Program-made: the position numbers and the translations under genes
Shown here: one piece after another, positions 1-64,000 of the stretch
How the letters are laid out: every line of letters starts with the position of its first letter
Position numbering within the stretch: the first letter of the stretch is position 1
Notes under the pieces: model-generated
What the model saw: only the letters and a program-made list of their open reading frames with translations
The model's database searches: none
Told to the model about the DNA's origin: nothing
Source of the DNA: an uncultured Methanosarcinaceae archaeon
Lineage (GTDB): Archaea; Halobacteriota; Methanosarcinia; Methanosarcinales; Methanosarcinaceae
Length of the DNA stretch: 64,000 nucleotides
Direction: 5' to 3'
NCBI GenBank assembly: GCA_963721455.1
Contig: CAVRJG010000044.1
Coordinates: 93,965 to 157,964 of the forward strand

Positions 1-2
1 GG

Positions 3-239
3 GGAAGAGATCGGGACGAAGTCAGGACAAGGATTGAAGACGTAAATTCCATTTACAGTACTGGCAGTAAAAAAAAAGCTCTTGAGCTTATGGATAAATA
101 TAACGTAAGCTATGTTTATATAGGTCAGCTTGAAAGGCAGATGTATGATGTAAGGACGGATAAGTTCGAGGACGAAGCTTATTTTGAGCTGGTTTACCAG
201 GGCGCAGTCCAGATTTATAAAATAAAAAAAGAATTATGA
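3..239 (+). CDS. 3' end of a DUF2298 / YYY-type membrane protein (partial, runs off the window start)
   Basis: Manual translation GRDRDEVRTRIEDVNSIYSTGSKKKALELMDKYNVSYVYIGQLERQMY...KEL*; the KYNVSYVYIG-LE motif is typical of the C-terminus of this family. Confidence 0.6.
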   Translation, partial: GRDRDEVRTRIEDVNSIYSTGSKKKALELMDKYNVSYVYIGQLERQMYDVRTDKFEDEAYFELVYQGAVQIYKIKKEL

Positions 240-279
240 GTTTTGGTTTTGGGGGACTTCAAACTCTGATTCGTATAAA

Positions 280-2082
280 ATGCCGTTTATACAACTCGTA
301 AATTCGCTCCAGTACTGGAATGAAAATAAAGAGGTTTTATCCATTACCAGCGTTTCGGTGGTTTTACCAGCTTATAATGAAGCAGCGAATATCGAAAAAG
401 CTGTTTTCGTTACAGCGGAGACACTTTTTAAAATAACTGATTGCTTTGAGATCATCATAGCCGAAGATGGGAGCACGGACGGTACGGACCGGATAGCTTC
501 CAATCTCTCGAAACAGTACGCTTACGTTGTTCACCTTCATTCGGATAAACGCCAGGGACGGGGAAAAGCCCTGAACAGGGCTTTTAAGGCAGCTTCAGGA
601 GAAGTCCTCTGCTATATCGATGTGGATCTCGCAACAGATATGAAATATCTGGAAAAACTGGTCAGGGCTGTAAGCATGGATGGCTATGATTTTGCCACAG
701 GTTCGAGAATGATGCGTGAAAGCGATGCAAAAAGGCCTTTTAAGCGGGAGTTTGCAAGCAGGGGATATAATTTTCTGGTAAGGTTTTTTCTGCGCTCAAA
801 ACTTTATGACCACCAGTGTGGTTTTAAGGCTTTCAGGAGAGAAGCCCTCTTTGAGCTTCTAAACGAAATCAAGAATGATCACTGGTTCTGGGATACGGAA
901 CTGCTCGTAAGAGCCCAGCACAAAGGGTACAGGGTCATGGAATTTCCGGTCTACTGGAGGCATGGAGGGTCAAGCAAGGTCAATCTGGTAAAAGATGTTA
1001 AAGGAATGGGTTCCGAGATATTCCGGCTCTGGCGGGAACTTTCATTCCCGCTCGTTATTTCGGGAAAAGGAAAAGTTTTTCTAACAGCCGCCCTTGCAGT
1101 TCTGATCCTTGCATTTGCTGCAACTTTTCTGGGTGCATCCGATATTCTGGAAAATGTTAAGCATGCATCCTTCAGAACTCTGGCCCTCGCCTCTCTTGTA
1201 TACTGTATTTCCTGGCCAGTTCGGGGAGTTCGCTTCCAGCAGATTCTTAAAAGGCTCGGAAATCAATACGGGCTTGGATTTCTTACAGGCAGCATTTTTA
1301 TCAGCCAGTCTGCAAATGTAATTCTCCCAGCACGCATAGGAGACCTGAGCAGGATGTATATCCTGAAAAAGAGCAAAGACCTCGCCCTTACAACGAGCCT
1401 TTCCTCGCTGACTGTAGAAAGAGTCTTTGATATAGTTGCAATCACTTCCATAGCAATACTTGCATCTTCAGGCGCTGCGTCCCGTTTCGAACTCGCTCCG
1501 TGGATGGACTATCTGATAAAGCTGTCCGGGCTTGCAGTAGTCCTCTTTTTTGCAATTCTTTTTGTTGTGTCTTTCAGGGAGGGCCGCGCCAAAAAAACGC
1601 TCAAAAAGAAGAATTACCCAGATGGGCGCTTTGGAAAGATAAAGGGCTTTACATCCGTTTTTTTCCACCAGATGAGTATTGTTGCCGTACGTCCACGCGC
1701 ATTTCTGGCAGTGACCGCATCTTCCCTTCTTATATGGGGAATAGACATCTTCACCTGCTTCCTGGTTCTTAGATCTTTTCCGGCAGTTGGGGTGAGCCTC
1801 TCTTCTACATACATGATATCTCTGATTTTCCTGGCTGTAGCTCTCGGAAATATTGCAAAAATCTTTCCTATAACGCCTGGAGCTATCGGGACATATGAAG
1901 TTGCCCTTACTGCAGTCTTCGGGCTTGGGGGAATCAAACCTGAGATTGGGTTTACGGTTGCCGTGCTTGATCATATTATAAAGAACTCAATTACCCTGAT
2001 CGGAGGTGGTTTTGCTCTCTCGGAACTCGGACTGAGATGGAAAGAAGTGCTTTGTACGGATAAGGATATTTTAAAAGGGTGA
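280..2082 (+). CDS. GT2 glycosyltransferase (dolichol-phosphate hexosyltransferase-like) fused to a lysylphosphatidylglycerol-synthase/flippase-like TM domain (AglD-like)
   Basis: VVLPAYNE, EDGSTDGT, DVD and DHQCGFKAF GT2 motifs; C-terminal multi-TM region with PARIGDLSR and PITPGAIGTYE. True start may be near 343. Confidence 0.85.
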   Translation: MPFIQLVNSLQYWNENKEVLSITSVSVVLPAYNEAANIEKAVFVTAETLFKITDCFEIIIAEDGSTDGTDRIASNLSKQYAYVVHLHSDKRQGRGKALNRAFKAASGEVLCYIDVDLATDMKYLEKLVRAVSMDGYDFATGSRMMRESDAKRPFKREFASRGYNFLVRFFLRSKLYDHQCGFKAFRREALFELLNEIKNDHWFWDTELLVRAQHKGYRVMEFPVYWRHGGSSKVNLVKDVKGMGSEIFRLWRELSFPLVISGKGKVFLTAALAVLILAFAATFLGASDILENVKHASFRTLALASLVYCISWPVRGVRFQQILKRLGNQYGLGFLTGSIFISQSANVILPARIGDLSRMYILKKSKDLALTTSLSSLTVERVFDIVAITSIAILASSGAASRFELAPWMDYLIKLSGLAVVLFFAILFVVSFREGRAKKTLKKKNYPDGRFGKIKGFTSVFFHQMSIVAVRPRAFLAVTASSLLIWGIDIFTCFLVLRSFPAVGVSLSSTYMISLIFLAVALGNIAKIFPITPGAIGTYEVALTAVFGLGGIKPEIGFTVAVLDHIIKNSITLIGGGFALSELGLRWKEVLCTDKDILKG

Positions 2083-2285
2083 GGCAAACTTAACCGGGAA
2101 AATACGTAAAAAGCAGACCTTTAAAGCCTTTCATCACTGGAAGAGATTGGGATAACAAAACGAAGTAGGAAAACCCTCGGGACTGACTGAAAAACAAAAG
2201 CAACTTAAAATCGAAGAGGTAACTGGAAGCTTTAACACAAAGAATTAAAGTAATAACCACATGCTTTATTCGAACTGATGGTCAA

Positions 2286-2651
2286 GTGGAAGAAATGTCT
2301 GAGAAAAAAATAATAGAAGTGAAGGACGCATATTGTCTTCCGGAAGATGTGCTTGAGACCGTGCATACGGCAATGAATGAAGATGTGGGAGAAATCGTTA
2401 GCCTGTTTAAGGTGCTTGCAGATCCGACCCGTCTCAGGATTCTCAAAGCTCTTGAGGTCCAGAGCCTATGTGTATGTGTCCTTGTAGAGTGCACGGACCA
2501 GAAGCATTCGGCCCTTTCCTATCACCTTAAACTTCTAAAGGAGGGAGGTCTCGTGGACTCACGAAGAGAACGCAGTTTTCAGATATATGACCTCACTGAA
2601 TTCGGGAGCCTGCTCCTGAAGCATATTGAAAAACACTTTGAAAAGGCATAA
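2286..2651 (+). CDS. ArsR/SmtB family transcriptional regulator
   Basis: FKVLADPTRLRIL...LCVC...SALSYHLKLLKEGGLV winged HTH. Start may be ATG 2295. Confidence 0.9.
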   Translation: MEEMSEKKIIEVKDAYCLPEDVLETVHTAMNEDVGEIVSLFKVLADPTRLRILKALEVQSLCVCVLVECTDQKHSALSYHLKLLKEGGLVDSRRERSFQIYDLTEFGSLLLKHIEKHFEKA

Positions 2652-2741
2652 ATTGGAGAAATAGAGAGGAATTTCTCCCTCTTTTTCGTCATTATCTCCC
2701 TCAATGCTCCGAATGTTAATTCCTACCCTCCAGGGGAAGGA

Positions 2742-3164
2742 TCAGATCTTTTCGTTTGATGCTACAGTTGTGAGCTTAGAGAATTTTACCCCTTTGAGGG
2801 ACATTATAGCTTCGGCAAGCTTTTTAATCTCTTCGCCTTCTCCATCCAGGACAATTACTTCAAAACAGTTGTCATGATCGAGGTGGATATGCACTGAGGA
2901 TTTTATCAGGTGAGAGTAGTGATGCTGGATATCTGCAAGGGCATTTGAAAGCCCTCTTTTCGTGTGGTCGTAAATAACCGCAACAGTTCCTACACGGTAG
3001 CCTTTAATGTCACCCATCCATTCATAATAGGAAATATAACTCCTGATGGCATCCCTTATGCCTTCCGAACGGGAAGAATAACCTCTTTTTTCGATAATCT
3101 CATCAAATTTACCCAGCAGGGTATCGGGAAGGGAAACCCCTATCCTCATAAGTTCTGTTTCCAT
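2742..3164 (-). CDS. nikR: Nickel-responsive regulator NikR
   Basis: RIGVSLP...[11 protein letters not shown] ribbon-helix-helix; HIHLDHDNC nickel-site motif. Confidence 0.93.
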
Positions 3165-3470
3165 CGTATCACCAGGTAATCTTGGATTTATCTGCAAAAT
3201 AATACTTTAGCTTATTGTAAGTAGCACTATATATGTTTTTTTCACATAGTCACTAATATAAAAGAGTTGATTAAAAGATAATGTATTCTTCAGTAATATT
3301 AATGTTTGGGAATAATGAATATACCTCACCGAAAAAATAAATGGGCTTACCTGCTGAAGATAAAAACATAAAAATATGGCAAAAGATTAAAAAGAAGCTG
3401 GTTAAGGCTTCTTTTTTAAAGAGATTTCCCAAAAAACGTATTGAACATAATTTCCCAGCAGTTTCTGCCT

Positions 3471-4829
3471 TTATCGCCTGTCCACAAGCCTTTTAGGCCT
3501 GCCCCTGACCCTGTTCAACTCGAGCCCCGTAGGGCCTGTGAAATTGAACACGATTTTAAAGGTGCCCTCGCCGTAAGCTCTAAAAAGGGGAGGCTTATAC
3601 CTGAAGAAGGCACGAATAAAGTTTTCTTTTATAAGATCTCTGTCACACGTGTCAGGATTTTCGCACTCCATGCTGACCCTCAGTACAGTTTCTCCCTCGT
3701 CCTCTTCACCATAAAGGAAAGCCTCATACTCTCCGGTCAGGTATTTCATGTTTTCACGCTGGAAGACGCCCCTTTCCACGTCTACGCGGTTAAAAGGAGT
3801 GCCTTCAACCCACACGGTTTCTGCCTCTCGCTGCGGGGTCATAACTTTCATATGAGTCCTTCCGCAGGGGCATTGTTTGCGTGTAAGCACTACAGTCGTG
3901 TCTTCGGTATCATAATTTAAAAGAAGGTTCCCTGCTTTTGCCCCAACCGGCAGGAGTGTGCTCAGAATGGCTCTTCCGCACTCTCCGTCAGGCACGAAAT
4001 TTTCTATATGGGGATCATAAACATCAAGGTGGACAAAGTCTTCTGGCACATGCAGCCCGGAAATCTCATCGCACTCCCCGCACATCGTTCCTTCCGTGCT
4101 CCCATAGGTATTGTACACAGGACAGCCCCAGATTTCAGAAAGGTAGTTTCTTGACTCGTCAGCAAAGGCTTCTCCTCCCACTACCAGTTTATTTACGCCT
4201 GACTCCTGAGGATTGATGCCCTCTGCCTGCACCCGTCTGGCAAGGTTAAGGAGCTTGAATACGCTGCCTACTATGCCTGTAGGCTTATAGGCTTCGATAA
4301 CACGCAGGGGAAAAGTGCATTTGCCCTCAGGAATGATGCTCATGCCAAGCTGTCTGGCTGCAAGGGTCATGGTATTTGCCCCCACATTCATCCCATAAGA
4401 AGCACAGACAACAACCCTGTCCCCTGGACCGAAGCCCTGTGACCTGAAAATGCGGGCGTATTTTTCCGCATAGCGTTCCCAGTCTTCCCATGTAAGGAAA
4501 AAGCTCTTCGGAGTTCCGCTGGTCCCGCTGGTCTCATGGATGGTGAAAACATCCTCCCAGCCTACACTCCGGAACATGAAATCCCCTGTCTCAGGGGGCT
4601 GGTTTTCCCGAATAGTCCTTCCCGAGATCACAGGAAGGTCCAGAAGATCCTCATGAGTTTTAATCTCAGTCGGGTCTACACCGTGATTCTCAAACCATTT
4701 TCTGTAAAAAGGAGAATTTTCTGCCGCATATTTTACCGTATACCGCACCCGCTCCTCGATGAGAGCGTCAAGTTCTCCCCTGTCCATGGTTTCGATTTCA
4801 GGATTGAAATAAGGTCTTGAGCTGTCCAA
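3471..4829 (-). CDS. ftsA: Coenzyme F390 synthetase (phenylacetate-CoA ligase family)
   Basis: ETSGTSGTPK adenylation P-loop, YGSTEG, CPCGRTH, GRPKRLVDRR end. Start at TTG 4829 inferred from upstream GGTGGT. Confidence 0.8.
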   Translation of the reverse strand: MDSSRPYFNPEIETMDRGELDALIEERVRYTVKYAAENSPFYRKWFENHGVDPTEIKTHEDLLDLPVISGRTIRENQPPETGDFMFRSVGWEDVFTIHETSGTSGTPKSFFLTWEDWERYAEKYARIFRSQGFGPGDRVVVCASYGMNVGANTMTLAARQLGMSIIPEGKCTFPLRVIEAYKPTGIVGSVFKLLNLARRVQAEGINPQESGVNKLVVGGEAFADESRNYLSEIWGCPVYNTYGSTEGTMCGECDEISGLHVPEDFVHLDVYDPHIENFVPDGECGRAILSTLLPVGAKAGNLLLNYDTEDTTVVLTRKQCPCGRTHMKVMTPQREAETVWVEGTPFNRVDVERGVFQRENMKYLTGEYEAFLYGEEDEGETVLRVSMECENPDTCDRDLIKENFIRAFFRYKPPLFRAYGEGTFKIVFNFTGPTGLELNRVRGRPKRLVDRR

Positions 4830-5013
4830 ATAAACCACCGTAACTGAAATAATTAGACATAGGAAAAGCCTGTTATTTATTGGCTTTAAACATGAAAGGT
4901 TTATTGAAGTCCCTGTTTTTAAGGAAAAAATCAATATTTCTGACCTGATAAAGGGACTTGGGAGGATGGAGACATCTGTACGCAAAAAGCCGAAAGCCCC
5001 ATATAGGGCAGGT

Positions 5014-5343
5014 TTAAACTCTGCACTCACATCCTTTCTCTTTCAGTATCCGAACCTGTTCTTCATAAGAACCCACAAACTCGTCCTGGATGGCTTTTCC
5101 TGTCGCAAAGGCAGGGTCGAGAGGAGTGAGGTGTTTGTAACCTCTTTTTGTCATTTCCTCGGCCAGGGCTTCATGCCTCAGGTAGAGAGCTTTGAGCTTT
5201 CCCCTCCAGCGCATGGTTTCGGGGTGATGGGCGTAGCCCTTTTTATTATTGGTAATAATTGACCATAAAGCATGCAGCTCACGGTGTTCTCCCAGGAGGT
5301 GCTGCCTGCATAACTTCTCAGGAGGTATGTCCCAGATTCTCAT
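5014..5343 (-). CDS. Pyrimidine dimer DNA glycosylase / T4 endonuclease V-like protein
   Basis: MRIWDIPPEKLCRQHLLGEHRELH and HHPETMRW motifs. Confidence 0.8.
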   Translation of the reverse strand: MRIWDIPPEKLCRQHLLGEHRELHALWSIITNNKKGYAHHPETMRWRGKLKALYLRHEALAEEMTKRGYKHLTPLDPAFATGKAIQDEFVGSYEEQVRILKEKGCECRV

Positions 5344-5479
5344 AAGATAAATTCCGAGAACATTTAAGAAAGGTTTTCGGAAGGAGAAGAGTTCACTTAA
5401 TCCGGAAATTAAGTTTCAGATTTTGTGTCTGATTCTTTGTTCTTATACATATTTACATACTACCGGGAAAATGTAGATC

Positions 5480-6505
5480 ATGAGACGGTGGGTATTCCGA
5501 CGTTCTGGCATTTTTCTGCTTCTGCTGACTGCTATATACCTTTTACTCACTCCTGCACTTGCCCATGTGCCGATTTTCGGAGGGGAAGGCAAAAGCCCTG
5601 AGACGACAATTCCCATTGAAGACCCTGCAAAATCCAGGGTCCTTTATGGGCAGCTTGCTGCAGGAGATATCCGATACTACAGTTTTGAGATGAAGCAGGG
5701 GGAAAGGATTGTACTCGGGCTCATTGTTCCTGTTGAACAGGGAAGACAAGGTTTTACTCCGGACCTGATTCTTATGGGGCCGGACCTTACAAATGAGGGA
5801 AAAGTACCCGATGCATTGGAAGTACCCGAAGGATATGGAGTAAAAGTTTTTCCCGGCGACCTGCCTGAGAGCCCGGTATATGAAGCATTTTCCCCCAGTG
5901 CATTTTATTCTCTTGCCACGGCTGATCTAGAAGCTCCTGAAAGCGGGACATATTACGCTGTAGCTAGTTCTACACAGCGAGAAGGGAATTACGGGATAGT
6001 TATAGGGTATAAAGAAATTTTTACCTTGAAGGAATGGATATACGTGCCCTTCAACCAGATAAAGATCTACCGCTGGGAGGGGCAGAGCCTGCTGTTGATC
6101 TTTACTCCGCCAGGAATAATGCTTGCAATCGGTCTTCTGGCACTTTTCTTCAAAATGGATGTGGCAGCCGATTTTAATCCTGCGCGCATCTCCGGATTTC
6201 TTGCAGGCCTCTTCTTTCTGGGTACAGGATTATCATTCATTTTTCAGATGCTGATTTCGCTGAGTAAGAGTTCATATTCTCCCGAAATTTTTATTACTAT
6301 TTTTTTGAGTTTAGCCAGTCTAGGGCTTGGAGTCATTGCCTTGATTTTAAGCCTGAAAGACGAGAAGTATGGTTCAGGATCGGCAAGAAAACGCCTTTAC
6401 TTCTTTTTCCTGGGGGTAGCCGGGATTCTGTTCTGGGCAGGATGGTTTGTAGGGCCGTTTCTGGCATTTGAAGCTGCAGCGCTGCCCTGGAAACGTAAAA
6501 GATGA
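5480..6505 (+). CDS. Conserved hypothetical membrane protein (signal peptide, extracellular domain, ~4 C-terminal TMs)
   Basis: Signal peptide ending PALA-HVP; hydrophobic C-terminus. Confidence 0.75.
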   Translation: MRRWVFRRSGIFLLLLTAIYLLLTPALAHVPIFGGEGKSPETTIPIEDPAKSRVLYGQLAAGDIRYYSFEMKQGERIVLGLIVPVEQGRQGFTPDLILMGPDLTNEGKVPDALEVPEGYGVKVFPGDLPESPVYEAFSPSAFYSLATADLEAPESGTYYAVASSTQREGNYGIVIGYKEIFTLKEWIYVPFNQIKIYRWEGQSLLLIFTPPGIMLAIGLLALFFKMDVAADFNPARISGFLAGLFFLGTGLSFIFQMLISLSKSSYSPEIFITIFLSLASLGLGVIALILSLKDEKYGSGSARKRLYFFFLGVAGILFWAGWFVGPFLAFEAAALPWKRKR

Positions 6506-6749
6506 GTTTTAAAACAAAAGATATGTATGCAACGTCAAAGGAAGCAATTTTATAGTTCCCTTTTTCAAGATTTCTCACAATAGTTGAAGGACTTCCTGTT
6601 GTTTTGTAGTTTTCCTGTTCCGGAAACGAGAGGTATTTTGCATTCATCCTGATCGTCAATGACGTGATCAAGGTCAACATATTAAATCGCTTTAAAGCGG
6701 AAAATCATAACCATAACCTATATATAATACATCGCATATGTGTAATTTG

Positions 6750-7229
6750 ATGGTCAATAGAGTTAAGCGCAGGGTATCGTGCCTCCCGAAGGCCACTTAT
6801 TACAAACCCAGGGAAGTCCCGCTCTGCGATCTCGAAATAATCAACTTGTCCATAGAAGAACTTGAGACTATCCGCCTTTGCGACCTCCTCCATGTCGAAC
6901 AGAATGAAGCCGCTGACATGATGGGGATTTCCCGGAAAACCTTCTGGAACGACTTGCAAAAGGCCCGACAGAAAGTGGTTGATGCCCTCGTTAACGGCAA
7001 AGCGATCGAGATCTCCGGAGGAGAGTACGTAAATAGCGGCGAGTGCAAGGTCGAATTCCTCTGCAAAGCATGCGAGCATGAATGGGAGTTACAGTGCAAT
7101 ACAGGACGCCCCACAAGCTGTCCGAAGTGCGGTTCCGAAGGCATTTACCGCATCGGCGGCGACGGTAGAGGAAAGAGGTTTATTGAGAACGATTATTGCT
7201 GCCCCAAAAACAGGGAAAAGCAACGGTAA
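6750..7229 (+). CDS. DUF134 HTH protein with C-terminal Zn ribbon
   Basis: EELETIRLCD...AADMMGISRKTFWNDLQKARQKV; CKAC...CPKC. Confidence 0.85.
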   Translation: MVNRVKRRVSCLPKATYYKPREVPLCDLEIINLSIEELETIRLCDLLHVEQNEAADMMGISRKTFWNDLQKARQKVVDALVNGKAIEISGGEYVNSGECKVEFLCKACEHEWELQCNTGRPTSCPKCGSEGIYRIGGDGRGKRFIENDYCCPKNREKQR

Positions 7230-7253
7230 ATAATAAAGCAGGAAGTGTAAAAA

Positions 7254-7631
7254 ATGACAAAAATAGCCATACCATCAATGAGTGACAGTGGACTGGAATC
7301 TGACGTATGTGCTCACTTTGGCTCATGCGAGTATTTTACCATTGTAGATGTACAGGATAAAGAAGCTATTACAGGCATTGAGGCGGTAAGCAACGTGTCT
7401 CCTGACGGCGAGCACAACTGTGCTGCCCCGGCGATCGTCCTGAAATCGCACAATGTCGATACCGTACTTGTCTCGGGCATCGGCGGAAGGCCGCTAATGT
7501 CGCTGACGGAAAAGAAGATCAAGGTATTTGCAGGGGCGATGGGCAAAGTTTCCGATGCTGTCCAGGACTATAACAATGGGCTTCTGCAGGAGTTATCTAC
7601 AAATGGCACCTGCAACTGCTCGCATCACTAA
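7254..7631 (+). CDS. NifB/NifX family Fe-Mo cluster-binding protein
   Basis: HFGSCEYFTIVDV and SGIGGRP motifs; Cys/His-rich tail. Confidence 0.85.
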   Translation: MTKIAIPSMSDSGLESDVCAHFGSCEYFTIVDVQDKEAITGIEAVSNVSPDGEHNCAAPAIVLKSHNVDTVLVSGIGGRPLMSLTEKKIKVFAGAMGKVSDAVQDYNNGLLQELSTNGTCNCSHH

Positions 7632-7809
7632 AGGGATATAATGAACGATACCTGACCGGAACCATATGATTCCTGCAAGAGCAAAGCACTAATGAATCAA
7701 TATCAAAATCTGTGTTTTATCACTATTGGATATTGAAGTGATCGTTTTGTGTCTAAGTGCGGAATGTAGGATTCAAATGTTGAAAAAATTAAAAGTCGGA
7801 GTTGAAAAT

Positions 7810-8499
7810 ATGGATGTAAAAGAAATAAACAGATACGGACAGGAACTGGTAGAATGCCTGAAACTCAAGACATCTCCTGTTGCAGTAAAATTGATTCCGA
7901 AAGGAGGAGAAGTCCCGAAGGGAATAGAAAAAGTAGACGAGGCTATGAGGCACTGCCAGCTGGTTGACAGAGTGAGAAGAACTGGCGAGGAATTCTATAC
8001 CCTGGGCGAAGACCAGATGTGTAAAGGTGGAGCTGGTGCAATGGGCCTTGGTGAAATGCCTGCGAAAGTAGTCACCGGGGAATTCTATTATAAAGGACTC
8101 AAACAGTTCAGCACGCAGGGTGCCGCACGGCGTACCATTGATATGGTTCCTAAGCTTCCCCCGAACTCAACAGAAGCTGTCCTGTATGCCCCTCTGGAAA
8201 AAACATCATTTACTCCGGATGTCGTTGTGGTTATCTGCAACCCCAGGCAAATTATGCTGCTTACACAGGCTTTCATGTACAAGACCGGAGGCAGGCTTGA
8301 AGCCAGTTTCGCAGGAAAGCAGAGCTTATGCTCTGACGGTGTTGTAAAGGCATATAAGGAAGGAAAAATCGGAGTTACAGTCGGTTGCAGCGGCAGCAGG
8401 AATTACACCAAGATTGCAGATGAAGAAATGATAATGGGAATTCCTATTGAACTTCTGGCTGATGTAGCCGCCGGCCTTAAGGAAATCTGCCCGAAATAA
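7810..8499 (+). CDS. DUF169 family protein
   Basis: LKLKTSPVAVK, RHCQ, CKGGAGAMG, SLCSD, GCSGSR. Confidence 0.8.
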   Translation: MDVKEINRYGQELVECLKLKTSPVAVKLIPKGGEVPKGIEKVDEAMRHCQLVDRVRRTGEEFYTLGEDQMCKGGAGAMGLGEMPAKVVTGEFYYKGLKQFSTQGAARRTIDMVPKLPPNSTEAVLYAPLEKTSFTPDVVVVICNPRQIMLLTQAFMYKTGGRLEASFAGKQSLCSDGVVKAYKEGKIGVTVGCSGSRNYTKIADEEMIMGIPIELLADVAAGLKEICPK

Positions 8500-8802
8500 A
8501 CATAAAATCTGCATTTTTACTTCACAAGTAAAATCCTTCATGTTTAAGCCCTTTTACAAGGTTTCCAAAATAAGAAATTCGGCTTTGTAGAAGACCTATC
8601 AAAATCAGCTGCCAGAGGCAGAAAATGAATAAGAAAAAATATATCAGGTCATTCAGTTCAAATTAACGGAGATTCTTTATTTCAGAGGATTTCTACCGAC
8701 CCATATTAAATAAAATTTAAATGATAGGATTAAGTTATATAATTTTTAAATAATTATTAAGTAACCGCACTAATGCAGCATGGAGTTATCAGGGGAAAAA
8801 AT

Positions 8803-9294
8803 ATGGTAAAAACTTCACTGAAAGTAGGACAATCTGCTCCTGATTTTTGCCTGTTGGACCAGGATGGGAACCGGACATGCCTTGAAGACCTCAGAGGAAA
8901 ATGGGTTGTCCTGTACTTTTATCCGAGAGATAACACGCCGGGGTGCAGCCTGGAGGCAAAGAATTTCAGTTGTTTGAGAAAGGATTTTGAAGCCGAAAAC
9001 GCAGTAGTTATCGGGGTTAGCAGGGATAGTGTCGAATCACACAGGCAATTTATCGAGAAGAAAGAACTTAAAATAAAGCTGCTCTCAGACGAGCAGGCAA
9101 ATATCCACAGAACATATGATGTCCTGCACCCAAAACACTTTCGGGGCAAAGAAGTTACAAGCGCTGTCAGGACAACTTTTCTTATAAATCCAGACGGAGA
9201 AATCGCCAGATTGTGGGATAATGTGAAAGCCACAGGGCATGCCGAAAAAGTGCTCACTGAACTGAGAGCATTAAAAGAGAAAGGGCAATTATAA
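8803..9294 (+). CDS. bcp: Peroxiredoxin Bcp/PrxQ
   Basis: YFYPRDNTPGCSLEA active-site motif. Confidence 0.9.
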   Translation: MVKTSLKVGQSAPDFCLLDQDGNRTCLEDLRGKWVVLYFYPRDNTPGCSLEAKNFSCLRKDFEAENAVVIGVSRDSVESHRQFIEKKELKIKLLSDEQANIHRTYDVLHPKHFRGKEVTSAVRTTFLINPDGEIARLWDNVKATGHAEKVLTELRALKEKGQL

Positions 9295-9458
9295 GAGAAA
9301 AAGAGATACAAAAAATCAAATTAAGAGGATACTTTTGTATTCCATCATTTTGAATTCAGCCTGCTGTAAAGAAATTTGAAACCTGACCGAGAATAGCGTC
9401 TTTCAAGGTTTATACCCGAAAGCAGCTTTTAAGAATTTATCTTTAACTCTTTTCTATT

Positions 9459-9657
9459 TTATTTCTTGGTGGCAAAGTAGATCGTATAAACTGCCGCAAG
9501 CCCCACAAGGGAGTACACTATTCTGGAAAGCATACTCATAGCCCCAAAAATGGCTGCCACAAGATCAAAACCAAAGAGGCCAACAAAGCCCCCAGTTCAG
9601 GCCGCCTACTATAACAAGCACAAGTGCAAGCCAGTCAATCGAACTTTTGTCTGCCAT
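9459..9657 (-). pseudogene. DUF378 small membrane protein with a +1 frameshift
   Basis: SD GGAGGTGA upstream; MADKSSIDWLALVLVIVGGLNWGL|VGLFGFDLVAAIFGAMSMLSRIVYSLVGLAAVYTIYFATKK*; one extra T near 9586; span 199 nt = 66 codons + 1. Confidence 0.85.
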
Positions 9658-9851
9658 AGCTATCACCTCCGTTACATTTGGCTGAGTAATATAGAGAGAA
9701 ATATATAATAAATGCGATATTTAATTTGATTTTTTCCTTATTTTATAGATGACTGAAACAGATTTAAGAAGCCCGGAAAAGAAAGGGATTGGAAAAAGCA
9801 GAAAAATAAATTTTTCACCCGCGTGTTGCGGCTCATCCGGTAAGCAAATGT

Positions 9852-10592
9852 TTAAAAATCAAAGACCTGCCCGTCATATCCCAGGGGTAAAAATATTGAT
9901 TCGATATGATGGGGACGGAAGAGATGACTGAGATGGGTTAAAACGACTTCTTTTGCATTGAGATTTTCTGCAAGTGCCATAGCCTCTTCTGAATTCATGT
10001 GCTTTTTGATATGGATATGAGGAGGGACTATAGCATCGGCAATAAGGAGGTCTGGGTTCTTCATAAGCTCCAGGCTGGCTTCGGGAATCTTCGAGTTTGT
10101 ATCTCCGGTAACTACCACTTTTGTACCGCCTTCGCAGATTATAACCCCTGTCGGAACCTTCACGGGAGGATGATTGACCTTAAACAGGGTAAACTGCAGC
10201 CCGATTAGCTCGAATGGCTCATAGAGCTTTACATAATGATACCTCGGTTTAAGGAAGGAGACATACTGGTTTATATATTCAAGAGTTTCGGGAATTCCGT
10301 AGACGTCAACAGTATTTTGAACCCGGTAGAACTCCCCGAATCCGGCGTAATGGTCGTAGTGCCCATGGGTCCAGATCACTCCATCTATACAGGAAAGGTT
10401 TTTCTTGAGGAATTGCTGTCTGAGGTCAGGGCTGGTGTCGATAAGGATTTTACCCTTATCGGACTCTACAAGGATAGAAGAACGAAGGCGCTGACTCTTT
10501 CCACCGTTTCGGGCATCCTCGCAGGCCGAGCAGTTGCATCCAATTTTAGGAGTTCCGACAGCATCGCCGGTCCCAAGCAGTGTTAGCCTCAT
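9852..10592 (-). CDS. MBL-fold metallo-hydrolase (PhnP-like)
   Basis: LGTG...GCNCSAC, THGHYDH, THLSH. Confidence 0.9.
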   Translation of the reverse strand: MRLTLLGTGDAVGTPKIGCNCSACEDARNGGKSQRLRSSILVESDKGKILIDTSPDLRQQFLKKNLSCIDGVIWTHGHYDHYAGFGEFYRVQNTVDVYGIPETLEYINQYVSFLKPRYHYVKLYEPFELIGLQFTLFKVNHPPVKVPTGVIICEGGTKVVVTGDTNSKIPEASLELMKNPDLLIADAIVPPHIHIKKHMNSEEAMALAENLNAKEVVLTHLSHLFRPHHIESIFLPLGYDGQVFDF

Positions 10593-10594
10593 GT

Positions 10595-11875
10595 TCACTT
10601 TTTCCTTTCATAGTCTTCGGATTTGAGGCCAGCCCTTTCGTCAAAAGACTTTACTGCCTCCAGCAAGTCCTGCTGGGTGAGTACTTTGCGTTCTTCCAGA
10701 AGAGCGCTCAGGACAGCTTCCCTTATGACCATACGCAAATCCGAACCTGAATATTCCTCTGTCAATTCCGCAATTTCCCCTGTATCAAAGTCCCCTTCGA
10801 TGTGCCGGGTTACGATGTTCAGGATATTTTTACGCATATCGAGGTCAGGGAGAGGGAAATGAACTATTTCGTCAAAACGCCTCCATGCCGCACTGTCAAG
10901 CATGCGGGGATGGTTGGTCGCGGCAATAAGGAGGACTCCATGCTCCACGAGGCTGATTTCGTCTATGGCCTTAAGAAGAGTATTGACTGCCCTCTTGATG
11001 GCAGCATTTTCGTCAGACGTCCTCGCTTTTGCCATGAAATCCAGCTCATCTATAAAAAGAATGCAGGGATTCAATTTCTTTGCAAGCAAAAAGACTCTGT
11101 CGATGTTCTTTGCAGTCTCACCAAGGTACTGATCTGTTATCATGGAGAGTTTGACCTCAACAAACGGAATGGAGAGTTGCTCTGAAAGCGCACGGGCAAC
11201 AGAGGTCTTTCCGGTTCCGGGAGGCCCGACGAAAAGAAGTTTTCCTATATCATGCAGGCCTATTTCCCGCAGGTATTCCCTGTGCTGGATGGCTTTCATG
11301 ATCTTTTCAATTTCGTTCTCCTGCTCCTTGGTGAGTACAAGATCCCTGATTTTTTGCTTTACATCCTCAGGGGCGACAATGACCACGAGTTTAAGCATCT
11401 CGTCACTTTTGTCTTCTTTCTTGATTTCAGCTATCAGGGACTCTACCCACTCCCTGTCAACTTCCTTTGGCCTTATTTTTGCCTTTGCAAGCGCATAATT
11501 TGCAGCTTTAACCTTCCTTATTTCTCCGAAATAGTAGGCCAAGACAGGGTTATTTTCAATCCGTTCCTGAGAACCTTCCTGCTTTTCAAGCCATTCCGCG
11601 GCAAGTTCGAAAGCACTCAGGCGAAGTTCAAAATGAGACTTATCAGTAACTATGAAAGGAACGTTCCTTACGATTTTTTCGAGGTCCTTAACCCCGTACA
11701 GTTTTTCGACCCTGATAAATGTAGCTGTAATGGGTTTGGGAACTGTTCTTTCTGTGCTGTTCCAGTAGTTTTTCCGAATATTCTTGGGGAGGTCGTTTAC
11801 ATCCAGCTCTGTATAGCGGTTATAGATCTCTGCGGTCAGCAGCAGTTCTACGATGTCTAGTATGGTGCCTGACAT
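10595..11875 (-). CDS. AAA+ ATPase
   Basis: GPPGTGKT Walker A, FIDELD Walker B, ATNHPRMLDSAAWRRFD second region of homology. Confidence 0.9.
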   Translation of the reverse strand: MSGTILDIVELLLTAEIYNRYTELDVNDLPKNIRKNYWNSTERTVPKPITATFIRVEKLYGVKDLEKIVRNVPFIVTDKSHFELRLSAFELAAEWLEKQEGSQERIENNPVLAYYFGEIRKVKAANYALAKAKIRPKEVDREWVESLIAEIKKEDKSDEMLKLVVIVAPEDVKQKIRDLVLTKEQENEIEKIMKAIQHREYLREIGLHDIGKLLFVGPPGTGKTSVARALSEQLSIPFVEVKLSMITDQYLGETAKNIDRVFLLAKKLNPCILFIDELDFMAKARTSDENAAIKRAVNTLLKAIDEISLVEHGVLLIAATNHPRMLDSAAWRRFDEIVHFPLPDLDMRKNILNIVTRHIEGDFDTGEIAELTEEYSGSDLRMVIREAVLSALLEERKVLTQQDLLEAVKSFDERAGLKSEDYERKK

Positions 11876-11910
11876 ATTTTTACCCGTTGCGTACTTAGAT
11901 TAGTCCATTA

Positions 11911-11950
11911 TCAAGTGTTGGGCACTCAAATCAAGTGTTGGGCACTCAAA
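11911..11950. repeat. Perfect 20-bp tandem duplication TCAAGTGTTGGGCACTCAAA x2
   Basis: Seen directly upstream of the AAA ATPase start. Confidence 0.9.
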
Positions 11951-12379
11951 TGCGGTAGGTTCTTAAATCTTTATTTAAGTTGCTAAACCTAGTAATTGAT
12001 TTTCTTCAAAGATAAAATTTACGAAGCAGCCGACAGTAAAGGGAGAAAGCCGGCTGGAGATGATAACTTTATCTAGCAGAAGACGTTATCATCTACTCTA
12101 TCTCTTTCGGGAATTAAGAGCACATTTTTTGGAAAAAGCCTCTGCGGGCTCCGGAAAACACCTCAATTCCCAGAGAGTGGTTGTGAATTCTGGAAATGAC
12201 CGGACCGCCTCCATGAAGTGTACTCGCTTTTCGGAGAGTATCCGATTTATTCGATTTGTTTCCGGAATGCCCAGCATTATCAAAACTTCTGCATTATCAG
12301 AACTCCTATATTAAAACTATCATTCCGAAGATCTCTCTATCTAAGGAAATCAAGAATTATCCCTAGAGAGGACCATTGC

Positions 12380-13093
12380 ATGACAAGAGAACAGCTCTAT
12401 TCAGGGAAAGCAAAAACTATCTACAAGACAGATGATCCTGACACCCTTATTGCCGAATTCCGAAATAGCCTGACTGCATTTAACGGAGAGAAAAAAGGGG
12501 AAATGGAAAAGAAAGGGTATTACAATGCCCAGATCTCAAAAAAGCTCTTTGAGATGCTCGAAGCAGAGGGAATTAAGACCCACTTTGTCGAAATGCTTTC
12601 AGACATTGATATGCTCGTGAAGAAAGTCGACATCATAAAAATCGAAGTCATTGTCAGGAACATTGCCGCAGGCTCGATTACGAAAAAATACCCGATGAAA
12701 GAAGGCACTGTTTTCAAATCTCCTGTGCTCGTTTTTGATTTCAAGAGCGATGAGTACGGAGACCCCATGCTGAATGACGATATTGCTCTTGCGCTTGGGC
12801 TTGCAACACGGGAGGAACTTGCTACACTCCGGAAACTCGCTCTGAGGGTCAACGAACTGCTTGTGCCCTATCTGGATGAAAAAGGTATCATGCTTCCTGA
12901 TTTCAAGCTGGAGTTCGGAAGAAGGGATGGAGATATTATCCTTGCAGACGAAATTTCCTGTGATACCTGCCGGTTCTGGGACAAGAAGACCGGGCAGTCC
13001 ATGGATAAAGATGTCTTCAGGTTTAACAAAGGCGACATTTCCAAAGCTTACGAGGAAGTTGCCCGGCGCATCGTGCCCGAAATATTTGAATAA
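12380..13093 (+). CDS. purC: SAICAR synthetase
   Basis: [45 protein letters not shown]. Confidence 0.95.
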
Positions 13094-13246
13094 ATCTGAT
13101 AAAAGTCTGCAAGCTTGAATAAGCCTGATAAGGCGTGGAAGCTTGAGTAAACCTGATAAAAACCTTCAAAGGCTTCTTTATTAATTTTTTAATAAAAATT
13201 CTTTTTACTTACACTATTTTGTTTTTAACTTTAGCTTTTAACTTTA

Positions 13247-14473
13247 TTATGCCTTAAAAAAGAAATCCAGCGTAGTTTGAAAACGGAAGTCAGAAAGCAT
13301 CCTTGCCTGCTGCACCCATTCTGCTTTCGGTGTGCTTACCCTGCCTGCAAGGTCTGAAACTGCTGCTTCGAGAGAATCGAATTTTTTTGGAGGGTTTCGG
13401 AGAGCGTTTCTCATGCCTTCCCTGACAACCCAGACCCCAAGGGGAGCCCAGTAATCCGGAGTTATTTCCCTGAGCACGAAAACAGAAGCCTGTCTTTTGA
13501 TTTCCGTAAGGTACTCAAGCACAGGCAGCCTTGCGGCATAATAACCTCCTGCCAGGGGAGAATATCCTTTTTTCCCTTCATGACCCTCACTGTCTTCCCC
13601 AATACAGCTTGATTCTCCAGACCAGACTGCTTTTGGGAGCCAGATTTCAATCAGTTCGAAGGAATAGGCCCTGGGAAGGATAAGGACTTCAAAATGGTTC
13701 CCGAAATGAGTCCCGCTAAAAAGCTGGATTTCCGAAATCCATGAAAAGTCTTTTATGCGGTCTGCAAGTTCCTTTCCCGCCATATTATCCACGGCTGTGA
13801 TTGACCAGCGAGTGGGCACGATTTTTCGTTCTTTTCCGAGCAGGCCAATTGAAAGCAGGCGTGTAATGTGTTCAGCCGAGACATCCCCTTTGTAGAGTTC
13901 AACAACAGCGTCTTTGGCCAGGGCGTCAGTATCATAGACAAGATAATCCACTTTTTTTGGGACATTCGGATTTTCTGCAAGCTCAAAGTTTTTCACAAGG
14001 CCGGAAGGGCCCATAGGTGTGAGCACTGCATCGAATTTGAGCTCCTGTTTTGGAGTTTTGAAAAACCAGGCTTCAGTATCCACCGGCTTTCTGGAGAGAG
14101 CAAGCTCCTGAGCCTTTACAAGGAGGGGGTTTTCTTTGCTGCGTGCATCCTTTACATGCAGATTTGTGTTTGCCCTGACCAGACGGGAACGCATGGAGAT
14201 TATGTCTTCAATCTGCATGTTCGCCCAGGCTGAAGGATCTTCAAAAAGGGAGGCTTCGTTATCCTTTGCTAAAGGGGGAATGAGTGGGCCCGCAGACACC
14301 CTGGGGTAACCATAGCTTCCAACAAAAATAGCAGGGGGAGATGCTCCAAAAACAGAATCTCCTGAGATCACAGGAGCAATCGATTGTAAGGACTTAAATT
14401 TTACAAGGATTGGGCAGCGGGGACGCCCGCAAAGTCCTTTTCCTTTACATTTAATACACAATGTGCCATTCAC
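13247..14473 (-). CDS. nreA: Nre family DNA repair protein
   Basis: N-terminal CxxC...CGRPRCP, VPTRWSITAVD, GGYYAARL, C-terminal PIP box QTTLDFF. Confidence 0.88.
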   Translation of the reverse strand: MNGTLCIKCKGKGLCGRPRCPILVKFKSLQSIAPVISGDSVFGASPPAIFVGSYGYPRVSAGPLIPPLAKDNEASLFEDPSAWANMQIEDIISMRSRLVRANTNLHVKDARSKENPLLVKAQELALSRKPVDTEAWFFKTPKQELKFDAVLTPMGPSGLVKNFELAENPNVPKKVDYLVYDTDALAKDAVVELYKGDVSAEHITRLLSIGLLGKERKIVPTRWSITAVDNMAGKELADRIKDFSWISEIQLFSGTHFGNHFEVLILPRAYSFELIEIWLPKAVWSGESSCIGEDSEGHEGKKGYSPLAGGYYAARLPVLEYLTEIKRQASVFVLREITPDYWAPLGVWVVREGMRNALRNPPKKFDSLEAAVSDLAGRVSTPKAEWVQQARMLSDFRFQTTLDFFFKA

Positions 14474-14835
14474 TTTAAATCCGTATCCTCACATATGATA
14501 CAGGCTTTAGCTTCAGGAGCATTCCTGTACAGCCAGCCGGATTTCTGAACAAAGCTGCAAATACCGCACATACCTTTTGCCTTTTCCGGAGAGGACAGAC
14601 CTTGACTTAGAAGCACTGAAGCAAATTTTCGAATCTCGTACTGAGTCTCCTCGGAAAAACCAACCTCAGCCCCACGTTTTTCACTCACGTACTGGGATAC
14701 CGCAGCCCTTGAAAGCTCCAGAGTGTCCGCTACATCCTGCTGCGTGCACCCATGATCAAAAATCATTGTCCTGGAAAGCTCGGCCCGGATTGCGGGCAAG
14801 ACTTTCTGCACCATAATTTCACATGTTGTTTTCAT
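14470..14835 (-). CDS. HTH transcriptional regulator
   Basis: CEIMVQKVLPAIRAEL...TQQDVADTLELSRAAVSQYVSEKRG. Confidence 0.8.
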   Translation of the reverse strand: MKTTCEIMVQKVLPAIRAELSRTMIFDHGCTQQDVADTLELSRAAVSQYVSEKRGAEVGFSEETQYEIRKFASVLLSQGLSSPEKAKGMCGICSFVQKSGWLYRNAPEAKACIICEDTDLK

Positions 14836-15059
14836 GGGAGACCAACACCTGCATATACAAGAAAAGTTTACGAAACGTACCCGTCTGACCAATTATATAC
14901 CCGGGTATTTGTGTTTTTCGATCAGGAACCACGTCTCCCTCGATACACCTCATAGAAAATGCATGCTATCGAAAAACCGGCAAAAATATATACAATTCCG
15001 AACCTGGAAATGTCACTACCATTTCTCAGGCCCGGTCTACCATGGGGGCTGGTCAGAGT

Positions 15060-15368
15060 TTAGTTTTTAATTTGCTCAGCAGAGAAACCCTTTTCCATGA
15101 GGACTTCTTTCATGCGGGTCAGATGGTTACCCTGAAGTTCCACAGTATTTCCTTTTACTGTACCCCCGCATGCAAACTTTGATTTAAGATAAGTTGACAG
15201 TTCATGAAGATCGATTTCACTGGCGTCGAAACCTTCTACAACGGTAACTTCTTTTCCGTATCTTCGTCTGTTAACTTTTACAGTAATTCTCTGTTGCTCT
15301 TTTGCAACCTCTTCGCATATGCAAAGTTCTTTTGGAAGCCCGCATACCGGGCACATTCCGCTGCTCAT
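15060..15368 (-). CDS. SUI1/aIF1 (YciH-like) translation initiation factor
   Basis: [12 protein letters not shown]...[12 protein letters not shown]...LQGNH. Confidence 0.93.
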
Positions 15369-15906
15369 TTGTTGGTATATCCTCCAAATTTGTAATCATT
15401 GTTTATGTAATTTACATCTGAAAATAACTGAATAGATATAAAGTACTTATCAATGATGATATTAAAGCCTAATGGTATTTTTCAGGCACTTTATGCTGAA
15501 TTTCAGTTAATAGCCAGAAATTCCCAATCGCATAAAAAGCCAGCCAGGGCTTTGTTGTTTTTCAATTTATTTATATTAAATAGTATATAAGTTTATAGAG
15601 TAAAATTTAATTAAAATTTAATAATAGGGTGTTGATTAAAGAATGCAGACATCAAGCGAAAAAGCTGGAGTTCTAAGGAGTATTCCAGGGGTAAACGCTC
15701 AGGAACTGAGTTTCAAGCCGAAAAGGAAAGACCCGAAAATCTCCATCTTTGCCATAAAGAGCTTTTCTTAGCCAGCAAGAAGTTAGATATATCTTGAATT
15801 CCATCTCTTCCTATAACCTATATAACCACATATATATGCACTTCTATTATATAAATATATTAGTATAAAATTGTTGAATAAAGTCGTGAATATCCGGGGG
15901 CACCTG

Positions 15907-16146
15907 ATGAACGAATTAATAGGTTTTGTAAACGGAAATAATGTAAGGCAAAAAGTGCTCTCCTTACTTTCCTCAAAAGGAGAAATGGAAGGAAAAAGAA
16001 TATCAAAGACCCTGAGAGTAGTATATCCAACCATCGCAAAAACTCTCGAAGAACTTGAGGAGAAAGAATTAATCACAAAAAAGGAAGAAATGTACTCCCT
16101 GACCGAAACCGGAGTAAAAGTGGAAAAAATGATCCAGCAAATCTAA
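15907..16146 (+). CDS. Small winged-helix DNA-binding protein
   Basis: RQKVLSLL...TIAKTLEELEEKELI...YSLTETG. Confidence 0.75.
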   Translation: MNELIGFVNGNNVRQKVLSLLSSKGEMEGKRISKTLRVVYPTIAKTLEELEEKELITKKEEMYSLTETGVKVEKMIQQI

Positions 16147-16493
16147 TTTTTATCCACTTTATTTTAATTAAATCTACTTTTTTTTATCAGGGTCTTTTCC
16201 CAAAACCAATTTTACTCTCAATCAGTAAGAGTCTCAGGACCATCTTTCATGATAATCATGAGAAGAAACTCGACTGATTATTCGTAATAAGAGATTCAGA
16301 GAAGAAATTATGAATTTCTGGATCAGCTCTGACTTATTTCCTTTCATCCAGTTCAATACTACTTTTCATCCAGTTCTACTTTTGTTCACTCAGTATAATA
16401 TTTTTGCAGAAAAAAATGGATAAGGAAAATTCACTTTAGACTTATAACCAAGGAAAATACGTAAAACACGGAAAATTTCTGTCCCATAACTTA

Positions 16494-16737
16494 GTCCTCT
16501 CGAGCGAAGCGAGAAGGACAGCGCACTGCAGAGCCGCAACTCTGCCGAGAAGGACCGCGTACTGTTGCGATTACATCGCAACTCCCAGAAAATCTCCGAT
16601 TTCCTGTGATCCCGAGGCGCAATTCGGGGAGCGAAGCAAAAAGGGCTCCGTCCTCCCGAGACAGGACTCGGGCGGGTTAGAAATATTTATCTAATCCTTG
16701 TCCCTTTATGTCGGCATAGTCTGTTAACGCTACACTG
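16494..16737. repeat. GC-rich multi-hairpin intergenic element (REP/MITE-like or structured RNA)
   Basis: At least 6 stem-loops (e.g. GTTGCGAT-TAC-ATCGCAAC, GCAGAG-CCGCAA-CTCTGC, CCCGAG-ACAGGA-CTCGGG), two GCGAAGC motifs and an internal direct repeat GAGAAGGACnGCGnACTG. Confidence 0.6.
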
Positions 16738-16822
16738 AAAATCCCGAATTTCAAGGAATGATTTATCAGAAAAAACCGAAGCTTCGGCATCCAAAAAAGG
16801 ATTAAGAATCAGAGGCAAGGCA

Positions 16823-18970
16823 ATGTTACCTGAAGAAGACCTTAAGATCATAAAAAAAGAACTCGGGCGAGAGCCCACCCTGGTAGAACAGGGCTGCTTT
16901 TTAAATCTTTGGAGCGAACACTGCTCCTACCGCTCAAGTGCTCCTCTCCTGAAAACCTTCACTACTACGGGCGAAAATGTAATTATCGGCCCCGGGGACG
17001 ATGCTGCAATCATAAAATTCGAAGATGGATACGTACTTGCCATAGGAATGGAAAGCCACAACCACCCTTCATATGTAGACCCTTACAACGGAGCAGCGAC
17101 GGGTATAGGAGGCATCGTGCGGGATATAATTTCCATGGGAGCCCGCCCTATAGCCCTTATGGACCCCCTCTATTTCGGGCCTCTGGACACCCCAAAAAAT
17201 CTATTTCTTTTCGAGCAGATAATTAAGGGAATTGCAGGGTATGGAAATTGCATAGGAGTGCCTGTGGTCAATGGTGAGACTTTCTTTGACAGGAAATACA
17301 GCGGAAATCCGCTTGTAAACGTGGTTGCAGTCGGGCTGTGCCGGGAAGAAACTATCGTGACTGCCCGCTCCCAGAAAGCCGGAAACAAGCTTGTGCTTGC
17401 AGGTTCCAGCACAGGAAAAGACGGACTTGGAGGAGCTTCCTTTGCTTCAAGGGACCTTTCCGAATCAGCCGAAGCCGAAGACCGCCCAAGCGTCCAGGTT
17501 GGAGATCCGTATACCGAAAAACTTGTAATAGAAATGACCCTGGAAGCCATAGATAAAGGCTATGTAAAATCCTGCAAGGACCTTGGAGCTGCCGGTCTTG
17601 GTGGAGCAAGTTCGGAACTGGCTGTAAAGGGAGGGCTTGGAGCCCGTATTATTACAGATGCAGTGCCCCAGCGCGAACCCAATATGAACGCCTATGAAAT
17701 CCTGCTTGCCGAGTCTCAGGAACGCATGCTCTTTGAAGTAGCCCCTGAAAACGTCGATGCCGTACTTGCTCTGGTCTCAAAGTATGACCTTAATGGGGCT
17801 GTAGTTGGGTATCTGACAGACGAGCCAAATTATACAGTTGAATTCAGGGGAGAAATCGTTGCTGACATTCCGATCGGTTTCCTGACCGGAGGAGCCCCGA
17901 CCTGCGAGAAGCCGTCGATAGCCCCTGCTCCCCAGACTGAAGAAGGCAAAAAACCCGAAACTCCGGAAGACCTGAAAGCAGCTTTCCTGAAAGTCCTGTC
18001 CTCCCATAACATTGCCTCAAAAGAATGGATCTACAGACAATACGACCATGAGGTTCAGTTGAGAACGGTTGCCAAACCCGGAGAAGACTCTGGTGTGCTC
18101 AGGATTACCGATAAGAAAGGAATTGCACTCTCCTGTGGCTGCCAGCCAAGAGCTACCCTTCTTGACCCCTACAACGGGGGAAAGACCGCGATCATCGAAA
18201 ACGCCATGAACCTTGCAGTAAAAGGTGCGGAAGGGCTTGCCATTGTAAACTGCCTGAACTTTGGAAACCCCGACCGTCCGGAAATTTACTGGCAGTTTAA
18301 AAACGCCGTACTTGGCCTTGGAGACGCGGCCAGAGAACTCTCAATTCCAGTAGTGGGAGGAAATGTTTCTCTTTATAACGAAAGCGACGAGTTTAAGACT
18401 GCAATTCCCCCAACCCCTTCGATAGGGATGATAGGGAAAGTAGACCTTGAAACTCCCCTTCCCTCGGGTTTCTTTGCAAAATCCGGAGACAGCATTATCC
18501 TGGTAGGAGAAACAACGGCGGACATGGGTGGTTCCGAATATTATGCCTGCTTCGGTGCCCAGAATGCAGGAAAAGTTCCTCCTGTCCCGAAAAATGCCCA
18601 GGGGATAATAAAAGCAGTTATCGAAGCTGTCAAGAGCGGAAAACTCAGTTCGGCACATGACCTTTCCCTTGGAGGGATTGCTGCAGGGCTTGCAAAGATG
18701 TGTAGAGATGCCGGTGCAAAAGTAAACCTGAGTGAAATTGCAGAAATGAAAGCTGATGAACTTTTGTTCTCAGAAGCTCCCGCAAGAGCTCTGCTTGCTA
18801 CAGGCGAGCCCGACGCTGTACTGGAAATCCTCAAAAATGTACCTCACACAGTCATCGGCAAGGTTGAAGGCAATACCCTGGAAATCAAAGGAAACGATTT
18901 TGAGAGTTTTCTTTCCCTGAAAGAGATTTCGGAAGCATATGGCAGCCTTACAAAATTTATGATGGGGTAA
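16823..18970 (+). CDS. purL: Phosphoribosylformylglycinamidine synthase subunit PurL
   Basis: [38 protein letters not shown]. Confidence 0.96.
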
Positions 18971-19425
18971 GATCTCATCTTTCTTTTTAACCTGTTATTT
19001 TTTATACGAGCTCCTGTTTCAGACAGGGAAGCAGTAATCGAGGCGTTGAAAGCTCAGGGCAAGTGACAGGAAGAAAATCACACTGGGAATAAAACAAACG
19101 ATAACGGAATGATAAAGAATACAGGAACATCCGGCAAGCAGAAAGTGAACTCTAATTTTACTGAGAAATCAAACACTACTCCTTTTATAAGCCCTGTCTG
19201 GGTACTTGCAGCGATGCTGGGGGCAGTCACGTCTGTAAGCCTGCCAATTACCAGGAGCAAAAATCTAATGCAAGAAAAAATTATACTGCTTTTGAACAGG
19301 AGAGTCGAAATTAAAATAATTACAAGTTCGTCCTTATCTGTGGTATTTTTCCGATTCCACTGTAAAGTGCAAAATTGGATTCAAACAATAGTTTTTAGTA
19401 GGTTTCCGCACTAGATTACTTTGTT

Positions 19426-20562
19426 ATGAAAGCTGTATGCATCTGTATGGGAGTGCATCTGCCTTACAGTCCCAAGTGGTACTGGCCTGTAGAGGGTTTT
19501 TCCGGGGTGCCTGAAATGGACCGGTATTTTGACCGGAATCATATTTTTTCAAGATTTTTAAAAACAAGCAGACAAGTTCTACGTCTTAATGACCTGATTC
19601 TGGAGTCCGTGGAAAAAGGAGGGAAATACTCCTTTGATCTATCCGGGCCGTTTCTTGAACAATGCAGGTGGGACTCTGAAATTCTCGAATCTTTCCTCGA
19701 ACTCGGGGAAAGCGGAAGTGTGGAATTTACAGGGAGTTGCAGTTATCATTCCCTGAGTTCGCTGTATCCCGATCTTTCCTGGTTTAAGGAGGAAGTGCTC
19801 AACCACAGGGAAATGCTTCGGGACCTGTTAGGAGTTACCCCGGAGACTTTTGTAAATACCGAACTCCTGTACACTGAAAGGGTAGAAAGCATGCTTGCTG
19901 AGATGGGTTTCAGCTGCCTTATCGCCGAAGGGTCCAGGAACCTTATGAATGGATATGACCCTGTACACGTTTTTGAAAACCACCTTCCGACTCTGTTAAG
20001 GCATATAAACCTTAGCGAAGATCTTGAGCTGCGTTTTTCGGAAAAAAACTGGGAAGGGTACCCCCTTATTCCGGAAAAGTTCGCGGACTGGATTGCCAGT
20101 ATGGAAGGGGACGTCCTGACCCTTTATTTAAATTATACAAATCTCTGCCTTCATTACAGGAATAAGAGTACGATAGCAGATTTTATCCGGAGTTTTCCGG
20201 AGGCCCTCAAAGTCCGGGGTATTGAAATGCTTACACCGTCTGAAGCCGTAAAGAGGTTTGCGCCTTTAAGGCTCCCCACCCTGGGAACCGAACAAACGAT
20301 CCGTTATGGAATGAATAACGCAGTAGGAAACCATGCCCAGCAGCTTTACCTGCGGGAACTGGTAAGAGTTGGAGATGAACTCTCGGGGCTTAAGGAAAAT
20401 AAGGATTACCGGAAACTGAAACAGGTATTTGGTTATCTCCAGCAGAGCGAAATACTCTTTTCTATGGACTCTGGAAACATAAGGGAAGGGTATGAAAGGG
20501 CTGTAAATTATTTTTCCATCCTGTCCGATTTCAGGAGAGCTGTCCTGGAGGAGGGAGCATGA
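19426..20562 (+). CDS. GH57 alpha-amylase-like protein (probably non-catalytic)
   Basis: YHSLSSL and NTELLY present; the acid/base motif is degenerate (LNYTNL versus MDYETFGEH). Confidence 0.75.
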   Translation: MKAVCICMGVHLPYSPKWYWPVEGFSGVPEMDRYFDRNHIFSRFLKTSRQVLRLNDLILESVEKGGKYSFDLSGPFLEQCRWDSEILESFLELGESGSVEFTGSCSYHSLSSLYPDLSWFKEEVLNHREMLRDLLGVTPETFVNTELLYTERVESMLAEMGFSCLIAEGSRNLMNGYDPVHVFENHLPTLLRHINLSEDLELRFSEKNWEGYPLIPEKFADWIASMEGDVLTLYLNYTNLCLHYRNKSTIADFIRSFPEALKVRGIEMLTPSEAVKRFAPLRLPTLGTEQTIRYGMNNAVGNHAQQLYLRELVRVGDELSGLKENKDYRKLKQVFGYLQQSEILFSMDSGNIREGYERAVNYFSILSDFRRAVLEEGA

Positions 20563-21755
20563 CCTCAGTTTGCATGTGTTTCCAGGTGCATCAGCCGTTC
20601 AGGCTGCGCAGGTTCTGGCCTGATGACAGGTCAGGTTTTTTCCGTTATTTTGACGAGAGAAGCAACAAGGAGATCTTTGAAAGAGTAGCCCGGAAATGCT
20701 ATATCCCTGCAAACAGAGTCCTTCTGGATTCTCTTGATGAGTATAGAGGAGAGTTCAGGTTTTCTCTTTCTGTTACAGGAACGCTGCTCGAACAATGCGA
20801 ACTCTGGGGAAAAGAGGTGCTTGAAGGCTTCCGGCAGATGGCGGAAACAGGAGCAGTGGAATTCCTGGACGAGACATTTTATCATTCCCTCTCAAGCCTT
20901 TTTGAAGACAAAACAGAATTTATCGAAGAGATAAAGGAACACAGAGAACTTGTATTTGACCTTCTGGGGGTTAAACCTCAGGCATTCCGGAATACCGAAC
21001 TGCTCTACAATAATACAATAGCAAAGATTGTTTCGGATCTCGGTTACCGGGCAATTCTTACTGAAGGCGCGGACCATATGCTTGACGGAAGGTCTCCTAA
21101 TGTGCTTTACAGAGCAAAAGGTTCAGGACTCCCCATTATCTTCAGGAACTATAAGCTGAGTGACGATATCGGATACCGCTTTTCGGCAAGGTGGTGGGAA
21201 GGGTACCCTTTGACTGCGGAAAAATGGGCATCATGGGCTTCAGGGATTAACGAAGATTGCGTTAATATCTTTATGGATTATGAGACCTTTGGAGAGCACC
21301 AGTGGGAAGAAACCGGAATTTTTACATTTCTGCAAGAACTGCCTGGAGAAGTCCTCAAGACTCGCCTGAATTTCAGCACTCCTCTCGAGATTGTCGAAAA
21401 ATACTCATCTGTAGCCGAGATAGATGTAGGGGATTTTTCCACAATTTCCTGGGCTGATACGGAACGTGATACCAGCGCATGGCTTGGAAACGATATGCAA
21501 AGACGTTGTTTTGAAGAGATGAAACTGCTTGAGCCCTTTGTAAAAAAAACAGGAGATCCTGAAATCTTACGTATATGGAAACACCTGCTGACCTCGGACC
21601 ACTATTATTATATGTGTACCAAGTGGCTCGGGGATGGGGACGTACATTCTTATTTCAGCGTGCACTCCACACCTTTCGATGCAGCAGTCAATTTCATGGC
21701 CGTACTTATGGATTTCAAAGCCCAGGTATTCAGGAAACTTAGCGCAATAGCTTAA
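20559..21755 (+). CDS. GH57 alpha-amylase
   Basis: FQVHQP, ETFYHSL, RNTELLY, LSDDIGYRF, MDYETFGEH, TSDHYYYM. Confidence 0.9.
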   Translation: MTSVCMCFQVHQPFRLRRFWPDDRSGFFRYFDERSNKEIFERVARKCYIPANRVLLDSLDEYRGEFRFSLSVTGTLLEQCELWGKEVLEGFRQMAETGAVEFLDETFYHSLSSLFEDKTEFIEEIKEHRELVFDLLGVKPQAFRNTELLYNNTIAKIVSDLGYRAILTEGADHMLDGRSPNVLYRAKGSGLPIIFRNYKLSDDIGYRFSARWWEGYPLTAEKWASWASGINEDCVNIFMDYETFGEHQWEETGIFTFLQELPGEVLKTRLNFSTPLEIVEKYSSVAEIDVGDFSTISWADTERDTSAWLGNDMQRRCFEEMKLLEPFVKKTGDPEILRIWKHLLTSDHYYYMCTKWLGDGDVHSYFSVHSTPFDAAVNFMAVLMDFKAQVFRKLSAIA

Positions 21756-21794
21756 TGAAATATACACATATTAATTCGTGGGAGTTTGAGTCAC

Positions 21795-22601
21795 ATGGTT
21801 AGGGACTTATTCATGTTTGCCGGCTTCAATGAAAGTTCGCAGATTGTATGGTTCAAGATTATTTATTCGAAAGAACCCGGATCTTTATCCTTAATAACTG
21901 ATTTTCTGGAAAAAGAGAATGCATTCATTATGTTTGGCCATCTGGATAACATTACACAAAAAACAGGAGAATATTCGGTATTTACAGAACTTAATGAAGA
22001 CGTTGATCCGGAGAACTTCGCCCGAAAAATAAAGGATCTTGAAGTTGTAAGTGAAGTAGAATACGGGATTTCAAAGTATGGAATGATTTATTCCGTGGAT
22101 TTTCCCCTGAATGTCATAGGAGTCAGGGGAGTCATAGCAAGGGCACTTACAATTGTTGATATTATTAAAACCCTGAACGAAAGTGTGGCGCATGCAGAGG
22201 GGCTTCTCACCATTTCGGGGCTTAAGGGAGGAAGTCACGCGGCAAAATATTTTAAGAGCATTCTGAATCTTAATGACAGTAATTTCGCAAACGTTCTTGC
22301 GGAACTCTACAGATCTGTGGGATGGGGAATCCTGGAAATCGAATGTAACCCTGAGACTTATGAAGGAAAAATCATTGTAAAAGACTCGTTTATAGCCGAT
22401 GTTTACGGAGGGTCGGAACAACCTGTTTGTGCTTTCATGAGCGGCTATTTTGCGGGTTACCTAACCGAATATTTTGGAAAAAATATAAGTGTGAGAGAGG
22501 TCAGCTGTAAAGCCACTGGGAAGAAGGTCTGCGAACACGTAATCTCACTGGCGCCCTCCGGCTCAATCCAGGAATACCAGGTCAGAGGGGAAACCAGGTG
22601 A
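21795..22601 (+). CDS. ACT-like plus V4R domain protein
   Basis: N-terminal EPGSL ACT-like segment; GWG...PVCAFMSGYFAG...EVSCKATGKKVCEH V4R motif. Confidence 0.8.
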   Translation: MVRDLFMFAGFNESSQIVWFKIIYSKEPGSLSLITDFLEKENAFIMFGHLDNITQKTGEYSVFTELNEDVDPENFARKIKDLEVVSEVEYGISKYGMIYSVDFPLNVIGVRGVIARALTIVDIIKTLNESVAHAEGLLTISGLKGGSHAAKYFKSILNLNDSNFANVLAELYRSVGWGILEIECNPETYEGKIIVKDSFIADVYGGSEQPVCAFMSGYFAGYLTEYFGKNISVREVSCKATGKKVCEHVISLAPSGSIQEYQVRGETR

Positions 22602-24619
22602 TCAGACAACCGAATGTCATTCTAGGAAATGACGAACTGCTCGTGACGATGGGAAGAAAAGGGGATATTTTAGGCTTCTTCTATCCCCGCAGAGACCATG
22701 CCCAGCACGTAGAAGAGTCCCTCGCCTGTATCCATACAGGGGAAAAGCTTCTCTGGACGAACGATAACGATTGGCACTGCATCCAGAATTATATAGAGGA
22801 CACCAACATCGTATCCACAAAACTTTACCATGACTCGGGAATCCGGATTTCAATTCTTGACCTGGTGCACCCGGATGTGCCTGTCCTTATCCGCAGATTT
22901 AAGGTTCAGTCCCAGCAAAAAATCTCAGGGAAATTTTTCTACTATTCAAATTTCAACGTCGGGGAAACGTCTAAGAAAAACTCCGGCTTTTGCGATACAG
23001 AGGCTCGCCTGCTCGTGCAGTACTGGCAAAACTATTATATAGGGATTCACTCCCTGCCCGAATTTACGGAATGGCAGATCGGAAAGGCCATGGACACTGT
23101 ATGGTGGACAAATTCCAAATATGATATGGAAGATGGAAAACTCCAGCGAAATAAAGAAGACATAGGAAACATTAATAATGCTGCTGGCTGGGACCTTGAA
23201 CTGGAAGCTGACGGTGCAAACGAGTTTGTTATCCTGATAGGCGCCGCATCTTCCAGGAGTCTCCTTTATAAGAGAATGCACGAGCTCTCTAAACTGCCTC
23301 TGGAACATATTTTTGAAAAGACGCGGGAACACTGGGTTATGTGGCTTGCTAAAAAGCAGGTTCTCAAAATGCCAGGAATCGAAGGATACAATAACCTGCG
23401 CCAGGAACTGTTCAGTGCCTACAATCGGGCTCTTCTCATGCTTTACCTCCTTAACGACCGCGAATATGGGTCCTTTGTGGCCGCTCCGGAGTTTGACTCA
23501 AATTTTGAAAAGTGTGGAGGATATGGATTTTGCTGGAACCGGGATACCTCGGAAGTTGTGCTTGCACTCAAGCATTCGGGATATCCGGAGTACTGTGAGA
23601 TGTTTTTCAAGTGGTGTATCCGGACCCAGCTCCCGGACGGTTCATGGTTTCAACGCTACTGGCTCAATGGAAATATAGCTCCTTCCTGGGGTAATTTTGA
23701 TTACTCGACCCAGATAGATGAAACCGGATCCACACTTCATTCCATGGATATTTATTACAGGACTCTCGAAGGCCTTAAAAAAGCTGAGTTTCTCGACGAG
23801 GTCTGGGTTTCCATACTCCGGGCTGCCGAATACCTGATGAAGCGGACCAAATCAGGAATTCACGAAAGTTGTATGGACCTCTGGGAAACTTATTACGGGA
23901 TTTTCACATATACGAATGCTTCAATCTATGCAGGGCTCATGGGCGCTTCACACCTGGCTGAAGAAAACGGGGAGTCTGGCATGGCAAGACGCTGGAAGAA
24001 AAGGGCGGAGTTCATTAAACAGGCCACAATTGATCGCTTCTGGCTTCAGGAAGGCTATTTTGCAAAAGGAATAATTAACGAGAAACTGGATAAAACAATT
24101 GATGCAAGTATCCTGGGCGCCTATATTCCCTTTGGGATGCTGTCTCCAAAAGACCCCGTGGAAAAGGATATGATCCTGTTTATGATAGAAAATATCCAGA
24201 AAAAGCTTTCATTGCCCATTAATCAGGGTTACGGGATCCGAAGGTATGAAAACGACAGTTACATTGACGGAAATCCCTGGATAGTGACTACTCTCTGGCT
24301 TTCGGAAGCAATGTTTGCCCTTGCCCTTGACACTCCCCAGGAAAAAGTCATGTTTGCCCCTACGCTTGACATTCCCCAGGAAAAAGAGGATAACCATACA
24401 GAAAAAGTGAGAGAACTGACAGATGAAGGAATTAAATTCCTTAAATGGGCTCTTGCCGGTGCAACCAGTACAGGCCTTCTCCCGGAACAGGTGGATAAGT
24501 CTACAGGGAAACCTGCCTGGGCAATTCCTCTCGGATGGAGTGGATCTCTGATGCTTGATAATATTTTGCTTCTGGATAAAATCTGCAGGAGAAAAGCCGG
24601 GAACGGGAAAGAAAGCTGA
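22598..24619 (+). CDS. GH15 glucoamylase-like glycoside hydrolase
   Basis: YGFCWNRD, QIDETG, DLWE, RRYENDSY, LLPEQ, PLGWS. Confidence 0.9.
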   Translation: MIRQPNVILGNDELLVTMGRKGDILGFFYPRRDHAQHVEESLACIHTGEKLLWTNDNDWHCIQNYIEDTNIVSTKLYHDSGIRISILDLVHPDVPVLIRRFKVQSQQKISGKFFYYSNFNVGETSKKNSGFCDTEARLLVQYWQNYYIGIHSLPEFTEWQIGKAMDTVWWTNSKYDMEDGKLQRNKEDIGNINNAAGWDLELEADGANEFVILIGAASSRSLLYKRMHELSKLPLEHIFEKTREHWVMWLAKKQVLKMPGIEGYNNLRQELFSAYNRALLMLYLLNDREYGSFVAAPEFDSNFEKCGGYGFCWNRDTSEVVLALKHSGYPEYCEMFFKWCIRTQLPDGSWFQRYWLNGNIAPSWGNFDYSTQIDETGSTLHSMDIYYRTLEGLKKAEFLDEVWVSILRAAEYLMKRTKSGIHESCMDLWETYYGIFTYTNASIYAGLMGASHLAEENGESGMARRWKKRAEFIKQATIDRFWLQEGYFAKGIINEKLDKTIDASILGAYIPFGMLSPKDPVEKDMILFMIENIQKKLSLPINQGYGIRRYENDSYIDGNPWIVTTLWLSEAMFALALDTPQEKVMFAPTLDIPQEKEDNHTEKVRELTDEGIKFLKWALAGATSTGLLPEQVDKSTGKPAWAIPLGWSGSLMLDNILLLDKICRRKAGNGKES

Positions 24620-24953
24620 GAAGAGAAAGAGAGAGCGTCATAAAAGCCCCATATGTAATTCCTATGCCCAGAATTACAGGAACTACATAATTTATAGCAG
24701 ACTTGTCCTGCTGATGGATAGCCCTGTCACCCCACATTTTAAATTAATGCAAGATTTCCGTTAATATCATTCAATACAATTGTTTCTACAATAGAAGTTT
24801 CGCTTCAGGGGGTGTCTTCTACTCGACTACCAGTTATCTGTCATAGGACCCTCAAACATAATTTGAATAATCTGTAAGTCCCATGCGAACTGAGCATTGT
24901 CACAAGTTCATCATTTTACACCTTGCAATTGCCTGATTCAGATTCCGGGCATA

Positions 24954-27900
24954 TCACTTCTCTTTCATTTCCACTTTCTGGATCTGCTTAATGCATGCGA
25001 GCAGTTCTTCCTCGGTAAACATACCTTTGTGCATGATGCTGGACACGTTTCCATTCAATTCTTTTATGTCATTCGAATCCAAATCCTTTGCAGTACAAAC
25101 GATTATGGGAGTATCGATGGAATCAGGGTTGTTTTTAAGCGCTTTTATCACATCAAAACCACTACTTTCAGGCATCATGAGATCCAGAATGACCACTTCC
25201 GGTTTTTCTTTGAATGCAATATCTATTGCATCCTGTCCTCCGTAAGCCTTCAAAACATTGAACTCTTTTCCATCCAGCATCGCAGCTATCAGTTCCACTG
25301 CATTTATTTCGTCATCCGCCACCAGCACACTGAGAGACGATTTTGTATTCTTTTCTTTGATCTTCTCCAGTGTAGAAAGTAATTTATCCTTTTGAATAGG
25401 TTTGATGAAGTGTTCCACAGCTCCCCATATGACACCCATTTTCCTTTCATCCAGCATGGAAGTGATTATTACTGGAATATCACAGGTTTGTTCCCCCAGT
25501 TTCAAATGCTTCAGAACATCCCAGCCGCTCATGCCATGCATCATGATGTCCAGAGTGATTGCAAACGGTTTCATCTTATCGGCAAGTTCGAGGGCCTCTT
25601 TTCCATTGGCAGCAGTTGCCACACGGTAACCTTCCTGCTTCAGGGTGAACTCCAGCAACTCCCTTGAAGCATCATCGTCTTCCACCACAAGTATCAGTGG
25701 CTCACCACTGTTACTATTCGGTGATTTGATTATTTTAGGGATACGGGTAATGTATTTAGGAACATCCACAGAATCCTTTGTTTTCGCTTCTACAGTGCCC
25801 TCTTTATTTAAGCTGGCTCTTAAGGGCATCTCAAAAGTAAAAGCTGTACCTTTCCCAACTTCACTTTCAACCCATATATTCCCCTTATGCAGCTCTATAA
25901 AACTTTTAACCAGGGAAAGACCAAGCCCTGTTCCTTCGTACAGCCGGTTTGTAGCAGAATCGAGCTGAGTGAAAGGCTTGAACAGCTTGTGCTTGTTTTC
26001 ATCAGATATCCCTATACCCGTATCTTTTACGGAGAACTGTGCCATATCTCCGTCCATCTTTGAGGAAATTGTTATCTTTCCACCCGCAGGAGTGAACTTG
26101 ATGGCGTTGCTTGCAAGATTAAAAACAATCTGTTTGAACCTTATTCTATCAGCATATATCGTTACAAGTTTTTCGTCTATGCAGAATTCCACATTCAGTC
26201 CTTTTTTATTAAGAAGGGGGGACATCAACTGTTCTAATTCAGTAAACGTTTCTTTAACAGCAAAAGTCTCACAATTCAGTTCCATCTTACCCGCTTCGAT
26301 CTTGGACATGTCAAGTATATTGTTTATGAGAGCAAGCAGATGTTTCCCACTTGTGGATATGTTGCCCAGGAACTTCTTCTGCATCTGAGGCATCTCTCCA
26401 ACATTGCCGCCTATCATCAAGTCAGAGAAACCTATGATGGAATTCAGTGGCGTCCGCAGTTCATGACTCATAGTTGCGAGGAATTCGCTCTTGGAACGGT
26501 TTGCAGTCTCTGCTGCAATCTTTGCCTGGATCAGGCTTTCCTCTGCTTCCTTTATTTTAGTCATGTCCACAAAGCTTTCTACCAGGTATTTTTTATCTGA
26601 AATTTGTATAGGCACCACAGATTTCAGAATGGGAACCTTGTTTCCGTCCTTATTGATCAACACACGTTCAGATCGATCAACTTTCAATCCAAGATCAAGT
26701 AAGGGGCATTTTCCTTTATCTGCAGGACAGATGAAATGATGGCAGATATTACCAATGATTTTCTCCTGGGGCAAGCCGATCATCTCCACAGCCATGGGGT
26801 TTGCCTCAACTATGATGGATGTTTCAGCATCTATGAGAACAACACCGCTAATAGTGCTTGCAAGTACGGTCTCCAGCCTCTGCCTGTATTCCCCTTCAAG
26901 CCCTTGAAGTTTCACGCTATCCGTAACATCAGTGGTACAATAAACGGCACCTACCATCGTTCCATTCCGAAGTAGTGGTCCTGCGTACCAGTCATAGACA
27001 GCCTCATTTTTAAGGTACAATGTTACCTGATCTCTCTCTGAGGCGTTTTGCAATTCCTTAATCTTTGCAGTACCTCCCCTGCCATCACCTGCCTGTGCAA
27101 TTATATGCTCGATCACTTTTGCCGCACTGTTCTGTGAAAGCAAATCTGCGCTTATGCCCCACAATTCAATGAATTTACTATTCGTGACGACCCTGGTATC
27201 CATACCAGCTATCATTATGCCTATATTCATAGATTCAAGGCTGGATTGAATTACGTCGAGGGTTTCAAGAACTTTAGCTTTTTCTTCCAGGGTTTTGAGC
27301 ATGTAGTTTATGCTCCCTGCAAGATCACATAGTTCGTCTTTACCTTCCATATTTACGCGGGAGGAAAGTGATCCTTTTTCGGTAATTGCTGTCAAGTTAG
27401 TACTGAGCAAGGATATGCGAGCTAACACCGATTTTTCAAGTAAAAACGAAAGGACAAGTCCGGATACCATTCCGATGACGAGGATTGCAATAAGTACGTA
27501 TTTTATAGCAGACTGGCCCTGCTGGTATACATCCCTCGGCATCTCAACGTCCAGGAACAATGCCGGTTTTCCATTTATATCGTTCAGTACAGTTGTTCCT
27601 ACAACCGAAGCCTCACTCACATAATTTATATTAAGGCTATTATCCTCTTTTGAAGTAGATAATGCTGCAAGCTCTTGATTGAAGGTTTCTGTATTCAGGG
27701 ATAGACTTGTTTTTTCTGCAAGCTCTTTTATCAATTCAGCGTCTATAACCTTTGCGAATATAAGGGTGCCTGCTATTGGTCCTTCTCCGGAACCCTGTAT
27801 GATAGGATTGGAAGTAATCAGTAATGGTCCTTCAGGGGAATTGATGATTCCAGATACCTGGCTGTGGGGTGTAGGGTGAGAGAAAAGAAGTTCATTTGCA

Positions 27901-28307
27901 GCGATGCAATCAAGCATCGTAGTCGAGACGTTTGCGTGTTCAGTAGTACCCTGGTCTACTGTCGTAGCATAGTAGAGCTTGTTTGTGGAGTCATAAAATA
28001 ATACCATACTGGCATCAAAATTGGTTACTACCTCAGGGCCAAAGTTCTCGTCGATGTAACCGTCAAATTGTCCCTGGACAAAAAGATAACTTGCATCCCA
28101 TATAGCGTAATCTGTGACAACCGCATTCAACGTATCTAACTTAGCATTCATTGCTGTTGTTGCCCTTTCCACGTTCCTGGATACTTCGTCCTTTTCCAGA
28201 CTTTCAAAGCTGTTTCCCATTATCTGCTCGGCAGCCACTACCAGAAATACAGATAGAAAAATTAAGGTTACTCCAAGAATTGCCAGGGTCTTATTGCGTA
28301 TCTTCAT
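24954..28307 (-). CDS. Hybrid sensor histidine kinase (CHASE4-HAMP-PAS-PAS-HisKA-HATPase-REC-REC)
   Basis: DYAIWD CHASE4 motif, MSHELRTPLNSIIGF H-box, NLASNAIKFT, GTGLGL, two receiver domains. Confidence 0.92.
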   Translation of the reverse strand: MKIRNKTLAILGVTLIFLSVFLVVAAEQIMGNSFESLEKDEVSRNVERATTAMNAKLDTLNAVVTDYAIWDASYLFVQGQFDGYIDENFGPEVVTNFDASMVLFYDSTNKLYYATTVDQGTTEHANVSTTMLDCIAANELLFSHPTPHSQVSGIINSPEGPLLITSNPIIQGSGEGPIAGTLIFAKVIDAELIKELAEKTSLSLNTETFNQELAALSTSKEDNSLNINYVSEASVVGTTVLNDINGKPALFLDVEMPRDVYQQGQSAIKYVLIAILVIGMVSGLVLSFLLEKSVLARISLLSTNLTAITEKGSLSSRVNMEGKDELCDLAGSINYMLKTLEEKAKVLETLDVIQSSLESMNIGIMIAGMDTRVVTNSKFIELWGISADLLSQNSAAKVIEHIIAQAGDGRGGTAKIKELQNASERDQVTLYLKNEAVYDWYAGPLLRNGTMVGAVYCTTDVTDSVKLQGLEGEYRQRLETVLASTISGVVLIDAETSIIVEANPMAVEMIGLPQEKIIGNICHHFICPADKGKCPLLDLGLKVDRSERVLINKDGNKVPILKSVVPIQISDKKYLVESFVDMTKIKEAEESLIQAKIAAETANRSKSEFLATMSHELRTPLNSIIGFSDLMIGGNVGEMPQMQKKFLGNISTSGKHLLALINNILDMSKIEAGKMELNCETFAVKETFTELEQLMSPLLNKKGLNVEFCIDEKLVTIYADRIRFKQIVFNLASNAIKFTPAGGKITISSKMDGDMAQFSVKDTGIGISDENKHKLFKPFTQLDSATNRLYEGTGLGLSLVKSFIELHKGNIWVESEVGKGTAFTFEMPLRASLNKEGTVEAKTKDSVDVPKYITRIPKIIKSPNSNSGEPLILVVEDDDASRELLEFTLKQEGYRVATAANGKEALELADKMKPFAITLDIMMHGMSGWDVLKHLKLGEQTCDIPVIITSMLDERKMGVIWGAVEHFIKPIQKDKLLSTLEKIKEKNTKSSLSVLVADDEINAVELIAAMLDGKEFNVLKAYGGQDAIDIAFKEKPEVVILDLMMPESSGFDVIKALKNNPDSIDTPIIVCTAKDLDSNDIKELNGNVSSIMHKGMFTEEELLACIKQIQKVEMKEK

Positions 28308-28310
28308 GGA

Positions 28311-28685
28311 TCACACCTTCCCGTTGCCTAAAAAAGCATTCACCTGTTCCATGAACTGAAACACATCTATAGGTTTGGAAATATAACCGATGCAGCCTGC
28401 ATCAATGAAACGCTTTTCATCACCCATCATGGCAAGCGCAGTTAAGGCAACAACGGGGGTGTGCGACGATTTTGGATATTGCTTGATATGTTTTAAGATT
28501 TCCAGCCCACCCATTCCTGGCAACTGGATATCCAGCAATACAAGGTCAAAAAGATCGTTCTTGATCCTGTCCAGAACCTCTTCTCCGTCTACAGCTTGTG
28601 TGACCTCTATTCCATTTGATTCCAGAATATATGCCACCAATTCCATGTTCATGGGATTATCTTCTACTACCAGTATGCTTGCCAT
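28311..28685 (-). CDS. Single-domain response regulator (DivK/CheY-like)
   Basis: ILVVEDN, LLDIQLP, ALTA, SKPI. Confidence 0.9.
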   Translation of the reverse strand: MASILVVEDNPMNMELVAYILESNGIEVTQAVDGEEVLDRIKNDLFDLVLLDIQLPGMGGLEILKHIKQYPKSSHTPVVALTALAMMGDEKRFIDAGCIGYISKPIDVFQFMEQVNAFLGNGKV

Positions 28686-29375
28686 GGACCCTCCCAAAAA
28701 TGCATAGTTACTTTATCCTTAACTCCGCCATATTTAGGAAAAAAGTAGGTCATCCCCTGAATTTTCAGCATCAATAGCCCCTGATGAGAGTACTTTAGTT
28801 TGTTTTGTTGCATTCCCCAATGGTGGATATATCACTTTGGCGAACGTGAATTGTAGAACGCCTCTTGATTCGGAATATGAGATCCATATTCAATACTTAG
28901 ACCCAAATTCGCCCGAATTAGTTTATATTATAAATAAGTAATAAATTTTAGTTGATATATTTTAGTTGATATATAATTCTTAAACAAATATTATTCGTAT
29001 ACACAACTAAAGTTGATATTAGAAAACAATAAATTTATAATTGTTTAGATAAAACCTTTTAAGACCAATATAATGTTACAATAATCGTATAATAAGAAGG
29101 TTCATAAAAAAGAATAAGCTATTTTTATTAAAAGTCTTCCAAAAATTGGAGAACCCACTTTTCGCACTAAATTGCCATGTTTTCACACTGTTCTTGCTAT
29201 AGTTTTTCAGCACAATACTGCGGAGTGTGGTGGAAACATTTAAAGTGAGCTAAATTTTGCGCTGAAAATTTTCAGATGAATAAACACTGGTTATTTTACA
29301 ACTCTGTGAAAAAATAGTAGAATAGGAAAGAATAAAATTTGCAGTTATGAGCAACTGCAATTGTTCTGGAGAAAT

Positions 29376-30563
29376 TCAGGCAAGGATTTTTCCATAAGGG
29401 CTTTCTTCAAAGTAACTGACAAATTGCCGGGCTTCTTCATTCGATTCCCCGGAATCCGAACTCAAAAGCAGCTTTGAGAGACTTGCCTTATTCATATATG
29501 CGACTTTGGGCTCCCCTACGATTCCTCCGAGTTCCGCAGCCTTGTCAATCGCATCGTAAAGATTTCCAAAGCCATCTACAAGCCCAAGCTCCTTTGCCCT
29601 GGCTCCGGTGTATATACGGCCGTCGGCAAGAGTTTTTACTTCACTCCTGGACATGTTGCGTCCCTCTGAAACGTCGGTTATAAAGTCTTCGTAGATTTCC
29701 ATAACCACAGCATCAGCGTACTCTTTTTCCTCATCCGTAAGCCCCCTCCAGGTGCCTCCCATATCCTTCAGTTCTCCGGACTTCGCAATGTAATAATCTA
29801 CGCCCTCTTCTTTATAAGAGGCAGACATGTTCTGGAAGATCCAGATCACTCCGATAGATCCGGTATTCGTAGAGGGACTTGCAATAATGTAATCCGCGGG
29901 CGCAGAGATGTAATACGCGGCGCTGGCTGCAAGGTCCCCCATGGAAACGACAACAGGGATTCCCTTTGCCTGGGCTTTCTCAATTTCCCCTACAATTTCC
30001 TGGGCTGCTGCAGGAGACCCGCCTGGACTGTTAATGCGAAGCACGATTGCCCTGACCCCCTTATCCGCAGTAGCCTTGCGTATGTTTTCAGAAATCTCTT
30101 CGGAGGTTGCGTAACCAAGCCCTGCAGGAACGTTTCCAGAAAGAATAGTGCCCTGGATATAGATAACAGCCACCTTCTCAGAAGTCCTTAGATTTCCCCC
30201 GGCACCGAAACTGAAGGAAATTGCCGCAATACTCACGAGTATGACGGTAAACAGGGCCACTACTACCAGCAGGTAGGACATCCAGTTACGTTTTTTATTC
30301 TGTGGAGAGGGATTTGAATTCATGCTTAAACTCTTGCTTTCAATTTCATTTTTCCCAGGAGCTTCTAAGGGAATTCCCGGATCAGTTATTTTTCCCGAAC
30401 CTTCCGAGGCAGAGCCGGAGTAAGGGGAACTACCGCTTGTAGCGTAAGCGCCTTCATCAGAAATGACATTCGCTCTTCCATTGTAAGCGCTGTTTTGGAG
30501 AATACTATCTTCAGATATATCCTCTGAGTTCGTGCCTTCCGGGTTCATTTTTCCATCGTTCAT
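29376..30563 (-). CDS. sppA: Signal peptide peptidase SppA (S49)
   Basis: INSPGGS, AASAAYYI, GSIGV. Confidence 0.9.
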   Translation of the reverse strand: MNDGKMNPEGTNSEDISEDSILQNSAYNGRANVISDEGAYATSGSSPYSGSASEGSGKITDPGIPLEAPGKNEIESKSLSMNSNPSPQNKKRNWMSYLLVVVALFTVILVSIAAISFSFGAGGNLRTSEKVAVIYIQGTILSGNVPAGLGYATSEEISENIRKATADKGVRAIVLRINSPGGSPAAAQEIVGEIEKAQAKGIPVVVSMGDLAASAAYYISAPADYIIASPSTNTGSIGVIWIFQNMSASYKEEGVDYYIAKSGELKDMGGTWRGLTDEEKEYADAVVMEIYEDFITDVSEGRNMSRSEVKTLADGRIYTGARAKELGLVDGFGNLYDAIDKAAELGGIVGEPKVAYMNKASLSKLLLSSDSGESNEEARQFVSYFEESPYGKILA

Positions 30564-30906
30564 ATCTGACAGGACTGTATAATTTGGATTCAGTATAATT
30601 TGGATTTATCGTTTTAATCTGCAGCCTTGAGCCTGGTTAAAATTTTTAATTAAGAGAGCAGATATATTACGGTAGAAAGCAATGCAAGAAAGAGAACTTG
30701 CAGAAACCCACAGACAATAGAATCTGCTTAACAATCAGAATTGTCTGAGCTATTATTTATCTGTCTCTACATCCCATCCTTCTTTATATAGGATTATCAA
30801 CTATCCCTCAAATAGGTTACCTTGTAAAAACACAGTAAGCGAAATATATTTTAGAATTGCAATCGTCGAAGAGGAATATATTCATAAAAAATATATGGAG
30901 ATAAGA

Positions 30907-33042
30907 ATGCCAGAATCATCCAGTAAACCCGTACTTGTCACCTGTGGCCTGCCTTATGCTAATGGCAAGGCTCATATTGGGCATCTCCGGACCTACGTGC
31001 CCGCTGATATTTTTGCCCGTTCCCTGCGAAAAGAAGGAAGGGACGTTACCTTTGTCTGCGGCTCGGACACTCACGGCACCCCTATTGTCGTGAATGCCGA
31101 AGAACTCGGGATCACTCCAAAAGAGCTTGTAGAGACATATCACAAACATTTTGACGAGACCTTCAAGCAGCTGGGAGTTTACTTTGATGCTTTTGGGACA
31201 ACGGATGATCCTGAGAATCACAAAAGGACGCTGGATATCGTCAACAGGCTGATTGAAAAAGACTACGTGTACCCAAAAACCATCGAAATTGCCTACTGCC
31301 CGCAATGCAACCGTTTTCTCCCTGACCGCTACGTAGAAGGCTCCTGCCCTCACTGCGGGGAAACAGCAAGAGGGGATGAATGTGACCAGGGATGCGGAAA
31401 ACACCTGGAGCCCGGAGAACTTCAGAGCCCTGTCTGTACTATCTGCGGAGGGCCTGCCGAGTACCGCCAGCAGGAACATTTCTTTTTCAAGCTTTCTAAG
31501 TTCAGCGATTATCTCATGAACTATCTCTCAAATGACCTTGGGGGAACCATCAATGCCATAAATTACGCATTAGGCTGGGTAAAGCAGGGGCTTACGGACT
31601 GGTGCATTACACGGAACCTGGAATGGGGAGTTAAATTCCCCGGCCATGATGACCTTGTGGTCTATGTCTGGGTAGATGCTCCCATAGGGTACATCGCCTT
31701 TACCGAGGAGTGGGCTGCAAAAGCAGGAGACTCCTGGGAAAAATACTGGAAAAATGACGGGGAAATTGTCCACTTCATAGGGGGAGACATCACCTACCAC
31801 CACTGTATCTTCTGGCCGGCTATGCTTAAAGGTGCAGATTACTCAGTGCCTACAGCTGTCGTAGCTTCAGGCATGGTCAAAATCGAAGACAAAAAGTTTT
31901 CCAAGACTAGGGGTTATGTGGTCTGGGTAGGAGAAGATTACCTTGACCACGGTTTCCATCCTGACCTGCTGAGATACTATCTGGCAAGCTATACCTCTCA
32001 CACAAAGGAGCTGAATTTCTCCTGGCATGTGCTTCAGGAAAAAATCAACACTGAACTGGTGGCCGTGTTCGGGAATTTCCTGTACCGGACAATGCTTTTC
32101 GCTTTCAAGAATTACGGAGAAGTCCCGTCCGGGGAGCTCGAACCTGAGGTAAAGGAAGAAATCGAAAAGGCCCTGAAAGAGATAAAAGCAGCAATGGCAG
32201 AATATGAATTCAAAAAAGCCGTTGATTCTGCAATGACCCTTGCATCTTTCGGGAACATCTATTTCCAGTCCCATGAGCCCTGGAGCCTTATAAAGAAAGA
32301 CAGGGCAGCCTGCGGAAATGTGCTTTACAACTGCCTCCACCTTGCAAAAGCCCTATGCCTTATCTTTGAGCCCGTGCTCCCGCAAACAATGGAGACAGCC
32401 TGGGCAGGACTGGGGCAGGAAGGAGACCTGCATGCCGCCCGGTACAGTGAAGCTCTCGTGCCGCTGAAAGCGGGCACAAAACTTGCAAAACCCGAGATCC
32501 TTTTCACAAAGCTCGAAGACGACAGGATCGGAGAGATGGAAGAGATCGCAAGCCAGAGGGTAAAAGCTGCAGATGCAAAGAAAGCCGCAGCAAAAAGGAA
32601 CGGAAAAGAGCCCGCCAAATCCGAAGGGATGGGACCTGCAGAAGAAGCAAAACCAGCCGAAAAAGCTGTAGATGCAGCAAAAGCAAAGGAAGAAGAGGAA
32701 AAAGAAACCCTTCCATTGATTGAGTACGAAGACTTTGCAAAACTCGATATCAGAGTAGGAAAGGTTTTACTTGCCGAACCCATTAAGAAGTCCAAAAAAC
32801 TCCTGAGGGTTGAAGTGGATATCGGTGAGGAAAAGCCAAGACAGCTTGTTGCAGGCATGGCTTCATACTACACTCCCGAAGAGTTAGTAGGAAAATATGT
32901 AATCGTACTTGCCAACCTGAAACCTGCCAAACTCTGCGGAGTCGAATCAAACGGCATGATGCTTGCAGCCGATGATTGTGCGGAAATCGTATCAGCCCTG
33001 ATGCCGGATAAAGAGATAAAACCCGGTTCCAGAATACGCTGA
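30907..33042 (+). CDS. metG: Methionine--tRNA ligase with C-terminal tRNA-binding domain
   Basis: [11 protein letters not shown], Zn knuckles, [16 protein letters not shown]-terminal Trbp111-like domain. Confidence 0.96.
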
Positions 33043-33356
33043 AAGCCAGGGTAAATTTAAATCAAAATTAAAATTTGTTAAAATCAAAATTTGCCAGTTG
33101 TTTTCATGTCCGTATGTAAGCGGGCATGAGCAACTTATTGAGCTGATCCTCAAGTCCATTTTAGAATCAGACATGACTATTTTTAAGACTTGATTTATAA
33201 TCAGCAACTCAATTGATTTTTGAGTCTTTGGGTCGGCTCATTACCTTTACTTTTTTGCCTGTGAAACCTCAATAGTTGGCACTAGATAAACAAAGACGAA
33301 AGGTTTAACTGGAAAATAACTCATCGAGAGATGAGACTAAAATTCGAAGGCACACA

Positions 33357-36300
33357 ATGAAACCTACTGCTGAAGACTTAATAAATGGGGAAATAAGCAG
33401 CGTAGGAGTTTACCTATTTAACAGGGTAAAGAATTGTATTTTTGAAAAGGAGCCTATTGAAAAAACGGCCATCAGAAAGGCTGATTTTGAAAAAATAATA
33501 GAAGAGAAAAAAGAATTCGAAGAGTTTCCTGCGATATCTCGAGAGGATATAAAGGCTATTTGTGAGATTTTATACGACTCTAATGACATCGAATCAATAA
33601 TCAAGCAATTGTATGTGTATCAGAGTGGTATGAATAAAAGCCTTGAAGAAATCAAGGAAGATTTTGTATCATTGTTTCCCAGGACAATAAAGCTAGAAAA
33701 TGGAAAAAGAAATCTGGAAACAGGGGAAAGAAGCTCTTTTTTACTTAAGGTATTTGAGGTACTGGACGAAGGAATTCAAACTGCTTTAAACAGAGCAGCA
33801 AATGAAGGATCTTCAGGTGCTTCTAATGCACTCTCCAACCGCCGGCACTTTGATATGAAAAATGAATTAGCAAATGGATTTAAAGATGTTAAAAAGCTTA
33901 TAAGCGATGGCTCCCGACTTCTGAGAGAGCCTATTCCTCTTCCTGGTCAAATGATTGGAGTTCCTTCCCGCCCTCCGAATTATTTACCTCGAAAAGATGA
34001 TCTCAATATAATTAAAGAGCTAATACTAACTGATACTGTCAAACCAGTAGTGATAACATCTGCAAAGCAAATTACCGCGCTTCAAGGTATGGGAGGAATG
34101 GGAAAATCCGTATTAGCTGCAGATTTCGCCCGCACTAGAGAAGTTCAAAAGGCATTTTCTGACGGAATATTCTGGATAACTGTTGGATTAGAAGCATCGG
34201 ACTCTGATGCTAGCGGGAACATGAGACTGATCGGAACAAACCTTGGAGATGACCCTGTAAATTATAGTGGTAAAAAAGAAGCTGAAGCGAGTCTTTCAAA
34301 GATACTTTATGACAAGGTCTGCCTCATTATACTCGATGACATATGGAAAGTCCCACAAGCTACGCCTTTCGTCAATGCTTTAGGTTCACGTTGCAGGCTG
34401 CTTATTACCACGCGAAATGATGATGTTGTTACCTCACTTGGAGCTCAGGAACATAAAGTCGAAATACTCAGCAAACCTGAAGCTTTGAAGCTTCTGGCAA
34501 ATTGGTGCGAACAGAAAGTTGATTCATTGCCATCTGAGGCTGCAGAGGTTTCCAGGGAGTGCGGATACTTACCACTTGCTCTATCCATCTGCGGTGCAAT
34601 GGCTAAAAGTGGGATATCATGGATATATATCCTTGAAGCCTTAAAAGAAGCTGACTTTGAATTCATTGAAGCTCAATTGCCAAATTATCCAGATCCAAAC
34701 GTAGGGAGAGCATTGAAAGTTAGTGTTGACTTTCTCTCACGTGAAGATCCTAACGCCGTACTGCGTTATCAGGAATTAGTGATCTTCCCTGAAGATGAAC
34801 TCGTGCCCGAAGCTACAATTACAACTCTCTGGGAACATACTGGAAATCTGAAAAAACGCAATGTTGAAAAGCTGCTTATTAAACTTAAAGACAGATCTCT
34901 TCTGCGGCTTGACGGTAAAGCCCCTAATCGTCTCATATCTCTGCATGACCTGCAATTAGATTACTTGAGAGCGACAGCGGGTGATTTAACCAGCCTCCAC
35001 AACAAGCTGCTGGAAGCATATGGTAAAGAATGTGGTAATAAGTGGAGTGATGGTCCTGAAGATGGCTATTTCTTCGAACATCTTGCATACCACATGAAAG
35101 AAGCTGGAAGAAAGGAAGAACTTCGCAAGCTCCTTTTAGACTTTGAGTGGATGTATACCAAACTGAAGAAAGTCTTTATTATACAGGACAAAACCGGTAT
35201 GGAAGTGCCCAATGTAAACTCTCTGATTCGTGATTACGATTACCTCCCCGATGATACTGAAATAGGGCTTGTGCAAGGTGCGATTAAGCTCTCATATAAT
35301 GCTATATCAAAAGATAAAACTCAGCTTGCAGGACAGCTTCTTGGACGCCTTCTTTGTTTCCATGAAGGTGGAATACAATCATTGTTAAGCCAAGTATGTG
35401 AGTGCAGAGACGGCGTTAGGTTGCTTCCCAAAACTTCCTCCTTGCAACCACCAGGACAATTATTAATTAGAACTCTTGAAGGGCACAAAAACTCTGTGTA
35501 TGCCGTTGCAGTCACTCCTGATGGAAGGGATGTGATTTCAGGTTCTGAGGACAGAACGCTTAAGATATGGGATCTGAAAACAGGGATGATAAAACCTACT
35601 TTCGGCAGGTCGACGTTTAATTTTTGATAATTTTACTGATGGCGATTTTGAAATAATGCTCCTTACTTGTGTGTAATTGATAGGTTTACATATGACCAAT
35701 TATTAATTTCTCATACTAAACTTTAATGAAAAAATGATTTAGTATTTATATATGCTGTGGGAGTTGAGCCACCTGTTAACCAGCTTTAAACCTAATCTAT
35801 AGTTAGTGAATGTTCAAAAACGGCATCAAGAAAAATATTCTAATTTTTAATGTCGACCTGCCGAAAGTAGGATAAAAACAACACTTAAGGGGCATCATGG
35901 TTGGGTGACCGCAGTTGCAGTCACACCCGATGGAGAGTGTGCTATCTCAGCTTCAGAGGACAGAACGCTTAAGATATGGGATGTGGAAACAGGGATCGTA
36001 AAAAGAACATTAAGAGGACATGAAGGTACGGTGTGGGCGGTTGCAGTTACTCCTAATGGAAAGTATGCAATTTCAGCTTCACATGATAAGACACTTAAGT
36101 TGTGGGATATAGAAACAGGGGTGGTGAAAACAACATTCAGAGGGCATAAAGATTCGGTGTGTGCGGTTTCAGTCACCCCTAATGGAAAGTATGCAATTTC
36201 AGCTTCACTTGATAAGACACTTAAGTTGTGGGATATAGAAACAGGGGTGGTGAAAACAACATTCAGAGGGCATAAAGATTGGGTGATGGAAGTTGCAGTC

Positions 36301-37630
36301 ACACCCGATGGGAAGTATGCAGTCTCAGCTTCACTTGGTAAAATACTTAAGGTATGGGATCTAGAAACAGAAGAGGAAAAAGCAACACTGACAGAGTACA
36401 ATGGTTTGACGTATTCAATTGCATTTACACCCGACAGTAAATATGTAATTTCAGGTTACAGCACACTTAATGTATGGGATCTAGAAAACGGGGAAGGAAT
36501 AACATTACTAAGAGGGCATTATGAGAGGGTTTCTGCAATTGCAGTCACCCCTGACGGAAAGTATGCTATTTCAGCTTCAGATGACCGAACACTTAAGGTA
36601 TGGGATCTAGAAAAAGGAGAAGAAAAAACAACTCTAAAAGGGCATAAAAGTACGATGTCTGCCGTTGCAGTCACACCCGATGGAAAGTATGCAATTTCAG
36701 CTTCATTTGACGGTACACTCAAAGTATGGGATATGGAAAAAAGTGAAGAAAAAATAACACTGAAAGGGCATAAGGGGTGGGTAAGGGAAGTTGCAATCAC
36801 ATCCGATGGAAAATATGCTATTTCAGCCTCAGATGACTTAACACTTAAAGTATGGGATCTGGAAAAAGGAGTAGAAAAAACAACATTGAAAGGGCATTAT
36901 GAGATGATTGAAGCGGTTGCAGTCACATCCGATGGAAAATGTGCAATTTCAGCTTCAGATGATAAAACACTTAAAGTATGGGATCTGGAAAAAGAAGAGG
37001 AAAAAGCAACACTTAAAGGGCATGAAGGGAGGGTGTTTGCAGTTGCAGTAACCCCTGATGGAAAATATGCAGTTTCAGCTTCAGATGACCGAAAACTTAA
37101 GATATGGGATCTGGAAAAAAGAATGGAAAAATCAACTCTCATTGGTCATGAAGATTGGGTGTATGCAGTTGCAGTTACATCTGATAGCAAGTATGCAGTT
37201 TCAGCTTCATACGACAAAACACTTAAAGTATGGGATCTGGAAAAAGGAGATAGAAAAAACAACATTGAAAGGGCATGACGGAAGGGTTTGCTCAGTTACA
37301 GTTACAGCTGATGGAAAGTGCGCTGTCTCAGCTTCAGAGGATAGAACAATTAAAATTTGGGATCTGGACAAAGGAGAAGAGAAAGCAACAATGACAGGAC
37401 ATAACGATTGGGTTAGGACACTTGTAGTCACATCCAACGGGAAGTATGTGATTTCAGCTTCAAGAGACAGAACAATTAAGGTATGTGATCTGAAAAAAGA
37501 GAAAATTATCTCAGAGTTTACTGGAGATAGTTCCTTTGAAACCTGCGATATTTCGCCAGATGGGGAGCTTATTGTTGCAGGTGATGCATTAGGAAAAATG
37601 CATTTTTTGCATTTGGATAAACCAAATTAA
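33357..37630 (+). pseudogene. Apaf-1/NLR-like STAND protein (N-terminal helical domain, NB-ARC, APAF1-type helical domain, ~15 WD40), disrupted by a MITE and a +1 frameshift
   Basis: GMGGMGKS, LIILDDIW, LLITTR, GYLPLAL, LHDL; YFFEHLAYH...LLLDFEW; WD40 GH...WD repeats across three ORF pieces; frame restored by removing 283 bp and 1 nt. Confidence 0.9.
35595..35871. mobile_element. MITE, 277 bp, perfect 20-bp TIRs CCTACTTTCGGCAGGTCGAC, 6-bp TSD ATAAAA (IS1634-like ends, tentative)
   Basis: TIRs at 35595-35614 and 35852-35871; ATAAAA at 35589-35594 and 35872-35877; no ORF inside. Confidence 0.93.
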
Positions 37631-37649
37631 GACAATCTTAACAAATGAT

Positions 37650-38186
37650 TCATTTAGAACTGTTTTTTTCCAGTACCATTTCAAGATAAGAAGTCCGGAT
37701 AGAGTCTTTTTCCCCGGCGCCAAACTGTTTTAGCAACTCGAATAACTTTCCCCTTGAAAGATCAAGATCTTTTTCTGTTTCAGCTACGATTTCCACTTCA
37801 AGAAATTCCCCTAGCCCTTCTACTGCATCAAGACAGACGGTTATCTCTCCTGCCCTGAAAACGTCCCTTTGTTTAAGGACGACTCCGGCTTCTCGGAAGC
37901 CAAGGGCGTGGAGTATTCCTGTGGTAGTGGCCTCGTCCACAGGAGTTTCGAGTTCCTCCCGGGTTTTGGAAACATTATCAAGTTTGGGGCCTTTGTAGGT
38001 CAACACAGCCTGGCCGTCCAGTGAACGGATCCTGAGTGCCTCATCGGTTTTTGCAAAATCCCTGTAAGGGGCTGCAAAATAAGTATCTGATTGGATTTCA
38101 ACCCCGACTTTTATTGCTCCTATTTTCTTAAGGACGGAGCGAACTTTTGAATGATCCGCTCTGACCTTGACTTCTACTTCAATCAT
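37650..38186 (-). CDS. cyaB: CYTH domain protein (class IV adenylate cyclase family)
   Basis: EVEVK, DEALRIR, YKGPK, GLGEFLEVE. Confidence 0.88.
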   Translation of the reverse strand: MIEVEVKVRADHSKVRSVLKKIGAIKVGVEIQSDTYFAAPYRDFAKTDEALRIRSLDGQAVLTYKGPKLDNVSKTREELETPVDEATTTGILHALGFREAGVVLKQRDVFRAGEITVCLDAVEGLGEFLEVEIVAETEKDLDLSRGKLFELLKQFGAGEKDSIRTSYLEMVLEKNSSK

Positions 38187-38268
38187 AGCTTCCAGACATC
38201 TCCAGTTAAAGCCCGTTAAATCTTCAATTAAGTAATCTGTTAACAGAATCCGGAAAATCCGGATCTAC

Positions 38269-38667
38269 TCAGGCATCTGCAGGGACGAATTTGGTGCCGT
38301 AGTATATCATGCCGCGATCGCCGTCTTCCCCGAGCTTGCGGAAAACGGGTCTTACCCTCATTCCGATGTGCATTTTTTCGGGGTCGCCAACTACCTGAGA
38401 TGTAAGTCGCGGCCCTTCATCCAGCTTGATTATTGCAAGGGTGTAAGGGGCCTGGTTTTCAAAACCTTCCGCAGCTGTGTGGATTAATGTATATGTTACG
38501 ATTTCGCCCATGCCTTTGAATTTATAGGGCTCAATCTGGCCCACACGCCTGCAGTTTACGCAAACGTTACGCGGGGGATAGAAATATTCCCCACATTCTT
38601 TACAGTGGGTACCCTCAAGGTTATACCTGCTGCCGAGATTTCTCCAGAATCTTGGAACGGAAGACAT
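38269..38667 (-). CDS. DUF35 Zn-ribbon/OB-fold scaffold protein
   Basis: CKECG...YPPRNVCVNC, YGTKF; next to thiolase and HMG-CoA synthase. Confidence 0.88.
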   Translation of the reverse strand: MSSVPRFWRNLGSRYNLEGTHCKECGEYFYPPRNVCVNCRRVGQIEPYKFKGMGEIVTYTLIHTAAEGFENQAPYTLAIIKLDEGPRLTSQVVGDPEKMHIGMRVRPVFRKLGEDGDRGMIYYGTKFVPADA

Positions 38668-38673
38668 CGGATA

Positions 38674-39846
38674 TCACCTCTCCCTCGAGAAGATATGTAC
38701 TACTGCTGTTGCTCCTGACCCTCCAACATTGTGGGTCATTCCGTACTCTGCGCCTGCTACCTGACGCTTGCCTGCATCCCCACGCAACTGGGTTGTGACT
38801 TCAACAGCCTGTTTTATGCCTGTTGCTCCTACAGGATGCCCGCAGGCTTTGAGGCCGCCCGATGTGTTGACGGGAATCCTGCCTCCTATTGCGGTCTCTC
38901 CATTTGCAGTGACAATTCCGCCTTTTCCTTTCTCTGCAAACCCGAGGTCTTCAATAGCACAGATTTCGGCAATAGTAAAACAGTCGTGAACTTCCACAAG
39001 GTCGATGTCTTCAGGCCTCAATTTTGCCATGGAATATGCCCGCTTTGCAGCCACTACGGTTGCGTCCAGAGTTGTTATGTCCCGTCTGTCATGAAGCGCA
39101 ATCGTATCACTTGCCTGGGCAGTTGCCCTGATATAAATTGGGGTGTCAGTGTATTTGTGCGCAACGTCGGCAGGAGCAAGCACAAGGGCTGAAGCCCCAT
39201 CTGTTATGGGAGAACAGTCAAAAATATGCAGAGGAGCTGCTACCATTATAGAGTTCAAAACATCGTCCACAGTAATTAAGTTTTTATACTGAGCAATGGG
39301 GTTAAAAGAGCCATTTTTATGATTCTTTACGGCAACCTCGGCAAGCTGTTCGCTGGTGGTCCCGTACCTGTGCATATGCAGCTTTGCAATCATTGCATAA
39401 AGCCCGGGGAAAGTTGCCCCTGCCATGCCTTCCCATTCCCTGTCAGCCGCTGCTGCAAGAGCTGAAGATGCTTCTTCAGACCCGACATCAGTCATTTTTT
39501 CGGCACCTGCTGCAACCACGATATCGCTATAACCGGAAGCCACAGACATGATAGCCTGGCGCAGAGCAAGCCCACCCGACGCACAGGCAGCTTCAACTCT
39601 GGTAGCCGGAACATGCAGGTTCCTGGAAAGTCCCGAATAATCCGCAATAAGAGCCCCTATGTGTTCCTGATCAACAAATCGGCCGCCGCTCATGTTTCCT
39701 ACATAGAGGGCATCGATTTCTTTTCCGCTTACACCTGCATCTTCGATTGCCCCTATCCCGGCTTCTACCACTATGTCCCTCAGGGACTGTTCCCAGAGTT
39801 CCCCGAACCTGGTATTCTTTACTCCGATAATTGCTACGTCTCTCAT
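38674..39846 (-). CDS. Acetoacetyl-CoA thiolase
   Basis: [26 protein letters not shown]. Confidence 0.92.
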
Positions 39847-39862
39847 TTTATTCACTCCGTTT

Positions 39863-40912
39863 TCAGGCCAGGCGGATCTTACCTTTATGTCTGGCGTACC
39901 TTGCGTAGTCGATATATATAGGATCTTTAATCAGTTCGGAAACCGTCGGAGCCCCGTTTCGGATTTCTTCGATCCTGTCTGTAACTGTTATGCTAAAAGC
40001 ATCAGACCCTGCTCCGGACCCGAAAGCAGTTGCAAAAATCCGATCCCCTGGCTTTGCCTGATCCAGAGTTGCGGCAATTCCCATAAGGCAGGAACCTGAA
40101 TATGTGTTCCCAATCATGGGAACCACAAGCCCTGGAGTAATCTGGGCTCTGGTGAAACCCAGCATTTTTGCAGCTTTGGCCGGGAACTTTCCATTTGGCT
40201 GGTGGAAAACCGCATAATCATAATCTTCAGGCTTTGTCCCGAGTTTTTGCAGAAGGCCTTTTGCGCCGTTAGTTACGTGCTTGAAGTAACCTGGCTCTCC
40301 TGTAAAGCGGCCTCCGTGCTCAGGGTAGGGCATTCCTTCTCTTCTCCAGAAGTCAGGGGTGTCAGTTGTAAAAGAATAAGTGTCCTCAATGATTGCGGCA
40401 AGCTCGGACTCTTTTCTCCCGATAAGACAGGCAACTCCGCCTGCAGCAGCAGTGTACTCAAGGGCATCACCTGGGGCTCCCTGGGAAACGTCTGCTCCTA
40501 TAGCCATTCCCAGATCGATCATCCCTGAGCCCACCAATCCCATACAAGCCTGAACTGCGGCTGTTCCTGCCTTACAGGCGAATTCGAAGTCTGCTGCAGT
40601 CATGTTGGGGGTCGCGCCTATAGCCTGGGCAACAATCGTACTTGTCGGTTTTACAGCATATGGATGACTCTCCGAGCCCGTGTACACCGCCCCGATCCTG
40701 CCGGGGTCGACTCCGCTTCTTGCCATTGCATATCTTGCCGCTTCCACAGCTATCGTTGCTGCGTCTTCATCGACATCAGGCACGGATTTTTCATATACCA
40801 TAAGGCCATTTTTAAGAGCCTCTGCGTTATCACCCCAGAGCCGGGCGATTTCCTCGATTTTTATACGGTATCTGGGAACATAAGCACCGTAGGATACTAT
40901 TCCAATAGTCAT
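39863..40912 (-). CDS. Hydroxymethylglutaryl-CoA synthase
   Basis: [28 protein letters not shown]. Confidence 0.94.
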
Positions 40913-40960
40913 TATTTTCACCTGTTTTTGAGTGTTTCAGGGCATCAGTATTCAGGGAGC

Positions 40961-41701
40961 TCATTCCCTGGCATAGTATTGACTGTATTTTCTCAGTAAC
41001 TGGACAATCTGGTCGAGACCCATTGTAGTTGCGACCAGAGGGATACGGTCGACTTCCGCCATTTTGACTGCAACAGGTTCGACCTCTTCTTTTCGAAGCC
41101 CGTGGAGCACCACAGCGCCGGGTTTGAGGTTGGTGACCCGGATGGCTACCAATGGGGATTTTCCGGTACTAACCTTCGTAAAGACCATGGCCCTGTCCGT
41201 ACTCCATCCGTATAGCTTCTGGAACTCGTGGGAAGAGAGTTCCAGAATGGCCCTCTGGCTGTCAACAACAGAGAAACCATAAAGAGGCCTTTCGACTCCT
41301 TTGTAGACAACCTCTCCTTCGATAAGGTTGACCAATTTCGCAAGCTGTATCGGGATTGTATACTCGTATGTTGAGTAAATGGATTTTGTACTATTTTCGG
41401 CATTAAGTATTGACTCATAAGCGTGAATTTTTTTGCTTCCCCGGTCCATATCGATCTCAAGAATGGACTCTACGATTTTTTTTATGATTAATGTTCCTGG
41501 AGACTTCCGTCTCCCGCTTTCATAATCGCTGATAACGGAGGGGGAAACCTTAAGGTAATTTGCAATATCGGTCTGGGATATCTCGAAGTTCGACCTCCAT
41601 TTTTTGAGCGACTCTCCAGGTTTTTCTGAAAGAGTGATATCTCCAGCCATTTTTTCTGCCAAACGGTTACGCAGATTATCTGAGGATTCATTGTATGTCA
41701 T
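40961..41701 (-). CDS. XRE-HTH transcriptional regulator (conserved archaeal family)
   Basis: SQTDIANYLKVSPSVISDYESGRRKSPG; STGKSPLVAIRV. Confidence 0.82.
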   Translation of the reverse strand: MTYNESSDNLRNRLAEKMAGDITLSEKPGESLKKWRSNFEISQTDIANYLKVSPSVISDYESGRRKSPGTLIIKKIVESILEIDMDRGSKKIHAYESILNAENSTKSIYSTYEYTIPIQLAKLVNLIEGEVVYKGVERPLYGFSVVDSQRAILELSSHEFQKLYGWSTDRAMVFTKVSTGKSPLVAIRVTNLKPGAVVLHGLRKEEVEPVAVKMAEVDRIPLVATTMGLDQIVQLLRKYSQYYARE

Positions 41702-41842
41702 GACTTACGTACCCTAAGAGGAAACATTACCATATATATCTAACGAATATGAGTTCGACAATTGTCGCAGAACTTTTTGTATCGAGGTACAGGGAGGTCT
41801 GTCGCAAAAATTTATAACACTTGTAAACGAAATTAGTATTTG

Positions 41843-42661
41843 ATGCCTGCCGAGTCAACTAATCCGGAGATAAATGTCTCGGACATTGTATTATATATCA
41901 ACTGCCCGAGAAAGGTATACTTTGTCAGTCGGGGCTTTGAACTGCTCCCGGAAATGAACGCTTTAAGGCTCGAACGAATGCTCCTGAAAGAACTCTCCCT
42001 GACCTACCCCGAAATTGTGAAGAAGTGTTCGTTAAACGCCGATAACCTCTATAAAGAACTTGAAATTTCCCTGGCACAGACATGTACAGACCTGCCTATT
42101 CTGTTTCCGCGAGAACTTGCAGGTGTTGCGAAGGAGATTCTCGATGAAGGAGAAGCGCGGGCAAGAGCTAAAATTCCCGAAATTGCAGCTAACCTCCTGA
42201 GCGCGCTTGAAGAATATGGGAAAGAGCCTATGCTTGCGGCACTCACGCCTATTAAAACCGAGCCATTTCTTTCATCAGGAAGACTCAACCTTAAAGGTGT
42301 CCCATCCAAACTGGTTTGTTTTGAAAGTACGCAGGTTCCGTCAATCTTAAAGCCCGGAAACTGCCCTGAGCAGGGGGTATGGGCTTCTGACCGGGTGCAT
42401 GCCGCAGCGCTTGTCCTTCTTCTTGAAGCCGAGAATGGGAAAGAAGTGCCCTTTGCCTTTGTGGAATATGTAAGTTTCGGCCTGCTCCGGAAAGTAATTA
42501 TTCGAAGCTCTGATCGGCGGGAAGTTCTTCAAATCGGCAGGCGCGTGGAAGAAATAAAAGCCGGATTCATGCCCGAGAAAAAAGAAGATAAATTCTGTAA
42601 AGAATGTAATTTCTCAGAACACTGTATCTCAGGTTCGTCCCTTATGTCGAAATTTTTCTGA
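41843..42661 (+). CDS. Solo Cas4/Dna2-like Fe-S protein with degenerate nuclease motifs
   Basis: N-terminal CPRKVYF plus C-terminal CKECNFSEHC; no CRISPR array or other cas genes nearby. Confidence 0.75.
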   Translation: MPAESTNPEINVSDIVLYINCPRKVYFVSRGFELLPEMNALRLERMLLKELSLTYPEIVKKCSLNADNLYKELEISLAQTCTDLPILFPRELAGVAKEILDEGEARARAKIPEIAANLLSALEEYGKEPMLAALTPIKTEPFLSSGRLNLKGVPSKLVCFESTQVPSILKPGNCPEQGVWASDRVHAAALVLLLEAENGKEVPFAFVEYVSFGLLRKVIIRSSDRREVLQIGRRVEEIKAGFMPEKKEDKFCKECNFSEHCISGSSLMSKFF

Positions 42662-42819
42662 ACCGGGATTACAGCATAATAGAAAAGAGGCGAGAATCAC
42701 AGCAGCATAATAGAAAAGAGGCAGGAATAAAAAGAAGTAAACTACAAGGGTACTAAAAGGTGAATTATCAAGGCATTGAAGACCAGCGATTTAAGCTTTT
42801 TTTCTATGAAACCATATAC

Positions 42820-43107
42820 TCAGCGCAAGAGTTCCACCTTGAAGCCCTTTTTTGAGCCCACTACATAATTGTACAGCCTGGCCGTGATAAGCCCTATGAA
42901 GTATCCCGAGATTCCATAAAATACAGGTAGACTGAGTACAGCCCATTTCCCGAAAATCAGGGAAAAGATCCCTAATCTTTTTGGCATCGAAAATCCCATA
43001 AAAGCAGCAATTGTTGTGAAGAGCCCGAAAACGAAACCCATTGTTCCGTAAAGGATTGTAAGGATTTTTCCGAATGCGACAGAATCGATTTCTTTTATGA
43101 CTACCAT
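42820..43107 (-). CDS. Small two-TM membrane protein (DUF3566-like)
   Basis: IKEIDSVAFGK...LYN...GFKVEL pattern. Confidence 0.65.
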   Translation of the reverse strand: MVVIKEIDSVAFGKILTILYGTMGFVFGLFTTIAAFMGFSMPKRLGIFSLIFGKWAVLSLPVFYGISGYFIGLITARLYNYVVGSKKGFKVELLR

Positions 43108-43293
43108 GAAGTTCCCCCAATACATCATATTTCTGCGTTTTAGTGATATAATTATGCCACTATTATTTTTGAAATATCTGAAAGATAAACACCGATAAGG
43201 CACACGTACTCAGAAACTTATTAAAGGAAAGTCAGGAAAACCGGATGAGAAGCCAAAACCTTTTAAAGGGGAACCCCTCTCAATCTGCATGAC

Positions 43294-45198
43294 ATGTCCA
43301 GACCAGTATATCTTGGCAAAATGCTTCTGCACTGGTGCGAGGCCTGTAATGTGCCTGTGCTAGGAAAAAAGTGCGGATGCGGTAAAAATACAAAAAAAGT
43401 TGAGGTCACCCCGCCAGGGGATATCCGCCCGGCTTTTGACTATGACGTAAAACGCATAAACTCTGTTTCTGAAAAACAGTTCAATGCTCCGCTGATACCC
43501 GATGGTCACCTTGTAGTGTTAAACAAAGCTCCATATGAAGACCGCATGGACGAGATTATAGTCGATGGGAAAGTCCTTGCGTCCCTCAGGTTTGAAATCG
43601 AGAGCTGTGAATGGATCCTGCTTCCCAGGATAGAAGGGGCAAGAAGGCTTTTCCAGGGCAGAGACAGAAAAGACCTGAAGAAATGGGTTGTTATCGAGCA
43701 GGCAGTTGTACCCTTCATCCTTGAAAAAGGAGCAAGTGTTCTGGCTCCTGGCGTTCTTGATGCAGATCCCGAAATAAGAAAAGAAGACGAGGTCGTTGTC
43801 CTGAACCCTGCAGGAGAAGTGATCTGCTGTGGACGCGCCCGAATGACAGGAAAGGAGATGCGTGAGGAAAAACGCGGGAATGCAGTAAAACCGCGCTGGA
43901 GCGGAGAGCCAGAGCCTCAAAAAACAAATTCTGCAGGGCAGAGCTGGGAAGATGCCGTAAAAGCCAACGAAAAAATTCTGGACACTATGATAGGAAATTC
44001 CCGCGCTTTCATCAAAAATGTCGCCGGGAGCATGAATATGCAGGTGAGCGTGTCCTATTCAGGGGGTAAGGATAGCCTTGCTGTGCTCCAGCTAGTTGAT
44101 GAGACTCTGGATGATTACGAAATCATGTTTGCAGATACAGGGCTTGAATTTCCGGAAACCCTTGAAAACGTCAAAAAGGTTGCCGGGTACTATGGAAAAG
44201 AGCTCAGGACTGCGAATGCAGGAAATTCTTTTTGGGATTCGATAAATGTTTTTGGCCCTCCGACCATGGACACCCGCTGGTGCTGCAAGATCTGCAAACT
44301 CGGGCCTATTACCCAGCTAATTGATGAAAACTACGAAGGAGGCTGCCTGAGTTTCATAGGACAGCGCCAGTATGAATCCCATGCCCGTTCCATTAGCAAG
44401 AAAGTCTGGAAAAATCCCTGGGTCGGGAACCAGGTAGGAGCCTCTCCAATACAGGAATGGACAGCTCTTCATATCTGGCTTTACCTCTTCAGGACAAAAG
44501 CTCCCTACAATCCGGCTTATGAGAAGGGTTATGACCGGATGGGGTGCTGGCTCTGCCCGTCTTCGTCCCTTGCCGACTTTTTCCAGCTGGAAGAAAGCCA
44601 TCCTGAGCTTGCAAACAAACTCAATTCCCACCTCCTTGATTATGCAGAGCGAATGGGGCTTTCCCCTGAATGGGTAAAGTACGGCTTATGGCGTTACAAA
44701 CGATATCCGCGTGTTCTCCAGGAACTTGCGGAGAAAAAAGGAATTTCCCTGCTCCCATCCCAGGAAGCCCCGGAGGAGCTCCATTTTGAGGTCGCAACCG
44801 GATACAGGCCCTGCAAGGCAGGAGGGATGTCTGCGGATGGAAGTTTCGGGCAGGCAATAGATATAGAAACCCTGGAAGAAAGCGGAATGCTTAACCCGAT
44901 TGGGAATGTTTCATTTATAGAAGGTGCTGCGTCGGTCGCCTTCGGAGAGTCCAGAGCGCAGGTATTTGCCTCGGGGAATGTTAACGGGAGAAGCGAAAAC
45001 GAAAAAGTGCTGAAAAAGCTCATGAGAATGGTTGAATTCTCGGTAAGAAGGGCTTTGCTCTGTCAGGGATGCGGGATTTGCATGGGCCACTGTGAGCACA
45101 ATGCGATTGAAATGAAGGGAAAGAGGGTAAGGATCAGAGAAAACTGTATTCACTGCGGGGCGTGTATCGAAGTTTGCCCGCTTGTAAAATTCATTTAA
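43294..45198 (+). CDS. PAPS-reductase family protein with PUA and 4Fe-4S domains
   Basis: PUA (GASVLAPGV), SYSGGKDS, RWCCKICK, RMGCWLCP, two C-terminal CxxCxxCxxxC motifs. Confidence 0.9.
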   Translation: MSRPVYLGKMLLHWCEACNVPVLGKKCGCGKNTKKVEVTPPGDIRPAFDYDVKRINSVSEKQFNAPLIPDGHLVVLNKAPYEDRMDEIIVDGKVLASLRFEIESCEWILLPRIEGARRLFQGRDRKDLKKWVVIEQAVVPFILEKGASVLAPGVLDADPEIRKEDEVVVLNPAGEVICCGRARMTGKEMREEKRGNAVKPRWSGEPEPQKTNSAGQSWEDAVKANEKILDTMIGNSRAFIKNVAGSMNMQVSVSYSGGKDSLAVLQLVDETLDDYEIMFADTGLEFPETLENVKKVAGYYGKELRTANAGNSFWDSINVFGPPTMDTRWCCKICKLGPITQLIDENYEGGCLSFIGQRQYESHARSISKKVWKNPWVGNQVGASPIQEWTALHIWLYLFRTKAPYNPAYEKGYDRMGCWLCPSSSLADFFQLEESHPELANKLNSHLLDYAERMGLSPEWVKYGLWRYKRYPRVLQELAEKKGISLLPSQEAPEELHFEVATGYRPCKAGGMSADGSFGQAIDIETLEESGMLNPIGNVSFIEGAASVAFGESRAQVFASGNVNGRSENEKVLKKLMRMVEFSVRRALLCQGCGICMGHCEHNAIEMKGKRVRIRENCIHCGACIEVCPLVKFI

Positions 45199-45398
45199 AT
45201 TTTTTCGGCTGCCAACGAATTAGAGCAAAAATAGTTTGCAGAAAGAAGAGATGAGAAAAAGTAGAAGAAATTGGAAAATTTGGAAAAAATCTGAAAAGAA
45301 AATAAGATGAGCCTCTAGCAAGGCAGGGCAGATTGCGCTTTTGCCGGAGAAGGCGTCCCTGACAGGGCTCCAGATCTTCGGCTTTGGGGCCAGGAATA

Positions 45399-45742
45399 TT
45401 ACTCAGCGTCAATATTGATTTCAAAACAACTTGCGATCTGCTTACCCCTGCGGTATGTACCCGTAATCTTTTGACTGCCCTGGCATGTTACCCGAATATC
45501 CCATACACGGTACCCCCGCTGCCAATCTTTCCCTCGTCTTCAGGGACGAACCTGTCCCTCGTAACCTGCAGTCCATTACTGGTTGCAATATCCCAGCTAA
45601 ATCCGCTGACAGGGTTTTCCGGAAACTGGATGGTAAACGATTTTTTAATCATATTACCCCTCTCATAACCGTTACTATATGCAGCCGTCCTTTCCGACCC
45701 CAATTTACACATTCTGACAGGATCTACATTAAAAATAGCCAT
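45399..45742 (-). pseudogene. Chagasin / protease inhibitor I42 domain protein with a -1 frameshift
   Basis: FTIQFPENPVSGFSW...GSGGT|VWDIRVTCQGSQKITGTYRR...FEINIDAE*; span 344 nt; one base missing near 45510. Confidence 0.7.
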
Positions 45743-46001
45743 ATTTGAAAATATGGGATAGAAATTCAGGTTATGGATGCGATTTTGAAATATAGCTCAT
45801 ATTATTACATTTCTTGTTTGATAAATTTTATGAAAAAAGACGATCTTTGAGGTTAATAGAAAAGAAGAAATGCAATATCCGATTCCTCGAATTGAAGCTG
45901 AAGGGATATAAAAGAAAACATAGAAATATAATTACTGTAAGGAACCAATGCCTTTCTGTACCTAAAATAGAGGTAAACATAAAACCTCAATGGGGCAAAA
46001 C

Positions 46002-47099
46002 TCAATAATCAAAAAGGCTTTTTTGACCTATTCTTTTCTGGAGTTCCCCTACCCTGACCCCTACACGCCTGAATTCAGCCCGGCTTTCCGAAAGGAAATC
46101 ACCCATGATTTCGCGAGCTACTTCGAGAAGGACTTCCTTTGAATGAGCCGGATGGTTTAGTGTACGGCTTTTTGTATACATCCTGAAACCTGAATTTATG
46201 ACCGTAACGGTTACAACCCTGAAGGAAAGTCCCCTTGAATCAAGTTTTGAGATTACGTCTCCTGCCAGCCTGTCAAGAAGAGGAAAAATCAGCTTAGTAT
46301 CGAGAGTATCTTCGGGCAGCGTTGCAATCCGCCCGATCTGTTCGGAACCGCCCCTTTCTTTTAGGGGAGAATCATCGATTCCTGCCGCAGCCTGTTTAAG
46401 CCAGATTCCACGGGATTTTCCAAAGGTGGAAACCAGGTCGAGAACATCGTGTTCGGCAAGGTCTTTTATTGTAACTATGCCCATTTCCTGCAGTTTTCCT
46501 GCAGTTATGTCCCCGATTCCCCAGAGTTTGGATACTTTGAGAGGCCAGAGAAAACTCTCAAGCTTGTCCGGACTTACGACTGTGATCCCATTTGGTTTTT
46601 TTACAGAGGAAGCCATCTTGGCGATAAGCTTATTCGGCCCGATCCCCACTGAACATGTCAGCTTTTCTCTTTCTTTTATTTCCTTCTTAATTTGGTTTCC
46701 TATGTCAAAGGCCAGGCTAAAGTTACCACCTGTTTTCTCGGTAATCTCCAGGAATGCTTCATCAATACTGATTTGCTCAAAGGCGTCTCCATTATCCCTG
46801 ACATCTGCATAACTCCTGAGAATTTCCATGACCCTGTCTGAAACCGAGGTGTAGAAGTCCTTCCTGACAGGCAAAAAGACGGCGTCAGGACTCAGCTTTT
46901 TTGCCCTCGAACAAGGCATACCCGACCTGATCCCGGACTCTCGCGCGACATAATTGCAGGTACTTACAGCCCCACTGAGCCCGCTCCGTCCAGAGAGCAT
47001 GCAGACCACAACTGCTTTTCCCTGAAGCTCAGGGTTTTCCCGCTCCTCAATGGCTGCATAAAAATAGTCCATATCCACATGGAGAACAACACGCTGCAT
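46002..47099 (-). CDS. dinB: DNA polymerase IV (Y family)
   Basis: HVDMDYFYA, NYVAR, SIDEAFL, KLIAKMAS..KP.G. Confidence 0.95.
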   Translation of the reverse strand: MQRVVLHVDMDYFYAAIEERENPELQGKAVVVCMLSGRSGLSGAVSTCNYVARESGIRSGMPCSRAKKLSPDAVFLPVRKDFYTSVSDRVMEILRSYADVRDNGDAFEQISIDEAFLEITEKTGGNFSLAFDIGNQIKKEIKEREKLTCSVGIGPNKLIAKMASSVKKPNGITVVSPDKLESFLWPLKVSKLWGIGDITAGKLQEMGIVTIKDLAEHDVLDLVSTFGKSRGIWLKQAAAGIDDSPLKERGGSEQIGRIATLPEDTLDTKLIFPLLDRLAGDVISKLDSRGLSFRVVTVTVINSGFRMYTKSRTLNHPAHSKEVLLEVAREIMGDFLSESRAEFRRVGVRVGELQKRIGQKSLFDY

Positions 47100-47179
47100 C
47101 GAAAAAAATAGGCTGGGAAGATTTGTATAATTATCTCTCGAAATTTAAACCGAAAAAGAATAAACAATATATTAAAATT

Positions 47180-47315
47180 GGCAGTGTGCCGTAATTTCTG
47201 TAAAATCACAAATCTCAAGAAGTTATTGGGTTGAAAATTCAATATCAGAAGATCTATTTCCCCCACAGTATACAAAAACTTGACTTAGAATTTACAGCAA
47301 ATTCGCGACACTGCC
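47180..47315. mobile_element. Miniature inverted-repeat element, 136 bp, imperfect ~28-bp TIRs starting GGCAGTGT, possible ATT duplication
   Basis: GGCAGTGTGCCGTAATTTCTGTAAAATC ... GAATTTACAGCAAATTCGCGACACTGCC. Confidence 0.7.
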
Positions 47316-47441
47316 ATTTTCCTACTTTAAATAGAATAATTAAGCTGGAGATTAGATCACGAAAGATGCAACCCATGTCTGTACGTTCCAATCTCCAGTA
47401 AAGTGTCTGCCTACTGACGACATATTTGATCCTGCACGAAT

Positions 47442-47849
47442 TCAGGCAAAAGCTTCTTTGTTCATGATATAAGCAATCATTTCAGGATTAATTTTGTTCT
47501 CCCTTGAAACCTTTGCTTCAATGTCCTCAGCGGATTTACCATCGATTTTCATTTCCTTTATTTTCTCAATCACCGATGATGGAACTGTGTAATATTCGTT
47601 AATGTTCTTCCTGTGGCCACAGACATCGCCTTCGATAAGCTGGATTCTCTGCATCTCAAGGAACATTTCTATGGAGTTTAAGACCGTAGCCATGTAAGAC
47701 TTGGGTAGCTGAATTACCTCAATCTTCGGGCAGGTTTCAACCAGTCCGAAAATGTCCTTGTTAGAAGGTCTGAAAGCCAGGTGAACAACACGTTCATTTG
47801 GATTTAATGTAAAGATTTCTTCTCTTGAACTAACTACTCGAATTCTCAT
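47442..47849 (-). CDS. DUF1699 family protein
   Basis: MRIRVVSSREEI...HLAFRPSNKD...GHRKNINEYY. Confidence 0.88.
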   Translation of the reverse strand: MRIRVVSSREEIFTLNPNERVVHLAFRPSNKDIFGLVETCPKIEVIQLPKSYMATVLNSIEMFLEMQRIQLIEGDVCGHRKNINEYYTVPSSVIEKIKEMKIDGKSAEDIEAKVSRENKINPEMIAYIMNKEAFA

Positions 47850-48911
47850 ATTTTTCCCCCACTATGAACTTCTTTTAATTTTACTTTGATATAAACTACA
47901 TATACTGATTATAAATAATTATCTCATTGAACTAACATTATTTAGATAGTTTTTTGGAGATGATGATTATATTAGATCTTCTAATTTGATCTAGAAAAGC
48001 CAAAGAAAGAATAAAAACCGATTTTTACAATTTGTTTTTCTATTTTTGCTTCATTTCTGCTCTATTTAATTCTATAATTTTTTCCAAATACAGACTAATT
48101 ATTCTTATTTTCGATCCATTTCAATCTCAGACTTTAATGAGACCTTCCAACTTTCGGGCGCATCAAAATAAGAAACTGAGAAATCAAATCCTTCCAGGGT
48201 CGATAGCTGCGTTTTGAAAATCTGTTTTTTGTAGCTCAAGCTATGTAACGTAACTATATTACATCCAATACAAAAACAGTTAAAAAAGAGAGACGGAGCC
48301 AGACAGATAAATGGTCAAAGTCTGCCTGGAGTTTGATAGTTTATTTTATTGGAAACAATAATATATTAACATTAAATTATTTAAACCCATATCTTTCATT
48401 GGATCATTAATCATTCCTCTTTGATTTATCCGTCCTGGTCCAAAAACTAAAGATTTCCTTCTCCTCTTGTTTCCATTCTTTTTCCATAAGTGATAATTCG
48501 TCTTCAGTCATTCTCTATGCCCCCCAAATTCATTAAAAAATTTGATTAATTTCGTCCCATAGCTGTTTCACTTTTTCGATTATTCTATCCTAAATGAGCT
48601 TCAATCGCCAGACTAGACAATGCACCAAACTCATTCAGGACCTCATGGACTTCCCTCATAAAGGGCTCTTTTTACGTCTGCGGCAGTTCCAAAATTTTTT
48701 AATGGAATTATGTTCTCGCCCGCCTTGTTAATCTGGTCTCTCAAAAAAGCCAGGCTAACGGCTGAACTGCCTACAAATCCGCCTGAACCTGCGATAACCG
48801 CTTTAATAATTTTTGGAGTTGTAGGCATAATAAAGGATATTTCTTTCATACATTATTACTTTTTTGTATGTGTTGCTTGTTTATATCTTAAATATGCAGG
48901 GGAGTTTTTGG

Positions 48912-49189
48912 GGTTCCGTTGCAAAAAATCTGGCTTTCTTGCAAAATCAGAAAAAACCTTCACAATTAGGAAATTTAATCATTTCATTAGAAAGAAAATG
49001 ACACATAAAGGTAAGAATTATAGTCTCAAATTGCAGAAATATTATTTTTGCACCAGAACCTGTTTTTTGTGGTAAAAGGAAAAGGATACAGAGTCAATCA
49101 TATTTTACAGAACTTTCGGTACACTGCCTTTGATTTTTATTCATTACTTATAGATTTACATATTTTTTTGAATTTTTTGCAACGGAACC
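48912..49189 (+). mobile_element. IS6-family derived miniature element (278 bp)
   Basis: TIRs GGTTCCGTTGCAAAAAA / TTTTTTGCAACGGAACC; its right ~55 bp nearly match the right end of the IS6 remnant at 49777-50461. Confidence 0.8.
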
Positions 49190-49304
49190 CAACGACCTAA
49201 CCCCCTAATAAAGGAAGATAATTAAAATGTACAAAAGTGTACATGCAGGCAAGAAACCTAAACCTATTTCATGAAGAAAAACTAAAAGCACATTTGGTGT
49301 AAGT

Positions 49305-49454
49305 GTGTCTCAAATAGATGTTTCAGATGGAGATCTTATTATTTTTATTGGTGGTATCATTGTAGGAATTAGTTTAGGTCTTTTAACAAATGTATGGGTC
49401 ACAAGTAAAGGAAATCAAGGCATAGCTCAGTGGTACTTTATTGGCAAAATATGA
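49305..49454 (+). CDS. Putative 49-aa single-TM micropeptide
   Basis: GTG start; LIIFIGGIIVGISLGLLTNVWV hydrophobic stretch; below the ORF-track cutoff. Confidence 0.35.
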   Translation: MSQIDVSDGDLIIFIGGIIVGISLGLLTNVWVTSKGNQGIAQWYFIGKI

Positions 49455-49472
49455 AAGATAGGAGTGAGTAAA

Positions 49473-49733
49473 ATGAGTGAATACGAATTAACCGACATTG
49501 AAAAAAAAGCCATGGATAATTGGATAATGTTAAATATACTCCCACAAAAAACACCAAATAAAAATTACACTAGTTATGCACTTAAAAATTTTTTTGAACA
49601 AACACCAGATGGTTTCTTTATCACAAATAAGCAGTTTAAAGAAGCGATGGTCAGATGCAATTTCTTACCTGTAAATAAAAATAAATTAAATTGGGAATTC
49701 CGAATTTCCCTAAAATCTCCAGGGTTGAAATAA
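49473..49733 (+). CDS. Hypothetical 86-aa protein, possibly a winged-helix-like mobile-element protein
   Basis: GGAG upstream; TSYALKNFFE...FITNKQFKEAM...F pattern. Confidence 0.7.
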   Translation: MSEYELTDIEKKAMDNWIMLNILPQKTPNKNYTSYALKNFFEQTPDGFFITNKQFKEAMVRCNFLPVNKNKLNWEFRISLKSPGLK

Positions 49734-49776
49734 TCTAAACGAACATGAAATTCTTCGAATAACAGGTTCAAATAAA

Positions 49777-50461
49777 GGTTCCGTTGCAAAAATCATTTCT
49801 AATGATACAATAGAATAAAAAGAAAAACAAAGATAGCAATATGCTATCTAATTCCTTTAAATGAAAGCATTATGAAGGAGAAATTATCCTATTGAATGTA
49901 AGATGGTACTTAAAATACCCATTTAGCTATAGAAATTTAAAGGAAATGATGATAGAAAGAGGAATTCAAGTTGATCACAGTACTATAATGAGATGGGTAC
50001 ATCAATATTCCCCTGAAGTAGAAAAGAAAATAAGAAGACATTTAAGACCAACATGCTATAGATGAACTGAAAAATGAGAAAATACCACCTAAAAACGTAG
50101 GCATTAGACAAATCAAGTATTTGAATAACATTATAGAGCAAGATCATAGAGTCTATAAAGCGAATCGTTAATCCAATGGTAGGATTTCAGTCTTTTCGAT
50201 CTGCTAATAAGACTTTAAAAGGAATTGAAGCTATGAATATGATTAAAAAAAGACAAGTAAATGATCCAAATTACTCTGTTCTTAATGAAGTCAAATACAT
50301 TAATCAATTGTTTGGTATAGTTTTATAATATTGGTACATTTTCCTTGAATATTTTGATTTTTATTCATTACTTATAGATTTATATGCTTATTTTGAATTT
50401 TTTATTTTTATTCATTACTTATAGATTTATATGCTTATTTTGAATTTTTTGCAACGGAACC
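49777..50461 (+). mobile_element. IS6-family element, internally deleted, with a transposase pseudogene
   Basis: TIRs GGTTCCGTTGCAAAAA; fragments EIILLNVRWYLKYPFSYRNLKEMMIERGIQVDHSTIMRWVHQYSPE and KYLNNIIEQDHR; in-frame stop, frameshifts and missing DDE core; 47-bp tandem duplication at 50357-50450. Confidence 0.92.
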
Positions 50462-50921
50462 CAAAATGTTGCCATGAGGTAAAGACGGCAAGTCTACAGT
50501 CCGGAGCCAGACCTGCAAGCATGCCAGACAGATAAATAAATTTATAAAAGTTGTCCGGCAATATTACAGTGTGACCGAAAACGACGTAATGTACATAATC
50601 ATAGGCCTAACAATCGCAGCAGGCACACTCACACTCATATACTTTGGTCTTCAACGACATGGAAAACATCGGCCGAATGAATGAACGGCTCGTTTAGACT
50701 TTTAAGAAGTCGGCTGCAGGCACATCGGAATGCAGTTGTTTTGTAGGAAAATTACTGAATTTTTCTGACCTGTTTGTAGCTTCTGACATGTTTTTCGACA
50801 GGAATTAACTGAATGCAGAGGTAATAGTTATCATGCGGGATTTTCTGGCCTGTCTGCTATAACCTTCCTCTTCCCGATGTGCTTATAGACCAGATGCCCG
50901 CCTACTTTCTACATTGATTTT

Positions 50922-51006
50922 CATAAAACCTATGTATTTTAGCTCGTTTTTTCCAATTCCAGCGCCAAATTGCCAGGAATATTGGAGAATATACATAGGT
51001 TTTGTG
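50922..51006. repeat. 16-bp inverted repeat CATAAAACCTATGTAT ... ATACATAGGTTTTGTG
   Basis: 15/16 match, 53-nt spacer; a related AAAACCCATGCAT follows at 51009. Confidence 0.7.
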
Positions 51007-51778
51007 TCAAAACCCATGCATCAATAAAAAAGGTAAATCCTGTTTTTTGTAATGAAGAAAAGAGAGTTCAGAGCCATTTCGAATTTACAGAACTTTCAGT
51101 ACACTGCCTTAAAATTAAAACTCCTTAGTCTAAGATTAAAAAGCAGGGAGAAAATCTAGGTTTTTTCCTGTATCACTTGCTTTTAGCACTGTGGCTCCTC
51201 ACTTGCGTTGTATTTACAGGTGAGGAAACCAACATTGCCGATTTGTATATAGATTTAGGAGGCATATATTTTTTGTCTGTTCGTATGAAATTTGTCTGTT
51301 CGTATGACATATTACTATAGGACAAACAACTATTTAATACTTTTGTTAATTATCGTGTTATTTAATGTTGATAAATTAAAAATATGTAGCACATATCAAA
51401 AGAATGAATTTCTCTTTGTGAACCGCCTTTCGGAGCTGATACATTTCGAGAGGAAATATGACTCCGACCCTTAGCGTAAGTATCAGAGTCCCGTATCCGG
51501 ACATATATTTTTCAAACAGTATTCTTGTACTGTTTATAACAGCATTCTTGTACTGTTTATTAACAATTTACTAAGGATATTTTTGTGAGAGCACGCAACT
51601 TAACATTGTAAATTAAAGCGCAAGCAGTAAAATGAAGACCTAAAGCATAATATAAAATACAAAAAATAAAGTAAAAACCATAACACATAAAAAAGATAAC
51701 TTCATTAGTTGTAACACTATTTTTAAAAAAGTTAGTTCTCAGCAGTTAGACACGATTTCATACAGGACGTTTTCAAGT

Positions 51779-52762
51779 ATGAGCATACAGAATTTCCCAC
51801 GTAACTCCGAAGAAGCAATAACTATTCCGGAGGAAATAATAGGCAGGAGAAATATTAAAACAGGGGCTTTCCCCGAAAAAGCAGACAGAGCCTCTGAAAG
51901 AAGCGGTATTCCTATCCTTGAAGTCAAAGACCTCTGTCATAGATACCCTCACCTTGATTCAAACGCCCTGGATAAGATCAACTTAAAAATATTCAAAGGG
52001 GAAAGAGTTGCAGTCCTTGGGGCTAACGGGGCAGGGAAATCCACTTTATTCAAACATCTTAATGGAATCCTGCGGCCTCTTTCAGGGGAGGTTCTGGTAA
52101 AAGGAGAAAAGGTTACTAAAAAGAATGTCAGGGCCTGCAGGGAAACGGTAGGAATTGTCTTTCAGGACCCCGATGACCAGGTGCTTGCTCCGAGTGTTGA
52201 AGAAGATATCGCTTTTGGGCCAATTAATATGGGTTTATCCAGAGGCGAGGTCGAAACAAGAGTAAAAGAAGCCCTGGAGATGGTTGGACTCACAGGTTTT
52301 GAAGAAAGAGCCCCGCACCATCTGAGCGGAGGGCAGAAGAAACTTGTGGCAATCGCAGGTATCCTTGCCATGCGCCCTGAAGTAATAGTGCTTGACGAGC
52401 CAACAGCAGGCCTCGATCCTCTAAGTTCTGCCCGCGTCCTTGAACTGATTATGAAAATGAACAGGGAACTTGGAATCACCCTTCTCCTTTCCACACATGA
52501 TGTGGATGTTGTCCCTTATTTTGCTGAAAGGGTCTTTGTTCTCCACCATGGAAAACTTGAAGCTGACGGAAGCCCGGACGAGATTTTCAGTGATTCCGAA
52601 CTTCTCAGGAAAGCTCATCTGAGACTCCCAAGAGTGGCCGAGGTATTCGAAATGCTCCAGCAGGAAGGAATCGATATTAACATACAAATAACAGCCGAAG
52701 CAGCCAGGGACGAAATCCTGAGGGTTATAAGTTCCGGAAATCAAACGGCAGAGATGAAGTGA
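51779..52762 (+). CDS. cbiO: ECF transporter ATPase (CbiO/NikO)
   Basis: GANGAGKST, FQDPDDQ, LSGGQKK, LDEPTAGLDP. Confidence 0.9.
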   Translation: MSIQNFPRNSEEAITIPEEIIGRRNIKTGAFPEKADRASERSGIPILEVKDLCHRYPHLDSNALDKINLKIFKGERVAVLGANGAGKSTLFKHLNGILRPLSGEVLVKGEKVTKKNVRACRETVGIVFQDPDDQVLAPSVEEDIAFGPINMGLSRGEVETRVKEALEMVGLTGFEERAPHHLSGGQKKLVAIAGILAMRPEVIVLDEPTAGLDPLSSARVLELIMKMNRELGITLLLSTHDVDVVPYFAERVFVLHHGKLEADGSPDEIFSDSELLRKAHLRLPRVAEVFEMLQQEGIDINIQITAEAARDEILRVISSGNQTAEMK

Positions 52763-52796
52763 AAGTCAAAAAAGCTTCCGCACAGGAGAACATTTA

Positions 52797-53603
52797 ATGG
52801 TAACCCTCACGGATATCGAACGCGAGTCATACAAAAACAGCCCCATACACCGGCTTGATCCCAGAGTAAAGTTGCTTTTTGCGCTTGCGATAATCATTTA
52901 TGTGGTGAGCCTGCCAAGGATTCACGAAAAAAATATGGTTCGCCTTCTTGCCGTAGAGGCTTATATGCTGCTTCTTGTGCTTGCTGCCGGCCTGGACTTA
53001 AGATATTTTTTCCTTCGTATTCTTGCGATTTTACCTTTCGGGCTTGGAATTACCCTTATTCAGCCTTTCCTGAGGCCTTCCTTCATTGAAAATTATACTC
53101 CTTACCCTCTGGACCTGCCTTTAGGGCTAAGTATAACATATGAGGGACTTGCCTTTGGGAGCTCACTTCTTGCGAAATTTCTGGTCTGCATAACAGCTAT
53201 CGTCCTGCTATCTTCCACTACGCGGCTGAGAGATATGGTTGCAGCAGCAGACAGGATAGGCATCCCAAGGGAATTTACCCTGCTGCTGAGTATGATGGTA
53301 CGTTATCTCTTTCTGTTCTGGTCAGTCCTGAAAAGAATAAAAATTGCACAGCAGACCAGGCTCTTCGATATCTGGAACAAAGATGTGCCGAGGAGATGGG
53401 TGATCGAGCAGGTAGGAAACAGCATGAGCGCAATTTTCATACGCTCCTACGAGCAGGGAGAAAGGACCTATATCAGCATGCTTTGCAGAGGCTACGGAAG
53501 CGGGTATGAAAAAGCATATTACAGGACAAAAATTCGAAGCCGGGACGTGCTTTTTTTGCTCCTGAGTGCGGGTTGCATAGTCTATATCCATATTTTTGTC
53601 TGA
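52797..53603 (+). CDS. cbiQ: ECF transporter T component (CbiQ/NikQ)
   Basis: SPIHRLDPRVK, RSYEQGERTYISMLCRGY. Confidence 0.9.
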   Translation: MVTLTDIERESYKNSPIHRLDPRVKLLFALAIIIYVVSLPRIHEKNMVRLLAVEAYMLLLVLAAGLDLRYFFLRILAILPFGLGITLIQPFLRPSFIENYTPYPLDLPLGLSITYEGLAFGSSLLAKFLVCITAIVLLSSTTRLRDMVAAADRIGIPREFTLLLSMMVRYLFLFWSVLKRIKIAQQTRLFDIWNKDVPRRWVIEQVGNSMSAIFIRSYEQGERTYISMLCRGYGSGYEKAYYRTKIRSRDVLFLLLSAGCIVYIHIFV

Positions 53604-53858
53604 AATACCTTACACTGCCAATTTTCTTATCCTCAAAATCCGGTCGTATCCTTTTCTGGATTTTCTTTAAGCGGCCTTAAGACCTGAGAATGAAAAAAGC
53701 TTCGGAAACAAACGATAGTTGATTATACAATTTAATACCAATTAATCACGCCTGAATACTCTATCTATATATGTCTTCAATATATGAGTACGCAATTTGA
53801 AGTTCACTTCAGTATAGAGATATTCGATTTGACTAAAATAAAAAAATTGTCGGACAAA

Positions 53859-53903
53859 GTAATACCAAAACGTATATATGTAATACTTGGCAATTTAGTA
53901 TTA
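53859..53903 (+). promoter_or_regulatory. Candidate repressor operator (TAATACT-N9-AGTATTA) next to a TATA-like box upstream of cbiM
   Basis: Perfect 7-bp dyad at 53881-53903; TATATAT at 53873-53879; extra GTAATAC half-site at 53859. Confidence 0.5.
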
Positions 53904-54115
53904 TCAAGGATATTCTTAAGAAACCGTCATCGGAAACGTCGTAATAGACTCAGAATGATTATGTTCGTCCCTGAAAGAGAGTTTCAGGCTTCATTTTAAG
54001 AATATTTTCTATTCCTCGTTTCAGGAATATTCTCCAACATAAAAAAGGATTCCTGTTTGAATTGACAGGAAATAAGAATAGTAGATTTGGGGTAAAAAGA
54101 GGACAGAGGGAAAAA

Positions 54116-54799
54116 ATGCATATACCTGATTCGTTCATACTGCTTGACCAGGCAATAATTTACTGGGTAATTGCCCTTCCATTTATAATAATGTCAATGA
54201 AATGGGCAAAAAATGAACTTGACGAAATGAAAGTACCTATTCTTGCCGCCCTTGCAGCAGGAATCTTTGCAATCCAGGCCATGAACATTCCCATAGGGAT
54301 GGGGACAAGCGGGCACATGGTAGGAGCAACCCTTGTTGCTATCGTCTTCGGAAGCCCCTGGGCTGGAGTCCTTGTGCTTACTTTAGTCCTGATTGTGCAG
54401 GGGTTCGCCTTTGGTGACGGTGGGGTCACTACCATGGGAGCAAATATTCTGAATATGGGTATCATTTCCGGGTTTGTCGGATATTATACCTATGTTGCCC
54501 TTCGCAAGAGCGCAGGCACAAGCACTGCAGCCTTCGGAGGCGCCTGGCTCGGGCTCTTTACCTCGGCAATTGCCTGTGCTGTCCAGATGTGGCTTGCTGG
54601 CACCTTCCCCCTGGTTCCGGGACTTATTACAATGGGAACCTATCACCTGATAATTGGTTTTATCGGAGAAGGGCTGATCACTGCAGTTGTAATTACAGCA
54701 ATTGCAAAATCCCGCCCTGACCTTCTTGAAGACAGTTTTACTACAAGATCAGACAGGATTAAAAAGGAGACACATGCATGCGTGGAAAATCAAACATGA
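54116..54799 (+). CDS. cbiM: ECF S component CbiM/NikM
   Basis: N-terminal MHIPD metal-binding motif, TSGH, GDGG. Confidence 0.92.
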   Translation: MHIPDSFILLDQAIIYWVIALPFIIMSMKWAKNELDEMKVPILAALAAGIFAIQAMNIPIGMGTSGHMVGATLVAIVFGSPWAGVLVLTLVLIVQGFAFGDGGVTTMGANILNMGIISGFVGYYTYVALRKSAGTSTAAFGGAWLGLFTSAIACAVQMWLAGTFPLVPGLITMGTYHLIIGFIGEGLITAVVITAIAKSRPDLLEDSFTTRSDRIKKETHACVENQT

Positions 54800-55083
54800 A
54801 ATTCTTTTACGCCGGAATTGTGATTGCGCTTTTGCTCGCGGTTCTAGCCCCATTCCTTGCATCTCCAGACCCCGACGGGCTTGAAAGTGCTGCTGGAGGG
54901 ATAGTTGAAGAATCGAAAATGGCCCAAATTGAAGAATCTGAACCAGTAGTTGGGTCCCCAATGCCTGACTATTCAATTGAAGGCTTGGGGAAGAGCGGAG
55001 AAGTCCTGGCGATTGCAGTGGGAACACTTACAGTACTGACAATCAGTTTAGGTCTTGGGAAAGTGTTCAATAAAAAAGCCTGA
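54778..55083 (+). CDS. PDGLE domain protein (NikN-like)
   Basis: ASPDPDGLE...PMPDY. Start may be 54796. Confidence 0.88.
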   Translation: MRGKSNMKFFYAGIVIALLLAVLAPFLASPDPDGLESAAGGIVEESKMAQIEESEPVVGSPMPDYSIEGLGKSGEVLAIAVGTLTVLTISLGLGKVFNKKA

Positions 55084-55127
55084 AGTTCTGGATTAAAAAT
55101 TTCCATTGTCTCCCAGGAAAATTGAGG

Positions 55128-55832
55128 TTAAGGATTTATAAATATTATACTCGAAGGGCAGAGCTGGTTCACAACGCAGGATGGACATTTTGGTTTTCTT
55201 GCCTGGCAGACTTCCCTCCCATGATAAATCAGGGTCATGGAGATTGAATCAAGGTCTTCCTTTCGAGCAAGAGATAGAATGTCCTGTTCAATTTTGTCAG
55301 GGTCGGAGTTTTTCGTAAATCCCAGCCTTCTTGAAACCCTTTTTACATGCGTGTCCACAGCGATGCCCTCAATTATCCCAAATGCCCTGGCAAGCACTAT
55401 ATTAGCTGTTTTTCTCCCGACGCCTGGCAAACTAACCAGTTCTTCCATAGCGTCCGGGACTTCACCATTGTATTTCTCAACAATCAGTTGCGCAGCAGCT
55501 TTGATATTCTTTGCTTTGTTTTTGTAAAAGCCTGTGGAATAGACATCGATCTCAAGTTCCCTGAGGTCTGCGTTTGCATAGTCTTCCGCAGTTCTGTACT
55601 TTTTGAACAGCTTTTCAGTCACTCTGTTAATCTGGACATCGGTTGACTGGGCTGAAAGAACGGTTGCCACAAGAAGTTCAAGGGGACTACTGTAGTTAAG
55701 AGAAGGTTTTGCGTTCGGATACTCTTTTTTTAGAAGAGCCCAGATCCGGTCAAAATTGTGCCTGTTGTCAGGGAGATCATATTCATAAAGAGAATCTTGA
55801 GTATCCGATTTTTTGGGCTTTTTTTCAGGCAT
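55128..55832 (-). CDS. nth: Endonuclease III
   Basis: LSAQSTD, LPGVGRKTAN HhH, VDTHV, CxxxxxxCxxCxxxxxC. Confidence 0.95.
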   Translation of the reverse strand: MPEKKPKKSDTQDSLYEYDLPDNRHNFDRIWALLKKEYPNAKPSLNYSSPLELLVATVLSAQSTDVQINRVTEKLFKKYRTAEDYANADLRELEIDVYSTGFYKNKAKNIKAAAQLIVEKYNGEVPDAMEELVSLPGVGRKTANIVLARAFGIIEGIAVDTHVKRVSRRLGFTKNSDPDKIEQDILSLARKEDLDSISMTLIYHGREVCQARKPKCPSCVVNQLCPSSIIFINP

Positions 55833-55968
55833 GAGTAACTCCAGATTTTCGGGTTTGTTTCCGGTTTCAGCGGAAGCGTACTTTCTTTGCGGAATCTGTA
55901 TTACGTTTCCCGGAGTAAGGCATCAGAAGGTAAGTTTGAGTGCCTGCGTCCGGGTCTTGCAGGAAGTT

Positions 55969-57321
55969 TTACAGCATATAAGGAATATCCGAACATATAG
56001 TAGGATAGGTAAAGATTACTTTTTTTATGTCCGATACACTGAGGTTAAGCCTTATTGCCATAGCAAAAATATTGATAGCTTCTTCAGCATTCGGGCCCAG
56101 GATATGAGCTCCCATTATGCGGCCACTTGCCTCGTCTATAATTACCTTTGAAGCTGCAAATTCGATGCCGACTCTCCGTGTTGTCTTCCATTTGCTTCTG
56201 TCCCGGAAAATCACCTTATATTTATCGCTGTCTTTTGCTGCACTGATTCCCACAGAAGCCAGGACAGGAATGGTAAAGACTGCACTCGGGATGCCGGTAT
56301 AATCGGCTTCTGCGTCATCTCCATCCAGAATATTAGCTGCGGCAATCTGGCCCTGGAGTGTTGCTACCGGAGTTAGTTTCATGCCTTCGGCGACACAGTC
56401 TCCTCCAGCGTAAATATGTGGATTTGAAGTCCGCATGTGTTTATCAACTATAATACCTTTCTTATCAGCCTTAACGTCTGCATTCTCAAGTTTCAGGTCT
56501 TCGATATCAGGGACTCTCCCGGCCCCGTTAAAAACCATGCCCGCATGAAAAGTCCGGGTTTCGGACTGAGCCCCGATTCTGAATTCGGTCCTGACCAGAA
56601 AGCCGTCATTTTCTTTTTCGACAGCTTCCACTTGGTTGTTTGTAAGGATTTTAATGCCTGCTGTTTCTGAAGCTTTTACAAGCAGATCTACCATATCGGG
56701 ATCGAAAGGTCCGAGAGGTTTTTCGCTCCTGTGCAGGATTAAGACCTCGGATCCTGCTCTTCTCGCAATGTGTGCAAACTCGAAAGAGATGTAGCCACCC
56801 CCGATGAAAATGATCTTTTGAGGGAGCTTTTTAGTTTCCATGAAACCCTCATTCGTTGTAAGGTATTCCTCGCCGGGTATGCCCAGTTTCCGGGGCTTTG
56901 ATCCCGTCGCAATGAAGATATATTCCCCTTTGAGTATATCCTCTCCGACAATTACGGTTTTCTCACCCGCAAAGTGGGCTATTCCGTGATACATATCAAT
57001 CCCCAAATCTGCGAGCATTTTTTCAGTTTCACGGGGATAGTCCTCAGTAAACGTTCTCTTGAACTCGATAAGTGAGGGCCAGTCGACCTCTAGAGGGTTC
57101 TCCGTCCCTGTGCCTCTACCTATCAGCCGATTATTCAGGTCTGTAGCTTCAGACGCACTTGCAAGTACCTTTTTTGGGTCGCAGCCTCTAAGAGGGCAGG
57201 TACCCCCATACTCCCTTGAGTCGATAATGGCGAATTTCAATCTTGATGACCGTGCCCTGCCTGCAAGAGTCCTGCCTGCTGTACCTGTCCCGATAATTAT
57301 AATATCGTATTTCTTTTCCAT
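55969..57321 (-). CDS. Pyridine nucleotide-disulfide oxidoreductase (glutathione/dihydrolipoamide reductase family)
   Basis: GTGTAG, GGTCPLRGCDPKK redox dithiol, GGGYIS, YPT C-terminus. Confidence 0.88.
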   Translation of the reverse strand: MEKKYDIIIIGTGTAGRTLAGRARSSRLKFAIIDSREYGGTCPLRGCDPKKVLASASEATDLNNRLIGRGTGTENPLEVDWPSLIEFKRTFTEDYPRETEKMLADLGIDMYHGIAHFAGEKTVIVGEDILKGEYIFIATGSKPRKLGIPGEEYLTTNEGFMETKKLPQKIIFIGGGYISFEFAHIARRAGSEVLILHRSEKPLGPFDPDMVDLLVKASETAGIKILTNNQVEAVEKENDGFLVRTEFRIGAQSETRTFHAGMVFNGAGRVPDIEDLKLENADVKADKKGIIVDKHMRTSNPHIYAGGDCVAEGMKLTPVATLQGQIAAANILDGDDAEADYTGIPSAVFTIPVLASVGISAAKDSDKYKVIFRDRSKWKTTRRVGIEFAASKVIIDEASGRIMGAHILGPNAEEAINIFAMAIRLNLSVSDIKKVIFTYPTICSDIPYML

Positions 57322-57684
57322 CAAATTCCCCAACCCTTTGATATGTTATCTTCGGAAAAAATAAATCAAAGAAGTAATCCTGAAAAAGCAGTTTCTCTAT
57401 GCATCCCCTATTCATTCTGTTTCCAAAGAATAAGTATTTCACGTGAACACTTTTCCTGAAAGAAGTCAATAATAGTATACTTCCAGAAAGTTATGCATAC
57501 AAAGTACCAAAAACTTAAAGAACCACATATCCAGAAGAGTTGTTAAAGCATGCTTAAGAGAATACTGGATTTTCAGAATTGAAGTTCGGTTTTCCCGGAA
57601 AGAGAAGTTTCTTTTTAATATAATAATGTGTAAACCATAAGTTTTATAGCTAATAATTTTGAAACCAAGTATATTGGTGATTTT

Positions 57685-59301
57685 TTGGTAAAAAGGGCAC
57701 TGCTCAGCGTCTCAGATAAGACAGGAATTGCAGAATTCGCACGCGGGCTTGAATCACTTGGCGTGAAGATAGTCTCAACAGGCGGAACAGCGAAAATTCT
57801 TCGCGACGCCGGCATAGAAGTTACCGATGTCTCGGAAGTTACGGGCTGTCCGGAGATGATGGGAGGAAGGGTCAAGACTCTCCATCCGAGAATTCATGGA
57901 GGGCTCTTATGCCTGCGGGAAAGCAATGAACAGATGGAGGAGGCTGCAAAAGAAGAGATCTCCCTCATTGATATGGTGGCTGTAAATCTCTATCCGTTTG
58001 AAGTAACTGTTTCAAAAGAGGGCGTGGAACTTGAGGAAGCCATTGAAAATATAGATATAGGAGGCCCAACTCTCCTTCGCTCGGCAGCCAAGAACTACCG
58101 TTCGGTAACAGTGCTCTCCGACCCATCGGATTACGGGCACGTCCTGAAAGAGCTGCGCTCAAGCGGAATAATTTCGAATTCAACCCGAGCTGCCCTTGCA
58201 GTCAAGGCTTTCAGGCATACTGCTGATTACGATGCAGCCATCGATATTTACCTTAGCAAGACTCTGCTCGGAGAAGAAGCACTTCGCCTGAAGTTTACTG
58301 ACGGCGTGAAACTCCGCTATGGAGAAAACTGGCATCAGAAAGCCTATTTTTATAAAGACCCTAAAATAGAAGGCCCTAGCCTGGCAAAAGCCGCCCAGCT
58401 GCATGGGAAGGAACTTTCCTATAATAACTATGTGGATGCCGACAATGCCCTTCAGACGGTAAAAGAACTCGGAAATGCCTCCCCTGCAGTAGCAATCGTA
58501 AAACATAACAATCCATGCGGGCTTGCTACCGGAAGCACACTCCTGCAGGCTCTTAGGGCTGCCTGGGACGGAGACCCGATTTCGGCTTACGGAAGCATAA
58601 TCTGCACAAATGAGATCTTTGACCTTGCAGCTGCTACTTTTCTGAATGGAAAATTTGTGGAGATTATTCTTGCTCCTGACTTCAAGCCCGATGCCCTTGA
58701 ATACCTGAAAAATAAAAGTGAGAACCTGCGACTCCTGAAACTGCCTGAGCTCAGAGAAATTTTCGGAACAGAATATACATATAAGTATATAATCGGAGGC
58801 ATGCTCAAGCAAAGCCGCGACATCGGAATCTACGAGAAATGGGAGTCGGTCACAGACGCCCCCTATCCTGAAGACAAACGCTCTATCTCGGAATTCTGCC
58901 TGAAAGCCTGTAAAGCAACCAAATCCAATGCAGTGATCCTTGCTCATGAGTACGAGCCAGGCTTTTTCATGATACTGGCTATGGGTGCAGGGCAGCCGAA
59001 TAGGGTTGACTCGATCCGCAAACTAGCAGCCACAAAGGCTGTCGAAAATCTGAGGACAATTTACGAAAGAGAACATCCTGGTGTTTCCTTTGAAGATTAT
59101 TGCCAGAAAGTTATGTCAGAATGCGTAATGGCATCGGATGCTTTCTTCCCCTTCGATGACAGCATAATTTATGCCGCCGAAAATAATATCCGCTACATAG
59201 TCTCCCCAGGAGGGTCAATCAGGGACGGCGAGGTTATTGCCACTGCAAACCGGCTCGGAGTTGCCATGGTCTTCACAGGCATGCGCCACTTCCTGCATTG
59301 A
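57685..59301 (+). CDS. purH: Bifunctional AICAR transformylase / IMP cyclohydrolase
   Basis: ALLSVSDK, GRVKTLHP, IDIGGP, LRYGEN, SDAFFPF, RHFLH. Confidence 0.96.
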   Translation: MVKRALLSVSDKTGIAEFARGLESLGVKIVSTGGTAKILRDAGIEVTDVSEVTGCPEMMGGRVKTLHPRIHGGLLCLRESNEQMEEAAKEEISLIDMVAVNLYPFEVTVSKEGVELEEAIENIDIGGPTLLRSAAKNYRSVTVLSDPSDYGHVLKELRSSGIISNSTRAALAVKAFRHTADYDAAIDIYLSKTLLGEEALRLKFTDGVKLRYGENWHQKAYFYKDPKIEGPSLAKAAQLHGKELSYNNYVDADNALQTVKELGNASPAVAIVKHNNPCGLATGSTLLQALRAAWDGDPISAYGSIICTNEIFDLAAATFLNGKFVEIILAPDFKPDALEYLKNKSENLRLLKLPELREIFGTEYTYKYIIGGMLKQSRDIGIYEKWESVTDAPYPEDKRSISEFCLKACKATKSNAVILAHEYEPGFFMILAMGAGQPNRVDSIRKLAATKAVENLRTIYEREHPGVSFEDYCQKVMSECVMASDAFFPFDDSIIYAAENNIRYIVSPGGSIRDGEVIATANRLGVAMVFTGMRHFLH

Positions 59302-59657
59302 GAAAACCGATAAAATAACGAATGAACCGAAACCGGAATCCGAAACCGGAATCCTAATCCCTGCCGTCCAAGGGCAGGGAAAAATTAAATTTACAAACTT
59401 GATTTCAAGAACTTTTAACGCTCAATTGACAATAGCTTTGAGTATCAGAGGAAACCGATATTTTAATATTTTTCAAGGAAATTCAGGATATAAAGAGATC
59501 AGATCTATCTGGACCACATATTAAATTTAACGTTTTTATCAATAAATTTGGATGTAATACTTCGTTCAGTTTTCGAGAACTCACTCAATTTTATTAGATG
59601 TATCACGTTATATATCACGTTATATAGCCAGCTTTTTTTAAACATGTTTACATATTA

Positions 59658-60646
59658 CCGACCTTCCGCAGGTGCGACAAGAAGCTATACTATGAATTGC
59701 ACCATTCGCTACCTCTTCCATTTGAGGTAATCCTACTGTGACATGCATAAATGGTAACATTTGTGTGTGAAGCTCACAGGACACTATCGAGAAATCAAGG
59801 AACCTGACTTTGGTAATCGGTTAGGATACGAATACTATGAAGAACATAAAGTGAACCATCGTAAGAATCGTGAAGTGGAATAAGCGAAAGCAGGCTGATA
59901 CGCTTAACCAAAAGGTACAGAATCAGGCTGTAATGGGTCTGCGGACATTATGGCAAATGGACAAATGATTCTCGGTTTATAGATGGCTTCTAAGGTATTC
60001 ACATTATTCGTAGTATGGAACTTGGTAAGCCCTAAATGCTCCCATTATGGGTAGGACTCCCGCGAGGGATAACGATGGCATTGAGGGTAGAGGATTCAGT
60101 AAAAAGCGAATGCCAATCTGTAATGGATTGGATAGAGGTTCAAACTTTGCCTCAATCCGAAAGGATGCAGACTTACTGATGGTGTTTTCTTGTGTGAATG
60201 GAAACAAACCTACAAATGTAAGATACTCAACGACACCAATAGGTGAGAGGCTTACAGACAATTATGTTAGTGGGCTGTTATCCGGAACACAAAATCAGTT
60301 ATGCAAATAACTGGTGCCTGATACAGAAAGGGTTTGAAAACACTCGAGCCGTATGAAGGGAAACTTTCAAGTACGGTTCCTAGGGGAGAAAGGAGGAGTA
60401 ATCCTCCCTACTTACCCGACATGTCCTCAAGAAAATAACATTTCTCTTGCTATCATTTTTGGATATTTGCTCTAAAATTTGCAATTATTACCTCAACTGA
60501 AGCTTCCTGAAATGTAAGTTAGAAGCTTTCAATGAAAGTACAAGATTGAAAAGTGTAAGACATTTCAAAAAAACATGTTTGAATAAGCAGGGAAATTTTC
60601 AGAAAAACGATAGTAGAAAAAATTGTGAAAATTGAACGGACATCTG
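59658..60646. mobile_element. Probable MITE (~250 bp without the intron): left TIR CCGACCTTCCGCAG|ATGTCC split by the intron, right TIR cut off after GGACATCTG
   Basis: The joined exons give a 20-mer whose inner 9 bp are complementary to GGACATCTG at 60638-60646; 12/16 identity with the TIR of the 35595 MITE. Confidence 0.55.
59672..60420 (+). ncRNA. ORF-less group II intron (IIB/CL-like), 749 nt
   Basis: 5' GTGCGACAAGAAG; DI closing helix GAAGCTAT/ATGGCTTC; EBS1 CTGCGGA (59939-59945) pairs with IBS1 TCCGCAG (59665-59671); canonical 34-nt DV GAGCCGTATGAAGGGAAACTTTCAAGTACGGTTC (60346-60379); DVI and 3' AC; no RT ORF. Confidence 0.93.
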
Positions 60647-61345
60647 GGGACGGCTTCGGCACGGTGTGGGACAACCTCACCGACCCGTCGGCGCTCCACG
60701 CCTTCCGCATCACGCTCACCGTCGCGTTCTGGGCGGTGCTCGGCAACACGATCTTCGGCCTCGACCGCCTCGATCCTGCTCGTGCGCTACCGCTGGCCCG
60801 GCAAGCGGGCCTTCAGCACGCTGATCGACCTCCCGTTCGCGGTGTCGCCGGTCGTCGTCGGCCTCGCGCTCATCCTCGTCTACGGCCCGAACGCGAACGT
60901 CGGTGGTTGGCTCGCCGACGTCGGCGTCTCGGTGATCTTCTCGCTGCCCGGCATGGTGATCGCCACGATGTTCGTGTCGCTCCCACTCGTGGTGCGCGAC
61001 GTCGTCCCGGTGCTCGAGGAGATCGGCGACGAGCAGGAGCAGGCCGCGTGGACGCTCGGTGCCTCGAAGCCGCAGACGTTCCGGCGCGTCACGCTGCCGG
61101 CGATCCGGTGGGCGCTCGCGTACGGCGTCGTGCTGACGCTCGCCCGTTGCCTCGGCGAGTACGGCGCGGTGCTCGTCGTCTCCGGGAACATCCAGGACAA
61201 GACCCAGACCGCGCCCCTCTACGTGGGGACCGAGTTCCAGAACTTCAACACCCAGGGCGCCTACACCGTCGCGTTCGCGCTGGCGATGATCGCGATCGTC
61301 GCGCTCCTGCTGCTCAACCTCGTGCGGCCGAAAGAGGAGATCTGA
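60647..61345 (+). CDS. cysW: Sulfate ABC transporter permease CysW (5'-truncated, frameshift near 60770; bacterial segment)
   Basis: [34 protein letters not shown]. Confidence 0.82.
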
Positions 61346-62308
61346 TGAGCATCTCGGTGCGGAACGTCGGGAAGCGCTTCGGCGACTTCGTCGCACTCGA
61401 CGACGTGTCGGTCGACATCCCGACCGGATCGCTCACCGCGCTCCTCGGACCGAGCGGTGGCGGCAAGACGACGCTGTTGCGGGTGATCGCCGGGCTCGAG
61501 ACCCCCGACACGGGCGTCGTCGAGATCGCGGGCAACGACTCCACCTCCCTCCCGCCGCAGCGTCGCAACGTCGGCTTCGTGTTCCAGCACTACGCCGCGT
61601 TCAAGCACATGACGGTGTTCAAGAACGTCGCGTTCGGCCTCTCGATCCGCAAGCGCCCCAAGGCGCGAGATCCGCGCCCGGGTGACGGAGCTGCTCGAGC
61701 TCGTGCACCTCGAGCACCTCGCCGACCGGTACCCGTCGCAGCTGTCGGGCGGACAACGACAGCGGATGGCACTCGCGCGCGCGCTCGCGGTCGAGCCCGA
61801 GGTCCTGCTGCTCGACGAGCCGTTCGGCGCGCTCGACGCCCAGGTGCGCAAGGAGCTGCGGACCTGGCTGCGCCGCCTGCACGACGAGGTCCACGTGACC
61901 ACCGCGTTCGTGACCCACGACCAGGAGGAGGCGATGGACGTCGCCGACCTGATCGTGGTGATCGCCAAGGGCAAGGTCGAGCAGTCGGGCACGCCCGACC
62001 AGCTCTACGACGAGCCGGCGAACGAGTTCGTCATGAGCTTCCTCGGACCGGTCACCCGCCTCCAGGGTGCGCTCGTGCGGCCGCACGATCTCGAGCTCGT
62101 TCCCGTCGCGACTCCCGATGCGGTGGCGGGCACCGTCGTCCGGGTCGTGCGACTCGGCTTCGAGGTGCGCGCCGACGTCCTGACCGAGGCCGGCGAGGTG
62201 TGGGTGCAGCTGACCCGCGGTCAGTCGGATCGACTCGCACTCGAACCCGGCACCGCGGTCGGCATACGCGTCGCCGGACCGACCCTCGCCGAGTCCACGT
62301 CGGCCTGA
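61345..62308 (+). CDS. cysA: Sulfate ABC transporter ATPase CysA (frameshift near 61665; bacterial segment)
   Basis: [14 protein letters not shown], then LSGGQRQR and [10 protein letters not shown] in a shifted frame. Confidence 0.85.
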
Positions 62309-62352
62309 CGGCTGCGTCGAGCATGAACCCGGTCCGGAACTCACTCCCCGGG

Positions 62353-62782
62353 GTGATCGTCCCGGCTCGGCTCGACTACGCGCTCCGTGCGCTCCTCTCG
62401 CTCGCCGGGGCGCAATCGGAACGAACCAAGGTCGACGTGATCGCCGACGAACACGACCTCTCGCGCAAGTTCCTCGCCCACACCCTCACGACCCTCCGCG
62501 ACGCGGGGATGGTCGTCACCCGGAGGGGCGCGAGCGGGGGCTATTGGCTCGCGCGCCGCCGCGGACGAGATCTCCGTCGTCGAGGTCTTCGACGCGATCT
62601 CGGCTGCCGCCTCCTCTGGCGCTCGGGCGGAGCGCAGGGCCAACCCGGCCGCCGCGCGGAGCGCGACGGCCTGGAGCCGGATCGAACATGCCATGCGGGC
62701 GGGACTCGGCGCGCTCACGATCGCCGATCTGGCGACGCCGGTCACGCCCGGTCGCGCTCCTCGACGGTCACGGTCTTCATGA
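62353..62782 (+). CDS. Rrf2 family transcriptional regulator (frameshift near 62557; bacterial segment)
   Basis: DYALRALL...[12 protein letters not shown], then [13 protein letters not shown]...LTIADL in a shifted frame. Confidence 0.75.
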
Positions 62783-63218
62783 CGTCGCCGACCTGGATCC
62801 CGGTGGCGACATCCATTCCGTCGACGACGAAGCCGAACAGGCTGTAGTCCTTCGAGAGCTTGCGGGTGCAGTCGTCGATGGTGATGAAGAACTGCGAGCC
62901 GTTGGTGTTCGGACCCGCGTTCGCCATCGCGACGGCGCCGAGGGTGTACTCGCCCTTCACCTCTTCGTCGCGGAACTTGTACCCGGCGTCGCCGGTGCCG
63001 GTGCCCTGGGGGCACCCGCCCTGGATCACGAAGTCGGGGACCACGCGGTGGAAGGTCAGGCCGTCGTAGAAGCCTTGCCGCGCGAGGCCGACGAAGTTGT
63101 TGACGGTGTTCGCCGCGAGCTGCGGGTCGAGATCCATCACGATGTCGCCCTTGTCGGTCGTGATCGTGGTCCGGTACATCTTGGAGCCGTCGATCTGGTA
63201 CTCGGGGGGTTGCGCCAC
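62742..63218 (-). CDS. Cyclophilin-type peptidyl-prolyl isomerase (bacterial segment)
   Basis: [35 protein letters not shown]. Confidence 0.92.
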
Positions 63219-63260
63219 GGTTCGGTCCTGCTTTCTCGGCGTGTCGTTCGTTCGGCTGGG

Positions 63261-63569
63261 TCAGGGTCGGCTGGAGGAGTTCGAGGCGGCGACCGCCTCG
63301 GCGAGCAGCCCGCGGACCTGGTCCGAGAGGGGGCTGTCGGGGACGAGCGTGATGTAGCGCTGGAACTGCGGAATCGCGCCGGCCGCATCCGACTTCCCAC
63401 GGAACAGCGCCATCCCCTTGAAGAAGTGCGCGTCAGGATAGGTCTCGTCGGCGGCGAGCGCGGCATCGATCCGCGGGATCGCGTCGTCGACCCTGCCCGG
63501 CGAGGTAGAGCAGCCAGCCGCTGTACGCCTGCGCCTCGGTGTCGGCCGGGTCGAGCCTGCGTCACGGTG
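63261..63569 (-). CDS. C-terminal part of a TPR protein (frameshifted, 5' part missing)
   Basis: AYSGWLLYLAG|RVDDAIPRIDAALAADETYPDAHFFKGMALF. Confidence 0.6.
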   Translation of the reverse strand, partial: HRDAGSTRPTPRRRRTAAGCSTSPGRVDDAIPRIDAALAADETYPDAHFFKGMALFRGKSDAAGAIPQFQRYITLVPDSPLSDQVRGLLAEAVAASNSSSRP

Positions 63570-63893
63570 GACGCCGGCGCCGAGGATCAGCCGTCCGTTC
63601 GACAGGTTGTGCAGGCTGGCAAGCTCCTTCGCCAACGGCAGCGGATGGCGCATCGGCAGCACCAGCACGGTGGTGCCCAGCCGCACCCGCTCGGTCACCG
63701 CCGCGACGTAGGTCAGCGTCACCACCGGGTCGTAGAACAGCGGCGAGCGGGGGAACTCCTTGCGCGGCACGATGATGTGCTCGCTGACCCACACATCGTC
63801 GAAGCCCAGCGCTTCGGCGCGCATCGCGTGGCGGCGGATCAGCGCCGGGGTCGCCTGCTCGCCGGCATGCGGCAGATGGATGCCAAGCTTCAT
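63570..63893 (-). CDS. N-terminal part of an LLM-class (F420-dependent-type) oxidoreductase, truncated
   Basis: MKLGIHLP, AEALGFDDVWVSEH, LGTTVLVLPMRHP, GRLILGAGV, then an abrupt break. Confidence 0.8.
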
Positions 63894-64000
63894 GTTGTCC
63901 CCTCCGTGTTCGGGTCGCACAATGCGCCCAACCGAAACTGGAGGAAACCGCACCATGACCTCGCGCTGGGAGTCATCCGCACCGATCCGCTATCCGGACA

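What the first reader, a model, noticed from the sequence alone, without database searches (positions are those of the whole stretch)
33357..37630. Archaeal Apaf-1/NLR-like receptor (NB-ARC, helical domain, ~15 WD40) with an unrecognised N-terminal domain
Seen: a full NB-ARC motif set (GMGGMGKS, LDDIW, LITTR, GYLPLAL, LHD), an APAF1-type helical segment and ~15 WD40 repeats. Removing the MITE plus one TSD and one extra base gives a single ~1,329-aa ORF. The gene is AT-richer than its neighbours and lies between the housekeeping genes metG and cyaB. Established: STAND NTPases with repeat sensors act as immune receptors in animals, fungi and prokaryotes. Inference: this is an accessory archaeal immune or cell-death sensor. 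Its ~190-aa N-terminal helical region shows no TIR, SIR2, caspase or nuclease motif that I can recognise, so it could be a new effector or adaptor domain.
Basis: partly seen in the sequence, partly recalled or inferred. Interest (0 to 1): 0.7.

Follow-up and report, generated by a model that had tools for sequence, protein, structure and literature searches.

The report
Broken archaeal NLR-like gene, new N-domain
This is a recently inactivated archaeal relative of Apaf-1/NLR immune receptors that has lost the TIR domain its close relatives carry, but keeps a rare, unannotated helical N-terminal domain that is shared among several kinds of such receptors.

Summary
Window 33357-37630 encodes an N-terminal helical domain, NB-ARC, winged helix, APAF1-type helical domain and 14-15 WD40 repeats. 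It is broken by a 276-bp MITE with a 7-bp target duplication and by a 1-nt insertion near 37250. Reading through both gives 1,329 codons with no stop.

Every close relative recovered with this N-domain on an NB-ARC core carries a TIR domain between the two. The window lacks it through a clean 411-bp in-frame deletion after 33913.

The NB-ARC/WD40 core belongs to a large, mostly TIR-led prokaryotic family. The gene sits in a variable slot between metG and a CYTH gene, in 3 of 9 intervals examined, and is broken in all 3.

The N-domain is real and evolves under purifying selection (dN/dS 0.30-0.38). It is very rare: 13 cluster representatives among 1.84 billion. It matches no family library or solved fold. 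It heads NB-ARC, NACHT and nSTAND5 proteins, so it occupies the output-module position.

Its function is inferred, not shown. A Bell/HeLo-like membrane-directed role is possible, but the supporting features are weak in the window's own branch.

The parts
30895..33042 (+). metG (methionyl-tRNA synthetase), the conserved left flank of the variable slot
   Evidence: Pfam tRNA-synt_1g E 4.7e-157. It is 84-92% identical in 8 other genomes.
33357..33913 (+). N-domain coding region (aa 1-186): a helical domain of about 175-190 aa with no known family
   Evidence: No hit in Pfam, PADLOC, NCBIfam or PHROGs. AF2 model with pLDDT 78 and 8 helices. Only 13 cluster representatives in 1.84e9 proteins. dN/dS 0.30-0.38.
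33913..33914 (+). Junction of the 411-bp (137-codon) in-frame deletion that removed the TIR domain
   Evidence: DNA alignment with two orthologs. TIR_2 sits at this position in the ortholog (E 3.9e-22). Environmental contigs bridge the junction in 2 of 4 runs, and one contig runs on into unlike sequence exactly here.
34065..34727 (+). NB-ARC NTPase domain (aa 237-457), with Walker A GMGGMGKS and Walker B LIILDD
   Evidence: Pfam PF00931 E 1.7e-28, 100 bits against a cutoff of 23.5. Motifs seen.
34767..35174 (+). APAF-1-like winged helix (aa 471-537) and APAF1_C helical domain (aa 544-606)
   Evidence: Pfam PF21296 at 27.1 bits (cutoff 27) and PF17908 at E 3.8e-13.
35463..35587 (+). First WD40 repeat, cut by the MITE
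   Evidence: Pfam WD40 at aa 703-739. The reading frame runs into the MITE and stops at 35625-35627.
35588..35594 (.). Left copy of the 7-bp target-site duplication GATAAAA
   Evidence: Sequence. In the environmental empty-site joint 7 letters fit on either side.
35595..35870 (.). 276-bp MITE with 20-bp perfect terminal inverted repeats (CCTACTTTCGGCAGGTCGAC)
   Evidence: Sequence. At least 14 further copies at 99-100% identity in the own genome. The empty site is found in 4 of 4 runs.
35871..35877 (.). Right copy of the target-site duplication GATAAAA
   Evidence: Sequence.
35871..37250 (+). Main WD40 array (about 11 repeats of 42 aa)
   Evidence: Pfam WD40 E 5.7e-114 with 10 stretches. 42-aa spacing and mean pairwise unit identity of 0.60.
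37250..37251 (+). 1-nt insertion that shifts the frame; the shifted frame stops at 37276-37278
   Evidence: ORF map. One base is left out at 37250 in one contig each of 3 of 4 runs. The frame is restored in the read-through.
37252..37630 (+). Last WD40 repeats and the C-terminal blade, with the stop at 37628-37630
   Evidence: Pfam WD40 E 1.6e-23. The C-terminus is collinear with the intact relative P0006.
37650..38186 (-).
   Evidence: Pfam CYTH E 4.2e-35. It is 75-86% identical in 8 other genomes.

Best explanation
The locus is a recently inactivated allele of a Methanosarcina-lineage NLR-like STAND receptor. The full architecture of the family is N-domain, TIR, NB-ARC/WHD/APAF1-helical, then 14-15 WD40 repeats forming a double propeller.

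Three lesions are shown:
1. A 411-bp in-frame deletion removed the whole TIR domain.
2. A 276-bp MITE from a family with many near-identical copies in this genome inserted into the first WD40 repeat. It truncates the protein at 756 aa.
3. A 1-nt insertion near 37250 shifts the frame in the last repeats.

The mechanism of intact relatives is inferred from what is established for STAND/NLR proteins. The WD40 propellers would bind a trigger, probably of viral origin. The NB-ARC module would then oligomerise. That would cluster the N-terminal output modules, which are a TIR (NAD+-consuming or signalling) and the N-domain.

The N-domain is a lineage-restricted helical module of about 180 aa that sits at the extreme N-terminus of three different STAND classes. 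I read it as an autonomous output module activated by induced proximity. It may be membrane-directed through its N-terminal hydrophobic helix, as in Bell/HeLo/CC domains. I do not read it as a homotypic adaptor.

In this genome the gene is most likely non-functional.
For: Shown:
- Domain map and the three lesions.
- TIR_2 is present in the same-genus ortholog (E 3.9e-22) and in all 8 other recovered relatives with this N-domain on an NB-ARC core (P0004-P0010, P0029).
- A relative from another family (P0002, 58% identity, intact, 1,006 aa) and close relatives (P0025, P0026, P0028, 76-82% identity) start directly with TIR. TIR next to NB-ARC is therefore ancestral, and its absence in the window is a loss.
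- The MITE matches other copies at 99-100%. NB-ARC dN/dS is 0.16-0.17 for window pairs and 0.16 between the two orthologs. Both fit recent inactivation.
- N-domain: dN/dS is 0.30-0.38. It is fused to TIR-NB-ARC, NACHT and nSTAND_NTPase5, always N-terminal.
- The profile finds one copy only in 8 of the 14 genus genomes that have it, the own genome included, and no two copies are adjacent. This argues against a paired adaptor.
- In 6 of 14 family representatives residue 2 is acidic. In 4 of 14 the first helix averages Kyte-Doolittle 1.29 or more over 18 residues with at most one charge. Passages of two papers give these as features of Bell, HeLo, Hell, MLKL and CC domains.
- The same NB-ARC chassis also carries a trypsin-like N-terminus (P0030, 71% identity), so the N-terminal slot is an exchangeable output slot.
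Against: - No experiment or structure shows what the N-domain does.
- The window's own branch starts MKPT, and its first helix is only mildly hydrophobic (0.63 with 3 charges). The Bell-like features are therefore weakest where the claim is made.
- That helix has low confidence in both AF2 models (pLDDT 45-55).
- In the TIR-bearing relatives the N-domain sits upstream of an established effector, which also fits a regulatory or localisation role.
- Contigs bridging the TIR-less junction at about 93-94% identity in 2 of 4 runs suggest the TIR-less form has persisted and may be functional elsewhere. 'Decay' is therefore not the only reading of the deletion.
- The 1-nt insertion could be an assembly error in a 73-contig draft.
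- An immune function is inferred from family resemblance only. PADLOC has no model for the whole protein.
Confidence: 0.6

Rival explanations
1. The N-domain is a homotypic adaptor, of the effector-associated-domain or Death-like type. It would recruit separate N-domain-bearing effector proteins to the oligomerised receptor.
For: The domain also occurs without an NTPase. It is fused to two unrelated unannotated C-terminal regions (P0014 and P0017, about 380 aa; P0011 and P0013, about 290 aa). It also occurs as short proteins (P0019, 194 aa; P0020, 181 aa). That spread across receptors and non-receptors is the pattern described for EADs (passages of PMC7159879).
Against: The defining context is a second copy in the adjacent gene, and it was not found. 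The own genome has a single copy. Of the 14 genus genomes with the domain, 8 have one match. In the genomes with two, the matches lie on different contigs or 19 kb to about 740 kb apart. The short proteins may be fragments of metagenome contigs. The C-terminal partners match no effector family in Pfam, PADLOC or PHROGs.
Confidence: 0.15
2. The N-domain is a regulatory, autoinhibitory or localisation module rather than an output. TIR is the only effector, so the TIR-less window allele was already dead before the MITE arrived.
For: In all 8 other recovered relatives with this N-domain on an NB-ARC core, a canonical TIR lies between N-domain and NB-ARC. The TIR is the most constrained part, with dN/dS 0.10 against 0.30-0.38 for the N-domain. 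Close relatives work with TIR alone (P0025, P0026, P0028 and P0002).
Against: In the NACHT and nSTAND5 proteins the N-domain is the only N-terminal module, with no other effector detected by Pfam. A regulator with nothing to regulate is unlikely there. The TIR-less junction occurs in contigs of 2 of 4 other samples at about 93-94% identity, which suggests persistence after the TIR was lost.
Confidence: 0.17
3. The gene is still functional in this organism. Either the lesions are assembly artefacts, or the 756-aa product without a sensor is active.
For: The genome is a 73-contig draft. A 1-nt indel can be an assembly error, and the frameshift-free form exists in 3 of 4 runs. NB-ARC dN/dS in window pairs is not raised (0.16-0.17).
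Against: The MITE lies inside a 64-kb assembled stretch with a proper 7-bp target duplication, and its first bases bring a stop. Genome-borne copies are also broken elsewhere: by an IS in G006, by a split into 969-aa and 525-aa frames in G044, and by four stops in G020. Decay is therefore the usual state of this gene.
Confidence: 0.08

Closest known systems
Prokaryotic TIR-NB-ARC-WD40 NLR-like STAND proteins (AP-ATPase/Apaf-1 clade)
   Same: The NB-ARC, winged-helix, APAF1-helical and WD40 chassis is the same. 667 proteins match at E <= 1e-20 among the 8,000 candidates scored. The best 120 listed reach down to 42% identity. They come from archaea and from bacteria, including cyanobacteria, Desulfuromonadales and Omnitrophica by the sources' own names. 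Many have TIR_2 at the N-terminus. The WD40 units are highly alike internally (mean 0.60).
   Different: The window copy has no TIR. It carries a helical domain of about 185 aa that is found almost only in Methanosarcinaceae. It is broken by a MITE and a frameshift.
Apaf-1 / CED-4 apoptosome proteins
   Same: The order NB-ARC, WHD, helical domain, then about 15 WD40 repeats is the same, with Pfam APAF1_C and APAF-1-like_WHD matches. A double-propeller sensor is implied.
   Different: The N-terminus is not a CARD, no caspase partner is evident, and there is no evidence on the ligand. The resemblance lies in the chassis, not in the pathway.
Bell / HeLo / Hell / CC(HeLo) / MLKL-4HB membrane-targeting execution domains
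   Same: The position at the extreme N-terminus of NLR-type proteins is the same, and the domain is all-helical. In 6 of 14 family representatives residue 2 is acidic and a hydrophobic first helix follows. Passages read in 10.1101/2020.01.06.895854 and 10.1101/2024.11.07.622273 describe these features. The first of these papers reports Bell domains in Methanosarcinales.
   Different: The N-domain is about twice as long as Bell (about 100 aa). There is no sequence or profile match and no fold match. The window's own branch starts MKPT, and its first helix is only weakly hydrophobic. Membership is not shown.
Effector-associated domains (EADs) and Death-like adaptors of prokaryotic conflict systems (PMC7159879, PMC8195603)
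   Same: It is a non-enzymatic helical N-terminal module shared among different NTPase receptors and non-receptor proteins.
   Different: No second copy lies in an adjacent gene, and most genomes that have the domain have one copy. For PMC8195603 only the search listing was seen.
Avs / bNACHT antiphage STANDs
   Same: The three-part logic is the same: an N-terminal output, a STAND NTPase and a C-terminal repeat sensor. Apaf1-like WD40 sensors are noted among defence-associated STAND clades (passages of PMC13581612).
   Different: No PADLOC model matches the whole protein or the N-domain. No phage-challenge data exist for this family.

Membership tests
STAND NTPase, NB-ARC (AP-ATPase) clade | NB-ARC domain with Walker A and Walker B | tested here: met
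   PF00931 at 100 bits against a cutoff of 23.5, aa 237-457. GMGGMGKS and LIILDD are in the translation.
STAND NTPase, NB-ARC (AP-ATPase) clade | Winged-helix and helical (APAF1_C) extension after the NTPase | tested here: met
   PF21296 at 27.1 bits (cutoff 27) and PF17908 at 50 bits (cutoff 22.8).
STAND NTPase, NB-ARC (AP-ATPase) clade | C-terminal repeat sensor (WD40 propellers) | tested here: met
   WD40 at E 5.7e-114 and 1.6e-23 in the downstream pieces. 13 strict units 42 aa apart in the read-through. The array is interrupted by the MITE and the frameshift.
TIR-NB-ARC-WD40 receptors | TIR domain N-terminal to the NB-ARC | tested here: not met
   The window protein has no TIR hit. A 411-bp deletion lies exactly where orthologs have TIR_2. 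The window copy is a derivative of this family, not a member by architecture.
Known anti-phage defence systems (PADLOC-DB v2) | Match to a system-specific protein model | tested here: not met
   Only WD40-repeat and TIR-piece matches were found, such as HEAT-ARM_XIII and ThsB-like TIR in relatives. Nothing matches the N-domain or the NTPase.
Effector-associated domains (EAD) | [quoted passage not shown] | tested here: not met
   The own genome has a single copy, and the neighbours are metG and CYTH. In 8 of 14 genus genomes with the domain there is one match. Where there are two, they are not adjacent.
Bell / HeLo-like membrane-targeting domains | Conserved N-terminal motif (acidic residue at position 2-3) followed by a hydrophobic helix 1 | tested here: inconclusive
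   In 6 of 14 representatives residue 2 is E or D. In 4 of 14 the first helix has KD >= 1.29 with at most 1 charge. The window copy starts MKPT and scores 0.63 with 3 charges.
Bell / HeLo-like membrane-targeting domains | Sequence or profile similarity to HeLo, Hell, RPW8, Rx_N or MLKL families | tested here: inconclusive
   No such Pfam family at E <= 10 in any of 14 members. [quoted passage not shown] No Bell profile was available.
Bell / HeLo-like membrane-targeting domains | Fold in which peripheral helices cup helix 1 | tested here: inconclusive
Bell / HeLo-like membrane-targeting domains | Membrane permeabilisation or cell death on activation | not testable with these tools
   This needs expression and membrane-integrity assays.
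MITE (non-autonomous transposable element) | Terminal inverted repeats, target-site duplication, small size, no long ORF, many copies | tested here: met
   20-bp perfect inverted ends, a 7-bp duplication and a length of 276 bp. At least 14 further near-identical copies in the own genome. The empty site is seen in 4 of 4 runs.

The most novel reading that the evidence does not exclude
The N-domain is a previously unrecognised archaeal branch of the helical, membrane-directed cell-death execution modules (Bell, HeLo, CC, MLKL type). The intact Methanosarcina proteins would then be dual-output NLRs with a membrane-attacking module plus a TIR. The naturally TIR-less allele seen here and in other samples would be a receptor that signals through the N-domain alone.
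Probability: 0.25. Interest if true: 0.7.

Novelty: new variant of a known kind. Interest (0 to 1): 0.45.

Why it matters
NLR-like STAND receptors are a shared theme of immunity in animals, plants, fungi and bacteria. Archaeal examples are almost unstudied.

This locus shows N-terminal output modules being swapped, added and lost on one conserved NB-ARC/WD40 chassis within a single archaeal lineage. The forms seen are TIR only, N-domain plus TIR, N-domain only, and trypsin-like.

It also defines a rare new module that three STAND classes share. If that module proves to be a membrane-directed executioner, it would extend the Bell/HeLo/CC/MLKL theme to archaeal receptors. It would also give a compact, genetically tractable test case in Methanosarcina.

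The repeated breakage of the gene fits the idea that such receptors are costly and turn over fast. It was broken in 4 of the 5 genome-borne copies examined.

Tried and rejected
- N-domain against family libraries: Pfam at E <= 10 gave only SIX1_SD at E 0.13-0.19, which is noise. PADLOC, NCBIfam and PHROGs gave nothing.
- PDB sequence profile search gave one hit, 9e2g MOP23C at E 0.067, rejected as chance.
- Foldseek against the PDB with two models gave nothing at E <= 1e-3.
- The ESM Atlas gave no usable hit for the N-domain or for the C-terminal region of P0014.
- A homologue search for the C-terminal region of P0014 found only the query itself. Whether the non-receptor partners are effectors or sensors could therefore not be settled.
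- Depth figures were not used for abundance. Parts of the gene without contig cover say nothing.
- Complex prediction was not used. Self-association of the N-domain would not separate the effector reading from the adaptor reading.
- Literature: no paper holds MSBRW_0460. Searches on Methanosarcina with NB-ARC/TIR/WD40 and with STAND/EAD/NACHT terms, and on the Bell domain, turned up no description of this N-domain.
- The supplementary tables of 10.1101/2020.01.06.895854, which list the Methanosarcinales Bell proteins and pairs, could not be seen. They may show whether this domain was already counted as Bell.
Full report
**Observation.** The region 33357-37630 holds three collinear open frames on the + strand: 33357-35627 (756 aa), 35851-37278 and 37052-37630.

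Pfam places NB-ARC at aa 237-457 (E 1.7e-28). The APAF-1-like winged helix is at 471-537 and APAF1_C at 544-606. WD40 starts at aa 703 and continues through the two downstream pieces (E 5.7e-114 and 1.6e-23).

The first break is a 276-bp element at 35595-35870. It has perfect 20-bp inverted ends and is flanked by GATAAAA on both sides. The own genome holds at least 14 further copies at 99-100% identity. The second break is one extra base near 37250. Leaving out 35588-35870 and one base at 37250 gives 3,990 nt, which is 1,329 codons plus a stop, with no internal stop. That reading has 13 strict and 1-2 degenerate WD40 units, mostly 42 aa apart.

The gene has GC 0.34-0.43, against 0.46-0.52 in its flanks. 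The flanks are metG and a CYTH-domain gene.

**Independent evidence for the breaks.** Contigs of four public metagenome runs were laid on 33000-37900 at 90% identity or more.
- One contig in each of the 4 runs joins 35587/35588 to 35871/35872 and skips 283 bases, with 6-7 letters fitting either side. This is the empty site with a single copy of the 7-bp target. One of these contigs is 715 nt long with 7 differences.
- One contig in each of 3 of the 4 runs lacks one base at 37250.
- Uninterrupted and unshifted alleles therefore exist in nature, and both lesions are derived.

These are contigs, not reads of the source strain. They do not exclude an assembly error at 37250 in this draft genome of 73 contigs.

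**The missed lesion: loss of TIR.** A search of 41 related genomes with the first 745 aa found an ortholog in a genome of the same genus (G006, 72-77% identity). Its match is split by about 127 extra residues. That ortholog (890 aa) reads N-domain, TIR_2 (aa 211-331, E 3.9e-22), then NB-ARC.

All 8 other recovered relatives that have this N-domain on an NB-ARC core carry the TIR. They are P0004-P0010 and P0029. P0004 is 97% identical to the window over the N-domain.

A DNA alignment with two orthologs shows a single 411-bp (137-codon) in-frame gap in the window after 33913, with 2-3 bases of microhomology at the junction.

Several relatives begin directly with the TIR. One is an intact relative from another family (P0002, 1,006 aa, 58% identity). 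The others are close relatives P0025, P0026 and P0028, at 76-82% identity over the NB-ARC part. TIR next to NB-ARC is thus the older state. The N-domain was added in front of it, and the window allele later lost the TIR.

Two environmental contigs bridge the junction without a gap. One covers 33717-34018 with 19 differences in 302. The other covers 33878-34086 with 15 differences in 209. A third contig fits only up to 33914 and then runs on into unlike sequence. TIR-less and TIR-bearing alleles therefore coexist in the environment, and the TIR-less form is not private to this genome.

**Locus and turnover.** The metG-CYTH interval was examined in 9 genomes.
- It is 263 bp, 781 bp and 882 bp in three genomes.
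- Two genomes hold transposases with a GNAT or a phosphoribosyltransferase gene there. One holds a phosphoribosyltransferase gene with small membrane proteins.
- The receptor gene is present in three: the window genome, G006 and G044.
- In all three it is broken inside the WD40 array. The cause is the MITE plus the frameshift here, an IS with an InsA-like protein in G006, and a split into 969-aa and 525-aa frames in G044.

A further copy, in G020, has four in-frame stops. The copy in G033 is intact. So 4 of the 5 genome-borne copies examined are broken. A metagenome-derived relative (P0006, 1,131 aa) is intact from the N-domain to the C-terminal blade.

In the window lineage NB-ARC dN/dS is 0.16-0.17, against 0.16 between the two orthologs. 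Together with the near-identity of the MITE to its other copies, this points to recent inactivation.

**The core family.** The NB-ARC/helical part finds 667 proteins at E <= 1e-20 among the 8,000 candidates scored. They come from archaea and many bacterial groups. Many have TIR_2 at the N-terminus, and a few have DUF4062, CHAT or a trypsin-like domain. P0030, at 71% identity, carries the trypsin-like domain. The chassis is therefore a known and widespread kind of NLR-like STAND protein. Its N-terminal slot is exchangeable.

**The N-domain.** Residues 1 to about 186 have no hit in Pfam, PADLOC, NCBIfam or PHROGs.

An exhaustive phmmer search of 1.84 billion cluster representatives gave 13 hits at E <= 1e-3. 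A profile of 14 members (A2) finds the domain in 14 of 59 genomes of the genus. Within the order it finds it in 14 of 201 genomes and 3 of 28 genera.

The domain is always N-terminal. Its partners are:
- TIR-NB-ARC-WD40;
- NACHT (P0003, P0012, P0024);
- nSTAND_NTPase5 (P0018, P0021);
- two unannotated C-terminal regions (P0014 and P0017; P0011 and P0013);
- short proteins that may be fragments.

It is under purifying selection (dN/dS 0.30-0.38). That is looser than NB-ARC (0.16-0.17) and TIR (0.10).

Two AlphaFold models were made, of the window copy and of P0019. They have pLDDT 78 and 77 and show 8-9 helices. The core is confident, but the first helix is not (pLDDT 45-55).

**What the N-domain may do (inferred).** Its position at the extreme N-terminus of three STAND classes, in an exchangeable output slot, is that of an effector or an adaptor.

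The adaptor reading expects a second copy in a neighbouring gene (passages of PMC7159879). That was not found. The own genome has one copy. Of the 14 genus genomes that have the domain, 8 have one. Where there are two, they are far apart.

Passages of 10.1101/2020.01.06.895854 and 10.1101/2024.11.07.622273 describe Bell, HeLo, Hell, CC and MLKL modules as helical sheaths around a hydrophobic N-terminal helix. That helix follows an acidic residue at position 2-3. The papers say similarity between subfamilies can be limited to that region, and they report Bell domains in Methanosarcinales.

In the N-domain family 6 of 14 representatives start ME or MD. In 4 of 14 the first helix is strongly hydrophobic with at most one charge. 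The window's branch starts MKPT, and its first helix is only mildly hydrophobic (0.63 with 3 charges).

I therefore favour an autonomous output module that may be membrane-directed. Membership in the Bell/HeLo group is untested beyond these motif counts, and a regulatory role remains a live rival.

**Verdict.** The finding is real, and its anatomy is largely as described. The gene is a dead derivative of an N-domain-TIR-NB-ARC-WD40 receptor, not a receptor that two repairs would restore. The N-terminal domain is new to the libraries and very narrowly distributed. It is a new variant (module) on a known kind of system. Interest is moderate.

Noticed in passing
window 37329-37335 (run X4): An environmental allele of the same gene carries a different insertion. 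Loose ends before 37329 and behind 37335 overlap by 7 bp and end in ...CCTGCCGAAAGCAAG / CTTGCTTTCGGCAGGT.... These ends resemble the MITE ends (CCTACTTTCGGCAGGT). Elements of this transposon family have therefore hit the gene more than once.
   Followed up: no
own genome G000, for example C16:7090-9845: The MITE family has at least 14 near-identical full copies beside the one in the window. Three lie within 3 kb on contig 16. A second, about 75%-identical subfamily is also present. The autonomous partner element was not looked for.
   Followed up: partly
window 35871-37630 (joints): Environmental contigs show joints inside the WD40 array that skip 504 bases or go back 252 bases. Both are multiples of the 126-bp repeat, which suggests that repeat number varies between alleles. 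Relatives range from about 9 to about 15 repeats.
   Followed up: partly
L022:5431-8577 (G015) and L024:4219-7419 (G004): N-domain-NACHT proteins of 1,048-1,066 aa lie at a shared locus beside carbamoyl-phosphate synthase (carB) in both genomes (ORF maps) and argininosuccinate-synthase-like genes (read from the translation, not scanned). In G015 a 977-aa HEAT-repeat protein follows. This may be a second, better conserved N-domain receptor.
   Followed up: partly
L030 (G006:C8:409000-425200): In G006 the metG-CYTH interval has grown to 15.6 kb. Beside the receptor it holds an IS, a P-type metal ATPase, a PKD-domain protein and an HNH endonuclease gene. The slot behaves as an integration hot spot.
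   Followed up: partly
P0030: A 1,300-aa relative at 71% identity in the NB-ARC part carries a trypsin-like peptidase domain in place of the TIR or N-domain. This is another output module on the same chassis.
   Followed up: no
window 38269-39855, minus strand: Downstream of the CYTH gene lie a ChsH2-like OB/zinc-ribbon protein and a thiolase. The same pair follows the CYTH gene in G006 by ORF size and order only. It looks like ordinary housekeeping context.
   Followed up: no

Follow-up and report, generated by a model that had tools for sequence, protein, structure and literature searches.

An ORF-less group II intron within the terminal inverted repeat of an IS1634-family MITE in a Methanosarcinaceae archaeon

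A 64,000-nucleotide stretch of the genome of an uncultured Methanosarcinaceae archaeon (hereafter, "the window") contains a group II intron that lacks a reverse transcriptase (RT) reading frame and is located inside the terminal inverted repeat (TIR) of a miniature transposon (MITE) of the IS1634 family. We interpret this arrangement, with considerable confidence, as a doubly non-autonomous nest that arose when an ORF-less intron retrohomed into the TIR by means of RNA pairing. An earlier reading of the window, based on its letters alone (the sequence-only reading), had proposed that the intron targets the TIRs of insertion sequences (ISs) and MITEs. This proposal is borne out by two observations: the exon joined across the intron is a repeated TIR, and the intron's copies share a motif in their flanks. 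The same reading held that neither partner encodes a protein, which is true of this copy, because the two ORFs inside the intron match no Pfam family and the MITE is only ~250 bp in length.

The intron extends from position 59672 to position 60420 on the plus strand (749 nt), beginning with GTGCGAC and ending with CCCGAC. Its termini thus have the GUGYG/AY form of group II introns (GTGCG at 59672 to 59676, and GAC ending at 60420). Two parts of the group II ribozyme consensus structure are recognized on the plus strand by Rfam models, both with scores above the gathering threshold. Part of domain I matches RF02012 (group-II-D1D4-7) at 59710 to 59859 (63.5 bits, threshold 34, E 1e-10), and domains V and VI match RF00029 at 60344 to 60420 (63.5 bits, threshold 40). 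The predicted fold of domains V and VI has a free energy of -33.2 kcal/mol (z -3.79), and none of 200 shuffled sequences folds equally well. EBS1 (CTGCGGA, 59939 to 59945, plus strand) resides in the loop of a small hairpin and is complementary at all seven positions to IBS1 (TCCGCAG, 59665 to 59671, plus strand), exactly as the sequence-only reading stated. EBS2 (AAGTGG, 59873 to 59878, plus strand) complements the CCACTT found at positions -13 to -8 in the flanks of most copies. Taken alone, neither the EBS1 hairpin (z -1.0) nor the EBS2 region has a significant folding z-score.

Within domain IV, a segment with approximate limits 60179 to 60259 (plus strand) appears to be a remnant of the 5' end of a lost RT reading frame. 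This assignment is based on a 2143-nt RT-encoding relative whose ORF occupies its positions 516 to 2009; the 749-nt intron aligns with this relative up to intron position ~526 to 588, and again from position 639. The lack of an RT frame within the 749 nt, together with the RT-encoding relatives in the same genome, identifies the intron as an ORF-less derivative.

The 5' exon is the outer 14 nt of the left TIR (59658 to 59671, plus strand), which includes IBS2 (CGACCT, 59659 to 59664, plus strand) and IBS1, and is preceded by the left target-site duplication of the MITE (ATATTA, 6 bp, 59652 to 59657). The remainder of the MITE (60421 to 60650, plus strand) consists of the inner left TIR (ATGTCC, 60421 to 60426), the body and a truncated right TIR (60638 to 60650). 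In intron-free copies of the MITE, the outer 14 nt are joined directly to ATGTCC. Four such copies are complete, with an undivided site, an inverted partner, TIRs of ~20 nt and 6-bp duplications, and the joined exon is therefore the end of a repeated element, as had been anticipated. The 230 nt downstream of the intron are 94% to 98% identical to five other full-length copies, all of which start exactly at position 1 of this segment. In addition, a twin of the locus (on contig C71; 98.9% identical over 6.5 kb) preserves the full right TIR and carries ATATTA on both sides. The intron-free copies and this twin establish the element as a short, gene-less, multicopy MITE with TIRs and duplications, of which the window holds a copy with a truncated right end. 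An inverted-repeat scan of 59600 to 60700 did not report the TIR, because its left arm is split by the intron and its right arm is truncated.

According to the sequence-only reading, part of the joined 20-mer recurs in inverted form downstream. The recurrence is real (GGACATCTG at 60638 to 60646), but the right repeat is incomplete and is cut after 60650. At this point a chimeric join in the assembly truncates the right TIR and removes the right duplication. To judge from its composition (69% G+C), the DNA from 60651 to 64000 is foreign and lies outside the element; it encodes ABC-transporter permease and ATPase domains, and similar high-G+C blocks occur on other contigs of the assembly. Metagenome contigs run past the position equivalent to 60650 into the natural outer TIR, not into high-G+C DNA. 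Repeats in this chimeric assembly may have been collapsed. The window intron differs from that of the C71 twin by 2.9% (20 positions and two indels), versus ~0.2% for the flanks, and it is the window intron that has the multicopy consensus sequence, whereas the twin deviates from it.

The host MITE belongs to a larger family of elements with IS1634-type TIRs. A second, intron-free member, with the CGGCAG variant of the TIR, is located at 35595 to 35871 in the window (277 bp, 21-nt TIRs). It is flanked at both ends by the 6-bp duplication ATAAAA, and another 12 copies of 277 bp exist elsewhere in the genome. The resemblance of its TIR to the joined 20-mer had been given as 12 of 16 positions, and we find the same value for the first 16 nt. 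An autonomous IS1634 member (C30:7276-8994) is 1719 bp long; the transposase it encodes (542 aa) reaches 390 bits with the NCBIfam IS1634 model NF033559 (cut-off 100). The TIRs of this member have the same 14-nt pattern as the MITE TIRs and are similar, not identical, to them. The TIRs and duplications suggest that the MITE is mobilized by an IS1634 transposase. The genome as a whole contains 203 14-mers that resemble the TIR, among which 43 pairs are adjacent and inverted; 32 of these pairs span at most 300 bp, and 24 of the 32 have identical 6-bp flanks.

A blastn search of the genome with the 749-nt intron identified 13 full-length ORF-less copies (seven at 100% identity, one at 99.87%, and the others at 97% to 80%), as well as three longer relatives and one 166-nt fragment. 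Eight of the copies are near-identical (the other seven are 99.9% to 100% identical to the window copy), are found at different loci, and all follow the same TIR motif. The sequence immediately upstream is TTCCGCAG in 10 of the 13 ORF-less copies, TTCGGCAG in two and TTCTGTA in one. As the sequence-only reading implied, the flanks of the copies are thus related, with TTCCGCAG in 10 of 13. These ten share an 8-mer while their distal flanks differ, which is far beyond chance.

Seven of these ten copies could be assigned either a partner TIR or a homologue that lacks the intron. The other three (C30, C13 and C8) have the 14-mer only; no partner TIR lies within 4 kb of them, and they are classed as solo ends. 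More broadly, a 24-mer scan revealed no partner TIR for C54a, C30, C13, C8, C25 or C12. C54a could be placed by its intron-free homologue (C51:3311-3553), and C25 and C12 by the similarity of their 3' exons to the 1719-bp IS. Target duplications were not found at C52a, C52b, C59 and C19. The elements that host the eight introns of 99.9% to 100% identity vary, and include MITEs of ~250 bp and of ~130 bp, a type of 243 bp and a 1.7-kb IS. Between those loci, similarity stops a few nucleotides to either side of the insertion site. The intron has inserted site-specifically into multicopy IS-type elements.

Occupancy of TIR ends follows the quality of the guide pairing. In the window copy, EBS1 and IBS1 pair at all seven positions, and EBS2 and IBS2 at four of six, compared with six of six in most sister copies. 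TIR ends with a fully pairing IBS2 (G.U allowed) are occupied in 9 of 12 cases, versus 2 of 17 mismatched ends (none of seven with one mismatch, and two of ten with two mismatches). The window copy is one of the two occupied mismatched ends and the worst-paired insertion in the set. Because its EBS2 is paired at only four of six positions, we regard it as an off-consensus event on pairing alone.

Compensating changes in introns and targets provide additional evidence of pairing. The RT-encoding intron has EBS1 CTGCCGA and EBS2 AAGCAG, and its flanks carry TCGGCAG and CTGCTT. In relatives from two other genomes, EBS2 is AAGTCA and the corresponding flank is TGACTT. For a systematic assessment of covariation, 36 of 71 5' ends were usable and yielded 32 distinct intron-target combinations, with swapped pairings as the control. 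EBS2 pairs at six of six positions with its own flank in 16 of the 32 combinations, versus 60 of 982 swapped ones, and EBS1 at seven of seven in 17 of 32, versus 93 of 884; related genomes enter these comparisons as non-independent samples.

The RT-encoding intron (2143 nt) is present in three identical copies, which occupy the CGGCAG variant of the TIR; one of these sits in a MITE TIR with an intact TTTTAT duplication. About 13 sites that are well matched to this intron are still free. The encoded protein has RVT_N, RVT_1 and GIIM domains and no nuclease (endonuclease) domain. The closest solved structure is 6me0_C (E 1.4e-151), an entry that we take to be the T. elongatus intron RNP, and this match was the comparison that bore on a possible chloroplast-like (IIB) class. 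An RT intron with the same EBS1 as the window copy had been suggested as a cognate, yet we found none with that EBS1, and no RT-encoding intron in this genome shares both EBS1 and EBS2 with the 749-nt intron. The closest candidate carries CTGCCGA and is found in the CGGCAG variant. The RNA of this candidate helper is ~84% to 97% identical to the 749-nt intron over most of domains I to III, and ~70% identical in domains V and VI. Because of this low identity in domains V and VI, the 2143-nt intron may be neither the parent nor the helper. A fourth RT intron (C35, 57% amino acid identity) was considered as a TIR-homing intron and rejected, as it is situated within a different repeat, at least 780 bp in length, and not at a terminus. 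Intact candidate helper genes are thus present elsewhere in the genome for both kinds of element: the 542-aa IS1634 transposase, and three identical 497-aa RT/maturases.

These observations are consistent with the following mechanism. The intron RNA would pair with the outermost 13 to 14 nt of the TIR, with EBS2 contacting positions -13 to -8 and EBS1 positions -7 to -1; position +1 is mostly A. Reverse splicing would then place the intron between TIR positions 14 and 15. In many IS1634-type elements no part is better conserved than this stretch, which is present once per strand in each element and therefore offers many harmless targets. The ORF-less intron has lost its RT gene, and its splicing and mobilization would presumably be performed in trans by the RT/maturase of the 2143-nt relative. 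As this RT/maturase lacks an endonuclease domain, primers would be supplied by replication. With its TIR split, the element end may be nonfunctional in transposition, as the sequence-only reading suggested.

Several other explanations for the distribution of the intron deserve consideration. Shared flanks could reflect descent of a carrier, if the intron entered a single MITE once and the composite then transposed. Two pairs of copies, C44/C71 and C25/C12, do have long flanks in common, but each pair shares kilobases, which points to duplicated segments or to loci that were assembled twice, and not to transposition. Moreover, the near-identical introns reside in elements with different interiors and sizes, with similarity confined to the vicinity of the site, and no intron-bearing element is found at two loci with different flanks. 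The data already contradict this scenario, and we consider its probability close to negligible. It is somewhat less improbable, but still very unlikely, that the copies are old and immobile, and that their identity results from gene conversion or from an assembler that threaded one consensus through each repeat. The assembly is demonstrably chimeric, and conversion or consensus threading would fit a window intron that equals the consensus while its C71 twin has diverged and the flanks differ ~10 times less. On the other hand, every copy is joined exactly to flanks that are unique to it, three copies of the RT-encoding intron retain an intact ORF, and contigs from four separate metagenome studies join a near-identical intron to several TIR variants. 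Neither collapse nor conversion would be expected to make occupancy follow EBS2 complementarity. We therefore favor retrohoming by an intron that is presumably still mobile. Points that weigh against this view are the imperfect EBS2 pairing of the window copy, the lack of an RT-encoding intron with its EBS1 and EBS2, the divergence of the candidate helper in domains V and VI, the three solo ends, the four loci lacking duplications, the chimeric assembly and the non-independence of related genomes.

Selection at the level of the host might also have favored TIR insertion as a brake on IS and MITE expansion. In keeping with such a role, the TIR is split 14 nt from its tip, intron-bearing elements show no signs of later transposition, and two unrelated IS families have been invaded within their TIRs. 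However, only ~16 of the 203 TIR-like ends are occupied, the ~13 free sites noted for the RT-encoding intron remain unoccupied, and the copies are too young for transposition to have occurred. The view of the TIR as a safe harbor requires no host-level selection, and we judge the domesticated role very improbable. A more ambitious version of the retrohoming interpretation is that Methanosarcina introns are specialized hyperparasites of DNA transposons, with EBS1 and EBS2 tracking terminus variants in at least two unrelated IS families, with insertions that disable the end and an ensuing arms race, and with the ORF-less intron in a MITE as the end state. We offer this idea only tentatively and think it rather less likely than not to hold in full.

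The association between introns and TIRs is widespread in the genus. An exact 19-mer spanning the TIR-intron junction occurs at 24 loci in species-representative genomes, 17 of which are assigned to Methanosarcina or Methanosarcinaceae. A different intron lineage is inserted 23 to 24 nt inside the TIRs of IS256-family elements. The pattern is broader than the sequence-only reading proposed, since it extends to two IS families, to introns with and without an RT frame, and to numerous genomes within the genus. Contigs from the four metagenome studies contain the intron with TIR flanks of several variants, and also intron-free MITE ends. Several contigs of one species stop 40 nt from the TIR-intron junction. 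Nested 5' ends, with one intron inside another, were seen only in the relatives L088 and L093. In four sequencing runs, of 24 listed, we observed no joint that skips 59672 to 60420, and the unique flank at 59300 to 59657 had no cover in these runs. The idea that a word share of ~0.3 in public runs derives from the high-G+C tail was rejected, since in the four runs the share is accounted for by the intron and the MITE.

Several known systems invite comparison. RmInt1 of Sinorhizobium meliloti homes into the multicopy ISRm2011-2 and encodes an intron-encoded protein (IEP) that is an RT/maturase without an endonuclease; derivatives engineered to lack the ORF can move if they are provided with the IEP (PMC1802570). 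It resembles the introns described here in its endonuclease-less RT/maturase and in having a multicopy IS as natural target (PMC1802570). RmInt1 is bacterial, whereas here the host is archaeal, the target is a noncoding terminal repeat, and gene-less MITEs are included; the class also appears to differ, the relative's RT being nearest the 6me0 type. To our knowledge, IS200-family elements lack TIRs. One member of that family, ISEL1, provides a conserved insertion site for the TeI3/TeI4 introns of Thermosynechococcus elongatus, whose ORF-less derivatives are mobilized in trans by related IEPs, and whose EBS divergence gives access to new sites, with insertion at the ISEL1 site or in other introns (PMC2882425). 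In contrast, two TIR-bearing families (IS1634 and IS256) are invaded here within the repeat itself, and the hosts are mostly MITEs.

E.c.I4 and other enterobacterial introns home into transposase genes of the IS3 family, and share with the present introns IS-specific homing, bursts that have recently produced near-identical copies, and target sites that are partly to fully saturated (PMC3522654). Their targets are specific positions in transposase genes (PMC3522654), whereas those reported here are noncoding transposon termini, at 14 nt (IS1634 type) or 23 to 24 nt (IS256 type) from the tip. Group IIC-attC introns insert at DNA motifs such as terminators and attC sites, rather than at a homing site of 20 to 35 bp, and likewise aim at a site where another mobile element recombines, in their case an inverted repeat that is imperfect and is recognized by the recombinase of that element (PMC4424553). 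The introns studied here differ in using full sequence pairing by EBS1 and EBS2. In Methanosarcina acetivorans, Dai and Zimmerly reportedly described in 2003 nested ORF-less and RT-encoding introns that home into intron ORFs. Those introns belong to the same genus and intron group, but the window copy is flanked by MITE sequence, not by another group II intron, and is thus not a twintron. Bacterial introns that home into ISs have been described before; for TIRs or MITEs as the target we found no published account, although Dai and Zimmerly (2002/2003) or Simon (2008) may contain one.

With these findings, IS homing by group II introns is seen in archaea as well as in bacteria, and its targets include gene-less MITEs in addition to transposase genes. 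They depict a retroelement whose programmable RNA guide is aimed at the least changeable stretch of a transposon, the end that its transposase must recognize. Such targeting explains why introns of this genus reside almost wholly in nongenic DNA. The rules that govern the 13- to 14-nt target predict where introns will be located, and explain why assemblies break at such sites, as in the contigs ending 40 nt from the junction. The introns also provide a naturally occurring set of retargeted EBS-IBS pairs whose targets are known, and a simple system for asking whether one selfish element restrains another. If the hyperparasite interpretation is true, an arms race between transposon ends and intron guides would be readable from sequence, in a manner comparable to spacer-protospacer evolution.

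The window carries, on the plus strand, an ORF-less group II intron of 749 nt (59672, GTGCGAC, to 60420, ...CCCGAC) located in the left terminal inverted repeat (TIR) of an IS1634-family miniature transposon without a gene (MITE) of ~250 bp. Rfam models match domain I (59710-59859; RF02012, 63.5 bits) and domains V-VI (60344-60420; RF00029, 63.5 bits), both on the plus strand, and none of 200 shuffles equaled the fold energy of domains V-VI (-33.2 kcal/mol). On the same strand, the loop-borne guide EBS1 (CTGCGGA, 59939-59945) is exactly complementary to the 7 nt preceding the intron, as a sequence-only reading had noted, and EBS2 (AAGTGG, 59873-59878) complements CCACTT at positions -13 to -8 in the flanks of most copies. 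Pfam searches assigned no family to either intron ORF (87 and 85 aa). The intron interrupts no gene; an ORF of 538 aa lies ~350 nt upstream of it.

The 230 nt following the intron (60421-60650) have full-length matches at five other places in the genome, with 94-98% identity, and all five matches begin exactly at the first base past the intron. Four of these places are intron-free: the 14 nt that precede the window intron run straight into ATGTCC, an inverted copy of the ~20-mer that the sequence-only reading had reconstructed as the spliced exon junction closes the element ~250 bp on, and 6-bp direct repeats (AAACAT, TTCTAA, CTCGCT and ATGAAA) surround the copies. Because the site is undivided in these copies, the window intron splits the left repeat between nucleotides 14 and 15, which bears out the proposed placement in a transposon TIR.

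The fifth place, on contig C71, has an intron at the same site, a complete right repeat and ATATTA on either side. This locus is a twin of the window's final 6.5 kb of archaeal sequence (54089-60650 versus C71:26851-33409, minus strand; 98.9% identity). With the introns set aside, the duplicates differ by ~0.2% over their last 4 kb, but the two introns are separated by 20 substitutions and two indels, mainly within the first 460 nt. This divergence may stem from gene conversion among intron copies, from two separate homing events, or from consensus threading during assembly. Metagenome contigs carry both the window-type and the C71-type variants.

The proposed inverted partner in the window was only partly sustained. 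GGACATCTG at 60638-60646 does represent the inner portion of a real right repeat, but this repeat is incomplete in the window: its outer 7 nt are missing because the contig is mis-joined after 60650. At that point G+C content jumps from ~42% to 69%, and the sequence beyond encodes ABC-transporter permease and ATPase domains. In contigs from two metagenome runs, 60650 is instead followed by AAGTGGG, the repeat's natural outer end. The chimeric tail is thus an assembly artefact that explains the missing right end. Comparable blocks of 60-74% G+C, joined to ~42% G+C archaeal DNA, occur in seven contigs of the assembly, mostly at contig ends and once internally (window 60651-64000; C8, 1-14 kb; C17, 58-60 kb; C19, 133-143 kb, the internal case; C33, 0-21 kb; C44, the window's own contig, 0-20 kb; and the starts of C48 and C54). 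They resemble chimeric fusions with DNA from a contaminating high-G+C organism, and findings that cross such boundaries in this assembly are suspect. C19 also contains an identical 54-nt string on both strands, ~8 kb apart.

A blastn search with the window intron as query identified 13 full-length ORF-less copies in the genome (seven at 100% identity, one at 99.87%, and the others at 97.1, 95.9, 91.3, 90.7 and 80.4%), as well as a 166-nt fragment, three longer relatives and one weak match. The sequence directly 5' of the 13 copies is TTCCGCAG in 10, TTCGGCAG in two and TTCTGTA in one, and flanks farther out are unlike between copies. Seven of the 10 TTCCGCAG-type copies could be assigned to an element: the window copy and its C71 twin to the ~250-bp MITE, C54b to the opposite end of a MITE resembling that one (flanked by TTTAAT on either side), C59 and C52b to ~130-bp elements, C54a to a 243-bp type with an intron-free homologue, and C52a to a terminus of a 1.7-kb element that has DUF4277 and DDE ORFs. 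For the other three, the 14-mer alone was seen. In C59 (1250-2017), the TIR-intron junction is present twice in a row because a 384-bp tandem duplication, made up of 218 nt of flank and the initial 166 nt of intron, spans it. In total, 16 of the 19 intron 5' ends in the genome follow IS1634-type repeats, two follow IS256-type repeats, and one lies elsewhere.

The 14-nt repeat pattern occurs 203 times genome-wide, and neighbouring occurrences make up 43 inverted pairs. Of these, 32 span 230-278 bp, and identical 6-bp flanks bound 24 of the 32. One pair is a second, intron-free MITE in the window (35595-35871; 277 bp, ATAAAA on both sides), whose resemblance to the 20-mer (12 of 16 positions) was confirmed. 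Among the longer pairs, a 1719-bp element encodes a 542-aa transposase with DUF4277 and DDE_Tnp_1 domains that scores 390 bits on the NCBIfam IS1634 model (cut-off 100). Methanosarcina IS1634 elements are on record, and excerpts of one paper describe a peptide from one such transposase that binds PCNA (PMC4549789).

Pairing between guide and target accounts for the choice of site. When TIR ends of the CCGCAG type were graded by EBS2 mismatches, with G.U allowed, introns occupied nine of 12 ends without a mismatch, none of seven with one, and two of 10 with two, namely the window copy and its C71 twin. The window copy (4/6 EBS2 pairs) is therefore real but atypical, having inserted into a weakly matched repeat variant. 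The three longer relatives, introns of 2143 nt with a mutual identity of at least 99.7%, each encode an intact 497-aa reverse transcriptase (RT) with RVT_N, RVT_1 and maturase domains; a domain search of this protein found no nuclease domain. They are preceded by CTGCTT-TCGGCAG and have the guides AAGCAG (EBS2) and CTGCCGA (EBS1), so that EBS1 shows a single compensating change and EBS2 shows two. One resides inside a 260-bp MITE with TTTTAT on both sides, and ~13 other ends that match their motif exactly remain unoccupied. Two 91% ORF-less copies with common flanks (C25:9190-9940 and C12:48373-49124) likewise have the CTGCCGA guide and follow TCGGCAG; ATTCG replaces GTGCG at their 5' ends, and they are probably splicing-defective. 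The IS1634-type element whose end they occupy has in turn received a 179-bp MITE insertion. In relatives, copies preceded by TGACTT-TCCGCAG have EBS2 AAGTCA. Of 71 collected intron 5' ends, 36 were usable and gave 32 distinct intron-target combinations. EBS2 paired fully with its own flank in 16/32 combinations versus 60/982 swapped pairings, and EBS1 in 17/32 versus 93/884. Because these sequences are related, the counts are descriptive and do not stand for probabilities.

The copy at 80% identity (C49) and a fragment (C50), as well as eight 5' ends from four other genomes, are preceded by a 24-nt motif. This motif forms the terminal repeat of a ~1.2-kb element that is abundant and has 8-9-bp duplications; the transposase of this element scores 271 bits on the NCBIfam IS256 model (cut-off 150). 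Insertion occurs 23 nt from the IS256-type tip in C49 and 24 nt in relatives, with a matching one-nucleotide shift of EBS1. The window has four such repeats (47180-47203, 47292-47315, 49105-49128 and 51085-51108), all without intron, within a stretch of 30-36% G+C. A fourth RT-encoding intron (C35, ~15040-17147, minus strand; RT intact, 57% identical) occupies another repeat, at least 780 bp long and with nine or more intron-free copies, and so is likewise in mobile or repeated DNA; its site is inside the repeat, not at a terminus, which rules it out as a TIR insertion.

Intron relatives are present in 27 of the 41 genomes of the order searched, own genome counted. Among 40 5' ends from relatives, eight follow the IS1634-type motif (two with a variant end), eight follow the IS256-type motif, and the others lie elsewhere. 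Two of these are inside other introns (L088 and L093, in two genomes, G011:C10 and G015:C1), one within domain V and the other 23 nt away from the 5' end of the intron it entered, resembling nested arrangements reported for M. acetivorans. At two loci of genome G008 (L098 and L099), the reverse complement of the IS1634-type repeat precedes the intron, which thus appears to start just outside the transposon end instead of within it; these contigs stop ~125 nt beyond the intron 5' end. A 19-mer bridging TIR and intron has exact matches at 24 loci in a collection of species-representative genomes, 17 in Methanosarcina or Methanosarcinaceae records and seven in bacteria with unrelated flanks, which are taken to be chance matches.

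As the most likely mechanism, we propose that the intron RNA is bound by an RT/maturase supplied in trans, reverse-splices into the strand bearing the outer repeat, and is then copied into DNA. Since the candidate RT lacks an endonuclease domain, priming would come from replication, by analogy with RmInt1 as described in excerpts of PMC1802570 and the abstract of PMC8914252. The inverted repeats present the target once per strand in each element, from which we infer that one of the two ends will always lie on the favoured template. Whether the helper is the RT of the 2143-nt introns is uncertain: sequence identity between their RNA and the ORF-less intron is 84-97% over most of domains I-III (74% in one 39-nt block) and only ~70% in domains V-VI. 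It is plausible that transposition can no longer use a repeat split in this way.

Homing of bacterial group II introns into insertion sequences (ISs) is established, according to excerpts of the papers concerned: RmInt1 enters ISRm2011-2 (PMC1802570); E.c.I4 enters IS3-family transposase genes, with site saturation (PMC3522654); and T. elongatus introns, whose EBS sequences diverge and whose ORF-less copies are mobilised in trans, enter ISEL1 (PMC2882425). IIC-attC introns target another element's recombination site, and nesting of Methanosarcina introns in one another is on record (both PMC4424553, in part). Our literature search, whose coverage did not extend to key older papers, found no paper on such homing into terminal repeats or MITEs. 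The proposal that this intron targets IS/MITE terminal repeats is supported, and is widened to a second IS family, to RT-encoding introns and to further genomes across the genus. Unlike the known IS-homing introns, those described here reside in an archaeon, target two IS families (IS1634 and IS256) and show visible guide-target covariation. Moreover, their target is the terminal repeat itself, and therefore gene-less MITEs serve as hosts.
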